In this document: positions 1 through 64,000 of the stretch, in pieces
How positions within the stretch are numbered: the stretch's first letter is position 1
Layout: each line of letters opens with the position of its first letter
Virus record (IMG/VR): IMGVR_UViG_3300029982_000015
Reading direction: 5' to 3' (one strand)
Source: a virus
Lineage: Duplodnaviria > Heunggongvirae > Uroviricota > Caudoviricetes
Length of the DNA stretch: 64,000 nt
Program-made: the position numbers and the translations under genes
The notes under the pieces: generated by a model
Database searches by the model: none
What the model saw: the letters and a program-made list of their open reading frames with translations, nothing else
What the model was told of the DNA's origin: nothing

Positions 1-9960: not shown

Positions 9961-9991
9961 CTAGCCAAACCCGGTATAGGATCGGTATACT
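9961..9991 (+). promoter_or_regulatory. reiterated phage promoter
   Basis: CTAGCCAAACCCGGTATAGGATCGGTATACT. Confidence 0.5.
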
Positions 9992-10029
9992 GGAAACAGC
10001 AGCGAAACACGTCTTGAAAGGACAACCGC

Positions 10030-10572
10030 ATGAGCACCACACCCGCTATTGGAACCCCTGACATCGACCTCGATGATATGATTTTTGTGTTTGGCAGCAA
10101 CGAACTCGGTCGCCATGGCGGTGGAGCAGCAAAGGCTGCAATGTCACATGGAGCCCGGTACGGACAGGGCTTCGGTCTGCAAGGAAAGAGCTTCGCCATC
10201 CCCACCTGTGCCAAGCCTACCAATGAGCCTGACTCCACCATCACCCCGGACATGCTCCGTTACTACATCTATACCTTCATTCTCTTCGCGAAGATGAACC
10301 CCCAACTGACCTTCCAAGTGACTCGTGTCGGCTGCGGCCTTGCTGGCTGGGCGGACGGCGTTGTCGCTCCCCTCTTCACCGAGGCACCGGCAAACTGTCA
10401 GTTTGATGGCGCATGGGAGCCCCTGTTGCCCGGTCGCAAGTATTGGGGCTCATTCGGCGGCATGGTCATCCAATCCCCTGCATTTCAAGCGGCCACGGAT
10501 GTTGTAAAGGGTAGCGTAACCATCGACGCCGAGGCCGATAAGGTCGGCACCGTGAAGCAGTTGATTGGGTAA
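10030..10572 (+). CDS. macrodomain-fold protein (possible ADP-ribose binding/hydrolase)
   Basis: FVFGSNELGRHGGGAAKAA resembles the macro motif VNAANxxLxGGGGVDGAI; GLQGKSFAIPT resembles the macro GxCxTGxAxIT block; ~180 aa. Confidence 0.4.
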   Translation: MSTTPAIGTPDIDLDDMIFVFGSNELGRHGGGAAKAAMSHGARYGQGFGLQGKSFAIPTCAKPTNEPDSTITPDMLRYYIYTFILFAKMNPQLTFQVTRVGCGLAGWADGVVAPLFTEAPANCQFDGAWEPLLPGRKYWGSFGGMVIQSPAFQAATDVVKGSVTIDAEADKVGTVKQLIG

Positions 10573-10574
10573 GC

Positions 10575-11009
10575 ATGAACCGCACCCTGTTCGAAGAAAA
10601 TGTCTATCTGTCGCTCGTTGACGAGGGGGCTACACTCTTCGAACAGGGTAATCATCTCGCGGCTCACAAGTGTTTCTTGAAAGCCTTCCAGATGCACCCG
10701 GAATCACCCATCACTTTGTTCAACCTCGGTCGGTCTCTGGAGGAGTTGAGGGACATCAGGTCGATTGATTTCTATGAGGCAGCAGTCTCGATGGGGAGCG
10801 TTAACGCCTCCTACCAGCTTGCCACTATTTATAGTCAAAACTCATCCCCCGGATACAAAGAAGCTACGATTCGACACCTGAACCTTTATCTGAATAACAC
10901 CCGTGATACCGATGAGTGCCTCCAATGGGCAAAACAACGGCTCAACGAACTCGCTCCAGCACCAAGCAAGCCAGTATTGGTCTGGAGCAAAGGTAAAAGA
11001 GTAGCATAA
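10575..11009 (+). CDS. Sel1/TPR-like repeat protein
   Basis: Two ~36-aa repeats with the A-x-Y-x-L-A pattern (FLKAFQMHPE..., YQLATIYSQN...). Confidence 0.4.
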   Translation: MNRTLFEENVYLSLVDEGATLFEQGNHLAAHKCFLKAFQMHPESPITLFNLGRSLEELRDIRSIDFYEAAVSMGSVNASYQLATIYSQNSSPGYKEATIRHLNLYLNNTRDTDECLQWAKQRLNELAPAPSKPVLVWSKGKRVA

Positions 11010-11025
11010 AATTTTTCTGAAAAAA

Positions 11026-11056
11026 CTAACTAAAACCAACTCCGGTTCGGTATACT
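11026..11056 (+). promoter_or_regulatory. reiterated phage promoter; leaderless
   Basis: CTAACTAAAACC...CGGTATACT; ATG 11063 is 6 nt after the -10 box. Confidence 0.55.
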
Positions 11057-11062
11057 GTGGGT

Positions 11063-11452
11063 ATGGGCAAGAAGGCCAAGACGAAGTTCCCCACTAAGGC
11101 GCAGTTGAATGCGCTGAATATCCACAACGGCCACAACCTCGCTGACCTCACCAAAGACAAGCTATTCATAAGCTTCACCCCAGCCAGTACAGGCCGAGGC
11201 GGTCGGTCGGCTCACTTCCGCGTCTCCCACATCGGGTACCAGTCCGACCCCACTGCCCATTTTTTGGATTATGGATGTAAAACATTCACGGTGTGGGGTG
11301 GTAAGGCTGGTCGGGAGAAAGTTTTGGTCGATGTCATCGCATGGACAAACGCAAAGTATGGTGAACGGGAGTGGGTGAAAGACCCCTTCGGCTCCTATCA
11401 GGATGCACAGGTGATTGCCCTTGCTTGGGAGAAAGTGGAGGCGGCAAAGTGA
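11063..11452 (+). CDS. hypothetical protein
   Basis: ATG 11063 (MGKKAKTKF) placed by promoter geometry; the track start at 11057 is GTG. Confidence 0.5.
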   Translation: MGKKAKTKFPTKAQLNALNIHNGHNLADLTKDKLFISFTPASTGRGGRSAHFRVSHIGYQSDPTAHFLDYGCKTFTVWGGKAGREKVLVDVIAWTNAKYGEREWVKDPFGSYQDAQVIALAWEKVEAAK

Positions 11453-12264
11453 TTAAGGCCGAGTTACTAACCGAGACGAATGAACTCCACTTCCAGCGTA
11501 TGTTGTTGTCGGCGACCTATGGCTTTCAAGAGAAGCATAACGGCCATCGGCTGATTATCTGCAAGCAGGATGGGCAACTCCGCATGTTCAATCGTGAAGG
11601 CGATCCCTCCAGCAAGGCTCTCCACCCCCGCATCAAGACTGCCCTTCTATCACACCGGCTCAGCATGTTTGTAATCGACGGTGAATTGGTCGGCGGAACC
11701 TTCTATATCTTTGACGCTCTGGTGCTCGGGGATGAAGCTATCAACAACGACGCATATGAGTATCGCGAAGCTCGGTACCACGCTGAATTCGACAATATCT
11801 CAAGTCAAATCAGTGTAGTCCCGACCGCACGGACGGCGGAAGAGAAGCGGCTCCTGTGGGACGCAGTGCTGGCATCGCGTGGCGAGGGCATCGTCTCCAA
11901 GAACATGACCGTAAAATATACCCAAGGCATGGCGGGGGCTCACTGGAAGCTGAAATTTTTGAAGTCGGCAGAAGCTGTGGTTATAGGCCCTAGTCCAGAG
12001 GGAAAAGACAGCGTTGAGATTGGCATGTGGGACTCAAACGGTAGAATGCACCGCATCTCCGGCCTCTCGCTCCGCAATAAATACCGGGTCGCACCCGGCA
12101 CTGTTTTGGAGGTTCGTTTCCTTTATGCTACGAAAGAACTTCACATCGTTCAGCCGGTACTTGTTCGTGTACGCACCGATAAACGCGCTGCGGACTGTAA
12201 GTTAACCCAACTTGTCCCTTACATCAACAAAAATTGGGTAAAAAGCGAACTATCCCATGTTTAA
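11449..12264 (+). CDS. minimal ATP-dependent DNA ligase
   Basis: Motif I EKHNGHR (KxNGxR), motif III FVIDGELV, motif IV EGIVSK, motif V WKLK; GTG start overlaps the upstream stop (GTGA); ATG 11501 is an alternative. Confidence 0.7.
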   Translation: MIKAELLTETNELHFQRMLLSATYGFQEKHNGHRLIICKQDGQLRMFNREGDPSSKALHPRIKTALLSHRLSMFVIDGELVGGTFYIFDALVLGDEAINNDAYEYREARYHAEFDNISSQISVVPTARTAEEKRLLWDAVLASRGEGIVSKNMTVKYTQGMAGAHWKLKFLKSAEAVVIGPSPEGKDSVEIGMWDSNGRMHRISGLSLRNKYRVAPGTVLEVRFLYATKELHIVQPVLVRVRTDKRAADCKLTQLVPYINKNWVKSELSHV

Positions 12265-12308
12265 GCCAATTTCACCTTCACTCCGGCCAACCCGAAAGGA
12301 CTGAGAGC

Positions 12309-12497
12309 ATGACACCTTTGTTCAAGGGGGTTATCGCGGTGTTGACGTTCTTCATCGCCTCTGTCTTTTTGTTTATCGCGTGGCTCAACCTTGCCATCGC
12401 TAACACATTCGGTGGAGGCCACCTTCTTTTCGCTGCTCTCCTGCTGATTGCTGTATTGCTCATCGTGCGGGGTGTGAAGATTATCAGGACAATATGA
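12309..12497 (+). CDS. small membrane protein
   Basis: Two TM helices (VIAVLTFFIASVFLFIAWL; LLFAALLLIAVLLIV). Confidence 0.4.
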   Translation: MTPLFKGVIAVLTFFIASVFLFIAWLNLAIANTFGGGHLLFAALLLIAVLLIVRGVKIIRTI

Positions 12498-12748
12498 AAA
12501 TTGAAATCACCATGCAACTAGAACTGCCGCCCTCCGAGTGCGACAACTTCTCCGACGCTGAGATGCGGCAGATGCTGTTCGACAGCATCCAGAACCGGCT
12601 CACGGTGGGTTACTTACAGGCCGCGTGTCATGCTTTCGTGGACAAGAACTTCTCCTCGGAAGAACAACGAACTGCAACACTCTACGTTTACAACACGTGG
12701 GCGGACATCATGAAGTCCGCAACGTGGGATTGGAAAAAGGTGGACTAA
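12494..12748 (+). CDS. hypothetical protein
   Basis: ORF with ATGA overlap at the upstream stop. Confidence 0.4.
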   Translation: MKIEITMQLELPPSECDNFSDAEMRQMLFDSIQNRLTVGYLQAACHAFVDKNFSSEEQRTATLYVYNTWADIMKSATWDWKKVD

Positions 12749-13185
12749 TGGCAAAGAAAGTTCGTAACCCGGAGGCCGCATTTGGTCTTCTTGACTACAC
12801 CATGATTCCTAAGCTTCGGCGTCTACTCAAACCCTATGGTCTGACGTTAAAGACTTGCAGTGACCGCAAAAACTGGGGCGACCAAGTGGAGGTCACTGTC
12901 GAACGGATTGAGCAACCCCTTGACATTGCGGCGGCTCAGGCGAATCTCATCCAGAAAAACAAAGGCATGGGCACCGCTGTTCAGTTCGGTGATAATCGGG
13001 GCGAAGTTGCTACCGCTGTGGCTGAGTTCCTCGCAGCCATGGAAGAAATCCGTGAAGACCCGGATGAAGAAGCGGCCTTCCTGCTCTTCGGCACAACCGT
13101 CATGATGTTTGAATTGCAAGGGCTTATGCTCAGGCCACTGCTCCCCGGAGAATCTAACTTCGATACCAAACAGCCAGATGCTTAA
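12748..13185 (+). CDS. hypothetical protein
   Basis: ATG 12748 with AAAAGGTGG SD; in frame with track ORF 12625. Confidence 0.45.
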   Translation: MAKKVRNPEAAFGLLDYTMIPKLRRLLKPYGLTLKTCSDRKNWGDQVEVTVERIEQPLDIAAAQANLIQKNKGMGTAVQFGDNRGEVATAVAEFLAAMEEIREDPDEEAAFLLFGTTVMMFELQGLMLRPLLPGESNFDTKQPDA

Positions 13186-13193
13186 GAGGAATC

Positions 13194-13415
13194 ATGAAAA
13201 TCGCAATTGGACAAATCAACAACACGGTCGGAGACTTCTACGATAACGTGGAGATGATTAAGAACCAAGCCATCGAAGCCACGGCTCATGGGGCTGTCGC
13301 CATTGTATTTCCGGAATTGGCTGTGTGTGGCTACCCCGTTCGCGACCTTCATTTGGAGGGGTATCCAAATCATCAAACGCACCGACAACTTCAGTATGGA
13401 GTAGAGGAGTGTTGA
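13194..13415 (+). pseudogene. N-terminal fragment of a CN-hydrolase / glutamine-dependent NAD+ synthetase (NadE-like)
   Basis: MKIAIGQINNTVGDFYDNVEMIKNQAIEATAHGAVAIVFPELAVCGYP matches the NadE/nitrilase N-terminus (MKIALAQLNPTVGD...LVVFPELALTGYP) but stops after 73 aa. Confidence 0.45.
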
Positions 13416-13416
13416 C

Positions 13417-13815
13417 ATGCCAACCAAAGTAACCGGATGGAAGAGCGCACGGACGGGTAGGGTATTCGACACTAAGACCGAATGCCGGAAGGATGAAAAC
13501 GTCCTCGATTTGGATAAACTTGCAAGGCTTTACGAACGTATTGCCTCGGGTAAGCCGTGGATGCCAGAGATAGGCGACTACATCTACGTGGAAACCTCCA
13601 TGTACATCGACCACGGCGAAGATGATGTTGTCGGCGGGTTGGCTCAGGTTACCGAAGTTGTGCCAAGTATGAGTGGAGGCAACCCCAATTGTCTCTTTGT
13701 ATCCTTTGCTCAGTACCCCGGCTCTCGCAATTGGTCGCAGTGGCTGGTGAACAAACAGGCTGAGTTAAAGAAAAGGTTTGGTAATGAATTTGCGTACCCT
13801 GACCCCGATTACTGA
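13417..13815 (+). CDS. hypothetical protein
   Basis: 132-aa ORF. Confidence 0.45.
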   Translation: MPTKVTGWKSARTGRVFDTKTECRKDENVLDLDKLARLYERIASGKPWMPEIGDYIYVETSMYIDHGEDDVVGGLAQVTEVVPSMSGGNPNCLFVSFAQYPGSRNWSQWLVNKQAELKKRFGNEFAYPDPDY

Positions 13816-13855
13816 GCAAAGGATATGAACAGTCACATGTATGGTAGGATGAAGT

Positions 13856-13981
13856 ATGCAGCCTTCGGACTATTGGTCAGCACCGGACTATTGGTATACG
13901 CATGGGAGCGTAAAGCGACCGGGCGGCTTATTCATTGTCGGGGCTTTCGGATTCGTCGTAAGTATTTTCTCCCTGATGTAA
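13856..13981 (+). CDS. small membrane peptide (41 aa)
   Basis: TM helix LFIVGAFGFVVSIFSL; ends just before the SD of the next gene; an overlapping-frame alternative is 13825..14031. Confidence 0.25.
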   Translation: MQPSDYWSAPDYWYTHGSVKRPGGLFIVGAFGFVVSIFSLM

Positions 13982-13990
13982 GGAGGTCGA

Positions 13991-14230
13991 GTGAGACAGA
14001 AAATCGACAAAGCGTTGGACAAGTTCGATGAGTTTTTGGCCGGTTTCGACCGGCTATGGAATCGACTCGACCCATTTGATGAAGAGTTACCCGAGTCTAC
14101 CGTAGTCGATACAACCATTCGGGTCAGCCTGACTCGAAAGCAGTTAATGGGTTTGCTCCTCGGGGAGAAAAAGCGGTTACTGTTCAAAGTCAAGGACGGC
14201 GTAGCCATCCAAGTAGAATTGAAGCCATGA
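13991..14230 (+). CDS. hypothetical protein
   Basis: AAGGAGG SD before GTG 13991. Confidence 0.45.
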   Translation: MRQKIDKALDKFDEFLAGFDRLWNRLDPFDEELPESTVVDTTIRVSLTRKQLMGLLLGEKKRLLFKVKDGVAIQVELKP

Positions 14231-14424
14231 GTGAGTTCACCAACGAGCGGCTACTCGACCTTGTGCGGTACATGCGTTTCCCCCTGTATGAAGCGGGGGT
14301 CATCACCGATGAAGAGTATGCGGCATTAGTCGCCGACAGCGAAAGTGGGCAACGTGTGGCTCGAATCGAAGAGTGGGACACCTTAAGAAAAAGGCTGGAG
14401 GCACAGCATGAGAAACAACATTGA
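14227..14424 (+). CDS. hypothetical protein
   Basis: ORF with ATGA overlap. Confidence 0.4.
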   Translation: MSEFTNERLLDLVRYMRFPLYEAGVITDEEYAALVADSESGQRVARIEEWDTLRKRLEAQHEKQH

Positions 14425-15253
14425 ACAGAAATGGCCTAACCACTTCATCGTTATGCGTCACGGGCAATCGAAGAGGAACGTTGACCGTGAGGTTGCAAAG
14501 GCTGCTGGCGGGTACGCCGACTTCTCTTCAGGCATCCGTGACCAAGACACGCCCCTGACGCCGCTAGGCGAAATGCAAGCTCTCAGCGCGGGGGTGGAGT
14601 TACGCAAGAGATTCCCCTTGAGGACAAGCCAAGTCAAGCATGACTTTGGCTGCGAGTTGGATATGGGGGGGAGCTTTTGCTCCTGCGGCTTGTTGGAAGA
14701 TGAAACACGTCTCGGCAAACCGATTGACGTTCTCTACGTCTCCCCCTACCTGCGTACCCGCCAGACCGCAAATAAATTCATTGAGGGTCTTGGTTATACG
14801 CCGGAGCATGTCATTGTGGATGAGCGTATCCGCGAGATTGAGTTCGGCTTGTTGGATGGTCTCGAACACGCCGGTATCAAGGCCAAGTACCCGGAGGAGA
14901 TTGCCCGTAAGGCTAAGGAAGGTAAGTATTGGTACCGGGCACCGGGTGGCGAGTCTCGCCCTGACGTTAAACTTCGCATCCGCTCGTTTCTTGACACGGT
15001 CGTACGGGACTGCCGAGGCTTGAATGTCATGGTGATATGTCATAGCGTAGTCGTTCTCAGCTTCCGTGCAACGCTGGAGAAGTGGGGCGAAGACGATTAC
15101 CTTCAAGTCGATAAAGAGAACGACGTGAAGAACGCCAGCATCACGCACTATGCCTACGAGCATGTGGGAGCATACCCCAACGGGCTCCCTCACTCGAAGC
15201 TGGTGCTCAAAGAATACAACTCAATCTTCTACGCGGAGTATGCAACTAAATAG
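14408..15253 (+). CDS. histidine phosphatase superfamily protein (phosphoglycerate-mutase-like)
   Basis: N-terminal FIVMRHGQSKRN (RHG catalytic motif). Confidence 0.6.
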   Translation: MRNNIEQKWPNHFIVMRHGQSKRNVDREVAKAAGGYADFSSGIRDQDTPLTPLGEMQALSAGVELRKRFPLRTSQVKHDFGCELDMGGSFCSCGLLEDETRLGKPIDVLYVSPYLRTRQTANKFIEGLGYTPEHVIVDERIREIEFGLLDGLEHAGIKAKYPEEIARKAKEGKYWYRAPGGESRPDVKLRIRSFLDTVVRDCRGLNVMVICHSVVVLSFRATLEKWGEDDYLQVDKENDVKNASITHYAYEHVGAYPNGLPHSKLVLKEYNSIFYAEYATK

Positions 15254-15256
15254 ATT

Positions 15257-15511
15257 GTGAGGAAAGAATGGCGAAAGCAAAGGAAGCAACAAAAAAAAGG
15301 CCAGTACCGAGACTCAACAAGGCTGGTATTCGTGGATGAGTACGAATCTAACGGTCCGACGTGGCGTGTTATCGCCGCTTTGAAGGCACTTCAGCGGCTC
15401 CTCCCTGACGGCACCATTGACAGCAACCCAAAGAAGGTTCACACTCGCCTTCCCCAACTGGCGGCTCTCTTGGCTACCGCAAAGCCTATGAAGAAGAAAA
15501 TAGATGAGTGA
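15257..15511 (+). CDS. hypothetical basic protein
   Basis: 84-aa ORF. Confidence 0.35.
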   Translation: MRKEWRKQRKQQKKGQYRDSTRLVFVDEYESNGPTWRVIAALKALQRLLPDGTIDSNPKKVHTRLPQLAALLATAKPMKKKIDE

Positions 15512-15854
15512 GAATCTCGACCTACCCACTAACGGTTGTGCAGCATGGTCGGAGCCGCAGACTAAACTTGCGCGGCTCCGCGATTGTCTCAAGGCGGAAC
15601 TGGTCGCTGAGAAGATTCCCGGCTGTGTGTTTGATGAGTCTATGGGAAAGCACATCGTGCATACCGTGGAGTGGCTCATAGATAAGCTCGTTGATGCTCA
15701 GGTAGAACTGCGTGTTGCTGACGAGGCCCTAAAACTGTTAGCCGATTGTGTTGTCAAAAATCAACCTCTCGGCTTGTTTATGGCCGATGAGTCCGCAACG
15801 GAGATTGTTCGCCTTTGGAAAAACCATGCTGAACTTGTAGTGAAAGGAAAGTGA
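15504..15854 (+). CDS. hypothetical protein
   Basis: 116-aa ORF. Confidence 0.45.
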   Translation: MSENLDLPTNGCAAWSEPQTKLARLRDCLKAELVAEKIPGCVFDESMGKHIVHTVEWLIDKLVDAQVELRVADEALKLLADCVVKNQPLGLFMADESATEIVRLWKNHAELVVKGK

Positions 15855-15858
15855 TGAG

Positions 15859-16362
15859 ATGAGTTACACATCCCTGTATAAAGTCTTCAAGACCAAGAGG
15901 GTGGAGCTTGCAACGTTCCGTAATAGCTATGGCTCTTGTGTTCCTGTGTGGGATTGGCTCAGCCAACAATACCTGAACAAAGACTCTTGGTTCGGTGCAG
16001 ATCGTGCTCTTTGGGATTTGGCTGAAGATCAACGGGTGCCGGTGGATGTTCGCCTGTGTCATGCCTTCACGTTCGACTATGCTGTGGTCAGGCCGGAGCA
16101 CTTCGCCCGTATGAGCGCAGCCTGTGTGGAGATGAATCGCATCCTTGAAACATGGCCCAAATGGGTTGGCTGTGTGAATCACTGGGGCACGATGAGTGAG
16201 TTCTTCAAGAGTGTCAAGGAACGGCACAAGATCACCAAGCGGTGCCTCGGTGTTGGAATGAGAGGCACCTCAGTCAGTGACGTGTGGGACAACTACCCAC
16301 GCTACGGCAAGGATAAGGTGTTCGATTGTGTTAGTCACGTTTTGAGCGGTGGAGAAAAGTAA
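15859..16362 (+). CDS. hypothetical protein
   Basis: 167-aa ORF. Confidence 0.45.
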   Translation: MSYTSLYKVFKTKRVELATFRNSYGSCVPVWDWLSQQYLNKDSWFGADRALWDLAEDQRVPVDVRLCHAFTFDYAVVRPEHFARMSAACVEMNRILETWPKWVGCVNHWGTMSEFFKSVKERHKITKRCLGVGMRGTSVSDVWDNYPRYGKDKVFDCVSHVLSGGEK

Positions 16363-16916
16363 TGGGCTGCTGGGAAGAAACTTGTGCATTAACAAATACT
16401 CCAATTTATAACGGTGAACGGTGCGTCATGTTGGAATTGGATGAACCTCAACTGGGTATCTACCTGAAGTTCTCCCCACTGTCTCCCATGGGTACCAAAG
16501 GCTCTGACCACCAATGGCGGATGTTCAAGGCGCTCCACCGAGGCACTTACAACGACTATGGGTGGCTTGAGGAACTCGATAGGCGGGACCGTTTCTGGCC
16601 CTGCATTTTCTTCCACGAGAAGGTATGGGATTGGGCGTTGAAAACTGCTAAACCCCTACCTGAATGGAAGTTTGAAAGCGACTTGTATCCCAGCCTGTCG
16701 TCGGGGCCGTCAGGGTTGGTTGTAACCGACTGGCTTCGCGACATAGCTCGGGTTTGTGACCTTGCATTCTGGCTGCGGAGAAATATCTTCAGCGGTCTTA
16801 TGTTTCAAGGACATCAAGAGGGAGAAATCACGAAGCGGCAACGAGAGGAGTTCTTTTCGTTGCAAGCTGACATCACAACTTGCCAAGAGCAAAGATGGGC
16901 TGAGGGGGAGGAATGA
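16362..16916 (+). CDS. hypothetical protein
   Basis: 184-aa ORF, TAATG overlap. Confidence 0.45.
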   Translation: MGCWEETCALTNTPIYNGERCVMLELDEPQLGIYLKFSPLSPMGTKGSDHQWRMFKALHRGTYNDYGWLEELDRRDRFWPCIFFHEKVWDWALKTAKPLPEWKFESDLYPSLSSGPSGLVVTDWLRDIARVCDLAFWLRRNIFSGLMFQGHQEGEITKRQREEFFSLQADITTCQEQRWAEGEE

Positions 16917-17107
16917 AGACCAATTTTCTCATCGTGCAACATCGGGTATACGGTACCCGCACCATCGCCCGACGCGAGGACTACTCGCACTACTCCACGT
17001 ACTTGATGGAGGGCAAGATAGTACCCGATGCGGTTTTCAACGGCAACTGGGAAGTTGTAGCCGACATCAATGTGAACGAGGCTACTATAGACCTCAAAAA
17101 GAGGTAA
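16913..17107 (+). CDS. hypothetical protein
   Basis: 64-aa ORF. Confidence 0.35.
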   Translation: MKTNFLIVQHRVYGTRTIARREDYSHYSTYLMEGKIVPDAVFNGNWEVVADINVNEATIDLKKR

Positions 17108-17125
17108 AAACAGAAAGGACAATAT

Positions 17126-17410
17126 ATGTCTCATTTTGCTGTAACCGTAATCGGCGAAGAACCGGAAAAACAGCTTGCTCCCTACCATGAATTTGAATGT
17201 ACCGGCGTTGACAACGAGTATGTTCAAAGTATAGATGAGGAAGCACGTGAAACGTGGAAGAGGGATGACGATGACTCCAAGAAACCCTTTTTAGAATTCC
17301 TTCAAGATTACTTAAAGAGCGGTCGGATAGGGCTTCATGGAACCCCCGGACTTCAAAGGTTAGACCCCAACTATGAACGGCCAAAGATTACGACCTGTTT
17401 GCCGATGTAG
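17126..17410 (+). CDS. hypothetical acidic protein
   Basis: 94-aa ORF; AGGACAATAT SD-like. Confidence 0.4.
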   Translation: MSHFAVTVIGEEPEKQLAPYHEFECTGVDNEYVQSIDEEARETWKRDDDDSKKPFLEFLQDYLKSGRIGLHGTPGLQRLDPNYERPKITTCLPM

Positions 17411-17461
17411 TCAAAGATACGCCTGAAGCGTAAGATTCAGCGATTCTTCGCAGGGGAGGGG

Positions 17462-17899
17462 GTGAAGCCATTGACAAACCAATTCAGCCAATCACGATAC
17501 TCGAAGGTGGATGGTCCCAAAATGATCTTATACCTGCTATTAGGTACAAGGTTACTTGCCCCGACGGATGGTACGAGTCAGCAAAAGACAACCTCTGTCA
17601 CCTCTCAGGAGCCGAGAACGGCGTTGATTGACGGCGCTCCGTAGGCACCGTATCGGAGGCCGCAACCAGCACGGTGCGACATCACCTGCACCCGTTCGGA
17701 ATACATTGAAAGGGCACGGCGGAAAGCAATTACTACCTTTGCACTGGTAAAAGATGGCAAGTGGTATCAGAGGGGACGTATGGGTTGGTTTGCTTGTGTT
17801 TCAGATGAAAAGGATGAAGCCGTATGGCACCGCGAGTTCTCAGACCTGTTCGATGGCCTCCCAGATAACACGCTCATTACCATCGTTGATTGCCACATC
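17462..17899 (+). pseudogene. ORF interrupted by a single in-frame TAG (17642-17644)
   Basis: ORF 17462..17644 and the same-frame 17645..17899 segment (…KDGKWYQRGRMGWFACVSDEKDEAVWHREF…) are separated only by one TAG. Confidence 0.3.
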
Positions 17900-17911
17900 T
17901 AAAAAGAATTT

Positions 17912-17939
17912 GCAAAAACCAACTAAGACCGTCTATACT
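17912..17939 (+). promoter_or_regulatory. reiterated phage promoter (variant)
   Basis: GCAAAAACC...GTCTATACT. Confidence 0.4.
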
Positions 17940-17958
17940 TCCTCGCAGGGGGAAGGAC

Positions 17959-18216
17959 ATGCCTCGTAGCAACAAAGCATTTGGGTCATACCAAAGTGGC
18001 AGCGGGTGTTCTATCGAACCAGCGATACCGGCTCGGTGGGATGTTTTCCTTAAGGAACTCAACGTAACAGAAATGGAAGCTCTGACAATACTCAGGAGCC
18101 GGTCGGAATTGACACCCCGTATCCGGTCATGGGTAATGACAAACCACAGGTCAGCCTTTGTTCCTGAAGATTTCCTCATGACCTTGGGCATTCAAATGGA
18201 ACTGTACGAAAACTAA
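17959..18216 (+). CDS. hypothetical protein
   Basis: ATG 17959 after a GGGGGAAGG SD; in frame with track ORF 17890. Confidence 0.45.
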   Translation: MPRSNKAFGSYQSGSGCSIEPAIPARWDVFLKELNVTEMEALTILRSRSELTPRIRSWVMTNHRSAFVPEDFLMTLGIQMELYEN

Positions 18217-18224
18217 CGAGTGAT

Positions 18225-18488
18225 GTGATGAGCGACCAACTTCTAACCCGAGACGAGTTCCGCGAGGGCGTATTCGCTAGAGACAGGCACACGTGTGTGA
18301 ATTGTCGCAAGCCGGGAGTTGACGCTCATCACATCATGGAACGCAGACTGTTTCCTGATGGAGGGTATTACCTTTGGGAGCAGGAGAAGTACCCCATCAC
18401 GGTAGACCCTCTCAATGGAGCCGGGTGCGATTACAACGCCATCATCCAAGCGGAGGAGTCCAAGCGGACGTGTGGGGATTCTAAATAA
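18225..18488 (+). CDS. truncated HNH-motif paralog (N-terminal ~60 aa homologous to the start of 19318..20358)
   Basis: LLTRDEFREGVFARDRHTCVNCRKPGVDAHHIMERRLFPDGGY versus LLTRDEFRGLVLARDHNTCAHCGSSGVRLDVHHIMERRLFEDGGY. Confidence 0.45.
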   Translation: MMSDQLLTRDEFREGVFARDRHTCVNCRKPGVDAHHIMERRLFPDGGYYLWEQEKYPITVDPLNGAGCDYNAIIQAEESKRTCGDSK

Positions 18489-18492
18489 ATAC

Positions 18493-18522
18493 TAGCCAAA
18501 AGTAGGGCACTCCGGGTATACT
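18493..18522 (+). promoter_or_regulatory. reiterated phage promoter
   Basis: CTAGCCAAAAG...GGGTATACT. Confidence 0.5.
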
Positions 18523-18604
18523 AGGAGTATGTTGATTGTTTCCTTTGGGTGGGTAGTTTAACAATATACCCATCTCAAGAAAACAAACTACCAAACCCAT
18601 CTAC

Positions 18605-27810: not shown

Positions 27811-28095
27811 ATGGCAAATAGAGTTGGTCTCAACCTTCCAGTTGTGCATCTTCAAGGACTCGGAACCACCAAGGCTAAACCAGCCGGAGAATTTCAGGTG
27901 GGTGAGTACACGATGTGGAACTATGGCTACCAGAGCCGTATCCTTCATATCCAGCCCAAAGGCCGCACTCAGTTAAAATGGCGGGTATTGGCCGACGATG
28001 GTAAAGAGTACGACCGCACGGTTAAGACTTCCCGGCTGGTCGCTATCGGCCTCGCTGGTAACTTCCCTGAACGCCTCAGAACTATCCTGCTGTAG
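27811..28095 (+). CDS. hypothetical protein
   Basis: ATG 27811 (MANRVGLNL...) chosen by promoter geometry. Confidence 0.5.
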   Translation: MANRVGLNLPVVHLQGLGTTKAKPAGEFQVGEYTMWNYGYQSRILHIQPKGRTQLKWRVLADDGKEYDRTVKTSRLVAIGLAGNFPERLRTILL

Positions 28096-28153
28096 GAGAA
28101 ACTATGAACTGGTTGATTTCACTGAGCCAGTCAAATAAAAAATTCCACAAAAA

Positions 28154-28184
28154 CTAACCAAAACCAACAAGAGCGAGGTATACT
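28154..28184 (+). promoter_or_regulatory. reiterated phage promoter; leaderless
   Basis: CTAACCAAAACC...GAGGTATACT; ATG 28191 is 6 nt after the box. Confidence 0.55.
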
Positions 28185-28190
28185 ACGAGT

Positions 28191-29696
28191 ATGGCTACTG
28201 CAACGGATGTGAGGATACTCGAAGCTAAGATGTTTGTCGCGGTGAATACCGCCGACAACAACAACAAATTTTGGAAGTATGAGCGCCTGTCTGCCCCCGT
28301 CACCGAGACCAACAACAAGAACAACTCCGAGACAGGTGACACTCGCATCACATGGGGTCGCGTAGGTGCGGCCAAGCCTGACCAGCAACTTATCATGTGG
28401 GATGTGACCACCATCGCTGGCAAGGTAGCCGACAAGACCGATACCAACAAAAAGGAAGTCATTAGCCGCCTCTCTTCGGGGCAAGGTCTGGACGGGCTGT
28501 CTCGCAAGGGCAAGCGTGACGACTACTACACTGAAGTTAAGACCATCGGTAACTCCACTCAGTCGTCACCGACGACCGCCATCCAAGTGGGACAGAAGCT
28601 GGCGAACGACCAAGTCCGCAAGCTGGCCGTCGCTGAGATTGCCGGTGGGTGCCAAATCACCGCCGCTCTCGTGAAAAAGCTGGCCGAAACCAACCGACAT
28701 GAACTCGTCGCTGCCACGTCCAAGGACAACAAGGGCGTAGACGGTGGTGGCATGGACATTGACCTTGAGACCGGCATGGTGAAGACCCCCCTCGGCGTGC
28801 TCACGCTCGATGCCATCAAGGAAGGTCGTGTGATTCTTGACCGGATGCTTCCCTTTGTCCAGCGTGCCGACACCGACTCCAAGTCATACATTACCTTGTT
28901 CGACCAATACCTTCGCAACATCCCCCAGTTCATCGGGTACAAGCGTGGGGCGCATGTAGACTTCATCAACATCGCCGCTCAGAACTCACTGCTTGACCAG
29001 TTGGAGACTTCGGTTGACCTTGCATTGCAACGCATGAAGGACGCTGAGGAAGCTGCCAAGGCACCGGGCACAAAGGCACCTGAAGCTGTCAAGCAGCAAA
29101 GCTTCTTCGAGTGCAAGCTACGGCTGCTGGATGAGGCCATTGAGAAGGCCATTTGGGAGCGCATCAGGAAGTCCTTCTTCGCGACCGTGAACTACGGCCA
29201 CACGTCTTCCAGTCTCAAGCCGGTGCGGATGTACGAAGTTACCATCCCGCACATGGTTCAAGCGTTCGATGCAGACGGTAAGAAGGTTGGTAACGTGCGT
29301 GAACTGTGGCACGGTACCCGCGTGTTCAACATCCTGTCTATCCTCAAGCGCGGCTTTGTCCTGCCGGGGGCGTTAACTTCCGCTCAGATTTGCGGTGCCA
29401 TGTTCGACAACGGCGTATACTTCTCAGACCAGTCCACCAAGAGCCTGAACTACTCACAGGGCTATTGGGACGGCGGCAGCAAGGACAACAACTGCTACAT
29501 GTTCCGTGCGGATGTTGCCATGGGTAAGCCTTACATCCCGACCGGACCTGATAACCGTGCAGCATCCTACTGCAAGAGGAATGGATTTGACTCCTGCCAC
29601 GCAGTCGCCAATCGCTCAGGTGTTCGCAACGACGAGCAGATTGTCTACCGCACGTCGCAGACCAACATCCGCTACCTCATCGAGTTCAACAAGTAA
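28191..29696 (+). CDS. poly(ADP-ribose) polymerase (WGR domain + PARP catalytic domain)
   Basis: WGR motif KFWKYE...TWGRVG. Catalytic LWHGTRVFNILSILKRGF (= PARP1 LWHGSRTTNFAGILSQGL), GVYFSDQSTKSLNYSQG (= GIYFADMVSKSANY), YMFRADVAMGKPY, and RNDEQIVYRTSQTNIRYLIEF (= [20 protein letters not shown]). H, Y and E triad residues are all present. Confidence 0.85.
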   Translation: MATATDVRILEAKMFVAVNTADNNNKFWKYERLSAPVTETNNKNNSETGDTRITWGRVGAAKPDQQLIMWDVTTIAGKVADKTDTNKKEVISRLSSGQGLDGLSRKGKRDDYYTEVKTIGNSTQSSPTTAIQVGQKLANDQVRKLAVAEIAGGCQITAALVKKLAETNRHELVAATSKDNKGVDGGGMDIDLETGMVKTPLGVLTLDAIKEGRVILDRMLPFVQRADTDSKSYITLFDQYLRNIPQFIGYKRGAHVDFINIAAQNSLLDQLETSVDLALQRMKDAEEAAKAPGTKAPEAVKQQSFFECKLRLLDEAIEKAIWERIRKSFFATVNYGHTSSSLKPVRMYEVTIPHMVQAFDADGKKVGNVRELWHGTRVFNILSILKRGFVLPGALTSAQICGAMFDNGVYFSDQSTKSLNYSQGYWDGGSKDNNCYMFRADVAMGKPYIPTGPDNRAASYCKRNGFDSCHAVANRSGVRNDEQIVYRTSQTNIRYLIEFNK

Positions 29697-29713
29697 CCTG
29701 CAAGGGAATCCCA

Positions 29714-29941
29714 ATGCCTGAAGATGACTTCTTGAAACTGGGGGACAAACCCAGTGATAATCTGGCCGAAGAAATGCTGAACGGTCTCCCGCTGGCGACA
29801 CTGCGAGACATGGAGTATGAGGCGGAGATGGAGTTCCGCCGCTCCAAGACCCCTCAAGAGATGATTGAGCGGACGCTAATATGGAGACTCATCGAAACCG
29901 TCTACCTGAAGCGTTTGAGCAGGGGAAAAGCAAATGACTAA
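29714..29941 (+). CDS. hypothetical protein
   Basis: 75-aa ORF. Confidence 0.4.
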   Translation: MPEDDFLKLGDKPSDNLAEEMLNGLPLATLRDMEYEAEMEFRRSKTPQEMIERTLIWRLIETVYLKRLSRGKAND

Positions 29942-30263
29942 CCGATTGGACTACACTAAACTCACATGGGGTGAGTTGGCTGAAGTCATACGTTCGGTCT
30001 GGCATGAAATGAAGCGTCGGAATCCCATTGGTATCAACTGTTACGGTGCTCCCTTTCAAACCGCCTTTGCCTATCTGGTGGAGATAGAAGAGGCCGAAAA
30101 GGAAAACCCAACAGCCGAGGTTGGGCCGGGGGCTTTCAATCCAGTGCAATGCCTGACCTGCAATGGGGATGGAAAGATTATGTCAGCAACTGGGAAGAAG
30201 AGACAGCCGCTTAAGGCTATTGAATGTCCTGATTGCAAAGGTTCAGGTAAAGTTAAGTTGTGA
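29934..30263 (+). CDS. DnaJ-type zinc-finger protein
   Basis: CLTCNGDGKI and CPDCKGSGKV (CxxCxGxG repeats). Confidence 0.45.
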   Translation: MTNRLDYTKLTWGELAEVIRSVWHEMKRRNPIGINCYGAPFQTAFAYLVEIEEAEKENPTAEVGPGAFNPVQCLTCNGDGKIMSATGKKRQPLKAIECPDCKGSGKVKL

Positions 30264-30440
30264 GGTTGATTGATGGCGAGTGAAAAGCTCTGCCCGGTTT
30301 GTAAGACAGCACAGCCGGTAACAGTCACCGGGGTGGTCACACCCCACAATAAGCCCGAGGGCATCGGTCGTTGCAAAGGTTCCGAACGACTGCCCTACGT
30401 GAAGATGGAGAGGTTATGAAAAAGGACGACGGGGGCAAAC

Positions 30441-30782
30441 ATGAATCGTATTGAAATCAACGGCGTCATCTTTGAAAGTGCAGGCACAATCAGCATCATC
30501 AACGGACGTGTGTCTGTTGGTGGCAAACAACTGACTGAAGTAAAGGAAACCCTCATTCGTATTGAGGTTCATGGCGACCTGACTTCGTTAACCACCGATA
30601 GCAGCGTGACCGTTCATGGAAATGTCACGGGGAATGTTGATGCCGGAGGTAGCATTCAGTGTGAGAGTGTCGGCGGGGATGCCGACGCCGGAGGTAGCAT
30701 TCAGTGCGGTAATGTGGGAGGCAGTGTGGATGCAGGGGGCAGCGTTATCGCAAAGACCATCATGAGCGGGAGCCGTTTATGA
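30441..30782 (+). CDS. Gly/Asp-rich repeat protein (bactofilin-like beta-helical repeats?)
   Basis: Repeats DAGGSIQCESVGGDADAGGSIQCGNVGGSVDAGGSV, encoded by a near-tandem DNA repeat around 30640-30720. Confidence 0.4.
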   Translation: MNRIEINGVIFESAGTISIINGRVSVGGKQLTEVKETLIRIEVHGDLTSLTTDSSVTVHGNVTGNVDAGGSIQCESVGGDADAGGSIQCGNVGGSVDAGGSVIAKTIMSGSRL

Positions 30783-30967
30783 TGGGAATACTTCGAGCAT
30801 TTGTCGCGGGAATGGGATTCATCTTTGGGTTCGCCCTCTTTGTGTTCCTGTTCATATTCAAACCCCCAGTCAACCCCTTCGACGCTGTGTTGATGTACTC
30901 GCTTCTTGGCCTCTCTTCCATCTATTGTTTCAGCATCGGTTTCACTGCCAAGGGGATGAAAAAGTGA
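30779..30967 (+). CDS. small membrane protein
   Basis: Two TM helices. Confidence 0.4.
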   Translation: MMGILRAFVAGMGFIFGFALFVFLFIFKPPVNPFDAVLMYSLLGLSSIYCFSIGFTAKGMKK

Positions 30968-31175
30968 GTCGTGATTATGAATATGAACTCGCACAGATGA
31001 AACAACGAGGGGCATCCCTTCGTCGGTTTCTAGCTGGTGGGAACGCCATCAGCGGCTTGATGCTCATCGCCCTCGCGGCGGTGGCACCCAGCTTTACTTT
31101 GCAGAATCGGCTGGTCTTTGGTTTTCTCGGCCTTTGCTGCCTCCTAATCATGCTCTTCGCTCTTCGGGTGAAATC

Positions 31176-31721
31176 ATGAGCCGAGGCTGGCGGGGCATGT
31201 GCGTAGTCGCGGAGTTCGCACCGGAAGATGTGTTACCTCTCCGGGGCAACCATGAGGTTATTTTCTATGCCGGAGACTTCCCCTTCAGTGTCCACATGGA
31301 CAGCCTACGCTACGCTACCTTCGCCAAGTCGCTGGTATGCTGCTCCTGCGGCCTTGTAGGCTCTGTGATGCGTCTGGAGTATAGCTACCACCAGCAAGGT
31401 CATGTTCGACCACACTTCAATCTCTACGCCCTCAATCCGGACAATGGCACCTATGTTCTGATGACCAAAGACCACATCATTCCCGTCTCCAAAGGAGGCA
31501 AGGATTTGGAGAGCAACCTGCAAACGATGTGCTCACCCTGCAATTTGAAAAAAGGAGATAAATTCCATGCCACAAATGAAGATAGAAAAGGAACCGGGCT
31601 CAACACCAGACCCCACAGTCACAAAGAAGGGGATTCTGGAACTCAGAATGACACCTCGCGGTTTCAGCCGTATCGAGTTCACCGACAGGTACGGGATTCA
31701 GTGCTCGTTACAAGAGAGTAG
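31176..31721 (+). CDS. HNH endonuclease
   Basis: DHIIPVSKGGKDLESNLQTMCSPCNLKKGDK; ATGA overlap with the upstream stop. Confidence 0.6.
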   Translation: MSRGWRGMCVVAEFAPEDVLPLRGNHEVIFYAGDFPFSVHMDSLRYATFAKSLVCCSCGLVGSVMRLEYSYHQQGHVRPHFNLYALNPDNGTYVLMTKDHIIPVSKGGKDLESNLQTMCSPCNLKKGDKFHATNEDRKGTGLNTRPHSHKEGDSGTQNDTSRFQPYRVHRQVRDSVLVTRE

Positions 31722-31923
31722 CCTCGCGACCGAAGCAGCCATCTGGTTTGGAGTCAATAATGCCAACCCTCAGGTCTGCATCCCCGGCAAAGGTTGGACG
31801 CCTGTACCTCTGCCGGAAGGTACTGTCTGCACAGACCGGATGCACCTGACGCAGGACATGGTAAGGGAACTCCTGCCTCTGCTGCAACAATTTGCCGAGA
31901 CTGGAGAACTCCCCTATGCTTAA
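31567..31923 (+). CDS. hypothetical protein
   Basis: 118-aa ORF; overlaps the 3' end of the HNH gene in another frame. Confidence 0.35.
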   Translation: MPQMKIEKEPGSTPDPTVTKKGILELRMTPRGFSRIEFTDRYGIQCSLQESSLATEAAIWFGVNNANPQVCIPGKGWTPVPLPEGTVCTDRMHLTQDMVRELLPLLQQFAETGELPYA

Positions 31924-32073
31924 GAAACTCAACTTGTTCGGCGGCAAGGTGACCGTTACCCGCAAGGAGAAGTTCGACTGGGCCGCTTACTGGCGGACGT
32001 TCATCATCATTTTCCTTGTGGAACTGGTTTACATCACCTGTACCACCGACTGGTCAAAAATATTTCACAAAAA

Positions 32074-32104
32074 CTAGCCAAAACCTATACACTCCCGATA
32101 TACT
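32074..32104 (+). promoter_or_regulatory. reiterated phage promoter
   Basis: CTAGCCAAAACC...CCGATATACT. Confidence 0.55.
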
Positions 32105-32121
32105 AACAGTGGAGGATTTAC

Positions 32122-32487
32122 ATGAAGGTTTATGGCAACTTGATGAACCGGATTATGGAGTCGGCTAAACCAGCCCACCCTGAAGTTGGCATGGGAGCGA
32201 CCATCACCATGTACAGCGACCGCTATCCGGCAACCATCGTCGGCGTGGAACTATTCAAGAGCGGCCCGAACAAGGGCACCGCCAGCGTGATTCGGGTACA
32301 GGAAGATGACGCGGTACGCACCGACAAGAACGGCATGAGCGAAGACCAAGACTATGACTACACCCCCAACACCAACAACCCCATCATCACTTTCACCCGA
32401 CGCAAGAATGGCAGCTTCACCGAGAAGGGCAGAACATCCGGACTCATCGTCGGCAGGCGCGACAAATACTATGACTTCAGCTTCTAA
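32122..32487 (+). CDS. hypothetical protein
   Basis: GGAGG SD. Confidence 0.5.
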   Translation: MKVYGNLMNRIMESAKPAHPEVGMGATITMYSDRYPATIVGVELFKSGPNKGTASVIRVQEDDAVRTDKNGMSEDQDYDYTPNTNNPIITFTRRKNGSFTEKGRTSGLIVGRRDKYYDFSF

Positions 32488-32621
32488 TCCGCCGAACATC
32501 CTCGACGTGATTAGGATGTACCGGAGAGAGCGAGAGCTTAGCTTTGAACAGGCGAAGGCTCTCGCTATTCAGGAGTTCGACAAACGCGGCTGGCCGCATC
32601 CTTCTGTAAAGTGAGAAACGC

Positions 32622-33080
32622 ATGATATTGGACGTTTACAACCAACTACCCGAAGCCACTCCCGAAACCGTCAAAGAGATGGGAGTAAAGTACGCTGAAA
32701 TTTTTGGCTTGGCCGTCAATCTAATTTTTGGCTTGGCCGTCAATCTACACCTTTTCGAGCAGGTCGTAGAGCGACTCATTGACAATGAGACCCATCAAAT
32801 CCACGGCGGCGAAAGCCTTGCCGCGAGGGCTTGGCGTCTTTACCGGCTGGAGCAAAACCCCGGCTTGTTGGTGTTTCAGAATAACAACCTAGAGGTCATG
32901 ATTTCCACACCCGGCATCGTGTGGACGACTCTTAAGGTCACCGGACATGAGACCACGCTGGCCGACTACCGGGAATTCATCGCCAGTCTCATCATCAAGC
33001 ATGGTGCTGACACCCGGTTTTGTTTGACATCAGACCGTGGCGACGAATACTTCAATCTGCGAGTGCCGGGAGGCCAATGA
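32622..33080 (+). CDS. hypothetical protein carrying a perfect 24-bp tandem duplication
   Basis: ATTTTTGGCTTGGCCGTCAATCTA repeated twice (32700-32747), giving IFGLAVNLIFGLAVNL. Confidence 0.45.
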   Translation: MILDVYNQLPEATPETVKEMGVKYAEIFGLAVNLIFGLAVNLHLFEQVVERLIDNETHQIHGGESLAARAWRLYRLEQNPGLLVFQNNNLEVMISTPGIVWTTLKVTGHETTLADYREFIASLIIKHGADTRFCLTSDRGDEYFNLRVPGGQ

Positions 33081-33307
33081 TGCCTTACTGCAATAAGCAA
33101 GTAATGACCACCGGCTTGAATTTCAATCGCCTTCGACAATGCAAGAACCACGCCATCGAGGGCTCCAAATTATGCCACGCACATCAACCCAAACCCAAAC
33201 CTGAGTACAAGCCTGACCCCTACAAGACCGCCCTATTTGTGGCTGGCCTACAGGCTAAAGCTAGGACTCGCCGGGGAAGAGCACCAAAAAATCCTTGGGA
33301 AACCTAG
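33077..33307 (+). CDS. small Cys/His zinc-binding protein
   Basis: ATGATG start overlapping the upstream stop; CNKQ...CKNH...CHAH. Confidence 0.4.
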   Translation: MMPYCNKQVMTTGLNFNRLRQCKNHAIEGSKLCHAHQPKPKPEYKPDPYKTALFVAGLQAKARTRRGRAPKNPWET

Positions 33308-33334
33308 CCAAAACACCTACACTCCCGGTATACT
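33304..33334 (+). promoter_or_regulatory. reiterated phage promoter; leaderless
   Basis: CTAGCCAAAAC...CCGGTATACT; ATG 33341 is 6 nt after the box. Confidence 0.55.
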
Positions 33335-33340
33335 AGAGAC

Positions 33341-34615
33341 ATGGACATGAGAGAAGCCGCTGAATTCGTGTTGAACACCCTCCGCAAGGCAGGATTTGAA
33401 GCCTACTTTGCTGGTGGTTGTGTTCGTGACTTTGTGATGGGACGGACTCCTAAGGATTTTGATATCACAACCAATGCCCGTCCAGAGCAGGTCACTCCCC
33501 TGTTTGATAAGACCATACCAGTCGGTGCTGCATTCGGCGTCGTGGTGGTGATGGTGGGAGGGTTTCAGTTTGAGGTCGCCACCTATCGTGCTGACGGTGC
33601 CTACAGCGATGGCCGTCGCCCCGATGAGGTTACCTACAGCAATTCCGCCGAGGAAGATGTAAAGCGGCGGGACTTCACCATGAACGGGCTCCTGATAGCC
33701 AATCCGTTTGATGCCCTCATGACCGATTACAGTCTCGGCGTCCTCGACTACGTGGGCGGCAGGGATGACATCGAAAACCGGGTCATCCGGTGTATCGGCA
33801 ATGCCGACACGCGCTTCAAAGAAGATGCATTGCGGATGTTGCGTGCGGTTCGCTTCGTTGGTCAGTTAGGCTTCGAGATAGAGGCGGAAACCTTCAAGGC
33901 CCTACAGGCGAACGTGGACAGCATAGTCAACGTCTCCCGCGAACGTGTTGCGGAGGAGTTGAAGAAGCTGACCACATCCAAGTTCGCTGCCAGAGGGTTG
34001 GCGGCGTTGGCGTCTACTGGTTTGCTGCGTCGTCTGCTGCCTGACGGTGTTTCCGATACGCGCTTCGCCTTTACACTGGAGCGGTTCGCTATGTTCCAAA
34101 CAACCGACCCCGTGATGGGTCTGGCGATGTTGCTGGCTGATACTCAGACCAACGAGATGGCAGCGTTGACCTGCGACAGCTTCAAGCTGTCTACGGATGA
34201 ACGTGACGCCATCTTGGGTGCGGTTAGAAATCAGGAAGCCATAGGTTCAATTGGCTCTCCGGCTGGTACCAAGCTGTTGGCTCGTGAGAAGGGTGTACTG
34301 CCGTATGCAGTAGACCTGTTCGAGCAGAACATAGGTTTGGGCTTTGCAAACGGTGTAGAGGCAGGGATGGATGCAGTACTGCGGTACAGGGCATTAACGC
34401 CGGAAGACATACGCCCATCACCGTTTGTCTCTGGCCGGGATTTGATAGAGATGGGATTCACGCCGGGGCCGATGTTCACCACGGTTTTAAGGGCGGTGGA
34501 GTTCGGTCAATTAAACGGCACATTGACCACCCGCGAACAGGCACTCGGCTTCGCTAAGTTCGAATCCGGGGTGCAGGAAACAGCAGCCTTCGTCAAGAGC
34601 GAAGCGGAAAGGTAA
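33341..34615 (+). CDS. cca: tRNA nucleotidyltransferase (CCA-adding enzyme), class II
   Basis: YFAGGCVRDFVMGRTPKDFDITT (GGxVRD...DxD) and EEDVKRRDFTMNGLL (RRDFTIN) head-domain motifs. Confidence 0.85.
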   Translation: MDMREAAEFVLNTLRKAGFEAYFAGGCVRDFVMGRTPKDFDITTNARPEQVTPLFDKTIPVGAAFGVVVVMVGGFQFEVATYRADGAYSDGRRPDEVTYSNSAEEDVKRRDFTMNGLLIANPFDALMTDYSLGVLDYVGGRDDIENRVIRCIGNADTRFKEDALRMLRAVRFVGQLGFEIEAETFKALQANVDSIVNVSRERVAEELKKLTTSKFAARGLAALASTGLLRRLLPDGVSDTRFAFTLERFAMFQTTDPVMGLAMLLADTQTNEMAALTCDSFKLSTDERDAILGAVRNQEAIGSIGSPAGTKLLAREKGVLPYAVDLFEQNIGLGFANGVEAGMDAVLRYRALTPEDIRPSPFVSGRDLIEMGFTPGPMFTTVLRAVEFGQLNGTLTTREQALGFAKFESGVQETAAFVKSEAER

Positions 34616-34617
34616 TC

Positions 34618-34977
34618 ATGGGTCTCTACAATTTGCTCTTCGGCCAGAACCCACGCGCTCATGTCTATCTGGCCTGTCTTGGTCTGAACCCCGGTGATGT
34701 CGGGCGATTCCGCGACTGCTACCTGAAGGATGGCACCATCGCGGTCTACACGCGCAACGGCGGCGGGAATCGGGAAGACTACATGCCCGATTTCTCCAAC
34801 CATGCCAACTACCTGCGTGACGAGGACGACGACTTCGACTGCACGTACGCAACCATCTACTTCTCTTATCCTACGGAGTATGTCGAGATTCTCAAGGCTC
34901 TGGAGAGTGGCGAAGGAAATGCCCCTCCGAGTGAGAAGTGGACTAAGCTTTTGGAGTCGATGAACAATGACAAGTGA
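34618..34977 (+). CDS. hypothetical protein
   Basis: 119-aa ORF. Confidence 0.45.
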   Translation: MGLYNLLFGQNPRAHVYLACLGLNPGDVGRFRDCYLKDGTIAVYTRNGGGNREDYMPDFSNHANYLRDEDDDFDCTYATIYFSYPTEYVEILKALESGEGNAPPSEKWTKLLESMNNDK

Positions 34978-35641
34978 AACCGAACTTCTTCTCACTCGCG
35001 GTCTCCCCAAATGGCCGGGGTTGCTCGTAGTGGGCGAACCCGTGACTCTTGAACAGGCGGAGGAGATTATCATCCGCACCGCGAGTCTCCACTTTTCCTC
35101 GAACGACAAGGCATTCCTGCGCGACCTGTACAAAGCAGCAGACATCGAACTTGAGGCCGATTACCCATGGCCGGAGTGGAAGTCCATGCAAGCGGCTGAG
35201 AGCAAGTACAAGGTACTTCCGCTTGACTACCTGCACAACTCACAGATTGTCTCTTCCTACATCGGCGGACCACACGGCTGGTGCGATTGGGAGGGACACA
35301 TTGGATGCAACAACTACAATATCGGCAAGTGGCCGTCTGTTGAGAATGTGTTCAATGAGTGGAGCCTTATCGCCGCTGCATTTTCTTTTCTGAAGTTAAA
35401 GAGTCAGCTTTTCAATGGGGAGACTTCTGAGAACGAGAATGGAGAACTCCAGCCTGTCGTTCAATTCAACATCAACGAGGGCGTGGTGGAGCTTGTAACG
35501 CCCGAGGCGGTAGGTGCTGCGGTTGCACCTGACTTCGAGGCATTTACCAGAAAGCTATTTGCTCCCGGTGGTGAACGCGGCTGCACGATTGCCAAATTCA
35601 AACACGCACTGGCAACAACGCTGAAAGCGGTGACAAAGTGA
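34967..35641 (+). CDS. hypothetical protein
   Basis: 224-aa ORF. Confidence 0.45.
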   Translation: MTSETELLLTRGLPKWPGLLVVGEPVTLEQAEEIIIRTASLHFSSNDKAFLRDLYKAADIELEADYPWPEWKSMQAAESKYKVLPLDYLHNSQIVSSYIGGPHGWCDWEGHIGCNNYNIGKWPSVENVFNEWSLIAAAFSFLKLKSQLFNGETSENENGELQPVVQFNINEGVVELVTPEAVGAAVAPDFEAFTRKLFAPGGERGCTIAKFKHALATTLKAVTK

Positions 35642-36006
35642 TTTACGACCAAATCAGAGTGAAGCTGGCTCCGACGCTGAAGCTTCTCGATGAGGAACTC
35701 ACCGAGATTGTAAAATCCATCGCTACACTGACCGAAGCCATCAAAGTGGAGGACAGCAAGAAGCATGAGGCTGAACTGCGGGAGGCGCGTAAAGTTCTCG
35801 AACGCCAACGTCGCGAGATTTGGCACAAACAACAGGCGCTGGAAGTGGAGGAGTTCAAGAGGCTCATCGCCGAGGAGTATGACCTCCCTCAAACACACCC
35901 CAAATTCGCCAAAGCGTACAGCATCGCATATCAGCACGGGTCCGGCTGCGGTTGGTCTGATGTGGAGAGTCTATTCGGTGAGCTTGTCGAGCTTGTGAAA
36001 GGATAA
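35638..36006 (+). CDS. coiled-coil protein
   Basis: 122-aa ORF. Confidence 0.45.
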   Translation: MIYDQIRVKLAPTLKLLDEELTEIVKSIATLTEAIKVEDSKKHEAELREARKVLERQRREIWHKQQALEVEEFKRLIAEEYDLPQTHPKFAKAYSIAYQHGSGCGWSDVESLFGELVELVKG

Positions 36007-36007
36007 C

Positions 36008-36286
36008 ATGAACATCGTAGAGAGTGCAGTTACCGCCCTCATCATCATGATATTTGTTACGTTCCTTCTCATGTGGGTGAGGGTTCTCCAAGCCGGTTTG
36101 CGCCTTCGCAAGAAGCGGCTGGAAGACGCCGTAGCCGCTCGAAAATCTGAGGCCCAGCGGAGACTGGCTGAGACGAATTTCCGCATTCAGGACTCGTGGT
36201 TGATTGCGTCTCCGGTGGAAGTGCCAGAATTTCCAAAGGAGGAACACAGTGATTATCGTCAAACAAAGGAAACCACAAGCACCTGA
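36008..36286 (+). CDS. membrane protein
   Basis: TM helix ALIIMIFVTFLLMWV. Confidence 0.4.
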   Translation: MNIVESAVTALIIMIFVTFLLMWVRVLQAGLRLRKKRLEDAVAARKSEAQRRLAETNFRIQDSWLIASPVEVPEFPKEEHSDYRQTKETTST

Positions 36287-36488
36287 GAAAATATACACAC
36301 TTCAGTGCAAGTGTGGAACCATAGTGTCCTTTAAGTACAGCGAGGGCACATCCCACCGGGACACCGAAGGTGCTGAGTTCCTCACATTACCCTGCCCGGT
36401 CTGTCATGAGGTCAACCGAATCAATGTTGATCGAGGCACTAACAGGATCGTTATACCCGAGATGAGAATATGGCCGAAGCAAGAGTAG
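36204..36488 (+). CDS. zinc-ribbon protein (start likely internal, GTG ~36252)
   Basis: CKCG...CPVCH. Confidence 0.35.
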   Translation: MRLRWKCQNFQRRNTVIIVKQRKPQAPEKIYTLQCKCGTIVSFKYSEGTSHRDTEGAEFLTLPCPVCHEVNRINVDRGTNRIVIPEMRIWPKQE

Positions 36489-36673
36489 TTCTCGAAGGAC
36501 GCGATTTGAGGCAACTCCTCACGGGTGGGGTTGTCGTGAAGCTGGAGGGCAGCACAAAGGTTCGTATTACCCTTGCCGACATTGGCTACATGCAAATTGG
36601 TAGCATCGTTGCCAACGCACTAGGACTGGAACTGAAAGCGAAGGAGCGTCTTGATGAGATTAGTCTCCGATGA
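36470..36673 (+). CDS. hypothetical protein
   Basis: 67-aa ORF. Confidence 0.35.
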   Translation: MAEARVVLEGRDLRQLLTGGVVVKLEGSTKVRITLADIGYMQIGSIVANALGLELKAKERLDEISLR

Positions 36674-36823
36674 AGTAAGAGACCTGCGGCAACTGATTGA
36701 GAACTGCCTGACCGTTCTGCGTACGCTACGTGATGACCCAGCTATCACCAGTGGTAAAGTCAAACTCAACCCTGACGTTGTTAGTTTCGTCAACTCCGCC
36801 GAGAAAGCGTACAAGCTGATTCG

Positions 36824-37267
36824 ATGAGCGACAAGCTGGTGATTTTGTACCAAAAAATGGCCGACTTGACCGCCCCGGAGTGTGCCGGTGTGGGCGAAGG
36901 TTCCTGTCGTGTGCCTCACTCCTGCTGCGATCAGATGTCCTGTGACATCACTAAAAGCATTGCGAAGGACGTATGGGGTGTCACTGACCTTCCAGAGTAC
37001 CCTCCAACGAATCACCGAGGGGCCTACTACCTCGATGGCGACAAAGGCTGCACGGTCGCGCCACACCTTCGTCCGCATTGTGCTATGCACACATGCGCCG
37101 TGAACGGGCTTGGCTTCAAGCACGCTAATGGCGTCATCGACAAGAAGTGGACTCGTGACTACTTCAAGCTTCGGGGCAAGATTGAACGACTTGAGGCTGA
37201 GGTTCATCCGATTGGGCAATTGCTCTTGCTCGAAAAGAGGCTTAACGTGTTTGAGGACGAAAAATAA
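36824..37267 (+). CDS. Cys-rich protein
   Basis: CAGVGEGSCRVPHSCCDQMSCD...HCAMHTC. Confidence 0.45.
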   Translation: MSDKLVILYQKMADLTAPECAGVGEGSCRVPHSCCDQMSCDITKSIAKDVWGVTDLPEYPPTNHRGAYYLDGDKGCTVAPHLRPHCAMHTCAVNGLGFKHANGVIDKKWTRDYFKLRGKIERLEAEVHPIGQLLLLEKRLNVFEDEK

Positions 37268-37280
37268 TTACTAAAATCTA

Positions 37281-37310
37281 CAGCCAAACTCCAGCGAGTT
37301 CAGGTACTAT
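37281..37310 (+). promoter_or_regulatory. reiterated phage promoter (variant -10 TACTAT); leaderless
   Basis: CAGCCAAAC...CAGGTACTAT; ATG 37317 is 6 nt after the box. Confidence 0.45.
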
Positions 37311-37316
37311 AACGTA

Positions 37317-40300
37317 ATGGCATCGACTATTGTACGAATTGATAACCAAGTTTTGGTTCGCGACAAGGGTGAGGGTGAAATACTCCCGGTGGGAGCCCAA
37401 ATTGGAAATTGGTTTGTCAAGGGGGATATTGAGTACACCTACGAAATCCCCACACAAACCCGACTTTGTTTTTGTGGAAGGTGTAAGGGGCTTAACTGGC
37501 ATCATCCTCCGGGTTCAACTTTGATTGAATGCGGTAGCGGATTCAATCCGGCGTTAGCTCCTGACTTAATACAGGATGGCAAAGCCCGATATGAAATGGG
37601 GGCACGAACGGAGGAGGATTGCCTTCGTTTGTGGGATGAGAAAAAAGTAATCGCTGGAGCACTGCGTAACCCGAGTATTGAACACCCCGAGTGGGGCAAC
37701 CGCTTCAACAGGTACAACAAATGGGGGCAGTATCTTGGAATTCCCGACTACATCACAACCGATGAGTTGTTGAATCTCCTCCATTCAAACTACATCGAAG
37801 AGCGGCTGGCGTGGACTCGGGAAGCTACGCACGCAGCAACAGTTGAAATACGTTCAGCTTTTCAAAATCTTTTGCTGGCTGTCATTGGCGACTACGGTGG
37901 TTGCTTGGATGCATGTGCGAAGAAACTGAACTTGTCGGTCGAAACTCTCATCCAACGTTTGTGCGACTGCAAGAACGACGATGAGCGGCGGCAACTACTA
38001 GAAACCCCTAAGGAGCCTGAGACCCCTAAGGTTAGCCCCCCCGATACATGCCCGAAACCTGAAGACATCCCCACGTCTATCAAAAAACTTGACAAATTGA
38101 TGCGGACGTACCCCAGTGGATACTATGGCACGGCTGCAAATATACCTGAGATGTTAATACAACAGATGAACCAGTTACTGTGGATGCATTTAGAATTCCA
38201 CGGTCTCGAACGCTTACAACAGTGCCTTGCTGAGTGCATGACTGATACTCGTAAGCAATTTACAACCCTCTTTGAACAGGTGAAACGTTACCGAACCGAG
38301 AATCGCAACTGGATGCAAGCGTATTGCGTTTATTGGTTCGCTCACAGCGGACATCTTCTTGGGTTCAATCTAAGCGAGGCCGGAGCCGGAAAAACCAGCA
38401 CCGTATATGCAATTGCGAAGGAGTTGGAACTAGAGAATGTTCTTATCCTCGGTACAAAATCTACGATTGATAACGATAACGATAACGACAGTCAATGGAA
38501 GCTGATGGCAAAGAGGGAGAACGAGCACAGGCAAAACATCTTCAACTGCCGTGACGTATTCGACCTCAAGAAGTTGGAATCAAAGCGGCGTAATTATGTG
38601 CTAGTAACTGAGTACACGGTGCAGAACAACCCCGACCTAATTGACCAGCTTTCCAAGATTCGCTGGGATATGATTGTCACTGATGAGCCCCAAGTATTCT
38701 CCGGCTCTAATGATGATATAGACAGTACCAAACGGCTGAATCATTACTGTCGTCTTATTAGTGCAGCAATACAACTTAACCCTCGGTGCTTGAGGTACCT
38801 CATGTCAGCCACCCCCATTCGGTGTGAGGCCGAAGAGCTTATTCGAGTATTGGAGATAGTCTCAGGTGATGAACTTAAGAACGCAACTGGCGAGGGTGTA
38901 TCCGGCCTTTTGAAGCTCCGCTTGTTTCTGTTCCGCAATGGATTTCGCTTCTACATCAATCCTAACCTTCTACCCATTGTGAAGCCGATAACTCTTGGTG
39001 TATACGAAGAGGTTGAACTCTTCGAAGACCCAGTTGTGAACTGCGTCATTATGGCTCAGTATCAATCGAACATCCTTTCCGAGGGTCGCACGATACTGGA
39101 CATGGAGGTTGAAATGCTGCCGAGGCAGTGTGAGATTATCGAATCCAATCCAGTGCTTAAAAAAGCGTTTGTAGAAGCTTCATGCCCCATTCTTTATACA
39201 CAGTTCACCGACACAAAAAGCAATCGAATTGTCTTTGTGCTGAAAGAATGGGCTGAGAAAATGAGACCGGGGTACCCAGTGTACATCTACACTGGGATGC
39301 ACAAGCAAGACAAGCTGCTCAAAATCATTAAGAGGCATAAAGGTAAATGTACCCTCATTGCCAGTGCCCCCCTATCGGTTGGTCTGGACGGTCTTCAGAA
39401 TCTTTCTGACACCATGTTTATCATGGGCTCTCCGTGGCATTACGCTAACTTCGAGCAACTTCATCGCCGTATACGCCGCATTGGCTCACCCTTCTTGAAT
39501 TCTGGTGTGGCGTGCATCGTAATGCTGGCGAAGGATGCTGAGTATCACGAAAATCGTTGGTCACGGCTGTGTCAGCGGCGGCGAAGCAGCTTGGTTGTTT
39601 TAGATGGAACCATTGTCCCTATTAACCCAAAACGTATCGAACAGGAGTACCTCAGGAACAAGGATAACATCTTGCGGTTATCTGGAGTGGAAGTGACCCC
39701 CGCTGCCACCGTTGTGGATATTACCACGCCACTCAAGCCTCGGAAGTACACCCCACCTAGAACAGTAATGATGGATGTTCATCGGCTGTATGCGAACTCT
39801 CACTCAGCCACACTGCCACCCAAACGGCAAGGTGACCTGCTTATCGCTACCACGGGTAGAACATATAATCTAGCTGAGTATCATGCTGCCAATGAACTCA
39901 CCAGCAAAGCGTACAAGCTTGTGTATGATACCTTTGTAGTGAAGAGCACCAACCTACGTATTCTAAGCTTGGGCTGCGGTACAACTGAACCTAAGTATGC
40001 ACAGGAACTTGGCCTCCAGAATGTAACTTTTGTGGACATGCTCTTGACAGAGGAAGCGTATATTGAGTACCCTCAAATTTTACGACTCGACCGAAATGCA
40101 ACAAAACTTCCTGATGGTTCGTTCGACCTTATTGTGTCTGTCCTTTCAATATTCCGGTTGGATTACGAACGCAGCATCCGAGAAATGGCACGGCTATTAG
40201 CTCCTAAAGGCCGTGCCATCATTATTGAATCCTACCAATCTGAGAAAGCTGGTGGTAAACTTTGGGTACGGGAGAATTTAACCAAAGCATTCAAACTCAA

Positions 40301-40373
40301 CGGTCTGAAATTCAAAGAACCAAAACAGATGCCTAACCGGCATCTCCTGTTTGAAATACGAAAGGGGAGGTAG
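37317..40373 (+). CDS. SNF2/DEAD-like superfamily-2 helicase fused to a C-terminal class I SAM-dependent methyltransferase
   Basis: Walker A SEAGAGKTST, Walker B MIVTDEPQ, motif VI EQLHRRIRRIGS. C-terminal ILSLGCGTTEP (MTase motif I), DGSFDLIVSV, LLAPKGRAII. ~330-aa N-terminal region unassigned. Confidence 0.65.
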   Translation: MASTIVRIDNQVLVRDKGEGEILPVGAQIGNWFVKGDIEYTYEIPTQTRLCFCGRCKGLNWHHPPGSTLIECGSGFNPALAPDLIQDGKARYEMGARTEEDCLRLWDEKKVIAGALRNPSIEHPEWGNRFNRYNKWGQYLGIPDYITTDELLNLLHSNYIEERLAWTREATHAATVEIRSAFQNLLLAVIGDYGGCLDACAKKLNLSVETLIQRLCDCKNDDERRQLLETPKEPETPKVSPPDTCPKPEDIPTSIKKLDKLMRTYPSGYYGTAANIPEMLIQQMNQLLWMHLEFHGLERLQQCLAECMTDTRKQFTTLFEQVKRYRTENRNWMQAYCVYWFAHSGHLLGFNLSEAGAGKTSTVYAIAKELELENVLILGTKSTIDNDNDNDSQWKLMAKRENEHRQNIFNCRDVFDLKKLESKRRNYVLVTEYTVQNNPDLIDQLSKIRWDMIVTDEPQVFSGSNDDIDSTKRLNHYCRLISAAIQLNPRCLRYLMSATPIRCEAEELIRVLEIVSGDELKNATGEGVSGLLKLRLFLFRNGFRFYINPNLLPIVKPITLGVYEEVELFEDPVVNCVIMAQYQSNILSEGRTILDMEVEMLPRQCEIIESNPVLKKAFVEASCPILYTQFTDTKSNRIVFVLKEWAEKMRPGYPVYIYTGMHKQDKLLKIIKRHKGKCTLIASAPLSVGLDGLQNLSDTMFIMGSPWHYANFEQLHRRIRRIGSPFLNSGVACIVMLAKDAEYHENRWSRLCQRRRSSLVVLDGTIVPINPKRIEQEYLRNKDNILRLSGVEVTPAATVVDITTPLKPRKYTPPRTVMMDVHRLYANSHSATLPPKRQGDLLIATTGRTYNLAEYHAANELTSKAYKLVYDTFVVKSTNLRILSLGCGTTEPKYAQELGLQNVTFVDMLLTEEAYIEYPQILRLDRNATKLPDGSFDLIVSVLSIFRLDYERSIREMARLLAPKGRAIIIESYQSEKAGGKLWVRENLTKAFKLNGLKFKEPKQMPNRHLLFEIRKGR

Positions 40374-40377
40374 TAAC

Positions 40378-40677
40378 ATGGCAAAGTTAAAACTGGAATT
40401 GCAGCGTGGTGGGGTACAGTCTCTTGTGACCCCGAAGGGAACCAAAGTATTGACTGGAGTGCCGCGAGTTGTGGCAACCAAATTTGGTACATACTTTGTG
40501 TTTGCGAAGACAAACGAACATGCGGAGAGCCTCATCAAGGTCGAGGGAACCGGACACCGCGTGTTCGAAGAGTATACGGTTGATGGCGTCACTGTGTATC
40601 GTCAGACCAAGGACACACCCAACGGCCAACTTAAGAAGGGTGAGTGGCATGTTGACGCGGATACTGTAACCTTGTAG
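40378..40677 (+). CDS. small hypothetical protein between the helicase and the dCas12-like gene
   Basis: ATG 40378 after a GGGGAGG SD; 99 aa. Confidence 0.45.
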   Translation: MAKLKLELQRGGVQSLVTPKGTKVLTGVPRVVATKFGTYFVFAKTNEHAESLIKVEGTGHRVFEEYTVDGVTVYRQTKDTPNGQLKKGEWHVDADTVTL

Positions 40678-40742
40678 AATTGTCTGAAGCGCCGATGATG
40701 GCTCGAACAAGATTCTGCACAAGATTCTAAAGAAGGGACTCT

Positions 40743-43313
40743 ATGAATTTCTCAGAAGTAAAAGCACACAGTATCGACGGGGTGTTCTACCTGACGATGA
40801 GCACCCACCCCGAACTTGCCAAGAAGGGCCGTCCTTTGGCACTCGTCAAATCTGGAAGTATGACGTTCTCCGACAATCAAGTAGCATTCAAGGGAGAGTC
40901 TTATCCCTTGGGGCTCACTCTCGCTGAGAACACCCCTTTAACCATCATTTTCACCAACCACAACAGCCGAGTGTTCAACATCGAACGCGGTGTGCAAACC
41001 AAGAAGCTTGAGAACGGTGACCTTTTCTTCCAAGGCGAGAACCGCAACCATGGTAACAAGACCAAGGAAGAAATAGCAGCCAAAGGGACCGGCTACCTCA
41101 CCCTCAAGAACCGGCTGTTCTACCATCATCGTGGTGTGGAGACCTCCGGTGCAGTTTTACCCAAGTGGGCCGCAGATAAGAAGACCAACTGGCGCTTGGT
41201 ATGGAATATTCTCGCCTTGTTACTCCAATGGACTTTGCAGAAGAGCGAGGATGTTGGAGACACAACAACAAACTGGACACCACACATCAAAAGTGTTGCC
41301 ATGCTTCTAACCGACGATAGGGAGGTGTCTGCATACCGTCGCACGACGTTGTCAGCCGAATCCACGGCCATCATCGAGCGCATCCGCAAAGTGATTGTGG
41401 ACTCCATGAACGCTCACTATGCTACTCGTGGACGCGAGGCTAAGTTACCTCTCCCGAAAAATCTTCGCGACAACGCCAAATACCCAGCCAACTTTTCTGA
41501 CCTTCGCTACTTCATATACCGCCTCGACAAGTATGAGAAGGAAGAAAAGGTTAAGGTTCTCGTTTGTGGGGTGGCTGAGAGCGACCCGGAGACCCTTCTC
41601 GCTAATTATCTGAAAACAGAACTGGGTAAATTGAAACGCCACAAAGAGCCCCTCAAAGCACTCAAGGCGCTTTTCACCAATATAGAGGAAACCAACTGGG
41701 CCGATGGCATGGGGGAGGTCTGGATGAATGGTGCAAAGCCATGGAGCGGTAACCTCTTCAATTACATCGGCAAGATGCTGGCTGTCCCCCCCGCAGAAAT
41801 GGGTGAAATATCCACTCGCTTTCAAGCTGTGTTGAAACAGCGTGAATCGAAGAATAGTCCTTACGACAAAGGCTGGCCGAAACACATCCGCATTGATGAG
41901 GACACATGGCAGGTCTCCTACGACGTACGTGGAAAGAAAACCCTCCGGGAAGTGCTGGATAACAAGGTTCCGCATATCCAGTTCACCGCCCCGCTGGATT
42001 CAATCAACACTGGAAAAGCATTTCGTCACACCGTAACGGCTGTTGGCGACGACTTTGTGGTCACACCTGAGTTCAAGCCTATGACACCGGGCTCCTGCGC
42101 TGCCAAGCGGTCATTGCACGGCGTTTCACTCACCGATGGCAAGGGCACCGACCCCTTCAAGTTGGCCGTCCTAGTTCACCGTGATGATGTTGACCTGAAC
42201 GCTAAGGTGAAAAAGGTCATTGTGTCCTTCAAGACAGAGAAGCGCAAAGTGGTTAAATACGCCGACCAAAATGGTCGAAACTCTGGTCTTGCGGCACCAG
42301 CGACCAAGCAGGTGCCCCAGTGCTACCTCAACTTCTGCCTTGCAGAAGTCAAGACTAACGAGAAGTACGATACGCGGGGCACCGGGTCGGCAAAGCTCAC
42401 CCTCGGATGGAAGCTGGCGAAAGACGACCAGTTGAAAATCGTTACCGAGTCTCTTCCGACCGGGCAGACAAACGACTACTACTTGCCTCTCGGCGAAGAG
42501 TGGAAGACCGAAGGACTCTTCGCTGAAGGATGTGACAGCACGAAGAAGGGCAACGTTTGGTCGCGCAAGTCGGGGTATACACTGGCATTCCGCACGTTAT
42601 ACGGATGGCCGGGTGAGGAAGCCATTAAAAATGCCCAGAAGGCAGAACTTCAGGCACACTTCCGCACAAATACTTTGACGTACAATTGGCTTAAGACTAC
42701 CCTCTTGTCACTACCGGAGCAGCTTGACCTTCTGCTCAACGCGGCCAAGGATGAGGGGTACAAGCTTATGACTGAGGAGCAGCGGAACATTGTTGACGCG
42801 GCAGGTTGGCGTATGGTTCGCCAGTCTGGCATGGTTCGTTACATCAACGAACTCCGCATTGGTGCCGGGACGCTAACTACAACCTACAACACTAACCCAA
42901 GTCGTCAGAGCGAGAAGTCCAAACCGCTCGGCTCTAACCCCGAACTCCTTCGTCTCTGGCTTCGCTGGCTTGAGTTCAACGACCGCCTTCGCACTGTAGA
43001 GCGTATGGTGCGTGAGAACCTGTTGGGACGCCGTAAAGCTTACTACTATGTTCTCGCACACCGCATCTGCGACCATGCGTCAACCATCTCTTACAAGAAA
43101 TTGAACCTCAAGGACGCTTCAGAGAAAGAGACCCGCGCCAAGAAGAAGGACAAGGGCGACAAAATGGCTTCCGATGCTTCGCAGAAGTACCGCTCGTGGG
43201 CATCACTGGCCGAATTTACAACCATCCTCAAGCACGTCGCATTCAAGCGTGGCGTGACGGTCGAGGAGGTTGTTGAAGCCCTTGTTGACAAAGCTCTGGC
43301 CGCGTCAGCTTAA
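40743..43313 (+). CDS. putative nuclease-dead Cas12/TnpB-derived CRISPR-associated protein (C-terminally truncated RuvC)
   Basis: 856 aa, immediately 5' of the CRISPR array. AKLTLGWKLAKDDQ aligns with TnpB RuvC-I vGIDLGLKTLAtlSDG, with the catalytic D replaced by T. TISYKKLNLKDAS aligns with RuvC-II vIAlEDLNVkGMt, with E-D replaced by K-K. MASDASQKYRSWASLAEFTTILKHVAFKRGVTVEEV aligns with TnpB iSDAGWGEFRRqLEYKAeWYGreVVVV. The protein ends before the TSQ/zinc-finger/RuvC-III segment; no CxxC pairs. Confidence 0.45.
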   Translation: MNFSEVKAHSIDGVFYLTMSTHPELAKKGRPLALVKSGSMTFSDNQVAFKGESYPLGLTLAENTPLTIIFTNHNSRVFNIERGVQTKKLENGDLFFQGENRNHGNKTKEEIAAKGTGYLTLKNRLFYHHRGVETSGAVLPKWAADKKTNWRLVWNILALLLQWTLQKSEDVGDTTTNWTPHIKSVAMLLTDDREVSAYRRTTLSAESTAIIERIRKVIVDSMNAHYATRGREAKLPLPKNLRDNAKYPANFSDLRYFIYRLDKYEKEEKVKVLVCGVAESDPETLLANYLKTELGKLKRHKEPLKALKALFTNIEETNWADGMGEVWMNGAKPWSGNLFNYIGKMLAVPPAEMGEISTRFQAVLKQRESKNSPYDKGWPKHIRIDEDTWQVSYDVRGKKTLREVLDNKVPHIQFTAPLDSINTGKAFRHTVTAVGDDFVVTPEFKPMTPGSCAAKRSLHGVSLTDGKGTDPFKLAVLVHRDDVDLNAKVKKVIVSFKTEKRKVVKYADQNGRNSGLAAPATKQVPQCYLNFCLAEVKTNEKYDTRGTGSAKLTLGWKLAKDDQLKIVTESLPTGQTNDYYLPLGEEWKTEGLFAEGCDSTKKGNVWSRKSGYTLAFRTLYGWPGEEAIKNAQKAELQAHFRTNTLTYNWLKTTLLSLPEQLDLLLNAAKDEGYKLMTEEQRNIVDAAGWRMVRQSGMVRYINELRIGAGTLTTTYNTNPSRQSEKSKPLGSNPELLRLWLRWLEFNDRLRTVERMVRENLLGRRKAYYYVLAHRICDHASTISYKKLNLKDASEKETRAKKKDKGDKMASDASQKYRSWASLAEFTTILKHVAFKRGVTVEEVVEALVDKALAASA

Positions 43314-43320
43314 AAACGAG

Positions 43321-43357
43321 AAACGCGAGAGGATAATCAATACTCTTCTCGCGTTTT
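43321..43357 (+). terminator. hairpin terminator after 40743..43313
   Basis: AAACGCGAGA / TCTCGCGTTT 10-bp stem, 16-nt loop, TTTT. Confidence 0.4.
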
Positions 43358-43364
43358 CCTGAGG

Positions 43365-43391
43365 TTCTAGTTAAGGCAATTGGTGTATAAT
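43365..43391 (+). promoter_or_regulatory. sigma70-like promoter upstream of the CRISPR array
   Basis: TATAAT at 43386-43391 with TG just upstream; candidate -35 TTCTAG; 20 nt before repeat 1. Confidence 0.35.
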
Positions 43392-43411
43392 CTATGGGTT
43401 GGGGCTATCCT

Positions 43412-44187
43412 CCTGTAGACTTACTGGATTTGAAGGCTGAATCCAACATAGCCGCCGATGCGTATATAGGTTCCTAACCTGTAGACTTACTGGATTTGAA
43501 GGCTGAATCCAACGGGAGAGCCCGAGGATAAAATCAATGGAGACCTGTAGACTTACTGGATTTGAAGGCTGAATCCAACAGAGATGATTGTTAATGAAAA
43601 GACATCAACCCTGTAGACTTACTGGATTTGAAGGCTGAATCCAACGTAACTTGGGTTGTGCCATAGGTGGCAACACCTGTAGACTTACTGGATTTGAAGG
43701 CTGAATCCAACCCAGCATACTGAGGGCCGTCATTGGTTCTCCCTGTAGACTTACTGGATTTGAAGGCTGAATCCAACTAGATCAGGTATTCGGAGTCTGA
43801 GTAAAGCCCTGTAGACTTACTGGATTTGAAGGCTGAATCCAACAGTCAGCTTTGGCACACCTGTAGATTTACTGGATTTGGAGGCTGAATCCAACGGAGG
43901 GATGTACCGTTGAACGTCGAAACCTGTATACTGGATTTGGAGGCTGAATCCAACATATTGCTGCACCGCTTACTGGATTTGAAGGCTGAATCCAACGAAG
44001 CTTGCCTTGGTACTGTCCCTGTAGACTTTACTGGATTTGAAGGCTAAATCCACCTACGGAACGCAGCCGTGATGTCTTTGGGTTGCCCGTATACCCACTG
44101 GATTTGAAGGCTGAATCCAACCCTGATGGCACTCACGTGTGGATGGCGGAACCTGTAGACTTACTGGATTTGAAGGCTGAATCCAAC
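43412..44187 (+). CRISPR. CRISPR array: 13 repeats, 36-bp consensus, 12 spacers
   Basis: Repeats 1-7 and 13 are perfect; 30-nt spacers at 66-bp period. Repeats 8-12 are decayed or truncated with 15-32-nt spacers. The repeat 3' half forms a 5-bp stem plus AAC before each spacer (type V-like handle). Confidence 0.9.
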
Positions 44188-44271
44188 TTCGCTACGCTCA
44201 CGGGAATTATGCTCTGCAAATGGGTTTGTGGAACGAGCCCATCAAGAAGGGACTAAAAAAATCCCAAAAAA

Positions 44272-44302
44272 CTATCCAAAACCTCGGAGTCTCCGATATA
44301 CT
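44272..44302 (+). promoter_or_regulatory. reiterated phage promoter; leaderless
   Basis: CTATCCAAAACC...CCGATATACT; ATG 44309 is 6 nt after the box. Confidence 0.55.
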
Positions 44303-44308
44303 ACATGT

Positions 44309-44722
44309 ATGAAGGAACTCCACATTACCTCATCGAAGATTGTGGTCTCGGCCAACAACCTGTGTAAGTCTGGGTACTCCGTCAGCCACAACGTGAAGGG
44401 TATCCTCCCCGGATGTCGTAAAGTTGCCATCCTTTTTGTTTCAACCAGCACAGGCTGTGTCTGGGTCAAAAATCTGTACAGCCACAACGGTGAGGCACAC
44501 ATCCATCCCGACCACTGGGCACAGCTTATCAAGGCCACGCCGGTCGTCTCCTCCACACTCAGGAACTTTGAGGTTACCCTGACCCCTGCGATTATCGCGG
44601 ATGCTTACAACTACGTTACGAGCATCACTGTTGAACCGGCCATCAGGAGCCAAGAGAAGTCCCCCAACTACATACCGAAGCTCGACCCTATGGTGGTCGT
44701 AGGAGATTCCAATGGCAAGTAA
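44309..44722 (+). CDS. hypothetical protein
   Basis: ATG 44309 (MKELHITSS...) chosen by promoter geometry; the track ORF 44228 begins upstream of the promoter. Confidence 0.45.
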   Translation: MKELHITSSKIVVSANNLCKSGYSVSHNVKGILPGCRKVAILFVSTSTGCVWVKNLYSHNGEAHIHPDHWAQLIKATPVVSSTLRNFEVTLTPAIIADAYNYVTSITVEPAIRSQEKSPNYIPKLDPMVVVGDSNGK

Positions 44723-44856
44723 GCGTCAAACAAAAAAGAAAGAGCCTGTGACCTACGAGGATTTTCTCGCTCACGAGTGGGAACAGTGGGGGTCGTCCCG
44801 CGCTCATGAACGTGTAAACATCCCTGAGCCGTCGTAAACCGTATGATGCCGGTCGA

Positions 44857-45432
44857 ATGCCGCGTCTTTGTTGGTGGACTGAGGCCAACCCTCTCGCACT
44901 CGAAAGCGACACAGCGTTCTCCCGGCCACGCCTCAACACCAACTACATCCAGACTTCGTTGGATAGCCTGATTCACATGGTGTACCACCGGGGTCTCATC
45001 GACAGCCCCGACTATCAGCGGGGCTATGTCTGGACTCTGGAAGACAAGCAGAAACTTATTCGGAGCATTTTCAACCGGGCTGACATTGGCAAGTTCGTTT
45101 TCCTTGAGGATGAGAACTACCGTGAGTATCGGCTGGAAGTCATCGACGGCAAGCAACGGCTTCGGGCTATCACGGAATTTTACGAGGGTCGCTTCGAGTT
45201 TGAAGGTAAGACGTGGTATCAGCTTTCACGGCGGGACAAATATGCGTTCTGCGACATCATGATTCAAGCGGCTACGCTACAACGTGGTAAAGTCAAGCGG
45301 TCGGATGTTCTCTGGCTGTTTCTCCAGTTGAACGCTGGCGGCGTCCCTCAGACCGAGGAGCACATCGCCTACGCTCGTAAGCTGTACGAGGCTGAAATTG
45401 CGAACGAGAAGGACATGGAAATAATTTCCTGA
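44857..45432 (+). CDS. DUF262 / ParB-like nuclease-domain protein
   Basis: YQRGYVWT...IGKFVF...VIDGKQRLRAI (the DGQQR motif of DUF262/GmrSD N-terminal domain). Confidence 0.55.
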   Translation: MPRLCWWTEANPLALESDTAFSRPRLNTNYIQTSLDSLIHMVYHRGLIDSPDYQRGYVWTLEDKQKLIRSIFNRADIGKFVFLEDENYREYRLEVIDGKQRLRAITEFYEGRFEFEGKTWYQLSRRDKYAFCDIMIQAATLQRGKVKRSDVLWLFLQLNAGGVPQTEEHIAYARKLYEAEIANEKDMEIIS

Positions 45433-45437
45433 AATAG

Positions 45438-45468
45438 TATCCAAAACGTTGGTGTCTCCGATATACTA
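45438..45468 (+). promoter_or_regulatory. reiterated phage promoter
   Basis: GTATCCAAAAC...CCGATATACT. Confidence 0.55.
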
Positions 45469-45487
45469 ATCATGTGGAGGAAACACC

Positions 45488-45736
45488 ATGAACGAGTTGA
45501 AAGCCCGGAAAGTCGCAAACGAGAGGTTAGCTGCAATGCCGACCTACCACCCGTTCATCCCCATTGAAGACATCGACAGCATCCTGACCGCCGCAGGTTT
45601 CAACGGAATGGAACCCGCCATCTTCTGCGGTCGCGAAGGTCGCAGCAATGAGCCGGTTGGTGAGAAGACTTGGCTGAGCATGACTTGGTACAAGATGCCC
45701 TCCGGTAACTACGAAATCGTCGCTTACGTTAGCTAG
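45488..45736 (+). CDS. hypothetical protein
   Basis: GGAGG SD. Confidence 0.5.
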   Translation: MNELKARKVANERLAAMPTYHPFIPIEDIDSILTAAGFNGMEPAIFCGREGRSNEPVGEKTWLSMTWYKMPSGNYEIVAYVS

Positions 45737-45752
45737 GAAAGGACACAGGATT

Positions 45753-46199
45753 ATGGGTCGGTTCTATGAAACACACGAAGACCGTCTTGAGGCTGAACTG
45801 AAGTATGAAATCTCTGTCCGTGACCTAGTTCCGGCGGGGCACTGGTGGTTCGCAGGATGGACAAACTGGTTCGACGCCCCACCTCCGGCCAATGTCGAGG
45901 TCGAGTACATGTATACCGATGGACGCCGGTTTGGTATCAAAGTGTTTGAAGACCCGGCGAACACATGGTACTCCCCAGTTGCCTCTTGGTGGTGGCGTAT
46001 CCCGCCTATCGGCCTGTACTACAACCCTGACAACATGCCGCTGAAAACCTTCGTGCTGGTACGTGCCGACCTCGGACCACACTTCGCTACCGAGATGTGG
46101 GAACAGGCTCGCCGTCGCATGGAATGGGCACCGACTCCACTGCCCTACAACTCCGCTCTGGCTCGTATTCAACGTGGAGAACTGGTGCCGTTGCAATGA
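45753..46199 (+). CDS. Trp-rich hypothetical protein
   Basis: 148-aa ORF. Confidence 0.45.
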   Translation: MGRFYETHEDRLEAELKYEISVRDLVPAGHWWFAGWTNWFDAPPPANVEVEYMYTDGRRFGIKVFEDPANTWYSPVASWWWRIPPIGLYYNPDNMPLKTFVLVRADLGPHFATEMWEQARRRMEWAPTPLPYNSALARIQRGELVPLQ

Positions 46200-46229
46200 G
46201 GTTGCTTAACACCTTTAAGTTGAGACAAG

Positions 46230-46427
46230 ATGATTCGGAACATGGTTAACTTCCCTTTCCCTCAAGTCTGTGTCCACAATGTGGCCGGGAGTTTACTATC
46301 CATGCTGGAAGAGTACGGGGGCACCGATAATCTACCTCCTGAGGAACTGAAAGCGTTAGCCAGAGCCATCGTTAGGGCTGAGGACGATGAGTCGTATCGA
46401 ATACTCACAGCCATCATTGGAGAATAA
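46230..46427 (+). CDS. hypothetical protein
   Basis: 65-aa ORF. Confidence 0.35.
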   Translation: MIRNMVNFPFPQVCVHNVAGSLLSMLEEYGGTDNLPPEELKALARAIVRAEDDESYRILTAIIGE

Positions 46428-46428
46428 C

Positions 46429-46605
46429 ATGCCAAATTCCTTTAGTCAGCGTCTCGAACTCGCCAAGAACATTCCAGCCAAGGTGCAGGAATTTCTGCAC
46501 TCTTTGAACCGTCGCGAAGCCAGTGAACTATGGGATTGGCTGGACGCTGCCGGTACCGATGGTGGCCGTCTTCTCCAACATTTTGTCGAAAGGAAAATTA
46601 TCTGA
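46429..46605 (+). CDS. small hypothetical protein
   Basis: ATG 46429 immediately after the upstream stop. Confidence 0.35.
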   Translation: MPNSFSQRLELAKNIPAKVQEFLHSLNRREASELWDWLDAAGTDGGRLLQHFVERKII

Positions 46606-46849
46606 TGCTGACATCGCACATGCAGATGTACGGTATGCGGCAATGAGGAGCTTTGTAAGCAGGAGTCTTGCGAAAGCCGCCCGGTCGCTTGGTTTTCATG
46701 GGCCGACAAGGCCCGGTGTAAGGCCCATGAAATACAAACTGAACCACCCGTCTGGCTGGATGTCTGGGAATTGCCAGAGAAACATCCACACTTCATGCAC
46801 TAGCTTGGCATGTGAATGTGACTGCCATGGAAAAATTATTCCGAAAAAA

Positions 46850-46880
46850 GTAGCCAAAAAACCTACGAGTTCGGTATACT
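46850..46880 (+). promoter_or_regulatory. reiterated phage promoter; leaderless
   Basis: GTAGCCAAAAAACC...TCGGTATACT; ATG 46887 is 6 nt after the box. Confidence 0.55.
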
Positions 46881-46886
46881 AAGGTC

Positions 46887-47219
46887 ATGGCAAAGATAAC
46901 GGTACGTCCGGTAGGAGTTCGCAACGCAGATGTCGCCCACTGTGCAATCTGTGGTAGCAAGCGGTCAGCCGGATTTGGTACTTGCATCAACTTCTGCCAC
47001 TGGCTGTTGCCGGGGTGGATGGGCTGGAACGCCGTCCTCAAAGAAGTCGCCGTGAAGGACAATCGCGCTTTACCATTGGCCGCGATGCACAAGTGGGATG
47101 CTGAGAAGAGGCGCATTAAGGCTCCTTCCTTCCCGAAGCTGGTTGCCGCTGCTCGTTCGTTGGGCTGGGACGGTGACACCAACGCACCATCACAGCCGGT
47201 GTTTGTGGAGGCCGCATGA
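46887..47219 (+). CDS. Cys-containing hypothetical protein
   Basis: CAICGS...CINFCHW. Confidence 0.45.
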   Translation: MAKITVRPVGVRNADVAHCAICGSKRSAGFGTCINFCHWLLPGWMGWNAVLKEVAVKDNRALPLAAMHKWDAEKRRIKAPSFPKLVAAARSLGWDGDTNAPSQPVFVEAA

Positions 47220-47337
47220 GATTCTTCATAATTCTCGCTATCAGCACCCTTGCCAGCGATGGGTACATATTAACGGCCAAAGGGTTTTCACCTCTGGTTT
47301 GCTTTTTCTGGAGCATCCTCAGAGACAGGAAGGCGAG

Positions 47338-47709
47338 ATGAAAACGACCGCAGAAATTATCGGCTGGCTCAAGCTCAAGACCCGACTTGGTCGGCTCGTT
47401 CATGCCGTCTGCGAGAAGGAGTCCTCCGAGTCATGGAACCCGAACCCTGAGTGGGAACCTACTGACATCTCGCTGGGCGACATCGTAAGCGATTTGGAGA
47501 CCCTCCAAAAGCGTGAAAGCCCTGACTACGAGGCCAAGCGGTTGCTGGCGATGTCCGATGAGGAATTCAATGAACACCTTCGGTTCACCTTTCGCGTCGT
47601 GATGGCACGACACTCGTCATTCCCGGCTGTCCGTGCGCTCATGGAAATGACTCGGTTGGAAGTTATGGCCGAGGTGAACGAGGCGTTTAACATTATGAAG
47701 GAAAGGTAA
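47338..47709 (+). CDS. hypothetical protein
   Basis: ATG 47338 after an AGGAAGG SD; in frame with track ORF 47098. Confidence 0.45.
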   Translation: MKTTAEIIGWLKLKTRLGRLVHAVCEKESSESWNPNPEWEPTDISLGDIVSDLETLQKRESPDYEAKRLLAMSDEEFNEHLRFTFRVVMARHSSFPAVRALMEMTRLEVMAEVNEAFNIMKER

Positions 47710-48065
47710 TGACCTTGCGAATGGTATTGTCCATCATTCTTGCCGTCACTTTTGGGCTCCCGGCAGAAATCGGTTTCATCCGCTGGCCCGTTACCACGCT
47801 CATCGCTGTGTTGGTGGTAACGACGACCTTGTATGTGCTGGGTCGTAAGCTTCAGATACGAGAACTGGGTTTGCATCTCACCGACACCTACACGGCGTAT
47901 GCATTTCAGGCCGGTCGTCTCGGAATGCGTATCTGCCATCTGTGGGGTGGCAACTGGAACAAATGGGGACACAACCTCAAGTACCGTGTCACGTTTCAGT
48001 GGTTCCCAGCGTATACCGCAGACGTTGCGGCTGAAGGAGAGGTCGAGGATGGAAACTCTTTTTGA
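47709..48065 (+). CDS. membrane protein
   Basis: Two TM helices. Confidence 0.4.
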   Translation: MTLRMVLSIILAVTFGLPAEIGFIRWPVTTLIAVLVVTTTLYVLGRKLQIRELGLHLTDTYTAYAFQAGRLGMRICHLWGGNWNKWGHNLKYRVTFQWFPAYTADVAAEGEVEDGNSF

Positions 48066-48375
48066 AGTTCACTTTACTTCTGGTCTAATCGCAAAGGTTA
48101 ATGCCGAGAAGACCACACCCAAGATGGTGTTTGTCGAACGTGGATTCAAGTGTATCCGCCGTGAACCATGGGTCAACGCCTACTCCGGCTTCTACCGCAC
48201 CTTCCACGAGGCTCAGAAGGCCGGGAAGGATAGGTTTCAAACAGAGATTGATTCCTTGCTGGAGCGGTTGGCAAAGAAGATTATCCAGCACACCGCTATC
48301 ACCAACCTCGAAGAGGATTACGTTTACGACGCACCCGTGTTTCATAAACTGGACACTCGTGGCATCGAGATTTAG
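48049..48375 (+). CDS. hypothetical protein
   Basis: ATG 48049 (METLFEVHF...). Confidence 0.4.
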   Translation: METLFEVHFTSGLIAKVNAEKTTPKMVFVERGFKCIRREPWVNAYSGFYRTFHEAQKAGKDRFQTEIDSLLERLAKKIIQHTAITNLEEDYVYDAPVFHKLDTRGIEI

Positions 48376-48377
48376 CC

Positions 48378-48557
48378 ATGAAGACCAAGACCCTAAAGAA
48401 GACCGTCGTGACTATCGAACTCACCTGTCCTCACTGTGAGGAAACCATTGTGGCTCCGGGTGGCTCTTTGTTTTGGATGGTAGCTGAGTTACCTTTGACC
48501 GGAACACTTTTAACCTGCTTCGACTGTGGCAAGCAGTCGAAGACACCGAGGGCATGA
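48378..48557 (+). CDS. zinc-ribbon protein (59 aa)
   Basis: CPHCEE...CFDCGK. Confidence 0.35.
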   Translation: MKTKTLKKTVVTIELTCPHCEETIVAPGGSLFWMVAELPLTGTLLTCFDCGKQSKTPRA

Positions 48558-48988
48558 ATATGGATTTGGGACCGCTGAAATTCGTGGACAAGAACAAACC
48601 TGTAGACCTGTACGTTTTCATCGACGCATGGTCTCTTTCCGAAAAGGCACAACACGCTTACAACGAAGGCGAAGCCGAACGCGCTGGAAGACAGGCCGAG
48701 AAGGCCGCTACCACCATCTTCAGGGCGTACCCGGAACTCCGTGAAGCTCCTACCTACGAGGAGTTGATGACCGTTCTTGAGTCGGCTGAGCACAGCAAGA
48801 AAGAAGTGGTCAACACCTCCCTTCAGTTGGCCTACGTTATGCTTATTGCGACCGGGGCGTACAAAGCTGACATCCAATCTGCTCGACTCATCTTGAATGC
48901 CATTCATACCTTCAACCCCACGTTTTCGTATGGGTCGGAGCTTCTGGTTGTAAAGCCGGAGCCGGAGGCCGTTGATGCCACTGTCTAA
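48554..48988 (+). CDS. hypothetical protein
   Basis: 144-aa ORF. Confidence 0.45.
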   Translation: MNMDLGPLKFVDKNKPVDLYVFIDAWSLSEKAQHAYNEGEAERAGRQAEKAATTIFRAYPELREAPTYEELMTVLESAEHSKKEVVNTSLQLAYVMLIATGAYKADIQSARLILNAIHTFNPTFSYGSELLVVKPEPEAVDATV

Positions 48989-49298
48989 CCTTATCAAGCC
49001 CAACTGGTTTGTAAACCTCTATGAGAAGCCCGGACAGACAGAGTATGAAATTGGACCCATCGGGTTCCCGGATGGCGTCGTCAAGGTTTTGCGTCAATTC
49101 GTCTTGAATATCCTTGTGGAGCAGCCGCAAGGCACCGACCTTCCCGGCCTGAGCGATGAGGATAAGCGGCAGATTGCCGAACTGGTCGTCCTCGCTCCGA
49201 AGATGTTTGAAACTCTGCTGGAGATTGACCAGCGGGGCATGACAAGTGACCTCGGCTATCGCATTGATGCGTTCCGCCGTCAAATTGGTGATGAATGA
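48972..49298 (+). CDS. hypothetical protein
   Basis: 108-aa ORF. Confidence 0.45.
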   Translation: MMPLSNLIKPNWFVNLYEKPGQTEYEIGPIGFPDGVVKVLRQFVLNILVEQPQGTDLPGLSDEDKRQIAELVVLAPKMFETLLEIDQRGMTSDLGYRIDAFRRQIGDE

Positions 49299-49455
49299 AC
49301 CCACTGGAAGCTCTCAACTTCCCTGTGGTCTGCACCTACCCCGGCTGTGAGTCGGGGTTGCTCCACAATGCCATTGAAGTTGACGAGCACATCAGCGAGG
49401 AGCATCTGCTTGAGGCTGTCTGGACTTTCGCTCATGAACACATGGAAGGAAACGC

Positions 49456-49803
49456 ATGAATCAAGTTACGTTAAATCGTCAAGACCTGATTGCCAAACTC
49501 GAATGGATACTATGGGAGAATGACCACCCCACAGTCGAGAAGCCTGACCTTGTGAGTGTAATCGCTGTCTCCCTGCCAACCGACAAGTACACCGATGAGG
49601 AATTGGTTAAGCTCGTGGAATTTGCCGAGGAGCGCAACGCCATATACGACCGAATGTTTCGGTATCGTCGTGGTTGCAACATGATTGTCATCGACAAGCA
49701 GGGCGAGGATAGGTGGCTCCGCAAGCGTATGAGTTGGGAATATGGCCCAATGTTCTCGCCTTCATTGGATGAAGCCCTCGCAATATTCAGGAGAGGGATA
49801 TGA
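49456..49803 (+). CDS. hypothetical protein
   Basis: 115-aa ORF. Confidence 0.45.
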   Translation: MNQVTLNRQDLIAKLEWILWENDHPTVEKPDLVSVIAVSLPTDKYTDEELVKLVEFAEERNAIYDRMFRYRRGCNMIVIDKQGEDRWLRKRMSWEYGPMFSPSLDEALAIFRRGI

Positions 49804-49960
49804 TTTTCACTCCCGTGGAAAAGCAAATCATCATCGACGCTCTTAATGAGCAGATTGAATCCGACCGTAAGATTGCAAAAAAGAACCCCGGCACGGCTGG
49901 GTACGCCGCTCGAAATATTGAGCGTCGTGAGGAACTCATCAAGAAAGTGGAGAGTCTCTG

Positions 49961-50698
49961 ATGCCTAAAAAAGGGGACGAAGTTAAGGGCACGAAGAAAA
50001 TGCCTCGGGTGCCTAAGAAGAAGGTTGTAACACCAGCCTCCATCGATGCAGAAATTGCTAAGCTTCAAGTGCAATGGGGTGAAGTCCGTGCTGCGTTGGC
50101 CCCGCTAGAAGAGAAGGCTTCCCGGCTGTACAACCGGGTAGCAAAGCTGACCGAACAGAGAGATAAACTGATACTTTCCAAGGGAAAGGGAATTGACTGG
50201 GCGTGGCTGCTTAATACCTACCCCGAGTCCACCGCCAAGCACAATTTCCGTCGTGAGCAGTTCCGCAAGCTGGGTTTGATGGACCCATTCGGGCATTGGA
50301 TGGACACCAAGCAAACTGCTGTGAAAATCGGTCTTGATAAACAGAACTCGAAGACATTCCATTGGCGCAACGATAAGCAGCTTAAGGCAGTCCAGAAGCT
50401 CCTGCCTTTCATCAAAGTTGGAGATAAAGGCTGCAAGAGGATTGACATCTTCGAGCACACCTTGTCGGCGAGCGGCAGCTACTGGCTGGAGTTCTACGAG
50501 GCTCCGCGTGATGTCAAGAGTAACCCCAAGGGGTATGAGTATTGCATCCAACTTGGACAGAGCTTCGGAAAGCCGGTGCGGTTTAACACCATCGAGGAAG
50601 CGTTCGAGTACGTGAGAAAGCACCACTGGTATGAGTCGAGCGACCCGGATGATTACGAACACGACCACGATTGTGATTGTTCACACTGCGAGGACTAA
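49961..50698 (+). CDS. hypothetical protein with C-terminal His/Cys/Asp cluster
   Basis: 245 aa; C-terminal DPDDYEHDHDCDCSHCED. Confidence 0.45.
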   Translation: MPKKGDEVKGTKKMPRVPKKKVVTPASIDAEIAKLQVQWGEVRAALAPLEEKASRLYNRVAKLTEQRDKLILSKGKGIDWAWLLNTYPESTAKHNFRREQFRKLGLMDPFGHWMDTKQTAVKIGLDKQNSKTFHWRNDKQLKAVQKLLPFIKVGDKGCKRIDIFEHTLSASGSYWLEFYEAPRDVKSNPKGYEYCIQLGQSFGKPVRFNTIEEAFEYVRKHHWYESSDPDDYEHDHDCDCSHCED

Positions 50699-50879
50699 TT
50701 CATGGAACAGAAAGGATAACGTGGAAAACATCGCAATGGGGAGAGCACCGGAATATGGAAGACTTGGTTGTCCTTGCCCTCGGCCTGAAGTTGGGTGACT
50801 ACCTACTACCCCGCGAGGTATGGTCGTCGTTTCCGGGTAGGATGCCCTATGTTGTATTCGATGTCTCTCAGGAGTCCTG

Positions 50880-51089
50880 ATGAATGACGGTTGGGTTAGT
50901 GTGTATCAAGAAGTCCCTGCTGCCGGTCAAACGGTTGAGATTTGCGTTGGCAATAGCCCTACTGCCATCGAAGGAGGAATTCAGGGAGTGTGCAAAGTGA
51001 AGGTCTCTCCCCCTCTCGGGGAGGATTGGATATTCACAGGGCGAAGCGGTGAAAAACAGTACATTCTGTATTGGCGAAGAGTGCAGTAA
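50880..51089 (+). CDS. hypothetical protein
   Basis: 69-aa ORF. Confidence 0.35.
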   Translation: MNDGWVSVYQEVPAAGQTVEICVGNSPTAIEGGIQGVCKVKVSPPLGEDWIFTGRSGEKQYILYWRRVQ

Positions 51090-51104
51090 AAGAGGAGAAA
51101 ACGA

Positions 51105-51473
51105 ATGTCAATGTCAACACACATCGTAGGCTTTCGTCCACCGGACGAAAAATGGCATCAAATGAAAGCTATTTATGATGCTTGCACCAAAGCGGAAGTG
51201 AAAATACCTGATGAGGTCGATGAATTCTTCAACTTCGAACCACCTGACCATCAAGGCGTGAAAGTGGATTTAGAAGTGGACGAGGTAGATGAGCCTCAGT
51301 TCACAATCAACGGCGGAGGTTTCAAGGTACCTGCCCCGCCATCAAACAAGCCCAAGAAAAAGAAGCTTGGTGCTGTGACACCGTGGCGTGATGACATGCA
51401 GGAGGGCTTCGAGGTCGATGTGACCAAACTGCCCAAAAATATCACTGTCATTCGCTTCTACAACTCGTGGTGA
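51105..51473 (+). CDS. hypothetical protein
   Basis: 122-aa ORF with GAGGAGAAAACGA SD. Confidence 0.45.
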   Translation: MSMSTHIVGFRPPDEKWHQMKAIYDACTKAEVKIPDEVDEFFNFEPPDHQGVKVDLEVDEVDEPQFTINGGGFKVPAPPSNKPKKKKLGAVTPWRDDMQEGFEVDVTKLPKNITVIRFYNSW

Positions 51474-51764
51474 GGTCATGACCAAGAAAAAGAAAGGCAC
51501 GTTCTCAAAAGTCACGCAGGTCAAAAAAATGTCCCGTGAGGCCATCGGAGTCGTGCCTTCCACCAAAGTGGTGCCTCAGGGAGTTGACCGGGCGACCAAG
51601 GGTATTGTAAAACATCCAAAGAGAGCGTTGGAGAAAGAGTTGGAATCATGAAAAAGACGGTGAAGAAATCGGCTGTGACACCACCACCAAGACCACAGCC
51701 GAAACCTGTTGACCTGCTTCACATCAAACCGAACCCACACCTGTCGTGCTTGTATCAGGGGTAG

Positions 51765-52808
51765 TTACCAGCGGTAGATGGTTAGTTGACGAGCATAAAC
51801 AGTGATGGGAAGTCCTGTGCTTTGAGCCGGGTCGATCTGGAAATTTACCACCAAAGCACCCATTGCCCATTTCAAAGCCTGCTCCTCGAAGGTGGTCGTG
51901 TTGATTTCGTTGACCACGCCGTCGAATGCCACCCAGTGATAGGTCACACTCCCCAAATCATCACGAGACGTGTAAATCTGAACGTGATGCCATGTGTTGG
52001 CTGTCCAGTTCTTCACGTTGCACGGAAGCTTTGAGGGCACCCACTTCGGTGCCAACGCTCCGCCATTGTTGGAAACGTAGGAATAATCCCACGTGCTAGA
52101 CCATTTAGAACACTGGAACGCATAGATTACAGTGTTTCCGTTAGTTGTCACCTGATTCATGTCCAGTTCAAGGTTGCCGACCAGTGATGGTGTCGGAACC
52201 TGTATCCACACGTCATAGATGAAATTGTGGCTGGAAGTGTCCTTGGCAAAGTTAATGGAGCAACGCTCTCCTCCATAATTTGAGTAGCTAGTGACCTCAT
52301 ACTTCTGCACATCGGTGTACCCACCCTCCGTAACCGGGTAGGTCATGACTGCTGTGGATGAGCCACTGGTGCCTAAGTCGTGCTGACACTTCCATAACGA
52401 GTTTCCAGTAAGATTACCCGAAGAGATTGCATAAGACGGGATAAGAGAAACCGGAGGCTTGACCACGATGAGGTTGATGTCGTTAACGCATACGGTACCC
52501 TTGCCCCACGCTTTGATACGCAGTGTATGGCTTCCCGCACTTATAGTTGCTTCTTCGTTCAGAGCTTGACCAGCTTTGGCCATCACGGTCGGCAATGAAT
52601 CGAATGAGTAGCCCATCGACACAACTGGCTTACCATTGCACGAGGTTGCAGTGGCTGCGATGGGGAATGTGGTCTGCACTGTGGCAGCGTTCTGTGGAGT
52701 GGATACTGAAACTGCCATTGTAGAAAGAGAGGATAGAAAAAGAGATACAACTGTAAACAACTTTAAGAACCGCATTTTTACTGCTCCTTGGGTCTTTCTA
52801 TCGTTCAC
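51765..52808 (-). CDS. secreted beta-rich protein (signal peptide; possibly carbohydrate-binding)
   Basis: MRFLKLFTVVSLFLSSLSTMAVSV signal peptide (true start perhaps at 52775); W/Y/N/S/T-rich. Confidence 0.5.
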   Translation of the reverse strand: MNDRKTQGAVKMRFLKLFTVVSLFLSSLSTMAVSVSTPQNAATVQTTFPIAATATSCNGKPVVSMGYSFDSLPTVMAKAGQALNEEATISAGSHTLRIKAWGKGTVCVNDINLIVVKPPVSLIPSYAISSGNLTGNSLWKCQHDLGTSGSSTAVMTYPVTEGGYTDVQKYEVTSYSNYGGERCSINFAKDTSSHNFIYDVWIQVPTPSLVGNLELDMNQVTTNGNTVIYAFQCSKWSSTWDYSYVSNNGGALAPKWVPSKLPCNVKNWTANTWHHVQIYTSRDDLGSVTYHWVAFDGVVNEINTTTFEEQALKWAMGALVVNFQIDPAQSTGLPITVYARQLTIYRW

Positions 52809-52830
52809 ATATGAGTTCCGTATTTAGATG

Positions 52831-53268
52831 TTATAGTGGTTGTAGCCACAGCTTTATAGGGTGGTTGTAGCCACAGCTTTGAGTGTTGCCTGATTTTAGC
52901 GAACCCGTCCGGACAGTGGTGTACCGGCCACATACACAGCGGCACTTCCATTGCTTCTGGCTCCGGTAATGCTCAGCTTCTGACTCGACCGTGAGATGCC
53001 CAAAGGTCTGGCCGATGAGTTCTCGTTGAGCCCACCGCTGTTTACCAGCTTCGCTGATGAGACACCCACAGCTACGTATGTTTCCACTTTTGAGGGCAGA
53101 GGTTGTGACTCTAGATGTGTTGCCACACTCACACTGACAGTTCCAAAGCTTCTTACCCCTCCGCAAGGGTGCCTTGGATACGACCGTTAGTCGGTTGAAT
53201 ACTTGTCCGGGTGTAAGTTCTTGACTGTCCCAGTATCTCTTGTTACCGGCGTGCCATGCAGCCTTCAT
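52831..53268 (-). CDS. protein with two tandem WxCxCxCG...SCG zinc-ribbon repeats
   Basis: FNRLTVVSKA...WNCQCECGNTSRVTTSALKSGNIRSCGC, then FGHLTVESEA...WKCRCVCGRYTTVRTGSLKSGNTQSCGY. Same module as in 18605..19336. Start taken at an internal Met to avoid overlapping 53345..54085. Confidence 0.4.
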   Translation of the reverse strand: MKAAWHAGNKRYWDSQELTPGQVFNRLTVVSKAPLRRGKKLWNCQCECGNTSRVTTSALKSGNIRSCGCLISEAGKQRWAQRELIGQTFGHLTVESEAEHYRSQKQWKCRCVCGRYTTVRTGSLKSGNTQSCGYNHPIKLWLQPL

Positions 53269-53344
53269 TGCATCGGTGAACAGGCCTGTATAACCTTCTC
53301 CACCCTTGCAGATGTTGTAGCCAACCTCGGTATCTTTTCGTTCA

Positions 53345-54085
53345 TCAGCGGTTCGCACGCGACACAAACATGTGGCCGAAGTTCGGGTCTTCTATGTCCA
53401 TACGGAACTGGCCGAGGATGCCGGGATCACTGCGATAAAGGTGACCCATCTTCTGCGCTTTGCGTTTAGAGAAGCCGACGCCGACCGCGCTCACCTTATC
53501 AATTAGACTATGCACCCAAGCTGCTGTAGCTGCTTCCTTGCCGTCCTTGGAGTCCATGAGGGCCTTGGATGCCCGTGACATCGCTCGACGCACGTCAGGT
53601 CGGTGTAGGCCGAAATGGAGGGCTACCTGTTGAAAGTTTCGGCACCTGACATACTCCATAATGACTTTAGATAGGGGAGCTTTATCCAGTGAATTTTCCA
53701 ACCCCGCTTTGTCTAAAACCTCATGCAGTAGTTCTTCGGTGGGCTCTCCGCCGACCAGCATAAACGTCCCCAAAGTTCTGACTGCCATCCTGATACGGAA
53801 GCTGCATACTGTTTGAGTTGACTTATGTATGATGGCTAGGGTGTTTTGCGTCTTGCTAAGAAGGTAGTAACTGAGCAATAACTCCTGATCCTCTCTTTTT
53901 AAGAATCTAAGTGTCTTTAAAAAACGGTCAAAGTTCTCTCCAATGAAACTCAAAATATCATCTTCGGCCAAGTCGGCCTGAGTTTCAAGACTAATAGTTG
54001 TAGCCCCTTCTAGCTGTTCGTCCTCGTCCAGAAGCATTGCCCGAATCGAAGTGATGCTTTCAAAATACGGTGTGTTTTCGCTCAT
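53345..54085 (-). CDS. sigma-factor-like protein (region-4-like HTH)
   Basis: LKREDQELLLSYYLLSKTQNTLAIIHKSTQTVCSFRIRMAVRTL resembles sigma70 region 4 (ReReVL.LRYgl...Tl.EIa...g.s.erVRQi..rAl.kL). Confidence 0.35.
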   Translation of the reverse strand: MSENTPYFESITSIRAMLLDEDEQLEGATTISLETQADLAEDDILSFIGENFDRFLKTLRFLKREDQELLLSYYLLSKTQNTLAIIHKSTQTVCSFRIRMAVRTLGTFMLVGGEPTEELLHEVLDKAGLENSLDKAPLSKVIMEYVRCRNFQQVALHFGLHRPDVRRAMSRASKALMDSKDGKEAATAAWVHSLIDKVSAVGVGFSKRKAQKMGHLYRSDPGILGQFRMDIEDPNFGHMFVSRANR

Positions 54086-54250
54086 TTTCCCATTCTTATT
54101 GACAAATTTTAGATTTGTGGTAATCTACGTATAAGGCAGCGTGTGTCTTGAACCGCCTCGTACTGTACCTTAATACTGAGGTAAGAGTACCTTTGAGCAA
54201 TAAAAAAGCGGCCTTGTGGGCCGCTTTTTTCAGTTGTACCGTAGTGTGGT

Positions 54251-55261
54251 TTAGCTGTGCTTCAGAGCGAGGATGCTTACACCGATGTTGTAGCGACCCG
54301 GATTGACAAACCCCGGCTGGTAACCCCCTGTAGGGAGCAACGCTGGTCCGCCAACCGCAGTGCCTGTATCTACACCGCTGCTCACGTTAGCATGAGTGAA
54401 GGCTGCGGTAAAGGTTGAACCAGTGGAACCTGTTACTGTCACAGTCTGGCCGTTCAGAAAGGTGTTCGTGGTAAGACCTGCAAGCAGGACTGTAGCCCCT
54501 GTCTGGAGGGTGTTAGTTCCAGTGACTGTCAACACATTTGAAGTGATAGCAATATCAGCAATGGTGACCGTCTGAGAAGCAATGGAGCCACCAGTAAGGA
54601 ACCCGCTGACGTGGTAGTCATTCGCAGTGCCGTTGATTCGACCGGAGTCAAGAAGGGTGAAACCAGAGGGAACAGAAATGGAACCTGTCTTACGAGCGTG
54701 CCCAACAAGGAAAACCAAATCGCCAGTTGCAGTAGTAGTGATGGAGGGGGCTACGGCAGGGTTAGCATTAGACTCTTGACTGTTATGTCCGTCGAGAGGG
54801 CTGGTGGAGATGCCAGAGAACTCATACACCTGAGCATTGAGCCCATGATTAAAGGTCGGTCTTCCTGTAACATCAGCAACAGTGACGTTGAAATACTGAT
54901 TACCGCCAGCGACGTTTGCCGCATAGTAAAGATAGGTAGTCGAGTAGTAACCAAGGTCGCCGTCAAAATTGATGAGGCTGTCAATGATCGAGAATGTGTT
55001 GCCAAGGTTATCCTTAACAACTGGAGGGGCGGTTACAAGAGTTGAACCGTCGATACGATCTGCCCCAGCAGCCATCTGAGTAACGCTGAAAGGATCGGTA
55101 ACTTTAGCAGCCTCAATTGCGATGACGAGGCAGTTACCTGCCGTTGCCGTGGTAGGTAATGCCACCTGAAGTGCATTGGTAGCATAGACAACCGAGTTTT
55201 TGCCTTTTTGAACCAGTGTTGGAATTGCCATAGTAGTCTCCTTACAGTGCCCAAACGGCAC
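54251..55261 (-). CDS. tail-fibre/virion-surface-like G/T/S/N-rich beta protein
   Basis: 336 aa, low-complexity T/G/S/V composition typical of phage fibre proteins. Confidence 0.45.
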   Translation of the reverse strand: MPFGHCKETTMAIPTLVQKGKNSVVYATNALQVALPTTATAGNCLVIAIEAAKVTDPFSVTQMAAGADRIDGSTLVTAPPVVKDNLGNTFSIIDSLINFDGDLGYYSTTYLYYAANVAGGNQYFNVTVADVTGRPTFNHGLNAQVYEFSGISTSPLDGHNSQESNANPAVAPSITTTATGDLVFLVGHARKTGSISVPSGFTLLDSGRINGTANDYHVSGFLTGGSIASQTVTIADIAITSNVLTVTGTNTLQTGATVLLAGLTTNTFLNGQTVTVTGSTGSTFTAAFTHANVSSGVDTGTAVGGPALLPTGGYQPGFVNPGRYNIGVSILALKHS

Positions 55262-55452
55262 AGTCTCTATTTAGGTTTATGAAAGTTCAAATAGTGTATG
55301 GCCGATTGTAAATTATTGATGCTTTCCTGCCTTAAGGCTACACTTGCCAAAATTATTAGGTGGCGACCCATGTTATTGATTCGCCGTCTGACCCGCCACC
55401 CTTAATACCTAAGCCGAACACGAGTCCGACTACATCAGTTGACCGGCGAAAC

Positions 55453-64000: not shown

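Follow-up and report, generated by a model that had tools for sequence, protein, structure and literature searches.

A compact PARP of the PARP1-3 type in an apparent huge phage that also encodes a major vault protein homolog

What does a PARP gene do in a viral genome that also encodes a homolog of major vault protein (MVP), a Ku homolog, and a DNA ligase? The question arises from a 64-kb stretch of DNA (hereafter the window), in which a sequence-only reading had recognized the PARP gene and assigned it either to a vault-like module with MVP or to a DNA-end response module with Ku and ligase. The analysis described here favors another answer: the product is probably a pared-down PARP of the PARP1-3 or bacterial type with catalytic competence, and an uncultured huge phage carries its gene as an accessory that stands on its own.

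Domain architecture and active site

The gene call itself proved exact. The open reading frame occupies 28191..29696 on the plus strand, begins with ATG, and encodes 501 residues arranged as a WGR domain, a linker, a helical regulatory domain (PARP_reg/HD), and an ART catalytic domain. In single-sequence Pfam searches, the catalytic domain scored well above its cutoff (PF00644, 75.5 bits versus 26.7, aa 323-499), whereas PARP_reg (PF02877, 22.0 bits, cutoff 26.8, aa 192-289) and WGR (PF05406, 15.1 bits, cutoff 22, aa 14-82) were matched below theirs. Both N-terminal domains are nevertheless accepted on the basis of a family profile, a structural search, and a homolog. The profile, constructed from 35 family members (positions 12-432), aligns end to end with the WGR-HD-CAT portion of PARP1 (4dqy_C, E=3.5e-30); the family's WGRVG motif falls on that of PARP1, and the HD motif PLGxL, which is invariant across the family and reads TPLGVLT in the window protein, falls on the PARP1 HD. 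The AF2 model (pLDDT 79 overall) retrieved PARP2 and PARP1 WGR-HD-CAT structures as its top Foldseek matches (E near 1e-23 over some 540 aligned columns), the best being PARP2 and PARP1 in the DNA-break-bound state. The full-length PARP of one homologous locus, L023, reaches each of the three Pfam cutoffs (WGR 48.8, PARP_reg 26.8, and PARP 106 bits), and other homologs also carry PF05406. Additionally, phmmer aligned aa 190-423 with the HD+CAT portion of PARP1/2 (E about 1e-13).

The WGR domain (aa 1 to ~115; 28191..28535) is modeled at a pLDDT of about 90 and contains the W55-G56-R57 motif at nt 28353-28361. Clade-specific insertions lie in and after this domain (about aa 40-52 and 84-112 in the family alignment); their effect is counted as a caveat on the explanation offered for the protein. 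The linker that follows (aa 116-143; 28536..28619) is of low confidence and poorly conserved, with pLDDT below 50 over aa 122-143. The HD (aa ~144-300; 28620..29090) is helical throughout the model, and the ART domain (aa ~305-501; 29103..29693) is delimited by Pfam, PDB matches, and profile alignment. Because WGR, linker, HD, and ART account for all 501 residues, there is no room for MINT, vWA, VIT, or BRCT domains, none of which was found in the protein by Pfam even at E<=1. The domain order is PARP1-3-like and not PARP4-like, as originally proposed.

The H-Y-E triad is likewise intact. H374 (LWHGT, nt 29310-12), Y410 (GVYFSD, nt 29418-20), and E482 (NDEQIVY, nt 29634-36) align with PARP1 H862, Y896, and E988, respectively, and also coincide with the PARP4 triad. 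Among 35 relatives, His and Tyr are invariant and Glu is conserved in at least 90%, the sole exception having a frameshifted C-terminus. The donor-site motif STKSLNY of the ART domain, which includes K417 and Y421, is invariant in the family and, together with the triad, is kept in relatives as distant as 40% identity. PDB matches of the catalytic domain comprised PARP4, PARP1, PARP2, and PARP3. Although the PARP4 catalytic domain was the best single-sequence match (8swy, E=2e-15), a special affinity for PARP4 was rejected: the family profile scored a CAT-only PARP1 structure (8u4w, 78.3 bits) and 8swy (76.9 bits) nearly equally. PARP3 and PARP4 are H-Y-E enzymes, yet both are mono-transferases, so poly-ADP-ribosylation is not assured; the product may be chains or single units. 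In the profile alignment, the phage protein also lacks about 30 residues of the loop found at PARP1 ~940-985.

In architecture, the protein stands beside break-activated PARPs. Activation by DNA/RNA breaks and transfer of ADP-ribose (poly or mono) have been established only for HaPARP (Herpetosiphon aurantiacus), CdPARP (C. difficile CD160), and human PARP1-3 (PMC5966428); the two bacterial enzymes, of 47-52 kDa, need activated DNA and make PAR (PMC5966428, PMC4245714). The window PARP (about 56 kDa) shares their WGR-PARP_reg-PARP_cat architecture and H-Y-E triad, but it is phage-encoded, carries the clade insertions, and scores below the Pfam cutoffs for WGR and PARP_reg. Human PARP2, PARP3, and the PARP1 core match it structurally over its full length (7aeo, 6x0l, 7s6m, 4dqy), with the WGR motif, HD, and triad aligned; unlike them, it has no zinc fingers, BRCT, or N-terminal tail, has the shorter ~940-985 loop, and is only about 17-20% identical. 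PARP4 (vPARP) resembles it in the catalytic domain, the triad, and the company of MVP in the same genome, but PARP4 is without a WGR domain, and the phage protein shows no conserved linkage to MVP.

From this homology, we infer a mechanism in which the WGR domain would bind a nucleic-acid break (a nick or an end), binding would destabilize the autoinhibitory HD and thereby open the NAD+ site, and the H-Y-E active site would transfer ADP-ribose from NAD+ onto the PARP itself and nearby targets. With all of these regulatory parts in 501 residues, the protein would offer a convenient model for the allostery of break-activated PARPs.

Relatives and genomic surroundings

No virion structural gene was found in the 64-kb window; its assignment to a phage follows from accessory genes and relatives. 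Phage-type genes include an rIIB-like gene (225 bits), a phage Ku, HNH endonucleases, and TnpB, while relatives of the MVP homolog occur on IMG/VR viral contigs and in the huge phages LR756500/LR756501. The genome looks like that of an uncultured huge phage of at least 248 kb. By megablast, the 26-32 kb segment had no counterpart among phage records, and neither Pfam nor PHROG matched the large ORFs at 40743-43313 and 56857-59460 or the minus-strand cluster at 51.7-56.2 kb.

The nearest relatives of the PARP are metagenomic (80% identity), and the identical protein is present on 19 contigs from several samples. More than 1000 homologs were found, many on contigs of 200-700 kb. Full-length homologs occur in jumbo phages of Stenotrophomonas (CM1/RAS14), Xanthomonas (XacN1/Xoo-sp13), and Klebsiella (FBKp34), where several carry a PARP annotation. 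These, with Cellulophaga phi4:1, represent the "PART" family of jumbo and huge phages; they are homologous to the window PARP over 77-98% of its length at 28-37% identity and share phrog_23333 (151 bits for the window protein); the window phage differs from those isolates in also encoding MVP and in having no close relative among phage records. Phage PARPs have been catalogued previously (PMC4245714, PMC9503650, PMC11662467), and the WGR-HD-PARP kind had been described before in both bacteria and jumbo phages; the window PARP adds one environmental huge-phage member.

The neighbors of PARP vary among at least 51 related loci. Small ORFs beside the gene (a 75-aa ORF, a 109-aa Zn-ribbon ORF, and upstream ORFs) were considered as conserved partners and rejected, as their only other occurrences are in further copies of this phage. 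Because these ORFs are so confined and the neighbors differ between loci, the PARP is called stand-alone. A scan for promoters and terminators around the gene gave counts no higher than a shuffled background. The locus is a variable, early-type accessory region among end-processing genes—Ku, a LigD-like ligase, an RNA ligase, and a CCA-adding enzyme—and the PARP belongs to no conserved operon with Ku, the ligases, the CCA-adding enzyme, or the MVP homolog.

Some of these genes suggest a tentative alternative, in which the PARP would act in host takeover or counter-defense or on RNA ends, modifying host proteins or DNA/RNA ends, possibly upon host DNA/RNA cleavage, alongside RNA-repair and ADP-ribose-processing genes. 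Phage ARTs commonly modify host machinery (PMC9503650). Within 8 kb of the window PARP lie a CCA-adding enzyme and an HNH-fused Rnl2-type RNA ligase (19318..20358, plus strand, 7.8 kb upstream; PF09414 109.8 bits, HNH 33 bits), and in LR756500 a block containing PARP also holds an RNA ligase and a PNK-like protein. Elsewhere, phage PARPs have recurrent minority neighbors, namely a T4 Rnl1-type RNA ligase (7 loci), Macro (6-8 loci), an isochorismatase-like protein (7 loci, weak match), and an AbrB/MazE-domain protein immediately 3' of PARP (20 loci). These associations, however, are clade-specific, extend to no more than 40% of loci, and all fail to appear beside the window PARP.

The proposed DNA-end response is a doubtful alternative. 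Here, the PARP would sense breaks or termini of the phage genome and work with Ku and the LigD-like ligase in protecting, circularizing, or repairing that DNA, for instance when host nucleases attack it. Both partners are indeed present: a Ku homolog (1767..2738; Pfam Ku 104.7 bits, phrog_4873 125 bits) and an ATP-dependent DNA ligase with a LigD-like nucleotidyltransferase domain (11371..12264; TIGR02779 72 bits, which falls short of the equivalog cutoff) share the plus strand with the PARP within 27 kb. WGR-HD-CAT is the architecture of the break-activated PARP1-3, HaPARP, and CdPARP (PMC5966428), and PARP was proposed as a sensor of phage DNA damage in a survey of jumbo phages (PMC11662467). 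Although such a module is biochemically plausible, dozens of unrelated ORFs separate Ku, ligase, and PARP in the window, and a PAR-binding module was not found on the repair proteins. Ku and ligase were also rejected as conserved neighbors, since all 51 related PARP loci lack a homolog of either gene within 10 kb, and the same is true of the MVP loci. Bacterial Ku/LigD NHEJ, moreover, runs without a PARP.

A truncated NadE had been cited as a nearby link to NAD+ metabolism. The fragment at 13194..13415 (plus strand) is real: it is what is left of the N-terminus of the NadE glutaminase domain (CN_hydrolase, 26 bits), and its 73 aa cover positions 5-67 of the 546-position PRK13981 model. It stops after the FPEL motif, the downstream ORFs are unrelated, and complete glutaminase (E-K-C) and synthetase domains are absent from the fragment. 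The stub is a gene remnant without synthetase capacity, and the functional link to NAD does not stand.

The MVP homolog and the vault question

The MVP homolog was identified correctly. It comprises 851 aa (4721..7276, plus strand; MVP_shoulder 82 bits, Vault_3 40 bits) and lies upstream of the PARP at a spacing of 20.9 kb. A search for relatives yielded 4456 MVP homologs and 231 IMG/VR contigs with MVP; the latter came from an alignment query, a single-sequence query of IMG/VR having returned nothing. Co-occurrence with PARP extends beyond the window. In its closest relative, GROS21 scaffold_595, the two genes are 28 kb apart in the same order and on the same strand; on two JGI contigs, they are about 140 kb apart, one pair on opposite strands. 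In LR756500, both belong to one co-directional 12-kb block ordered PARP, ATP-grasp, AAA, RNA ligase, PNK-like, DFP, MVP, and, further along, a Pfam Macro protein. The tightest arrangement is that of L023, in which PARP, three ORFs, and MVP follow each other co-directionally with PARP and MVP 1.4 kb apart; a pattern search for PARP overlooked at least this locus. MVP and PARP thus share a genome in this phage clade. The sole published search in MVP phages found no such pair.

These genomes invite the interpretation that MVP forms a shell for which the PARP is the dedicated enzyme partner, as PARP4 is in eukaryotic vaults, with the macro-fold protein of the window as reader or eraser. Several observations point this way, including the L023 and LR756500 arrangements, the presence of a Macro gene within 10 kb in about 14 of 80 MVP loci, and the binding of NAD+/ADP-ribose by the shoulder of eukaryotic vaults (preprint 10.64898/2026.05.01.722283). 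Proximity argues otherwise. A neighborhood cross-scan covered 10 kb on either side in 131 loci (51 PARP loci and 80 of the 231 MVP contigs); MVP was near PARP in 0 of 51 and PARP near MVP in 2 of 80, about as expected from random placement in genomes of 250-450 kb, and a tight MVP-PARP operon was accordingly rejected. The two JGI pairs, found without proximity bias, are the widely separated ones. PARP phages are mostly without MVP, which is absent from all isolated PARP phages; conversely, two queries detected no PARP in the 735-kb MVP phage LR756501/3, and vPARP is absent from two gut MVP phages (preprint 10.1101/2023.11.10.566534). The window PARP itself is fully occupied by WGR, HD, and ART and lacks the PARP4-specific domains. 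Finally, the 64-kb window contains no vault RNA, Y RNA, or match to any Rfam family. The co-occurrence is therefore no conserved vault-PARP module, the vault reading of the phage PARP is weakly supported, and a dedicated partnership with the MVP shell is improbable. As to the other vault components, a TEP1/TROVE protein and a small RNA, about 60 ORFs scanned in these 64 kb of a genome of at least 248 kb yielded no TROVE match, and the window yielded no tRNA.

The LR756500 block and the L023 arrangement also prompt a broader and quite improbable idea, namely that some huge phages combine a vault-like MVP compartment with a toolkit for ADP-ribosylation and RNA-end repair (a WGR-type or other PARP, a macrodomain, RNA ligase, and PNK), of which the window phage would hold a dispersed version (MVP, the macro-fold A1S_2505 protein, RNA ligase, and PARP). 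If this were true, phage MVP and its toolkit would be a prokaryotic-virus counterpart, even an evolutionary source, of the eukaryotic MVP-PARP4 partnership. The adjacency of MVP and PARP in two lineages provides concrete constructs for asking whether an MVP-PARP interaction predates eukaryotes.

Very improbably, the PARP could be degenerate—a pseudo-enzyme, mere NAD+ binder, or NADase—as its WGR insertions, shortened loop, and low-confidence model loops (aa 296-302 and 395-402) might suggest, but the conservation of H, Y, E, and STKSLNY down to 40% identity argues against this, and the occurrence of an identical protein in several samples (19 contigs) fits an intact gene that is in circulation.

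The macro-fold protein

The macrodomain-fold protein proposed as a matching reader or eraser is encoded at 10030..10572 (plus strand) and belongs to the A1S_2505 family (phrog_2072), which is widespread in phages. The fold itself was recovered: the structure model displays the three-layer alpha/beta/alpha arrangement of macrodomains, and two of its motifs, FVFGSNExGxHGGGAA and IGCGLAGW, look like macro loops 1 and 2. Profile support for the assignment was not obtained. PF01661 Macro gave no match to this ORF at E<=1, and an HMM of phage Macro proteins gave E=3.9; a sequence-profile link between A1S_2505 and Macro was rejected after hhalign against the phage Macro alignment gave 10.6% probability, with the loop-1 motif alone aligned.

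A role as the eraser matched to this PARP is not borne out. The position after IGCGL that holds the catalytic Asp in TARG1/DarG-type enzymes is Ala, and no A1S_2505 homolog was found in the 51 PARP loci or the 80 MVP loci, nor near PARP or MVP elsewhere among 142 loci. Nor were canonical erasers (Pfam Macro, PARG, or ARH) detected among the scanned ORFs of the window, where a canonical Macro was rejected by both Pfam and the phage-Macro HMM.

Judged from its model, the A1S_2505/phrog_2072 family appears to be an unrecognized clade of macrodomains, with DarG and TARG1 as its nearest counterparts. The two by-products of this study, genomes that encode both MVP and PARP and the apparent A1S_2505 macrodomain clade, are more useful than the PARP gene itself. 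The macro-like fold points to a possible role for A1S_2505 proteins in reversing ADP-ribosylation, for example that of DarT-modified DNA.

Domain architecture and catalytic residues of the phage PARP

The open reading frame at 28191–29696 on the plus strand starts with ATG and encodes 501 aa, as the sequence-only reading had it. That reading also assigned the product a WGR domain and a PARP catalytic domain with an intact H-Y-E triad. Searched alone, the protein passes the Pfam catalytic profile (PF00644; 75.5 bits against a cutoff of 26.7, aa 323–499), but falls short with the WGR (PF05406; 15.1 bits, cutoff 22, aa 14–82) and PARP_reg (PF02877; 22.0 bits, cutoff 26.8, aa 192–289) profiles; because both scores are sub-threshold, these two assignments needed stronger tests. 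A large protein collection contained more than 1,000 homologs, most of them 420–500 aa in length. Annotation as PARP was common among them, as were precomputed PF05406 and PF02877 matches. Thirty-five of the homologs, 40–82% identical to the window PARP, were aligned. In this alignment H374 and Y410 never vary; conservation of E482 is at least 90%, with a departure only in one relative whose C-terminus is frameshifted. The STKSLNY motif of the donor site (K417, Y421) is likewise invariant, and the WGR-motif residues G56 and R57 vary hardly or not at all.

The profile of this alignment matched the human PARP1 WGR-HD-CAT construct (4dqy_C) in one stretch covering profile positions 12–432 (E=3.5e-30), with WGRVG opposite WGRVG and the "PLGxL" segment of the helical regulatory domain (HD) also aligned. 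The catalytic columns pair LWHGT with LWHGS (H862), GLYFSD with GIYFAD (Y896), and NDEQIVY with YNEYIVY (E988). Aligned as a single sequence to the catalytic domain of PARP4 (8swy, E=2e-15), the window PARP places the same three residues on the PARP4 triad. From the alignment of relatives, an AlphaFold2 model was obtained with a mean pLDDT of 79 (WGR about 90, ART 84–95; weak at the linker, aa 122–143, and two loops), and its best Foldseek matches in the PDB were multi-domain PARP2/PARP1 chains on DNA breaks (7aeo, 6x0l, 7s6m, 4dqy; some 540 aligned columns at E values of about 1e-23 to 1e-21). A full-length homolog from L023, a locus around an MVP relative, scores 434 bits against the alignment HMM and clears the Pfam curated cutoffs for all three domains. 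The WGR-HD-PARP architecture is thus confirmed, well above chance. Compared with PARP1, the clade carries insertions at about aa 40–52 and 84–112, and its loop matching PARP1 ~940–985 is about 30 residues shorter.

With this architecture and these residues observed, the protein is probably a break-activated ADP-ribosyltransferase. The WGR domain would bind a nick or end, the HD would unfold after this engagement, and the H-Y-E site would then spend NAD+ on automodification and on modification of nearby targets. By analogy with PARP1–3 and the bacterial enzymes HaPARP and CdPARP, we infer the mode of activation, the product type (mono or poly), and the substrates.

A catalogued family and its gene neighborhoods

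Phage PARP homologs have been listed since 2014, among them those of Aeromonas phage Aeh1 and Cellulophaga phage phi4:1 (PMC4245714), and the viral ARTs named as most frequent include the "PART (PARP)" family (PMC9503650). A survey of jumbo phages suggested that phage PARPs sense DNA damage in the manner of PARP1 (PMC11662467). Full-length relatives with 28–37% identity, several annotated as PARP, occur in Stenotrophomonas phages CM1/RAS14, Xanthomonas phages XacN1/Xoo-sp13, and Klebsiella phage FBKp34. HaPARP and CdPARP (47–52 kDa), whose three-domain architecture is identical to that of the window PARP, require activated DNA, make PAR, and are susceptible to clinical PARP inhibitors (PMC5966428). 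Since phage PARPs are already catalogued and bacterial PARPs share the architecture, the window PARP is an ordinary member of a known family and not a new kind.

Neighboring ORFs were clustered over 54 PARP loci, which were then scanned with an HMM built from the Macro cluster. In 20 loci, an AbrB/MazE (SpoVT)-domain protein of about 230 aa, with its DNA-binding domain C-terminal, lies directly downstream of the PARP, mostly in more distant phage PARP subfamilies (loci L093–L133); this protein is a candidate for a conserved partner or regulator. A T4 Rnl1-type RNA ligase and an isochorismatase-like protein (weak Pfam match) are each found near the PARP in seven loci, and a Macro protein in six to eight by clustering and HMM together. 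None of these four flanks the window PARP, and the AbrB/MazE-domain protein is absent from the whole window. The exact PARP protein recurs on 19 contigs from several samples; beyond the window, the small ORFs flanking it were found solely in copies of this phage. The region lies between mobile elements, with a TnpB (OrfB_IS605/Cas12f-like TNB; 25692–26900) 1.3 kb upstream of the PARP and, 1.4 kb downstream, an HNH endonuclease (31134–31721). The PARP shows the behavior of a stand-alone accessory gene in fluid surroundings.

As to biological role, surveillance of phage DNA ends is a tentative proposal. A eukaryote-like DNA-end response module had been suggested from sequence: its components occur in the window as a phage-type Ku (1767–2738) and a LigD-like ATP-dependent ligase domain (11371–12264), whose 72 bits miss the equivalog cutoff. 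Their adjacency is not conserved: in none of 131 related loci does PARP or MVP have a Ku or ligase homolog within 10 kb. The break-sensing architecture makes a DNA-end role biochemically plausible, though comparative genomics lends it no support. Host takeover or an RNA-end function is equally tentative as the role of the enzyme.

Linkage between MVP and PARP

The major vault protein homolog (MVP; 4721–7276, plus strand; MVP_shoulder 82 bits, Vault_3 40 bits) shares a strand with the PARP and is 20.9 kb upstream of it. A vault-like MVP-PARP module had been proposed; the two genes do share a genome, but their link is not conserved. As had also been remarked, the window PARP contains no PARP4-type BRCT, VIT, vWA, or MVP-interacting (MINT) region. 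Regions of ±10 kb around 80 MVP relatives (drawn from 231 MVP contigs) and 51 PARP relatives in IMG/VR were cross-scanned with HMMs. PARP was found in 2 of the 80 MVP loci (L023 and L043) and MVP in 0 of the 51 PARP loci; a gap of 20 kb, as in the window, would fall outside the ±10 kb scanned. Random placement in a 250–450 kb genome puts two genes within 10 kb of each other roughly 5–8% of the time, so 2/80 is no more than chance would give unless PARP is present in very few MVP phages; moreover, the close cases were ascertained through their proximity. Within a collection of phage records, MVP was restricted to LR756500 and LR756501/3 and PARP to 16–17 records, LR756500 alone having both; the isolated PARP phages there have no MVP, and two different PARP queries found none in LR756501/3.

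Elsewhere the spacing varies. In Ga0604933_0000011 (453,890 bp), where they are on opposite strands, and in Ga0598456_000002 (248,991 bp), MVP and PARP are about 140 kb apart. The closest relative, GROS21 scaffold_595 (PARP 80% and MVP 76% identical), matches the window in order and strand at a spacing of about 28 kb, with different genes flanking its PARP. The PARP pattern search was incomplete (it missed L023), and the MVP loci covered 80 of 231 contigs within ±10 kb, so a loose, clade-restricted association is possible.

Two arrangements bring the genes together. The 462-kb huge phage LR756500.1 (L002) has a co-directional minus-strand block (18932–30871) of PARP, R2K ATP-grasp, AAA ATPase, Rnl2 RNA ligase, HD+AAA_33 kinase (PNK-like), DFP, MVP, two ORFs, and a Pfam Macro gene, uniting vault-protein, ADP-ribosylation, and RNA-repair genes; its PARP is 424 aa long, without a Pfam-detectable WGR. 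The L023 block (IMGVR_UViG_3300028840_004648, 5429–17398) comprises an RNase_T exonuclease, one ORF, a canonical WGR-PARP (7277–8590), three small unannotated ORFs, MVP (9968–12433) 1.4 kb from the PARP, and, further downstream, a PD-(D/E)XK nuclease. Only PARP and MVP are common to both. A link to vaults is not conserved among phage PARPs; it survives as a low-probability idea resting on these two arrangements in other huge phages, and the window PARP is very unlikely to be a dedicated MVP partner. The first viral MVPs are the subject of a 2023 preprint, whose explicit search of its two phages turned up neither vPARP nor TEP1 (10.1101/2023.11.10.566534); phage genomes with both MVP and PARP thus seem to have gone unreported. 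Near MVP, a Macro gene lies within 10 kb in about 14 of the 80 loci, a UvrD-type helicase 2–4 kb downstream in L134 and L138, and NAMPT and Nudix genes in L134.

The macro-fold ORF, the NadE remnant, and the genome setting

The macrodomain call for the ORF at 10030–10572 is upheld as a predicted fold. Its suggested role as the matching ADP-ribose eraser is not supported: the A1S_2505 family to which it belongs is widespread in phages and absent from all 142 related loci, and its IGCGLAGW motif has Ala at the catalytic Asp position of TARG1 and DarG. The truncated NadE call at 13194–13415 holds, but the proposed link to NAD+ metabolism does not, the 73-aa product being a remnant that covers positions 5–67 of the 546-position NadE model. 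It corresponds to the N-terminal glutaminase domain and ends shortly after the FPEL motif, followed by unrelated ORFs, which suggests decay of an ancestral NAD+ synthetase gene.

The window is gene-dense and mostly one-stranded, with many small ORFs lacking matches. A protein on a 247,905-bp contig shares 100% identity with its MVP homolog, and MVP relatives (4456 protein matches) are common in huge-phage contigs, occurring on 231 IMG/VR viral contigs and in LR756500 (462 kb) and LR756501/3 (735 kb), both uncultured huge phages. We strongly infer that the source is a huge phage, short of demonstration because the window holds no virion structural gene; it also holds no tRNA or Rfam family. Other products include an rIIB-like protein (phrog_609, 225 bits), further HNH endonucleases, a ClpX-like ATPase, a CCA-adding enzyme, a helicase-methyltransferase, and a GmrSD_N protein. 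An Rnl2-type RNA ligase (19318–20358; PF09414, 110 bits) has an N-terminal HNH nuclease domain, an unusual architecture. Two ORFs of about 860 aa (40743–43313 and 56857–59460) and a five-gene minus-strand cluster (51765–56244) have zero Pfam or PHROG matches. A giant ORF (60019–63996, more than 1325 aa) runs to the window end and carries an Xre_MbcA_ParS_C domain at aa 938–986. This is the toxin-binding domain of antitoxins that neutralize RES/ParT-type NAD-using or ADP-ribosylating toxins, and the ORF may be another NAD/ADP-ribose-related element.

Follow-up and report, generated by a model that had tools for sequence, protein, structure and literature searches.

The three genes at positions 37,317 to 43,313 of the window, by which the whole analysed stretch of 64,000 nucleotides of Caudoviricetes phage DNA is meant, are concluded to form a conserved module that is accessory to a type V CRISPR system with a dead nuclease. 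The first two genes encode a helicase–methyltransferase fusion and a 99-aa protein, and both products are probably dedicated accessory components of this phage-borne system, whose effector is related to Cas12m. Several outputs of nuclease-dead CRISPR effectors are known: Cas12m and Cas12c silence their targets by binding, Cas12k guides transposition, and the effectors of types I and IV recruit a helicase-nuclease. The conserved partners described here suggest a so far undescribed, non-cutting action of an RNA-guided DNA binder on its target.

Organization and transcription of the locus

The block consists of three open reading frames on the plus strand. The helicase–methyltransferase gene (37317-40373; 1018 aa, 116.7 kDa) combines an N-terminal domain, an SNF2-like ATPase, and a class I SAM methyltransferase. 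It is followed by the small gene (40378-40677), which encodes 99 aa counted from ATG or 108 aa from an alternative TTG start at 40351, and by the gene for the nuclease-dead, Cas12m (V-U1)-related effector dCas12 (40743-43313; 856 aa). The reading frames reported in the first-pass annotation are confirmed in position and length, as is the gap of 4 nt between the helicase stop codon and the ATG of the small gene; the gap between the small gene and dCas12, previously given as 66 nt, was recounted as 65 nt. Shine-Dalgarno sequences precede both downstream genes. No adaptation genes were found near the locus, an Rfam search over 36500-45000 returned nothing, and a megablast search with the locus gave no match among GenBank phages.

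The promoter proposed earlier at 37281-37310 holds as a variant copy of a family reiterated in this phage, in which an A/T tract is followed by CCAAA, 14 nt, the -10 element GGTATACTA, 5 nt, and ATG. The full spaced pattern, with at most two mismatches in the -10 element, occurs 12 times on the plus strand, and about 14 copies are obtained when -10 elements with a CTAA/CAAA-type box are counted. On both strands taken together, 14 matches were observed versus 1.7 in shuffled sequences. In the copy upstream of the helicase gene (37260..37316, plus strand), the A/T tract (37260-37279), the CCAAA box (37284-37288), and the 14- and 5-nt spacings are all exact, and the -10-like element GGTACTATA (37303-37311) deviates from the family consensus at three of nine positions. 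Transcription from this site probably yields a leaderless mRNA. In the lineage of the related contig L001, the promoter is located one small gene upstream of the helicase.

An intrinsic-terminator-like hairpin (43320..43357, plus strand; 14-bp stem, 10-nt loop, UUUU end) begins 7 nt past the dCas12 stop codon and has a predicted folding energy of -19.5 kcal/mol (z -3.3). Hairpins of different sequence, each with a T-run behind it, occupy the equivalent position in L001 and in the more distant contig L011, and a terminator is present in all three lineages. Between the three genes, neither a copy of the phage promoter motif nor a strong terminator was found in the window, where weak consensus matches remain at chance level. 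This layout fits an operon, and we infer from it that the three genes are co-transcribed.

The CRISPR array (43412..44187, plus strand) starts 98 nt downstream of dCas12 and contains 13 copies of the 36-nt repeat CCTGTAGACTTACTGGATTTGAAGGCTGAATCCAAC, which has a 3' hairpin, as type V repeats have. A perfect TATAAT hexamer at 43386..43391 (plus strand), 20 nt upstream of the first repeat, is a putative array promoter; the equivalent -10-like hexamer is TGCTATAAT in L001 and a weaker TAATAT in L011. Because the terminator hairpin lies past dCas12 and the TATAAT promoter before the first repeat, the array is not simply carried on the gene transcript. The earlier proposal that the three genes and the array may form one functional module is supported by the conserved linkage, with this correction on transcription. 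A further copy of the reiterated promoter (44276..44311, plus strand; CCAAA, 14 nt, GATATACTA, 5 nt, and ATG at 44309) opens the next transcription unit.

Eight of the spacers are 30-31 nt long, and four short ones (about 6-23 nt) lie among degenerate repeats at 43844-44030. In its 3' half, the repeat is conserved in L001/L002 and L011. At the Cas-proximal end, L002 has other spacers than L001/L003, and the array of the near-identical strain L007 is one unit short. No spacer matched the window or the related loci, and exact matching of the first two spacers to IMG/VR gave no result. Among 185,579 species genomes, the repeat core produced only single matches at chance level, so that a host array built on this repeat did not emerge. 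A scan of JGI metagenomes with the core revealed no new lineage: arrays were found only in contigs of the sample that contains L003, and all other matches were single.

The helicase–methyltransferase

Searching Pfam with the single 1018-aa sequence supports its domains weakly. Methyltransf_11 was matched above the cutoff (E 2e-7), and ResIII, Helicase_C, and SNF2-rel_dom all remained below it, the last with E 0.045 and 13.3 bits against a gathering cutoff of 24.9. The domain calls become solid because a ResIII, Helicase_C, and Methyltransf_8 architecture is common to 80 relatives and because the catalytic motifs are invariant in 41-43 sequences. The reading of this protein as a helicase core with a C-terminal class I SAM methyltransferase, made originally from four motifs, consequently holds: a regular-expression search recovered all four (GAGKT, DEPQ, QLHRRIRRIG, and LGCG), and homologue architecture and an SNF2-like predicted fold agree with it.

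The ATPase core (38307..39596, plus strand; residues ~331-760) contains Walker A at G356-T360 (GAGKT), DEPQ at 456-459, SAT at 497-499, and motif VI with Q714, R718, R721, and G723 (QLHRRIRRIG). Its motif residues and the SAM motifs are invariant in the three orthologues as well as in the 41-43 family members, and both catalytic centers look functional from their sequence. The AF2 model of the protein is of moderate quality, with pLDDT mostly between about 55 and 87 in the core, below 50 for residues 1-196, and 57 on average. In a Foldseek search of the PDB with this model, the best 50 matches were all SNF2-family remodellers (E 1.9e-12 to 1.4e-9), including ISW1, Chd1, Mot1, INO80, and CSB, and the fold matches in BFVD were phage SNF2/HepA helicases. 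As modelled, the ATPase comprises two RecA-like lobes and is SNF2-like in fold. Neither PADLOC nor Pfam gave a match that would make the helicase a member of the Cas3 or DinG families. The PADLOC matches to 'mad2' (E 1e-5) and 'BrxHI' (E 3e-3) were rejected, as they cover only generic methyltransferase or helicase stretches.

The N-terminal domain (37317..38306, plus strand; residues 1-330) is characterized by an invariant CxCxxC motif (C51, C53, C56). These cysteines, together with W126, W136, and G141, are unchanged across the three orthologues. The domain includes one degenerate INT_rpt-like unit (HPEW..YNKWGQYLG). Profile searches against Pfam gave no match for this domain in any of the three orthologues, and it belongs to no known family.

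The methyltransferase domain (39894..40370, plus strand; residues ~860-1018) carries motif I LGCG at 885-888 and the residues D907, D925, E956, R959, and E971. LGCG and D907, the acidic residue at the end of strand 2, are invariant in the family, and the alternating strand-helix pattern of the modelled domain fits a Rossmann fold. With respect to subfamily, Methyltransf_8 matches the window protein below the cutoff (E 1.3e-3, 19 bits versus 27), and a PF05148 match is listed without a weak mark for the L001 orthologue. A profile of the broad family matched the human RRP8 structure 2zfu with E 2.4e-52. The broad family thus appears Rrp8-like by profile comparison, resembling the rRNA m1A methyltransferase Rrp8. 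The profile of the three Cas-linked orthologues matched only generic class I methyltransferases and not 2zfu, a result that speaks neither for nor against an unrelated small-molecule methyltransferase, the alternative named in the first-pass annotation. DNA-methyltransferase motifs, either a motif IV of the form (D/N/S)PP(Y/F/W) or PC...ENV, are absent from all three orthologues.

The small protein

The 99-aa protein (10.9 kDa) is basic, with a pI of 9.3, contains no cysteine, and is predicted to be all-beta. It is the best conserved of the three proteins, at 72% identity to the L001 orthologue and 37-40% to that of L011. Pfam, PHROG, PADLOC, NCBIfam, and the PDB gave no reproducible match, which makes it an orphan family. 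A match to Pfam DUF7352 (E 0.0047) was rejected, as it is not reproduced by the orthologues. The possibility that the protein is a split-off TNB or RuvC-III piece was likewise rejected, because profile comparison shows no relation to Cas12. The single-sequence AF2 model has a pLDDT of 44 and is unusable.

The dead Cas12 effector

By alignment, none of the three RuvC catalytic positions is retained in dCas12. The RuvC-I aspartate is replaced by threonine (by lysine in the relative P0081), the RuvC-II glutamate is replaced by lysine, and the chain stops short of the zinc finger/TNB and of the third aspartate, in RuvC-III. PADLOC matched residues 742-844 to Cas12u1 (1.3e-5) and Cas12f (5.4e-5), and relatives of the protein bear a Cas12f1-like_TNB domain. 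The dCas12 family profile matched the Cas12m structure 23vw_A with E 5.7e-42; UnCas12m4a and Cas12m2 were also matched. Together with the altered RuvC region, this match bears out the label "dCas12-like" of the first-pass annotation.

Relatives of this effector are scarce. When 1.84 billion representatives were searched exhaustively with HMMER, P0081 was the sole close relative, and a protein search with a 12-sequence Cas12 alignment found P0081 only. In P0084, a distant relative, the RuvC-I aspartate has been lost. Scans of IMG/VR with the dCas12 alignment, P0084, the small ORF, P0091, and P0099 revealed no relatives, and scans of JGI metagenomes and GTDB genomes with P0084 returned nothing. 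With three lineages in about 15 billion proteins, the dead Cas12 stands as a new and very rare Cas12 clade.

Linkage of the gene block across genomes

Linkage of the helicase–methyltransferase to dCas12, proposed earlier from the window, recurs in related genomes. The order helicase–methyltransferase, small ORF, dCas12 is contiguous in all three dead-Cas12 lineages, and is followed by a large array in L001/L002 and by a first repeat at the contig end in L011. Identities to the window proteins (helicase–methyltransferase, small protein, dCas12) are 55, 72, and 53% in L001 and 26, 37, and 23% in L011. The surroundings are rearranged: window genes located 3' of the array (44297-47219) sit 5' of the operon in L001, where one has the opposite orientation, and the block itself remains collinear.

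A different arrangement occurs in the phage-like contig L034, where the RuvC-intact Cas12 P0091 is followed by an 844-aa helicase homologue and a 10-repeat array. This helicase matches residues 64-777 of the window protein (E 1e-28), has no methyltransferase domain, and carries GIGKAR where GxGKT is expected. Members of their own clade aside, it is the best match for the helicase proteins of the window and L011. The helicase subfamily recurs within cas12 loci, and does so in two gene orders, in a sample of only three lineages and one further contig, all from metagenomes and all from related phages. No helicase–methyltransferase neighbors the RuvC-intact P0083 and P0086 in their readable context. 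An SNF2-like gene 5 kb upstream of P0083 (L012) was considered and set aside, as no homology to the window helicase could be detected.

Contiguity of this kind can also arise by shared descent. In that case, the helicase–methyltransferase would be a stand-alone early protein, acting for example as a remodeller or RNA modifier in host takeover, and the small ORF would be just another early gene. This explanation is fairly unlikely, although several observations favor it. The broad helicase–methyltransferase family is mostly solitary, without nearby cas genes, and was unlinked to them in every other context read (a phage-like contig, the vicinity of BREX, and the chromosomes of Methylopumilus and Phormidium). 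Inherited synteny explains part of the linkage, because L011 and the window have the upstream PARP and PolyA_pol genes in common. In addition, strain L007 has a nonsense codon at R650 of the helicase–methyltransferase (AGA to TGA, window position 39264), which shows that the protein is dispensable, at least transiently, and promoter-like motifs precede both the small ORF and dCas12 in L011. However, synteny alone accounts poorly for L001, in which the flanks are shuffled and the block is intact, or for linkage that is kept down to 23-37% protein identity. The related helicase of L034, placed between cas12 and array in another gene order, also speaks against it, as do the tight spacing in the window and the uninterrupted run of the three genes there, free of phage promoter copies and strong terminators.

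Possible modes of action

Within the accessory-module reading, the three proteins would be produced from one early phage transcript, running from the variant leaderless promoter at 37284-37311 to the terminator at 43320-43357, and the array would be transcribed separately from its TATAAT promoter. The crRNA-loaded dCas12 would bind complementary DNA without cutting it. The SNF2-like ATPase would then be brought to the bound site, or would act on it, translocating on duplex DNA at the expense of ATP and thereby displacing polymerases or other proteins, or spreading the block. The C-terminal SAM methyltransferase could modify nucleic acid exposed at the bound site, and the small basic protein may serve as an adaptor or regulator.

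A more specific form of this mechanism is RNA-guided methylation, in which dCas12 would form an R-loop, the motor would engage the target, and the methyltransferase would mark the displaced DNA strand or nascent RNA. Interference would then proceed by chemical marking instead of cleavage. An Rrp8-like enzyme could methylate adenine at N1, on its Watson-Crick face, and a mark of this kind would block replication or transcription; the phage would use such marking against competitors or its host. This form is judged distinctly unlikely.

The module may instead serve the guide RNA or the ribonucleoprotein, a possibility that is rated still more doubtful. The methyltransferase would in this case methylate crRNA or pre-crRNA, or the ATPase would load dCas12, recycle it, or strip it from DNA; this role of the ATPase is proposed because a nuclease-less binder otherwise turns over very slowly. 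SNF2 enzymes such as Mot1, itself one of the best fold matches of the window protein, strip tightly bound proteins off DNA. The kinship of the broad family to the rRNA m1A methyltransferase, seen in the 2zfu match, and the missing DNA-methyltransferase motifs point in the same direction. The pre-crRNA processing of Cas12m, moreover, is RuvC-independent and unresolved (PMC11013384). On the other hand, SNF2-type motors work on duplex DNA and not on RNA, and the L034 helicase lacks a methyltransferase entirely, so methylation cannot be the core function shared by these loci.

A decaying CRISPR remnant of no present function, to which the upstream genes would be irrelevant, is very improbable: it would explain the loss of all three RuvC positions, the degenerate repeats and truncated spacers in the arrays, and the nonsense variant in one strain, but not a dCas12 frame that is intact (844-860 aa) in three lineages diverged to 23% identity with many invariant positions, spacer content that varies between strains, or a terminator and -10-like hexamer maintained around the array with a different terminator sequence in each lineage.

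Significance

A dead Cas12 that works with an SNF2 motor–methyltransferase and an orphan protein would add remodelling, methylation, or both to the outputs of RNA-guided recognition. The module illustrates how a phage may employ CRISPR without a nuclease, and since its pieces are compact and defined, it lends itself to direct tests in a heterologous host. Should methylation prove targeted, the module would be a natural programmable writer of immediate interest, and RNA-guided methylation, if true, would make it a natural counterpart of the engineered dCas-methyltransferase epigenome editors. Even if the mechanism is plain enhancement of a roadblock, a helicase subfamily that recurs with cas12 and a rare new Cas12 clade remain.

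Comparison with known systems

The closest architecture is found in the stand-alone ResIII, Helicase_C, and Methyltransf_8 family, annotated as [quoted passage not shown], which has the same invariant catalytic residues. The window protein is a divergent member of this family, with 19-23% identity. The stand-alone proteins are uncharacterised, often carry three to four N-terminal INT_rpt repeats, have a clearly Rrp8-like methyltransferase, and show no linkage to cas genes, whereas members of the Cas-linked subfamily start with the CxCxxC domain, which is peculiar to them, and have a methyltransferase that has diverged further.

An SF2/SNF2 motor joined to a SAM methyltransferase is also known from SNF2 helicase–DNA methyltransferase fusions of phages and giant viruses (DarB-like and Eco57I-like polyvalent proteins). 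Full-length fold matches in BFVD include the Hokovirus protein A0A1V0SG34 (E 5.6e-14) and a phage protein annotated as "Eco57I methylase". These fusions differ in being annotated as adenine-specific DNA methyltransferases and in lying outside CRISPR loci. The adenine-specific class bears an NPPY-type motif, and the window protein has none.

In its logic, the module is similar to systems in which an RNA-guided binder that lacks an interference nuclease of its own is paired with an SF2 motor that comes into play once the target has been recognised, namely Cascade-Cas3 (type I), Csf-DinG (type IV-A), and the hybrid Cas12m-Cas3 loci (Altae-Tran et al. 2023, PMC10910872). The resemblance to Cas3 and CasDinG helicase effectors is one of functional analogy only. 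Cas3 is a DExH helicase with an HD domain and DinG is XPD-like, whereas the motor here is predicted to be SNF2-like and is accompanied by a methyltransferase in place of a recognisable nuclease domain.

Cas12m of type V-M (formerly V-U1) silences by RNA-guided DNA binding without cleavage (PMC11013384). The system described here is likewise a single-effector type V system, with matches to Cas12m structures, a 3' repeat hairpin, and no nearby adaptation genes. However, its effector is about 250 aa longer, has lost all RuvC catalytic positions and the zinc-finger/TNB, and is phage-encoded. It is also accompanied by two conserved partner genes, which are not described for V-M.

A phage Cas effector with an inactivated RuvC and linkage to an SNF2-family helicase has been reported before, in the form of a type II-C Cas9 (Altae-Tran et al. 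2023, PMC10910872). That Cas9 retains an active HNH domain, has no array, and was proposed to be an anti-CRISPR that hijacks host crRNAs (PMC10910872). In the present locus, by contrast, the effector is a Cas12, it is associated with its own variable array, and the helicase is fused to a methyltransferase.

Organization of the Locus

The helicase-methyltransferase gene (37317–40373, 1018 aa), the small ORF (40378–40677, 99 aa counted from its ATG) and the dCas12 gene (40743–43313, 856 aa) follow one another on the plus strand, with a CRISPR array of 13 repeats (43412–44187) 3' of dCas12. ORF calling confirmed the three co-oriented ORFs at the positions of the first-pass annotation, as well as the 4-nt gap behind the first; the second gap is 65 nt, one below the 66 reported there. 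The flanking DNA, about 3 kb on each side of the locus, contains no adaptation genes. The window is phage DNA, and its first ORF is a homologue of rIIB (PHROG_609, E 3e-66); no near-identical phage for this locus was found among GenBank phages. The window also encodes an HNH-RNA ligase and, at 1767–2738, 4721–7276, 23988–25235, 28191–29696 and 33341–34615, cargo unusual for a phage: Ku, an 851-aa vault-protein-like product carrying the shoulder and repeat domains of major vault protein, an AAA+ protein resembling ClpB, a protein with a PARP catalytic domain, and a CCA-adding/polyA polymerase. Another gene, which encodes a 402-aa TnpB/Cas12f-like protein (25692–26900, plus strand; Cas12f1-like_TNB 3.8e-9, OrfB_IS605; PADLOC Cas12f 1.2e-13), has no positional connection with the dCas12 locus.

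The Nuclease-Dead Cas12

The 856-aa protein has no sequence matches in Pfam, PHROG or the PDB. The PADLOC Cas12u1 and Cas12f profiles match residues 742–844 (profile positions about 387–487 of 532–533), a stretch that reaches neither the zinc finger nor RuvC-III. When 1.84 billion representatives were searched exhaustively with HMMER, a single close relative emerged, P0081, with 53% identity, along with a piece of the window protein; the next matches (E 1e-14 to 1e-4) include 700–860-aa proteins with a Cas12f1-like TNB domain that match Cas12u1/Cas12f models. A profile of dCas12 and its relatives matches solved Cas12m structures (E 5.7e-42). In the alignment, the RuvC-I motif AGxDIGWR is replaced by AKLTLGWK and the RuvC-II motif LNxE by KLNLK, and the C-terminus falls where relatives begin the CxxC zinc finger and the third aspartate. 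Given these Cas12 profile matches and altered or missing RuvC motifs, the earlier label "dCas12-like" is correct. Cas12m silences through binding without cutting, and its processing of pre-crRNA is independent of RuvC (PMC11013384).

Conservation of the Triad

P0081 occurs on six contigs, on all of which a helicase-methyltransferase (1050 aa; incomplete at the contig end in one case) and the small ORF precede it, with 55% and 72% identity to the window, the latter over the true 99 aa. Contigs that extend past P0081 continue into a large, irregular array whose repeats share their 3' half with those of the window. P0084, the sole other relative lacking the RuvC-I aspartate, shares 23% identity with the window dCas12. 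On its contig, L011, it is preceded by a 1062-aa orthologue (26% identity to the window helicase-methyltransferase over the full length, E 1e-76) and a 95-aa orthologue of the small protein (37%, E 4e-22); the contig terminates within the first repeat, CCTGTAGTCTTAGTGGATTTGTAGGTTGAA. PARP and PolyA_pol genes are also found 5' of the triad there. The three genes and the array had been proposed to form one functional module, and the contexts of the P0081 contigs and L011 show that the triad is kept, linked, in each of the three dead-clade lineages. The partner genes are missing beside P0083 and P0086, two RuvC-intact relatives with readable context.

The main rival explanation is inherited synteny without functional coupling. 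The helicase-methyltransferase family is indeed solitary and unlinked to cas genes in the other contexts read, but this explanation appears unlikely. The flanks are rearranged in the P0081 contig L001 while the triad block stays intact: window genes 3' of the array (44297–47219, including a DUF262/GmrSD_N gene) stand 5' of the operon, one of them inverted. Moreover, a related helicase lies between cas12 and the array on L034, a 61.5-kb phage-like contig, where the order is cas12 (P0091), an 844-aa helicase and a 10-repeat array. That helicase is homologous to window residues 64–777 (E 1e-28), comprising the N-terminal region and ATPase with the methyltransferase absent, and, members of their own clade aside, is the best match that the window and L011 proteins have. 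The methyltransferase would have been either acquired by the dead clade or lost from L034. The L034 locus (7001–12700; JGI 3300056830, Ga0558099_0001604) encodes a RuvC-intact P0091 of 795 aa, its helicase has the Walker A sequence GIGKAR, and its repeat is GTCGAAATAGTGATCAGTTTCCCGGGTAGGGAAAAC. The short DUF262/GmrSD_N-only protein (PADLOC NsnA 1.1e-18) is encoded at 44857–45432 (plus strand) just 3' of the window array and at 2995–3834 (minus strand) in L001.

The Helicase-Methyltransferase and the Small Protein

A regular-expression search recovered the four motifs cited in the first-pass annotation (GAGKT at residue 356, DEPQ at 456, QLHRRIRRIG at 714 and LGCG at 885). With the window sequence alone, Pfam gives Methyltransf_11 above the cutoff (E 2e-7) and Methyltransf_8, ResIII, Helicase_C and SNF2-rel_dom below it, and PHROG_62 "DNA helicase" also matches (2e-15). 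A large-scale database search yielded 80 relatives (22–28% identity), most with a ResIII, Helicase_C and Methyltransf_8 architecture and often with N-terminal INT_rpt repeats. Alignments of 41–43 sequences keep invariant ATPase residues (G356, G358, K359, T360, D456, E457, A498, T499, Q714, R718, R721) and SAM-binding residues (G886, C887, D907, D925, E956, R959, E971). No Pfam family matches the N-terminal 330 residues in any of the three Cas-linked orthologues; what this region does retain is an invariant CxCxxC together with a single degenerate INT_rpt-like unit. The AlphaFold2 model computed from 41 sequences reached moderate quality, with a mean pLDDT of 57 (mostly about 55–88 in the ATPase lobes and methyltransferase, below 50 in residues 1–196). 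All 50 of its best PDB matches are SNF2-family remodellers (such as ISW1, Chd1, Mot1, INO80 and CSB; E 1.9e-12 to 1.4e-9); among viral proteins it best matches phage SNF2/HepA helicases, along with a few fusions of helicase and methyltransferase.

As to the methyltransferase subfamily, the broad-family profile matches the human RRP8 methyltransferase domain (2zfu, E 2.4e-52), a profile of the three Cas-linked orthologues matches generic class I methyltransferases only, and neither (D/N/S)PP(Y/F/W) nor a C5-type motif is present in any of the three. Rrp8 is an rRNA m1A methyltransferase. Judged by these matches, the C-terminal domain belongs to the class I SAM methyltransferases, is not recognisable as a DNA methyltransferase and probably goes back to an RNA methyltransferase similar to Rrp8.

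Of the three proteins, the small one is best conserved; it is basic (pI 9.3), lacks cysteine, has a predicted all-beta structure, and is encoded by an ORF with its own Shine-Dalgarno sequence. In L001, where the ORF starts at an ATG at 9648 preceded by AAGGAG, gene callers shortened it to 68–76 aa because the helicase-methyltransferase ORF overlaps it by 104 nt in a different frame (9648–9751).

Transcription Signals

The strongly reiterated phage promoter of the window has the consensus A/T tract, CCAAA, N14, GGTATACTA, N5, ATG. Allowing at most two -10 mismatches, the full spaced pattern has 12 matches, all on the plus strand; the pattern on both strands has 14, versus 1.7 in shuffles, and about 14 copies of the -10 carry a CTAA/CAAA-type box. 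Copies are spread over 1–47000 on the plus strand (e.g., 1734–1766, 28158–28190, 33308–33340, 46854–46886). The usual 5-nt distance from -10 to start codon implies that many early mRNAs of this phage would be leaderless. The helicase-methyltransferase had been assigned its own leaderless copy at 37281–37310. This holds in the window, where the tract, box and both spacings are kept with a variant -10, GGTACTATA, and the 5 nt before the ATG suggest a leaderless mRNA; the phage promoter closest to the L001 gene is found 5' of an intervening small gene, so the arrangement is specific to the window lineage.

Shortly beyond the array comes the next copy (44276–44303), which precedes an ATG at 44309. 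Seven nt 3' of the dCas12 stop stands a 14-bp hairpin that ends in UUUU (dG -19.5, z -3.3), and 20 nt 5' of the first repeat a perfect TATAAT. L001 and L011 have hairpins of differing sequence with T-runs at the same site, and the L001 counterpart of TATAAT is TGCTATAAT. From the promoter copies, hairpin and TATAAT, the three proteins are likely to share a single mRNA and the array to be transcribed separately.

Array Structure and Strain Variation

The window array is irregular at 43844–44097, with four short spacers (about 6–23 nt) amid degenerate repeats. The L001/L002 arrays (L001 12635–14950) have about 37 units, many with shortened spacers or repeats without the 5' half; in two L001 units (13241, 14267) that half is replaced by GGTATAATA, which looks like an internal promoter directly ahead of the repeat hairpin. 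The repeat 5' half (TGTAGACTTA in the window, at 43412–43423 and in each repeat; TTATACCTA in L001; TGTAGTCTTA in L011) itself resembles the phage -10 element, and some degenerate units are nearer still (43918–43930, CTGTATACTG). The resemblance could be chance or reflect repeat-embedded promoters.

Cas-proximal spacers differ among the P0081-lineage contigs L001, L002 and L003, which speaks for active use of the arrays. A search with the repeat core found no host array with this repeat in 185,579 species genomes. The near-identical strain L007 (ENA ERZ27248709) differs by an AGA-to-TGA change at helicase-methyltransferase codon 650 (R650 to stop, 39264), one SNP at 40715 between the small ORF and dCas12, and deletion of one repeat-spacer unit (43896–43954). 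Judging from this nonsense change, the helicase-methyltransferase is dispensable for short-term propagation, as expected of an accessory or conflict function.

Functional Interpretation

Best supported, and somewhat likely, is a role of the helicase-methyltransferase and the small protein as dedicated partners of the nuclease-dead Cas12. Regarding mechanism, we infer from its SNF2-like character that the motor would act on duplex DNA or DNA-bound proteins rather than perform Cas3-like shredding. For the methyltransferase, target DNA, RNA present at the site and the crRNA are possible substrates. The pairing of dCas12 with a helicase-methyltransferase follows a logic similar to that of Cascade-Cas3, Csf-DinG and the reported Cas12m-Cas3 hybrids (PMC10910872); in a phage, a Cas9 with a dead RuvC has likewise been reported in association with an SNF2 helicase (PMC10910872).

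Follow-up and report, generated by a model that had tools for sequence, protein, structure and literature searches.

A truncated Cas12m-like protein with a substituted RuvC site adjoins a CRISPR array in a phage genome and probably acts by binding alone

We identified a phage gene that encodes a Cas12/TnpB superfamily protein and lies directly upstream of a CRISPR array. The DNA analyzed is a 64,000-nucleotide stretch of IMG/VR virus record IMGVR_UViG_3300029982_000015 (hereafter, the window). The encoded protein is closest to Cas12m (type V-M), has lost the RuvC catalytic residues, and ends before the zinc ribbon and RuvC-III motif found in its relatives. These features, together with a perfect spacer match to another mobile element, make it probable that the protein is a binding-only Cas12m-like effector, of a phage-specific lineage, that functions in conflict between mobile elements. 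Silencing of competing elements would then most likely occur through binding and not through cleavage.

The open reading frame starts with ATG, and its coordinates, strand, and length (Table 1) exactly match those given in an earlier annotation made without database searches (the sequence-only reading). Genes for RIIB, an RNA ligase-HNH protein, a tRNA nucleotidyltransferase, and members of other phage families support a phage origin of the window. The identical protein was recovered from 19 contigs. A sister phage encodes an orthologue (P0001) that has 53% overall identity to the window protein, an open frame, and the same end point. Between these two truncated orthologues, conservation is highest in the RuvC remnant (66–76% identity). 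The gene is real and conserved, and its recovery from 19 contigs and the strong conservation of the RuvC remnant between truncated orthologues argue against a pseudogene.

Table 1. Features of the effector locus in window coordinates.
Feature	Coordinates	Strand	Basis or detail
SF2 helicase-SAM methyltransferase fusion, 1018 aa	37317-40373	+	Pfam; conserved upstream neighbor of effector
99-aa ORF	40378-40677	+	Conserved upstream neighbor of effector
Gene for predicted nuclease-dead, C-terminally truncated Cas12m-like effector	40743..43313	+	856 aa
RuvC-I remnant, residues 546-585, three beta strands	42378..42497	+	MSA and hhalign; strands 548-582 in AF2 model
RuvC-II remnant 'ISYKKLNLKDA', residues 782-792	43086..43118	+	Alignments; strand 784-790 in model
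Last RuvC elements (helix alpha2, strand beta5, residues 817-845) and 11-residue tail	43191..43310	+	Alignments, CxxC scan
Intrinsic-terminator-like hairpin, then U run	43320..43357	+	Between gene and array leader
TATAAT (-10-like) hexamer, candidate promoter	43386..43391	+	Sequence, in array leader
CRISPR array, 13 repeats	43412..44187	+	Repeat CCTGTAGACTTACTGGATTTGAAGGCTGAATCCAAC; 36-nt repeats, 30-nt spacers
Spacer 1, leader-proximal	43448..43477	+	Perfect 30/30 protospacer in metagenome contigs L017/L018/L019

Profile, profile-profile, and fold comparisons converge on the Cas12m assignment. The sequence-only reading had called a TnpB/Cas12-derived RuvC core and had proposed Cas12 subtype profiles and an AlphaFold comparison as checks; PADLOC, hhalign, and HMMER-detected relatives agree on this core. 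PADLOC matches to Cas12u1 (E = 1.3e-5) and Cas12f are confined to residues 742–844. Alignment to bona fide Cas12m with hhalign (probability 99.6%, E = 1.1e-24) pairs residues 461–849 with 275 of 518 profile columns. The N-terminal 460 residues cannot be aligned to Cas12m profiles, and neither PADLOC nor hhalign gives a full-length match to Cas12m/V-U1 profiles. An AF2 model built from a 34-sequence alignment is of medium confidence (pLDDT 70.5, pTM 0.58) and its fold matches are all Cas12 proteins; an earlier model from a two-sequence alignment (pLDDT 35) was discarded. The predicted layout comprises an N-terminal beta domain (residues 1–115), a WED/REC region (116–545), and the RuvC remnant (546–845), whose RuvC-like RNase H fold is homologous to that of TnpB/Cas12 and is interrupted by insertions, including a helical one (586–732).

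Searches of Pfam, NCBIfam, PHROGs, PDB sequences, and INPHARED (tblastn) with the window protein returned no matches. HMMER, run against 1.84 billion proteins, returned 27, including full-length relatives aligned over multiple stretches with intact motifs. These relatives are 690–860 aa long and ~20% identical to the window protein, and they retain the D-E-D triad, a CxxC..CxxC zinc ribbon, and DQDxNAA. They belong to a Cas12 family of 32 clusters (P0003-like), one of them from a Terracidiphilus MAG, with which the window protein is collinear end to end in the MSA, sharing N-terminal, WED, REC, and RuvC blocks as well as a 'RAY.TH.GV.TD..LP.W' block. P0003-like proteins are probably active nucleases, to judge from these motifs. 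Their genes are located in bacterial chromosomes or plasmid-like elements, with no cas1/cas2 nearby, and each is followed by its own CRISPR array with 36-nt repeats that end in a hairpin and CAAC. Protein scans of IMG/VR with the window protein, P0003, and P0004 (a homolog from a third syntenic phage, L020) detected no relatives, and a homolog search seeded with the MSA returned P0001 alone. Two other origins were considered and rejected. Cas13 was suggested by the 36/30-nt array and the ..CAAC repeat end; the window protein has a single RxxxxH motif (residue 124), compared to the two HEPN RxxxxH motifs of Cas13, and its fold matches are Cas12. Descent from the window's own TnpB (25692–26900) was rejected for lack of BLASTP similarity to the effector.

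The D-E-D triad is missing from the window protein. Both the MSA and hhalign place Thr553 (codon 42399–42401) at the RuvC-I catalytic Asp, the replacement named in the sequence-only reading: the counterparts of 'KLTLGWKL' are 'G(I/L)D(I/L)GWRR' in the relatives and 'IDLGYR' in Cas12m. The same position is Lys in P0001 and Val in P0004. The RuvC-II Glu position corresponds to Lys785 in the hhalign comparison with Cas12m and to Lys790 in a MAFFT alignment with closer relatives. The previously proposed lysine is thus found either way; the register in which it was proposed (Lys785) is ambiguous and comes from hhalign only. Asp791, which adjoins the Glu position, is conserved, and a residual or novel catalytic arrangement around it is conceivable. 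The proposed bridge-region correspondence was also recovered: in the relatives, SQKYRSWASLAEFTTILKHVAFKRGVTVEEV is paired with 'SQ+YRQ(W/F)A..G.F...LK..A.KYGI.V.EV'. Arg817 is invariant in all 34 aligned sequences.

The third catalytic position falls in a part of the protein that is absent. The window protein ends ~10 residues past RuvC strand beta5 ('VEEV'), whereas its relatives run on through TSR-CxxCG...CxxCG..DQDxNAA; the gene stops at the point where they enter the zinc ribbon (TNB) and RuvC-III. No CxxC motif occurs anywhere in the 856 residues, Pfam yields no PF07282 match, and hhalign leaves the last ~56 columns of the Cas12m profile unpaired. The absence of the TSQ motif, zinc finger, and RuvC-III, claimed from the sequence alone, is confirmed by these results. 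Because the truncation is common to the 53%-identical P0001, it is not an assembly artifact. P0004 has RuvC-I Asp→Val and RuvC-III Asp→Tyr substitutions and retains the zinc ribbon. It is an intermediate form, mutated but still with its zinc ribbon.

The array begins 99 nt past the effector stop codon, and the effector genes of the sister phages, like those of the bacterial relatives, also adjoin arrays. We recovered all 13 repeats of the earlier call. The first seven units are regular (66-nt period, a 36-nt repeat plus a 30-nt spacer) with perfect repeats; distal units are decayed, with degenerate or 5′-truncated repeats and short spacers. The conserved part of the repeat is its 3′ 25 nt, ACTGGATTTGAAGGCTGAATCCAAC (an 8-bp hairpin plus AC), immediately 5′ of each spacer. 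This core is kept in three phages although their effectors are only 23–53% identical, and the hairpin is held across 21 variants (95% of cells paired, one compensatory change). A second hairpin, between gene and array, had also been noted previously and is real by folding statistics (14 bp, −19.5 kcal/mol, z = −4.6, 0/200 shuffles as good, UUUU next); an equivalent lies 3′ of P0004 in L020. The promoter claimed for the leader fared less well: the TATAAT hexamer is present, but there is no usable −35 element and a consensus promoter scan did not call it. Because the window array is the same in all samples in which it was seen, one lost unit aside, spacer acquisition is seen for the sister phage only, whose arrays (L001 and L002) differ in leader-proximal spacers alone.

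We found a target for one of the 13 window spacers. The protospacer of spacer 1 is not at a promoter; it lies mid-gene, at ~codon 247 of the 372 in ORF L017:11805-12923(-), to which the spacer is antisense, so that the crRNA would pair with its mRNA. The targeted element carries an integrase, a Mom-like protein, a PD-(D/E)XK/RNase H nuclease, and a phage-type helicase. It is a foreign, integrase-bearing phage-like element, a rival of the phage, and the target gene is in its helicase-containing early or replication module. Pfam, PHROG, and phage-database searches with the target ORF itself found no relative. The native 5′ flank of the L017 protospacer (..CATGGCTG) ends in ..GGCTG, unlike the T-/C-rich motif reported for Cas12m, and one protospacer does not define a PAM. 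No matches were returned by searches of IMG/VR with spacers 1–4 and 6, of GTDB species genomes with spacers 2 and 5, or of INPHARED with the whole array (distant mode). Outside the array, the window contains no match to any spacer, and self-targeting was rejected. A 17/18-nt match between a sister-phage spacer and window positions 31045–31062 is at chance level given the number of queries, and spacers of the bacterial relatives gave only 14–15-nt chance matches to the phages described here.

Pfam or PHROGs scans of about 25 of the larger window ORFs found no cas1 or cas2, in agreement with the sequence-only reading. Neither tnsB, tnsC, tniQ, nor a sigma factor adjoins the effector gene; its neighbors are the helicase-methyltransferase, small ORFs, and a DUF262 gene directly 3′ of the array. 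Three diverged phage lineages share the gene order helicase-methyltransferase, small ORF, effector, array, and synteny among these phages extends further, to a tRNA nucleotidyltransferase and small ORFs. A helicase encoded near P0003 (L011) was considered as a counterpart of the helicase-methyltransferase and is not homologous to it.

RNA-guided binding or repression can reasonably be inferred for this locus, a reading strengthened by the perfect protospacer in another mobile element. The lineage probably lost its RuvC catalytic residues first and the zinc ribbon and RuvC-III helix later, retaining a WED, REC, and RNase-H-core scaffold that would hold the crRNA and R-loop. The array would be transcribed from its leader, and the transcript processed into crRNAs in which the conserved 25-nt hairpin serves as a handle 5′ to a ~30-nt spacer. 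In Cas12m, which interferes by binding alone, pre-crRNA processing is RuvC-independent (PMC11013384, PMC10442227), and it would likewise be so here. The ribonucleoprotein would then bind complementary dsDNA of competing mobile elements without cleaving it, and the bound complex would block transcription and/or replication of the target. Host adaptation machinery probably adds new spacers in trans. Both elements of this proposal have precedent: Cas12m on mobile elements is established to confer CRISPR immunity by binding alone (PMC11013384, PMC10442227, PMC11656645), and truncated TldRs keep RNA-guided DNA binding (PMC10705468).

Alternatively, the dead effector could bring a partner to the target, either the helicase-methyltransferase with the 99-aa protein or a DUF262/GmrSD_N protein. 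Analogous pairings are Cas12k-TniQ, type IV-A DinG, and dCas12f-sigmaE. Conservation of the gene order across lineages with effectors of only 23% identity is consistent with such a recruiting role, as are the surface left free by the lost TNB/RuvC-III module and the presence of a GmrSD_N gene near the effector in L001 in addition to the window DUF262 gene. We nevertheless regard this role as unlikely. The wider phage synteny means that gene linkage may reflect no more than common descent, neither a homologous helicase nor a small ORF of this kind accompanies the effector's bacterial relatives, the L001 GmrSD_N gene differs from the DUF262 gene in place and orientation, and the genes are uncoupled, with no fusion or overlap. 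More doubtful still is the specific proposal that the helicase-methyltransferase, 99-aa protein, and effector form a phage-specific module that delivers helicase/methyltransferase activity to crRNA-specified sites. Were this so, it would be a natural case in which DNA (or RNA) is modified or remodeled under RNA guidance in virus-virus conflict, and the partner interface would replace the lost TNB/RuvC-III surface.

Other readings detach the protein from DNA silencing. In the first, the window protein could sequester the crRNAs of a related, active host Cas12 system, as proposed for a dead Cas9 encoded by a phage (PMC11656645), or the phage array could feed guides to the host's active nuclease. 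The closest nuclease-competent relatives are bacterial or plasmid Cas12 proteins, including the one from Terracidiphilus, and their repeats share a design with the phage repeats (36 nt, 3′ hairpin, CAAC end). The hairpin sequences of the two groups are completely different, however, and over three lineages the repeat core of the phages co-varies with the effector encoded beside it, which argues for a cognate pair; moreover, a phage spacer has a foreign target of its own. Such counter-defense is improbable. We give slightly less credence to a complex that pairs with target mRNA and blocks its translation or marks the RNA. The single known protospacer has the antisense orientation that this would require, yet one observation has a 50% chance of showing it. 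Moreover, the closest families (Cas12m, Cas12f, TnpB, and Cas12k) all bind dsDNA, and the RNA-targeting Cas12g requires its RuvC site. Finally, the gene could be a truncated relic and the array functionless fossil DNA, a possibility raised by the degenerate distal half of the array, its lack of turnover between samples, and the absence of cas1/cas2 among the scanned ORFs. This is very improbable in view of the full-length open frames with a common end point in two lineages, the high conservation of the RuvC remnant, the seven perfect leader-end repeats, the perfect target of the newest spacer (spacer 1), and the leader-end spacer differences in the sister phage.

Among known systems, the binding-only effector favored here most resembles Cas12m (formerly V-U1; for example, MmCas12m2, PDB 8HHL, and GoCas12m, 8PM4). 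Cas12m uses a crRNA-only guide with a hairpin handle and is encoded on mobile elements at loci without adaptation genes (PMC11013384, PMC10442227, PMC11656645); the window locus is likewise on a mobile element and lacks an adaptation module among the scanned ORFs. Type V-M effectors are further characterized by PAM-dependent binding of dsDNA, which they leave uncleaved, and by silencing of transcription. Several differences set the two apart. Cas12m proteins are ~570–615 aa, compared to 856 aa for the window protein, which is enlarged by a ~115-aa beta domain at its N terminus and by several insertions. Cas12m is carried by plasmids or prophages and the window effector by a phage. Cas12m proteins keep the TNB zinc finger and a full three-motif RuvC, sometimes with a non-canonical H-D-D triad (PMC10442227 for Cas12m2), whereas the window protein lacks TNB and RuvC-III. 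Members of the P0003-like family share collinearity and an array of their own with the window protein but, unlike it, keep D-E-D and the zinc ribbon.

A mutated triad combined with a C-terminal truncation that removes the zinc finger and last RuvC motif is also found in TldRs, RNA-guided DNA binders that are in some cases prophage-encoded (PMC10705468). TldRs arose independently from TnpB. They are TnpB-sized, use a single long omega-RNA-like guide next to the gene rather than a 13-unit array, and regulate a fixed host gene (fliC, oppA), while the window effector would act on foreign DNA. Cas12k (V-K CAST) and dCas12f-sigmaE are also naturally inactivated type V effectors, which bind and recruit partners; unlike in those systems, no Tn7-like genes or sigma factor adjoin the window gene. 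The earlier suggestion that the architecture is undescribed was therefore too strong, given the mutated and truncated TldRs (PMC10705468) and binding-only Cas12m (PMC11013384, PMC10442227, PMC11656645). We found no description of the dead and truncated combination in a CRISPR-array-associated phage Cas12.

The value of the effector as a tool is modest because it is not small. Its biological interest lies in extending the Cas12m strategy of binding instead of cutting to a phage genome. A CRISPR-array-associated Cas12 can evidently dispense with the whole TNB/RuvC-III module, an end state so far documented for TnpB-derived TldR. Related lineages keep successive stages (intact triad, mutated triad with zinc ribbon, and mutated triad with truncation) and thus provide a natural series for asking which Cas12 parts R-loop formation needs. 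The spacer match to a rival element and the leader-end spacer turnover make this a testable case of nuclease-free CRISPR conflict between viruses.

The window is phage DNA and encodes, among others, an RIIB-like protein, an RNA ligase-HNH fusion, a tRNA nucleotidyltransferase, an ATP-dependent protease-like protein and a polymerase. The effector gene is followed by a hairpin, a TATAAT hexamer and the CRISPR array. We found no Cas1 or Cas2 family among the window ORFs scanned, and 19 metagenomic contigs encode exactly the window protein. In three phage lineages the effector cassette is directly preceded by the helicase-methyltransferase, which has no relative among INPHARED phages. A separate TnpB-like ORF has no BLASTP similarity to the effector. 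The phage Ku homologue and ATP-dependent DNA ligase form an NHEJ-like pair. A DUF262/GmrSD_N gene is located closely 3′ of the array; the sister phage has a 279-aa GmrSD_N gene at another place and in opposite orientation.

Coordinates of selected features of the window
Feature	Position	Strand	Details
Ku homologue	1767-2738	+	PF02735, E = 7.6e-30
ATP-dependent DNA ligase	11371-12264	+	
RNA ligase with N-terminal HNH endonuclease domain	19318-20358	+	phrog_24030, E = 5e-105
TnpB-like ORF, 402 aa, apparently complete	25692-26900	+	PF07282 TNB (zinc ribbon) E = 3.8e-9; PF01385; phrog_506
SF2 (ResIII/SNF2-like) helicase with C-terminal SAM methyltransferase, 1018 aa	37317-40373	+	
Effector gene, 856 aa	40743-43313	+	
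Strong hairpin and U run, 3′ of effector stop codon	43320-43357		-19.5 kcal/mol, z = -4.6
TATAAT hexamer, 3′ of effector gene	43386-43391		no -35 element; uncalled by consensus scan
CRISPR array, 13 units	43412-44187		36-nt repeats, 30-nt spacers
DUF262/GmrSD_N (ParB-like nuclease domain) protein, 191 aa	44857-45432	+	PF03235, E = 2.8e-19

The effector has no match in Pfam, NCBIfam, PHROGs or PDB sequences. PADLOC matched its residues 742-844 to Cas12u1 (E = 1.3e-5) and Cas12f (E = 5.4e-5), corresponding to profile positions 390-487 of 533. Among 5.8 billion clustered proteins we identified a single orthologue, P0001 (844 aa, 53% identity), which has the same C-terminal end point. Searching 1.84 billion representatives with a HMMER profile returned 27 matches of three kinds: 690-860-aa proteins collinear with the window protein over their whole length, at ~20% identity; P0004 (860 aa), the effector of a third phage; and shorter proteins of 450-580 aa. 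The shorter proteins are bona fide Cas12m: their alignment matches the PDB structures of Cas12m (23vw, E = 3.6e-78) and Cas12m2 (8hhl, E = 4.7e-37). In a profile-profile comparison, the window protein and P0001 matched this Cas12m alignment with 99.6% probability (E = 1.1e-24), residues 461-849 covering columns 188-462 of 518. No adaptation genes were found near the bacterial relatives' loci. One such relative, P0003, is predicted to be nuclease-competent and sits in a plasmid- or ICE-like setting (L011 590-8008; PRTRC_E, Prok_Ub, Prok-E2_D, ThiF, SSB, DnaB and a PIN toxin-antitoxin), with a DUF1643 gene overlapping its start.

In the 690-860-aa relatives we find a G(I/L)DIGWRR motif, a strand beta4 that ends in a Glu (LN[IV]E), a zinc ribbon of the form CxxC...CxxC, and DQDxNAA at RuvC-III. 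In the window protein the RuvC-I Asp is Thr553 (Lys in P0001), the RuvC-II Glu is replaced by a Lys (Lys785 in the register given by hhalign, Lys790 in that given by MAFFT) with a conserved Asp791 adjoining, CxxC occurs nowhere, and RuvC-III is absent, the chain terminating 11 residues past strand beta5. Since RuvC-I is mutated and RuvC-III lost, the protein, as judged from its sequence, cannot form a canonical two-metal site. The leftover RuvC core (residues 733-845) is where the two truncated orthologues agree best, with 66-76% identity compared with 53% overall, which argues for a retained structural role rather than decay.

P0001 is encoded in a syntenic sister phage (L001-L005), with a 1050-aa helicase-methyltransferase and a small ORF upstream and an array of ~38 units downstream. 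The more distant third phage (L020) has the same gene order: tRNA nucleotidyltransferase, helicase-methyltransferase (1062 aa, 26% identity to the window's), a 95-aa ORF (37%), P0004 (23%), a terminator hairpin and the repeat CCTGTAGTCTTAGTGGATTTGTAGGTTGAA..., near-identical to that of the window. P0004 has Val for the RuvC-I Asp and Tyr for the RuvC-III Asp. Because it is mutated with its zinc ribbon kept, truncation came after inactivation in this phage effector lineage.

In the window array, units 1-7 are perfect and distal units are mutated or truncated. Across phages, the conserved portion of the repeat is its 3′ 25 nt (ACTGGATTTnnnGGCTGAATCCAAC), which fold into an 8-bp hairpin ending 2 nt from the spacer, while the 5′ 11 nt vary. 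A type V crRNA is laid out in this way, with its handle 5′ of the spacer; repeats in the bacterial relatives' own arrays also have a 3′ hairpin and end in CAAC. Across 21 variant copies, 95% of cells are paired, most changes being wobble-compatible and one compensatory; the pairing statistic gives modest support (observed value reached in 17 of 500 shuffles). Older units (window 43844-44121; L001 13070-14950) often have spacers shortened to 10-25 nt and repeats that have lost the variable 5′ 11 nt and kept the 25-nt hairpin core; array decay thus spares the handle. Within the long sister-phage array there are also leader-like copies (..GGTATAATAGAAA(A)CA; L001 ~13235-13260 and 14262-14285), 7-8 nt ahead of the conserved core, which suggests either internal promoters with transcripts starting at the crRNA handle or the fusion of several arrays.

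No window spacer matches the window itself. Spacer 1 has a 30/30 match in three metagenome contigs, all repeat-free, within a 372-aa ORF with no assigned family (L017:11805-12923, minus strand), to which it is antisense; on its 5′ side the protospacer is flanked by ..CATGGCTG. This ORF lies among consecutive minus-strand genes, which include those for a phage-type helicase (phrog_62) and a phrog_3243 protein. Elsewhere the element encodes a tyrosine integrase, a Mom-like protein and a PD-(D/E)XK/RNase H nuclease, and we therefore class the target as a temperate-phage-like or integrative element. Compared between two samples, the sister-phage arrays differ at the leader end alone (two unique spacers versus one), the hallmark of polarised acquisition. 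Across all samples seen, the window array was constant, bar one lost unit.

Array-associated dead Cas12 effectors have precedents in Cas12m, Cas12k, Cas12c and a number of V-U subtypes whose sites are altered (PMC10691335), and truncated dead TnpB derivatives are likewise known, namely the TldRs. In a limited literature search, we found no description of an array-associated Cas12 lacking both TNB and RuvC-III, nor any account of this phage lineage.

Several functions can be considered for such a protein. Recruitment of a partner by the effector is possible but improbable. We consider it still less likely that effector or array acts as a decoy or guide donor, and RNA binding by the effector is slightly less probable again. 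That gene and array are relics without function is very unlikely, as the conservation of the RuvC core speaks against decay. Binding-only interference is supported by precedent. Cas12m blocks transcription or replication through tight PAM-dependent binding, processes pre-crRNA independently of RuvC, and is enriched on plasmids and prophages (PMC11013384, PMC10442227, PMC11656645); in TldRs, RNA-guided DNA binding is compatible with truncation of the ZnF/RuvC end (PMC10705468). The most economical reading is that the phage effector would act as in Cas12m, as a binding-only interference system that the phage may use against competing mobile elements.

Follow-up and report, generated by a model that had tools for sequence, protein, structure and literature searches.

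What does a CRISPR array do on a phage-like genome, and which protein, if any, would use its guides? The question is raised by a 64,000-nt stretch of viral DNA (IMG/VR record IMGVR_UViG_3300029982_000015, Caudoviricetes), the whole of which was analysed and is called the window here. A preliminary description of this DNA had recognized an independent mini-array with a type V-like repeat, a decayed middle and its own promoter. Here, we report that the array stands directly behind a gene for a Cas12-like protein, in this phage and in its relatives, and propose that it is probably the guide-RNA locus of a phage nuclease-dead Cas12m-like protein that would bind its targets without cleaving them.

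The array and its putative hairpin handle

43412..44187, + strand: CRISPR array with 13 repeats and 12 spacers; predicted crRNA 5' handle formed by the 24-nt 3' core of every repeat
44220..44243, + strand: probable degenerate terminal (14th) handle, ATGGGTTTGTGGAACGAGCCCATC (covariance model match, marginal)

Reading of the sequence, a repeat finder and a pattern search all gave 13 copies of the 36-nt repeat CCTGTAGACTTACTGGATTTGAAGGCTGAATCCAAC on the + strand, in the order first described: seven perfect repeats (units 1 to 7), five decayed ones (units 8 to 12) and one perfect repeat (unit 13). The spacers that follow the repeats through units 1 to 7 are 30 nt long (spacers 1 to 6, and likewise spacer 12); those of the decayed stretch measure about 16, 27, 14 to 15, 21 and 31 to 32 nt, in agreement with the shortening noted earlier, and are followed by 30 nt again. 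Repeat 8 has two substitutions, repeat 9 is missing 4 nt from its 5' part, repeat 10 retains only CTTA plus the core, repeat 11 has a 1-nt insertion and two substitutions, and repeat 12 has four substitutions, all in the 5' part. The irregular units 8 to 12 apart, the locus consists of direct repeats and unique spacers; the 12 spacers are mutually unrelated rather than near-identical, and with its constant repeats the locus qualifies as a true CRISPR-type array in a phage-like genome, as had been claimed.

At three or fewer mismatches, the 24-nt core occurs 13 times in the 64-kb window, always within the array (shuffle expectation, 0.00; 100 shuffles), and neither pattern search nor covariance model placed a further repeat copy elsewhere in the window. 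The repeat is not a dispersed genomic element in the wider collections either: IMG/VR, searched by protein and by repeat, returned 0 matches; in metagenomes, the repeat was found on related phage contigs only; and among 185,579 bacterial and archaeal species genomes, the core matched once, in a Rhodospirillaceae metagenome-assembled genome (MAG), a match dismissed as chance since it lies inside a coding gene. Rfam gave no match, whether searched with the array region or with the entire window. A solitary repeat was seen elsewhere in the genome of a related phage (L007).

The probable 14th handle lies in register, 32 nt past unit 13, and scores 12 bits under the other units in the covariance model (E value, 3.5). 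All six of its stem pairs would be kept, one by a compensatory change from A-U to G-C and one as a wobble.

Each repeat can fold into a hairpin in which UGGAUU and AAUCCA form a 6-bp stem around a 9-nt loop, followed by AC. A type V-like hairpin directly 5' of each spacer had been noted before and is indeed present, with a stem longer than the GGAUU/AAUCC then described. Related arrays have a handle of the same design (6-bp stem, 9-nt loop and a tail of 1 to 2 nt beside the spacer); across these relatives, the repeats differ along with the protein, and the 6-bp stem and 9-nt loop stay constant. In one alignment (A5), 97.4% of cells are paired and all six pairs change on both sides (0 of 500 shuffles did as well); in a second (A8), 96.7% are paired, with 18 further pair types (again 0 of 500), and slid controls for stem pairing reached 58% at most. 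The predicted structure of this putative repeat-derived handle 5' of the guide and its covariation are strongly supported, and the + strand orientation is supported by the spacer differences between L001 and L002 and by the terminator hairpin described below. The reverse orientation, with a tracrRNA-type system, was considered and rejected because no anti-repeat was found anywhere in the 64-kb window, the repeat forms a covarying hairpin of its own, spacers vary at the effector-proximal end, and the + strand carries both the promoter-like and the terminator elements.

The upstream gene and the array leader

40743..43313, + strand: 856-aa Cas12m-like effector with inactivated RuvC (PADLOC, Foldseek, profile search and motif alignments)
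43320..43357, + strand: terminator-like hairpin with U-run, directly 3' of the effector stop codon
43384..43391, + strand: -10-like element TG+TATAAT, candidate array promoter, read in the sequence

The array is not the independent unit first supposed: its effector gene is encoded on the same strand, 98 nt upstream. PADLOC reported Cas12u1/Cas12f matches at aa 742 to 844 of the 856-aa protein; taken alone, the protein matched the V-U1 model weakly (E value, 1.3e-5), over only those ~100 C-terminal residues, and a PDB sequence search with it gave no match. A profile search placed Cas12m first (E value, 3.7e-31), a match that is strong only with a profile including active relatives. An AlphaFold2 (AF2) model of moderate quality (pLDDT, 72; pTM, 0.48) was compared by Foldseek, for which Cas12m2, Cas12m and Cas12o1 were the top matches and the first 26 matches were all Cas12; the Cas12m2 match had an E value of 2.9e-9 and a probability of 1.0, and global TM scores were about 0.2 to 0.3. 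As modelled, the protein has a Cas12 fold, and its closest solved relative is Cas12m.

The nuclease site has been lost. RuvC-I shows D to T (KLTLGWK) and RuvC-II shows E to K (KLNLKD), and the zinc finger/TNB and RuvC-III are missing: the protein stops ~20 aa past GVTVEEV, before the CxxC...CxxC and DxDxNAA columns of the alignment, and has no Pfam match to Cas12f1-like_TNB, which is present in relative P0003. The catalytic columns read T/K/absent in the window protein, K/K/absent in P0001, V or S/E/Y in the P0004 clade and D/E/D in more distant relatives, which are Cas12u1/Cas12f positive and carry the Cas12f1-like TNB domain. The missing segment was sought in the open reading frame (ORF) past the array (44228 to 44722), whose translation has no CxxC pair or DxDxNAA motif. 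With the three catalytic residues of RuvC gone, and the zinc-finger/RuvC-III segment as well, DNA cutting is most likely impossible; a lost triad predicts an inactive nuclease, and a separate nuclease might be recruited as a partner. The window protein lacks the RuvC D-E-D triad of type V, as do several accepted type V subtypes (PMC12669027), so a dead RuvC is compatible with type V here.

These results bear on a reading implied by the preliminary description, in which an orphan mini-array is served by a Cas effector of the host and has no connection with the upstream ORF. Such orphan arrays are a familiar feature of phages (PMC11656645), and PADLOC found no Cas1, Cas2 or Cas4 among the 91 ORFs of the 64-kb window; the reading is nevertheless scarcely credible, given that the upstream ORF has a predicted Cas12 fold nearest to Cas12m, that such an ORF always precedes an array with a covarying handle, and that none of the 185,579 bacterial and archaeal species genomes carries the repeat, save for the chance match.

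The array had also been placed downstream of a terminator and credited with a promoter of its own. The first point stands: the hairpin after the effector gene folds at -19.5 kcal/mol (z, -5.0), 0 of 200 shuffles fold as well, and equivalent hairpins of different sequence occupy the same place in related loci L001 and L011. Of the promoter, the -10-like box TG+TATAAT is there and nothing beyond it; a consensus promoter scan did not report the site at 43384 to 43391, and exact TGNTATAAT is absent from the 64-kb window. The leader of L001 contains TGCTATAAT, and two TGGTATAAT elements lie inside the L001 array.

Erosion, spacer turnover and proposed guide use

Per-position conservation in three arrays was 0.99, 0.92 and 0.88 for the 24-nt core versus 0.81, 0.78 and 0.51 for the first 12 nt at the 5' side (0.99 and 0.81, respectively, in the window array). 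The decay is therefore no peculiarity of this array, as the preliminary description might suggest: in all the arrays, repeats erode at their 5' end and spacers at their 3' end, and the 24-nt handle is kept. Retention of the handles at 0.88 to 0.99 while the flanking bases decay points to purifying selection.

Could the locus be a decaying, nonfunctional remnant of a once active type V system? A dead nuclease site, a truncated protein, eroded repeats, shortened spacers and a lack of detected targets would all fit, yet we regard this as very improbable, because lineages that have diverged to about 23% identity still retain a full-length ORF, the exact protein is on 19 contigs from several samples, the handles are conserved against decaying flanks and a related phage appears to acquire leader-end spacers.

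The contigs show how the arrays change. One population variant of the window phage lacks exactly unit 8, so that unit loss by recombination, which had been suspected from the middle of the array, does occur. Four other contigs carry an identical array; in all, five contigs of the window phage show the same units 1 to 13 (L018 up to its contig end) and one internal deletion, with no spacer gain. In the sister phage, L001 and L002 differ by spacers at the effector-proximal end only; read from these sequences, this related phage appears to gain new spacers at the leader end.

That turnover also weighs on a counterdefence reading, in which the dead Cas12 is a decoy that sequesters host type V crRNAs or the array transcripts soak up a host effector. 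Roles of this type have been proposed for phage RuvC-dead Cas9 (II-C2) and solitary repeat units (PMC11656645, PMC12669027), and the lost catalytic residues, the absence of adaptation genes from the window and the solitary repeat of L007 would suit it. We consider it improbable, since a decoy does not need long arrays, diverse spacers or leader-end turnover, the handle coevolves with the phage protein and not with a host system, and no bacterial or archaeal species-representative genome has the repeat core beyond the single match inside a coding gene.

The spacers were compared with this phage, other phages and plasmids, as the preliminary description had advised, and no protospacer was found for any of them in the window, related loci, GenBank phages, PLSDB plasmids or IMG/VR (22-nt 5' seeds of spacers 1, 2, 4 and 5 for the last), so no PAM can be derived. 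Two matches to PLSDB plasmids (E value, ~9) are at chance level. The sole lead is L001 spacer 19, which matches the window at 31045 to 31062 in 17 of 18 positions (0.03 expected); this match is too weak to rely on, and a wider re-search did not list it.

From these features, we propose that the array would be transcribed on the + strand, either from a promoter just past the effector terminator or by read-through. Each unit would yield a crRNA that joins the 3' 24 nt of the repeat to the first 15 to 30 nt of the spacer, with its 5' end at or slightly before CUGGAUUU and the handle UGGAUU, 9-nt loop, AAUCCA and AC. The mature guide would need neither the first 12 nt of the repeat nor the last part of the spacer, and this would account for the erosion of both in older units. 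The 856-aa Cas12m-like protein would bind the crRNA, and its guided binding would block transcription or replication of the target, as Cas12m does, with host genes or competing mobile elements as putative targets. On this proposal, the arrays are a natural demonstration of the portion of a type V repeat that function requires, and they record decay by unit loss and truncation.

Known systems and the neighboring genes

Cas12m (subtype V-M, formerly V-U1; e.g., MmCas12m2 and GoCas12m) is the best structural and the best profile match. It uses one short crRNA without a tracrRNA, processes pre-crRNA independently of RuvC and interferes by binding, with no cutting (PMC11013384, PMC10442227). The window system is like it in having a single effector beside an array, no nearby adaptation genes, no sign of a tracrRNA in the 64-kb window, a predicted hairpin handle 5' of the spacer and a noncanonical RuvC site. 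Unlike Cas12m, the effector is not compact (~850 aa [856] versus about 600), and its zinc-finger/TNB and RuvC-III are wholly absent, whereas described clades keep a triad (HEK/HQK, HDD, DED or NED); moreover, it is carried by large lytic-type phages and not by plasmids or prophages, has conserved helicase-methyltransferase and 99-aa neighbors, and goes with strongly eroded arrays.

With other nuclease-inactive Cas12 effectors (Cas12k of V-K CAST, V-O, V-P and Cas12c), the likeness consists of independent RuvC inactivation and putative DNA binding; such effectors have independently inactivated RuvC and retained RNA-guided DNA binding (PMC12669027, PMC10691335). Cas12o1 is among the top structural matches. 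Unlike Cas12k and V-K CAST, there is no TnsB, TnsC or TniQ among the neighbors in the window and related loci, and no tracrRNA, and unlike the window effector, Cas12c has a RuvC that remains active in processing. Among huge phages, Cas-Phi (Cas12j) and Cas-lambda, and likewise the Cas12m of myxophage MV-1, also pair a compact effector with an array, without Cas1/Cas2, in large phage genomes, and spacers of phage type V systems are presumed to be directed against hosts or rival elements. Cas-Phi and Cas-lambda, however, have an intact DED RuvC and cut DNA, whereas the RuvC site here is dead; neither gave a sequence match to the window protein, and structurally, Cas-lambda2 matched only at an E value of 3e-5, below Cas12m and Cas12o; for relative P0003, Cas-Phi3 reached an E value of 0.57. 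MV-1 Cas12m has 610 aa and retains DED (bioRxiv 10.64898/2026.09.14.751636).

TldR and phage II-C2 dCas9 are also nuclease dead and RNA guided, some of them on prophages or phages, and are used for repression or counterdefence (PMC10705468, PMC12669027). TldR, at about 350 to 450 aa, uses a single omega-RNA-like guide, compared with a CRISPR array here, and dCas9 is of type II and needs a tracrRNA, unlike the window system. Type IV-A (CasDinG) and type I Cascade-Cas3 are related by analogy only, as a cleavage-incompetent RNA-guided binder beside an SF2 helicase; they are class 1 multisubunit systems, whereas here a single Cas12-like protein stands beside a helicase fused to an S-adenosylmethionine (SAM) methyltransferase.

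If the guide-RNA proposal holds, the protein would be a natural dCas12 of large lytic-type phages that extends binding-only interference beyond plasmid-borne Cas12m, and it would extend inactivation from lost residues to loss of the whole RuvC-III/zinc-finger segment. Its practical use would lie in a Cas12 scaffold that is dead by nature and has a handle of only 24 nt. Members of the lineage are very rare: 5 protein clusters were found among 5.8 billion, a word-index search with a 13-sequence alignment returned P0001 only, and no homolog of the Cas12-like protein was found in 50,697 GenBank phages or in IMG/VR.

Upstream of the effector gene lie two conserved genes.

37317..40373, + strand: 1,018-aa protein in which an SF2-type helicase is fused to a class I SAM methyltransferase (Pfam and PHROG)
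40378..40677, + strand: 99-aa conserved protein between the helicase-methyltransferase and effector genes (translation and conservation)

In the 1,018-aa protein, Methyltransf_11 exceeded the Pfam threshold, and ResIII and Helicase_C were weak and below theirs; the PHROG label is DNA helicase. Orthologs occupy the same position in L001 (55% identity), L012 (26%) and L011 (29%, cut by the contig end), and no homolog was present in 50,697 GenBank phage records. Four related phage lineages keep the same module of helicase-methyltransferase, ~99-aa protein, dead Cas12 and array, and the pairing of effector and array recurs in relatives at 55% and about 23% protein identity.

The helicase-methyltransferase is a possible partner of the effector. 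A dead Cas12 might recruit it, possibly with the 99-aa protein, to crRNA-specified sites, where the effect would be unwinding, remodelling or methylation in place of a plain roadblock (compare Cascade-Cas3 and type IV-A CasDinG). Each of the four lineages examined has the complete four-part module, which persists despite a different upstream gene order (L001 versus the window and L012), the small protein is more conserved than the effector (40 to 46% versus about 23%), and the helicase-methyltransferase and Cas12-like protein lack homologs in the 50,697 GenBank phages, whereas a nearby PARP-like gene has them. We nonetheless think recruitment unlikely: the sample is four related phage lineages only, L012 also shares the PARP and CCA enzyme gene order of the window, so that the neighbors may simply be syntenic, Methyltransf_11 is a generic class I domain with no DNA-methyltransferase signature, and the helicase motifs are under Pfam thresholds. 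The invariant neighborhood of helicase-methyltransferase and small protein makes recruitment of effectors by a class 2 system a testable hypothesis. A broader version, a four-part system in which the truncated dead Cas12 guides the helicase-methyltransferase and the 99-aa protein to specific DNA or RNA sites, so that a class 2 effector would direct RNA-guided unwinding or methylation, and in which the arrays are loose strings of handle plus short guide, some with internal promoters and some as solitary units, unlike canonical CRISPR arrays, seems to us more unlikely still.

The 99-aa protein itself shares 40 to 72% identity across all four lineages (alignment A7). It matched DUF7352 only, below threshold, and its AF2 model (pLDDT, 44) was unusable; gene callers predicted it on other contigs of the window phage.

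Array structure and the adjacent effector gene

The window carries 13 direct copies of CCTGTAGACTTACTGGATTTGAAGGCTGAATCCAAC on the + strand (43412-44187). Their 24-nt 3' core, CTGGATTTGAAGGCTGAATCCAAC, was found 13 times at ≤3 mismatches, always within that interval (0 expected; 100 shuffles).

Features of the locus
40743-43313, + strand: effector ORF, 856 aa, ending 98 nt upstream of repeat 1
Array units 1-7, + strand: perfect repeats, 30-nt spacers
Array units 8-12, + strand: repeats with substitutions or with part of the 5' 12 nt missing; spacers of about 16, 27, 14-15, 21, and 31-32 nt
Array unit 13, + strand: perfect repeat

The preliminary description (13 repeats; seven perfect, five decayed, the last perfect) agreed with the sequence, a repeat finder, and a covariance model, which recovered these 13 units plus an additional, marginal hairpin (44220-44243; 32 nt past unit 13, in register, 6/6 stem pairs kept via one compensatory change and one wobble), read here as a degenerate terminal unit. 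Two readings set against an array, a dispersed genomic repeat and near-identical spacers, did not fit: all core copies in the window lie in the array, the repeat is absent from IMG/VR, and the spacers are unrelated to one another. A single repeat match among species-representative genomes lay inside a gene and was rejected as chance. The array had also been presented as self-standing; it instead follows the effector ORF on the same strand. Just past the array, two terminator-like hairpins lie on the − strand (44249-44296), where the adjacent genes are apparently on the + strand.

By sequence, the effector ORF had no match in Pfam, NCBIfam, PHROG, or PDB; PADLOC gave Cas12u1/Cas12f models as weak matches over residues 742-844 (E 1e-5). 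When 1.8 billion representative proteins were searched exhaustively by profile, one close homolog emerged, P0001 of a sister phage (55% identity), along with a fragment of the effector itself and about two dozen distant proteins (450-860 aa). Ten distant relatives of 690-860 aa were scanned, all matching Cas12u1/Cas12f models, and homolog P0003 has a Cas12f1-like TNB domain, with Cas12m as its top PDB sequence match. An AlphaFold2 model of the effector (13-sequence alignment; pLDDT 72, pTM 0.48) was compared with PDB using Foldseek, matching Cas12m2 (E 2.9e-9, probability 1.0), then GoCas12m, Cas12o1, Cas12X, Cas-lambda2, and Cas12f, the first 26 matches all being Cas12; global TM-scores were low (0.2-0.3), which is to be expected when multi-domain proteins are modelled in the absence of nucleic acid. 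With a profile combining the clade and its active relatives, Cas12m structures ranked first (E 3.7e-31 and 4.6e-24). By the PADLOC, Foldseek, and clade-profile matches, the effector belongs to Cas12, with Cas12m closest to it. Assignments to Cas-Phi, Cas-lambda, and Cas12k were rejected.

Predicted loss of the RuvC site and likeness to Cas12m

In alignments, active relatives share RuvC-I GxDIGWR, RuvC-II LNxExxF, a CxxC...CxxC zinc finger, and RuvC-III DxDxNAA. The effector reads KLTLGWK at RuvC-I (D to T) and KLNLKD at RuvC-II (E to K) and ends ~20 residues past GVTVEEV, ahead of the zinc finger and RuvC-III. The same truncation is seen in P0001, which carries K at both positions, and the next clade (P0004, P0028, and P0029; ~23% identical) has V or S at RuvC-I and Y in place of the RuvC-III aspartate, with a CCCH zinc finger retained. 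An ORF downstream of the array was considered as a source of the missing zinc finger/RuvC-III and rejected, the segment not being found there. With these motif losses and no segment in the downstream ORF, catalytic inactivity is predicted for the entire phage clade, the window's branch being the most reduced.

Best supported is a type V system with binding as its predicted mode of action. Cas12m uses a single 50-60-nt crRNA, without tracrRNA and with RuvC-independent processing, and interferes by binding DNA in a PAM-dependent way, so blocking transcription or replication (PMC11013384, PMC10442227); inactivation of RuvC on independent occasions is recognised as a trend within type V (PMC12669027, PMC10691335). 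Given this biology, a dead RuvC would be compatible with crRNA maturation and interference. No anti-repeat for a tracrRNA was found within the 64-kb window.

In its mode of action, the effector would resemble Cas12m. At 856 aa, however, it is not compact, it has neither the TNB/zinc finger nor RuvC-III, and by its own sequence it matches marginally; for these reasons we do not place it in V-M. A 2026 preprint (bioRxiv 10.64898/2026.09.14.751636) describes its subject as the first phage Cas12m, a different protein with 610 aa and an intact DED. The effector is read here as a rare, phage-borne, truncated Cas12m-like protein, fully RuvC-dead as judged from its motifs. Its setting is one of characteristic eroding arrays and a conserved helicase-methyltransferase/small-protein neighbourhood.

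Repeat co-evolution, array decay, and spacers

P0001 occurs on six metagenome contigs, in each case with a 1050-aa helicase-methyltransferase and a small ORF ahead of it. Where the contig extends beyond the gene (L001, L002), an array of 37-38 units follows, with repeat GTTTTATACCTACTGGATTTTATGGCTGAATCCAAC; its 3' 24 nt are identical to those of the window repeat except for a loop triplet, and its 5' 12 nt differ. Gene order is the same in L011 (P0029 locus) and L012 (P0004 locus). The downstream array of L011 has >20 units (handle CUCAAC-UGUGGUCUG-GUUGAG); a second, upstream of the module (2120-2530), keeps loop UGUAGUUUG, with each 6-bp stem different and mutually compensating. The three-unit mini-array of L012 (3641-3790; handle UGGAUU-UGUGGUUUG-AAUUCA), upstream of the module and flanked by the CCA-enzyme gene and a 76-aa ORF, was matched by a covariance model from whose training set it was absent. 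For the 6-bp stem and 9-nt loop, 97.4% of cells pair in handle alignment A5 (6/6 pairs change on both sides; 0/500 shuffles) and 96.7% in A8 (18 further pair types; 0/500 shuffles), against ≤58% in slid controls; these sequences form a few related groups, and the register of the L011 upstream units was set by eye. The covarying stem supports the hairpin proposed as a Cas12-type handle 5' of the spacer, and the predicted handle ends 1-2 nt before the spacer, as is the Cas12 arrangement. The repeat co-evolves with the effector protein.

Conservation of the ORF and handles, the co-evolving repeat, and the absence of a host repeat among species-representative genomes disfavour three alternatives: that the locus is a decoy against a host type V system, that an orphan array borrows a host effector, and that the locus is a remnant in decay. 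As the main live alternative, the predicted nuclease-dead Cas12 would recruit its invariant neighbours, the helicase-methyltransferase (37317-40373, + strand) and the 99-aa protein (40378-40677, + strand). These co-occur with it in 4/4 lineages, and neither effector nor helicase-methyltransferase has a homolog in 50,697 GenBank phage records; however, the four lineages are related, and L012 is broadly collinear with the window.

Identity to consensus by part of the array unit (24-nt handle; repeat 5' 12 nt; spacer first 12 nt)
Window: 0.99; 0.81; 0.40
L001: 0.92; 0.78; 0.34
L011: 0.88; 0.51; 0.37

The gap between one core and the next falls from 42 nt to a minimum of 18 nt in the window; in L001, gaps come down to 3-11 nt. 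With the identities above, deletions so take spacer 3' ends and repeat 5' ends, and purifying selection acts on the handle. A Cas12-type crRNA made up of the handle and the opening 15-30 nt of spacer would be consistent with this, so decayed units may still be functional guides. The exact window effector was present on 19 contigs from several samples. Units 1-13 were unchanged in three (L015-L017), L018 matched as far as its end, and L013 lacked exactly unit 8 (59 nt), bearing out the suggested internal loss by recombination; no leader-end spacer gain was seen among these contigs. In L013 (575-3631), gene calling split the helicase-methyltransferase into two ORFs (649 and 364 aa) in place of one of 1018 aa, which may reflect either a genuine disruption or faulty assembly.

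Orientation on the + strand is supported by the effector strand, a strong terminator-like hairpin 3' of the effector stop codon (window, L001, and L011, differing in sequence in each), -10-like boxes downstream of it (window and L001), two internal TGGTATAAT elements taking the place of a repeat's 5' part in L001, and the L001/L002 difference. These two arrays differ only at the effector-proximal end, in having two and one unique spacers respectively, a signature of leader-end acquisition. Of the promoter and preceding terminator ascribed to the array, the hairpin and box were found, but a consensus promoter scan did not report the box. The L001 elements (13240-13257, 14265-14282) are extended -10-like TGGTATAATAGAAA(A)CAA, each replacing the repeat's 5' 12 nt directly before the handle, and may be internal promoters with transcripts starting at the handle. 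On L007 (1279-1346), a contig from one of the samples also yielding the sister phage (L004), a solitary full repeat GTTTTATACCTACTGGATTTGTAGGCTGAATCCAAC and unique spacer-like sequence lie directly upstream of two tRNA-like genes, apparently a single-guide unit delocalised from the main array.

For the spacers, which by the earlier suggestion could target the host or a rival element, no protospacer was found in the window, related loci, GenBank phages, PLSDB plasmids, or IMG/VR (the last searched with the 22-nt 5' seeds of spacers 1, 2, 4, and 5). The one lead was L001 spacer 19, which matched window 31045-31062 at 17/18 positions (~0.03 such matches expected over all L001 spacers); the match was not listed in a wider re-search and is a faint indication that related phages may target each other.

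Genomic setting

The window appears to come from a large phage. It had no nucleotide match among GenBank phages, and no Cas1, Cas2, or Cas4 was found among its 91 ORFs.

Other genes in the window
413-1636: RIIB-like (lysis-inhibition homolog)
23988-25235: ClpX-like ATP-dependent protease homolog
25692-26900: TnpB-like ORF, 402 aa, matching OrfB_IS605 and Cas12f1-like_TNB
28191-29696: PARP-like ORF, with its best homologs from jumbo phages of Xanthomonas and Stenotrophomonas (300-385 kb)
33341-34615: CCA-adding enzyme (PolyA_pol family)
44857-45432: GmrSD_N-like (DUF262-type) ORF, 191 aa, PADLOC matches NsnA and PD-T4-2_A, ~670 nt past the array

The RIIB-like and ClpX-like genes are consistent with a large virulent phage. 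No tRNA gene was found in the window, despite the CCA-adding enzyme; L012 likewise has this gene and the PARP-like gene upstream of the module. The TnpB-like ORF (motifs CIDIGLN and NADVNGSANI, no CxxC zinc-finger cysteines, unusual RuvC-II position) is a second RuvC-family gene of the phage, unrelated to the effector. In the sister phage, a GmrSD_N gene is located elsewhere, on the opposite strand.
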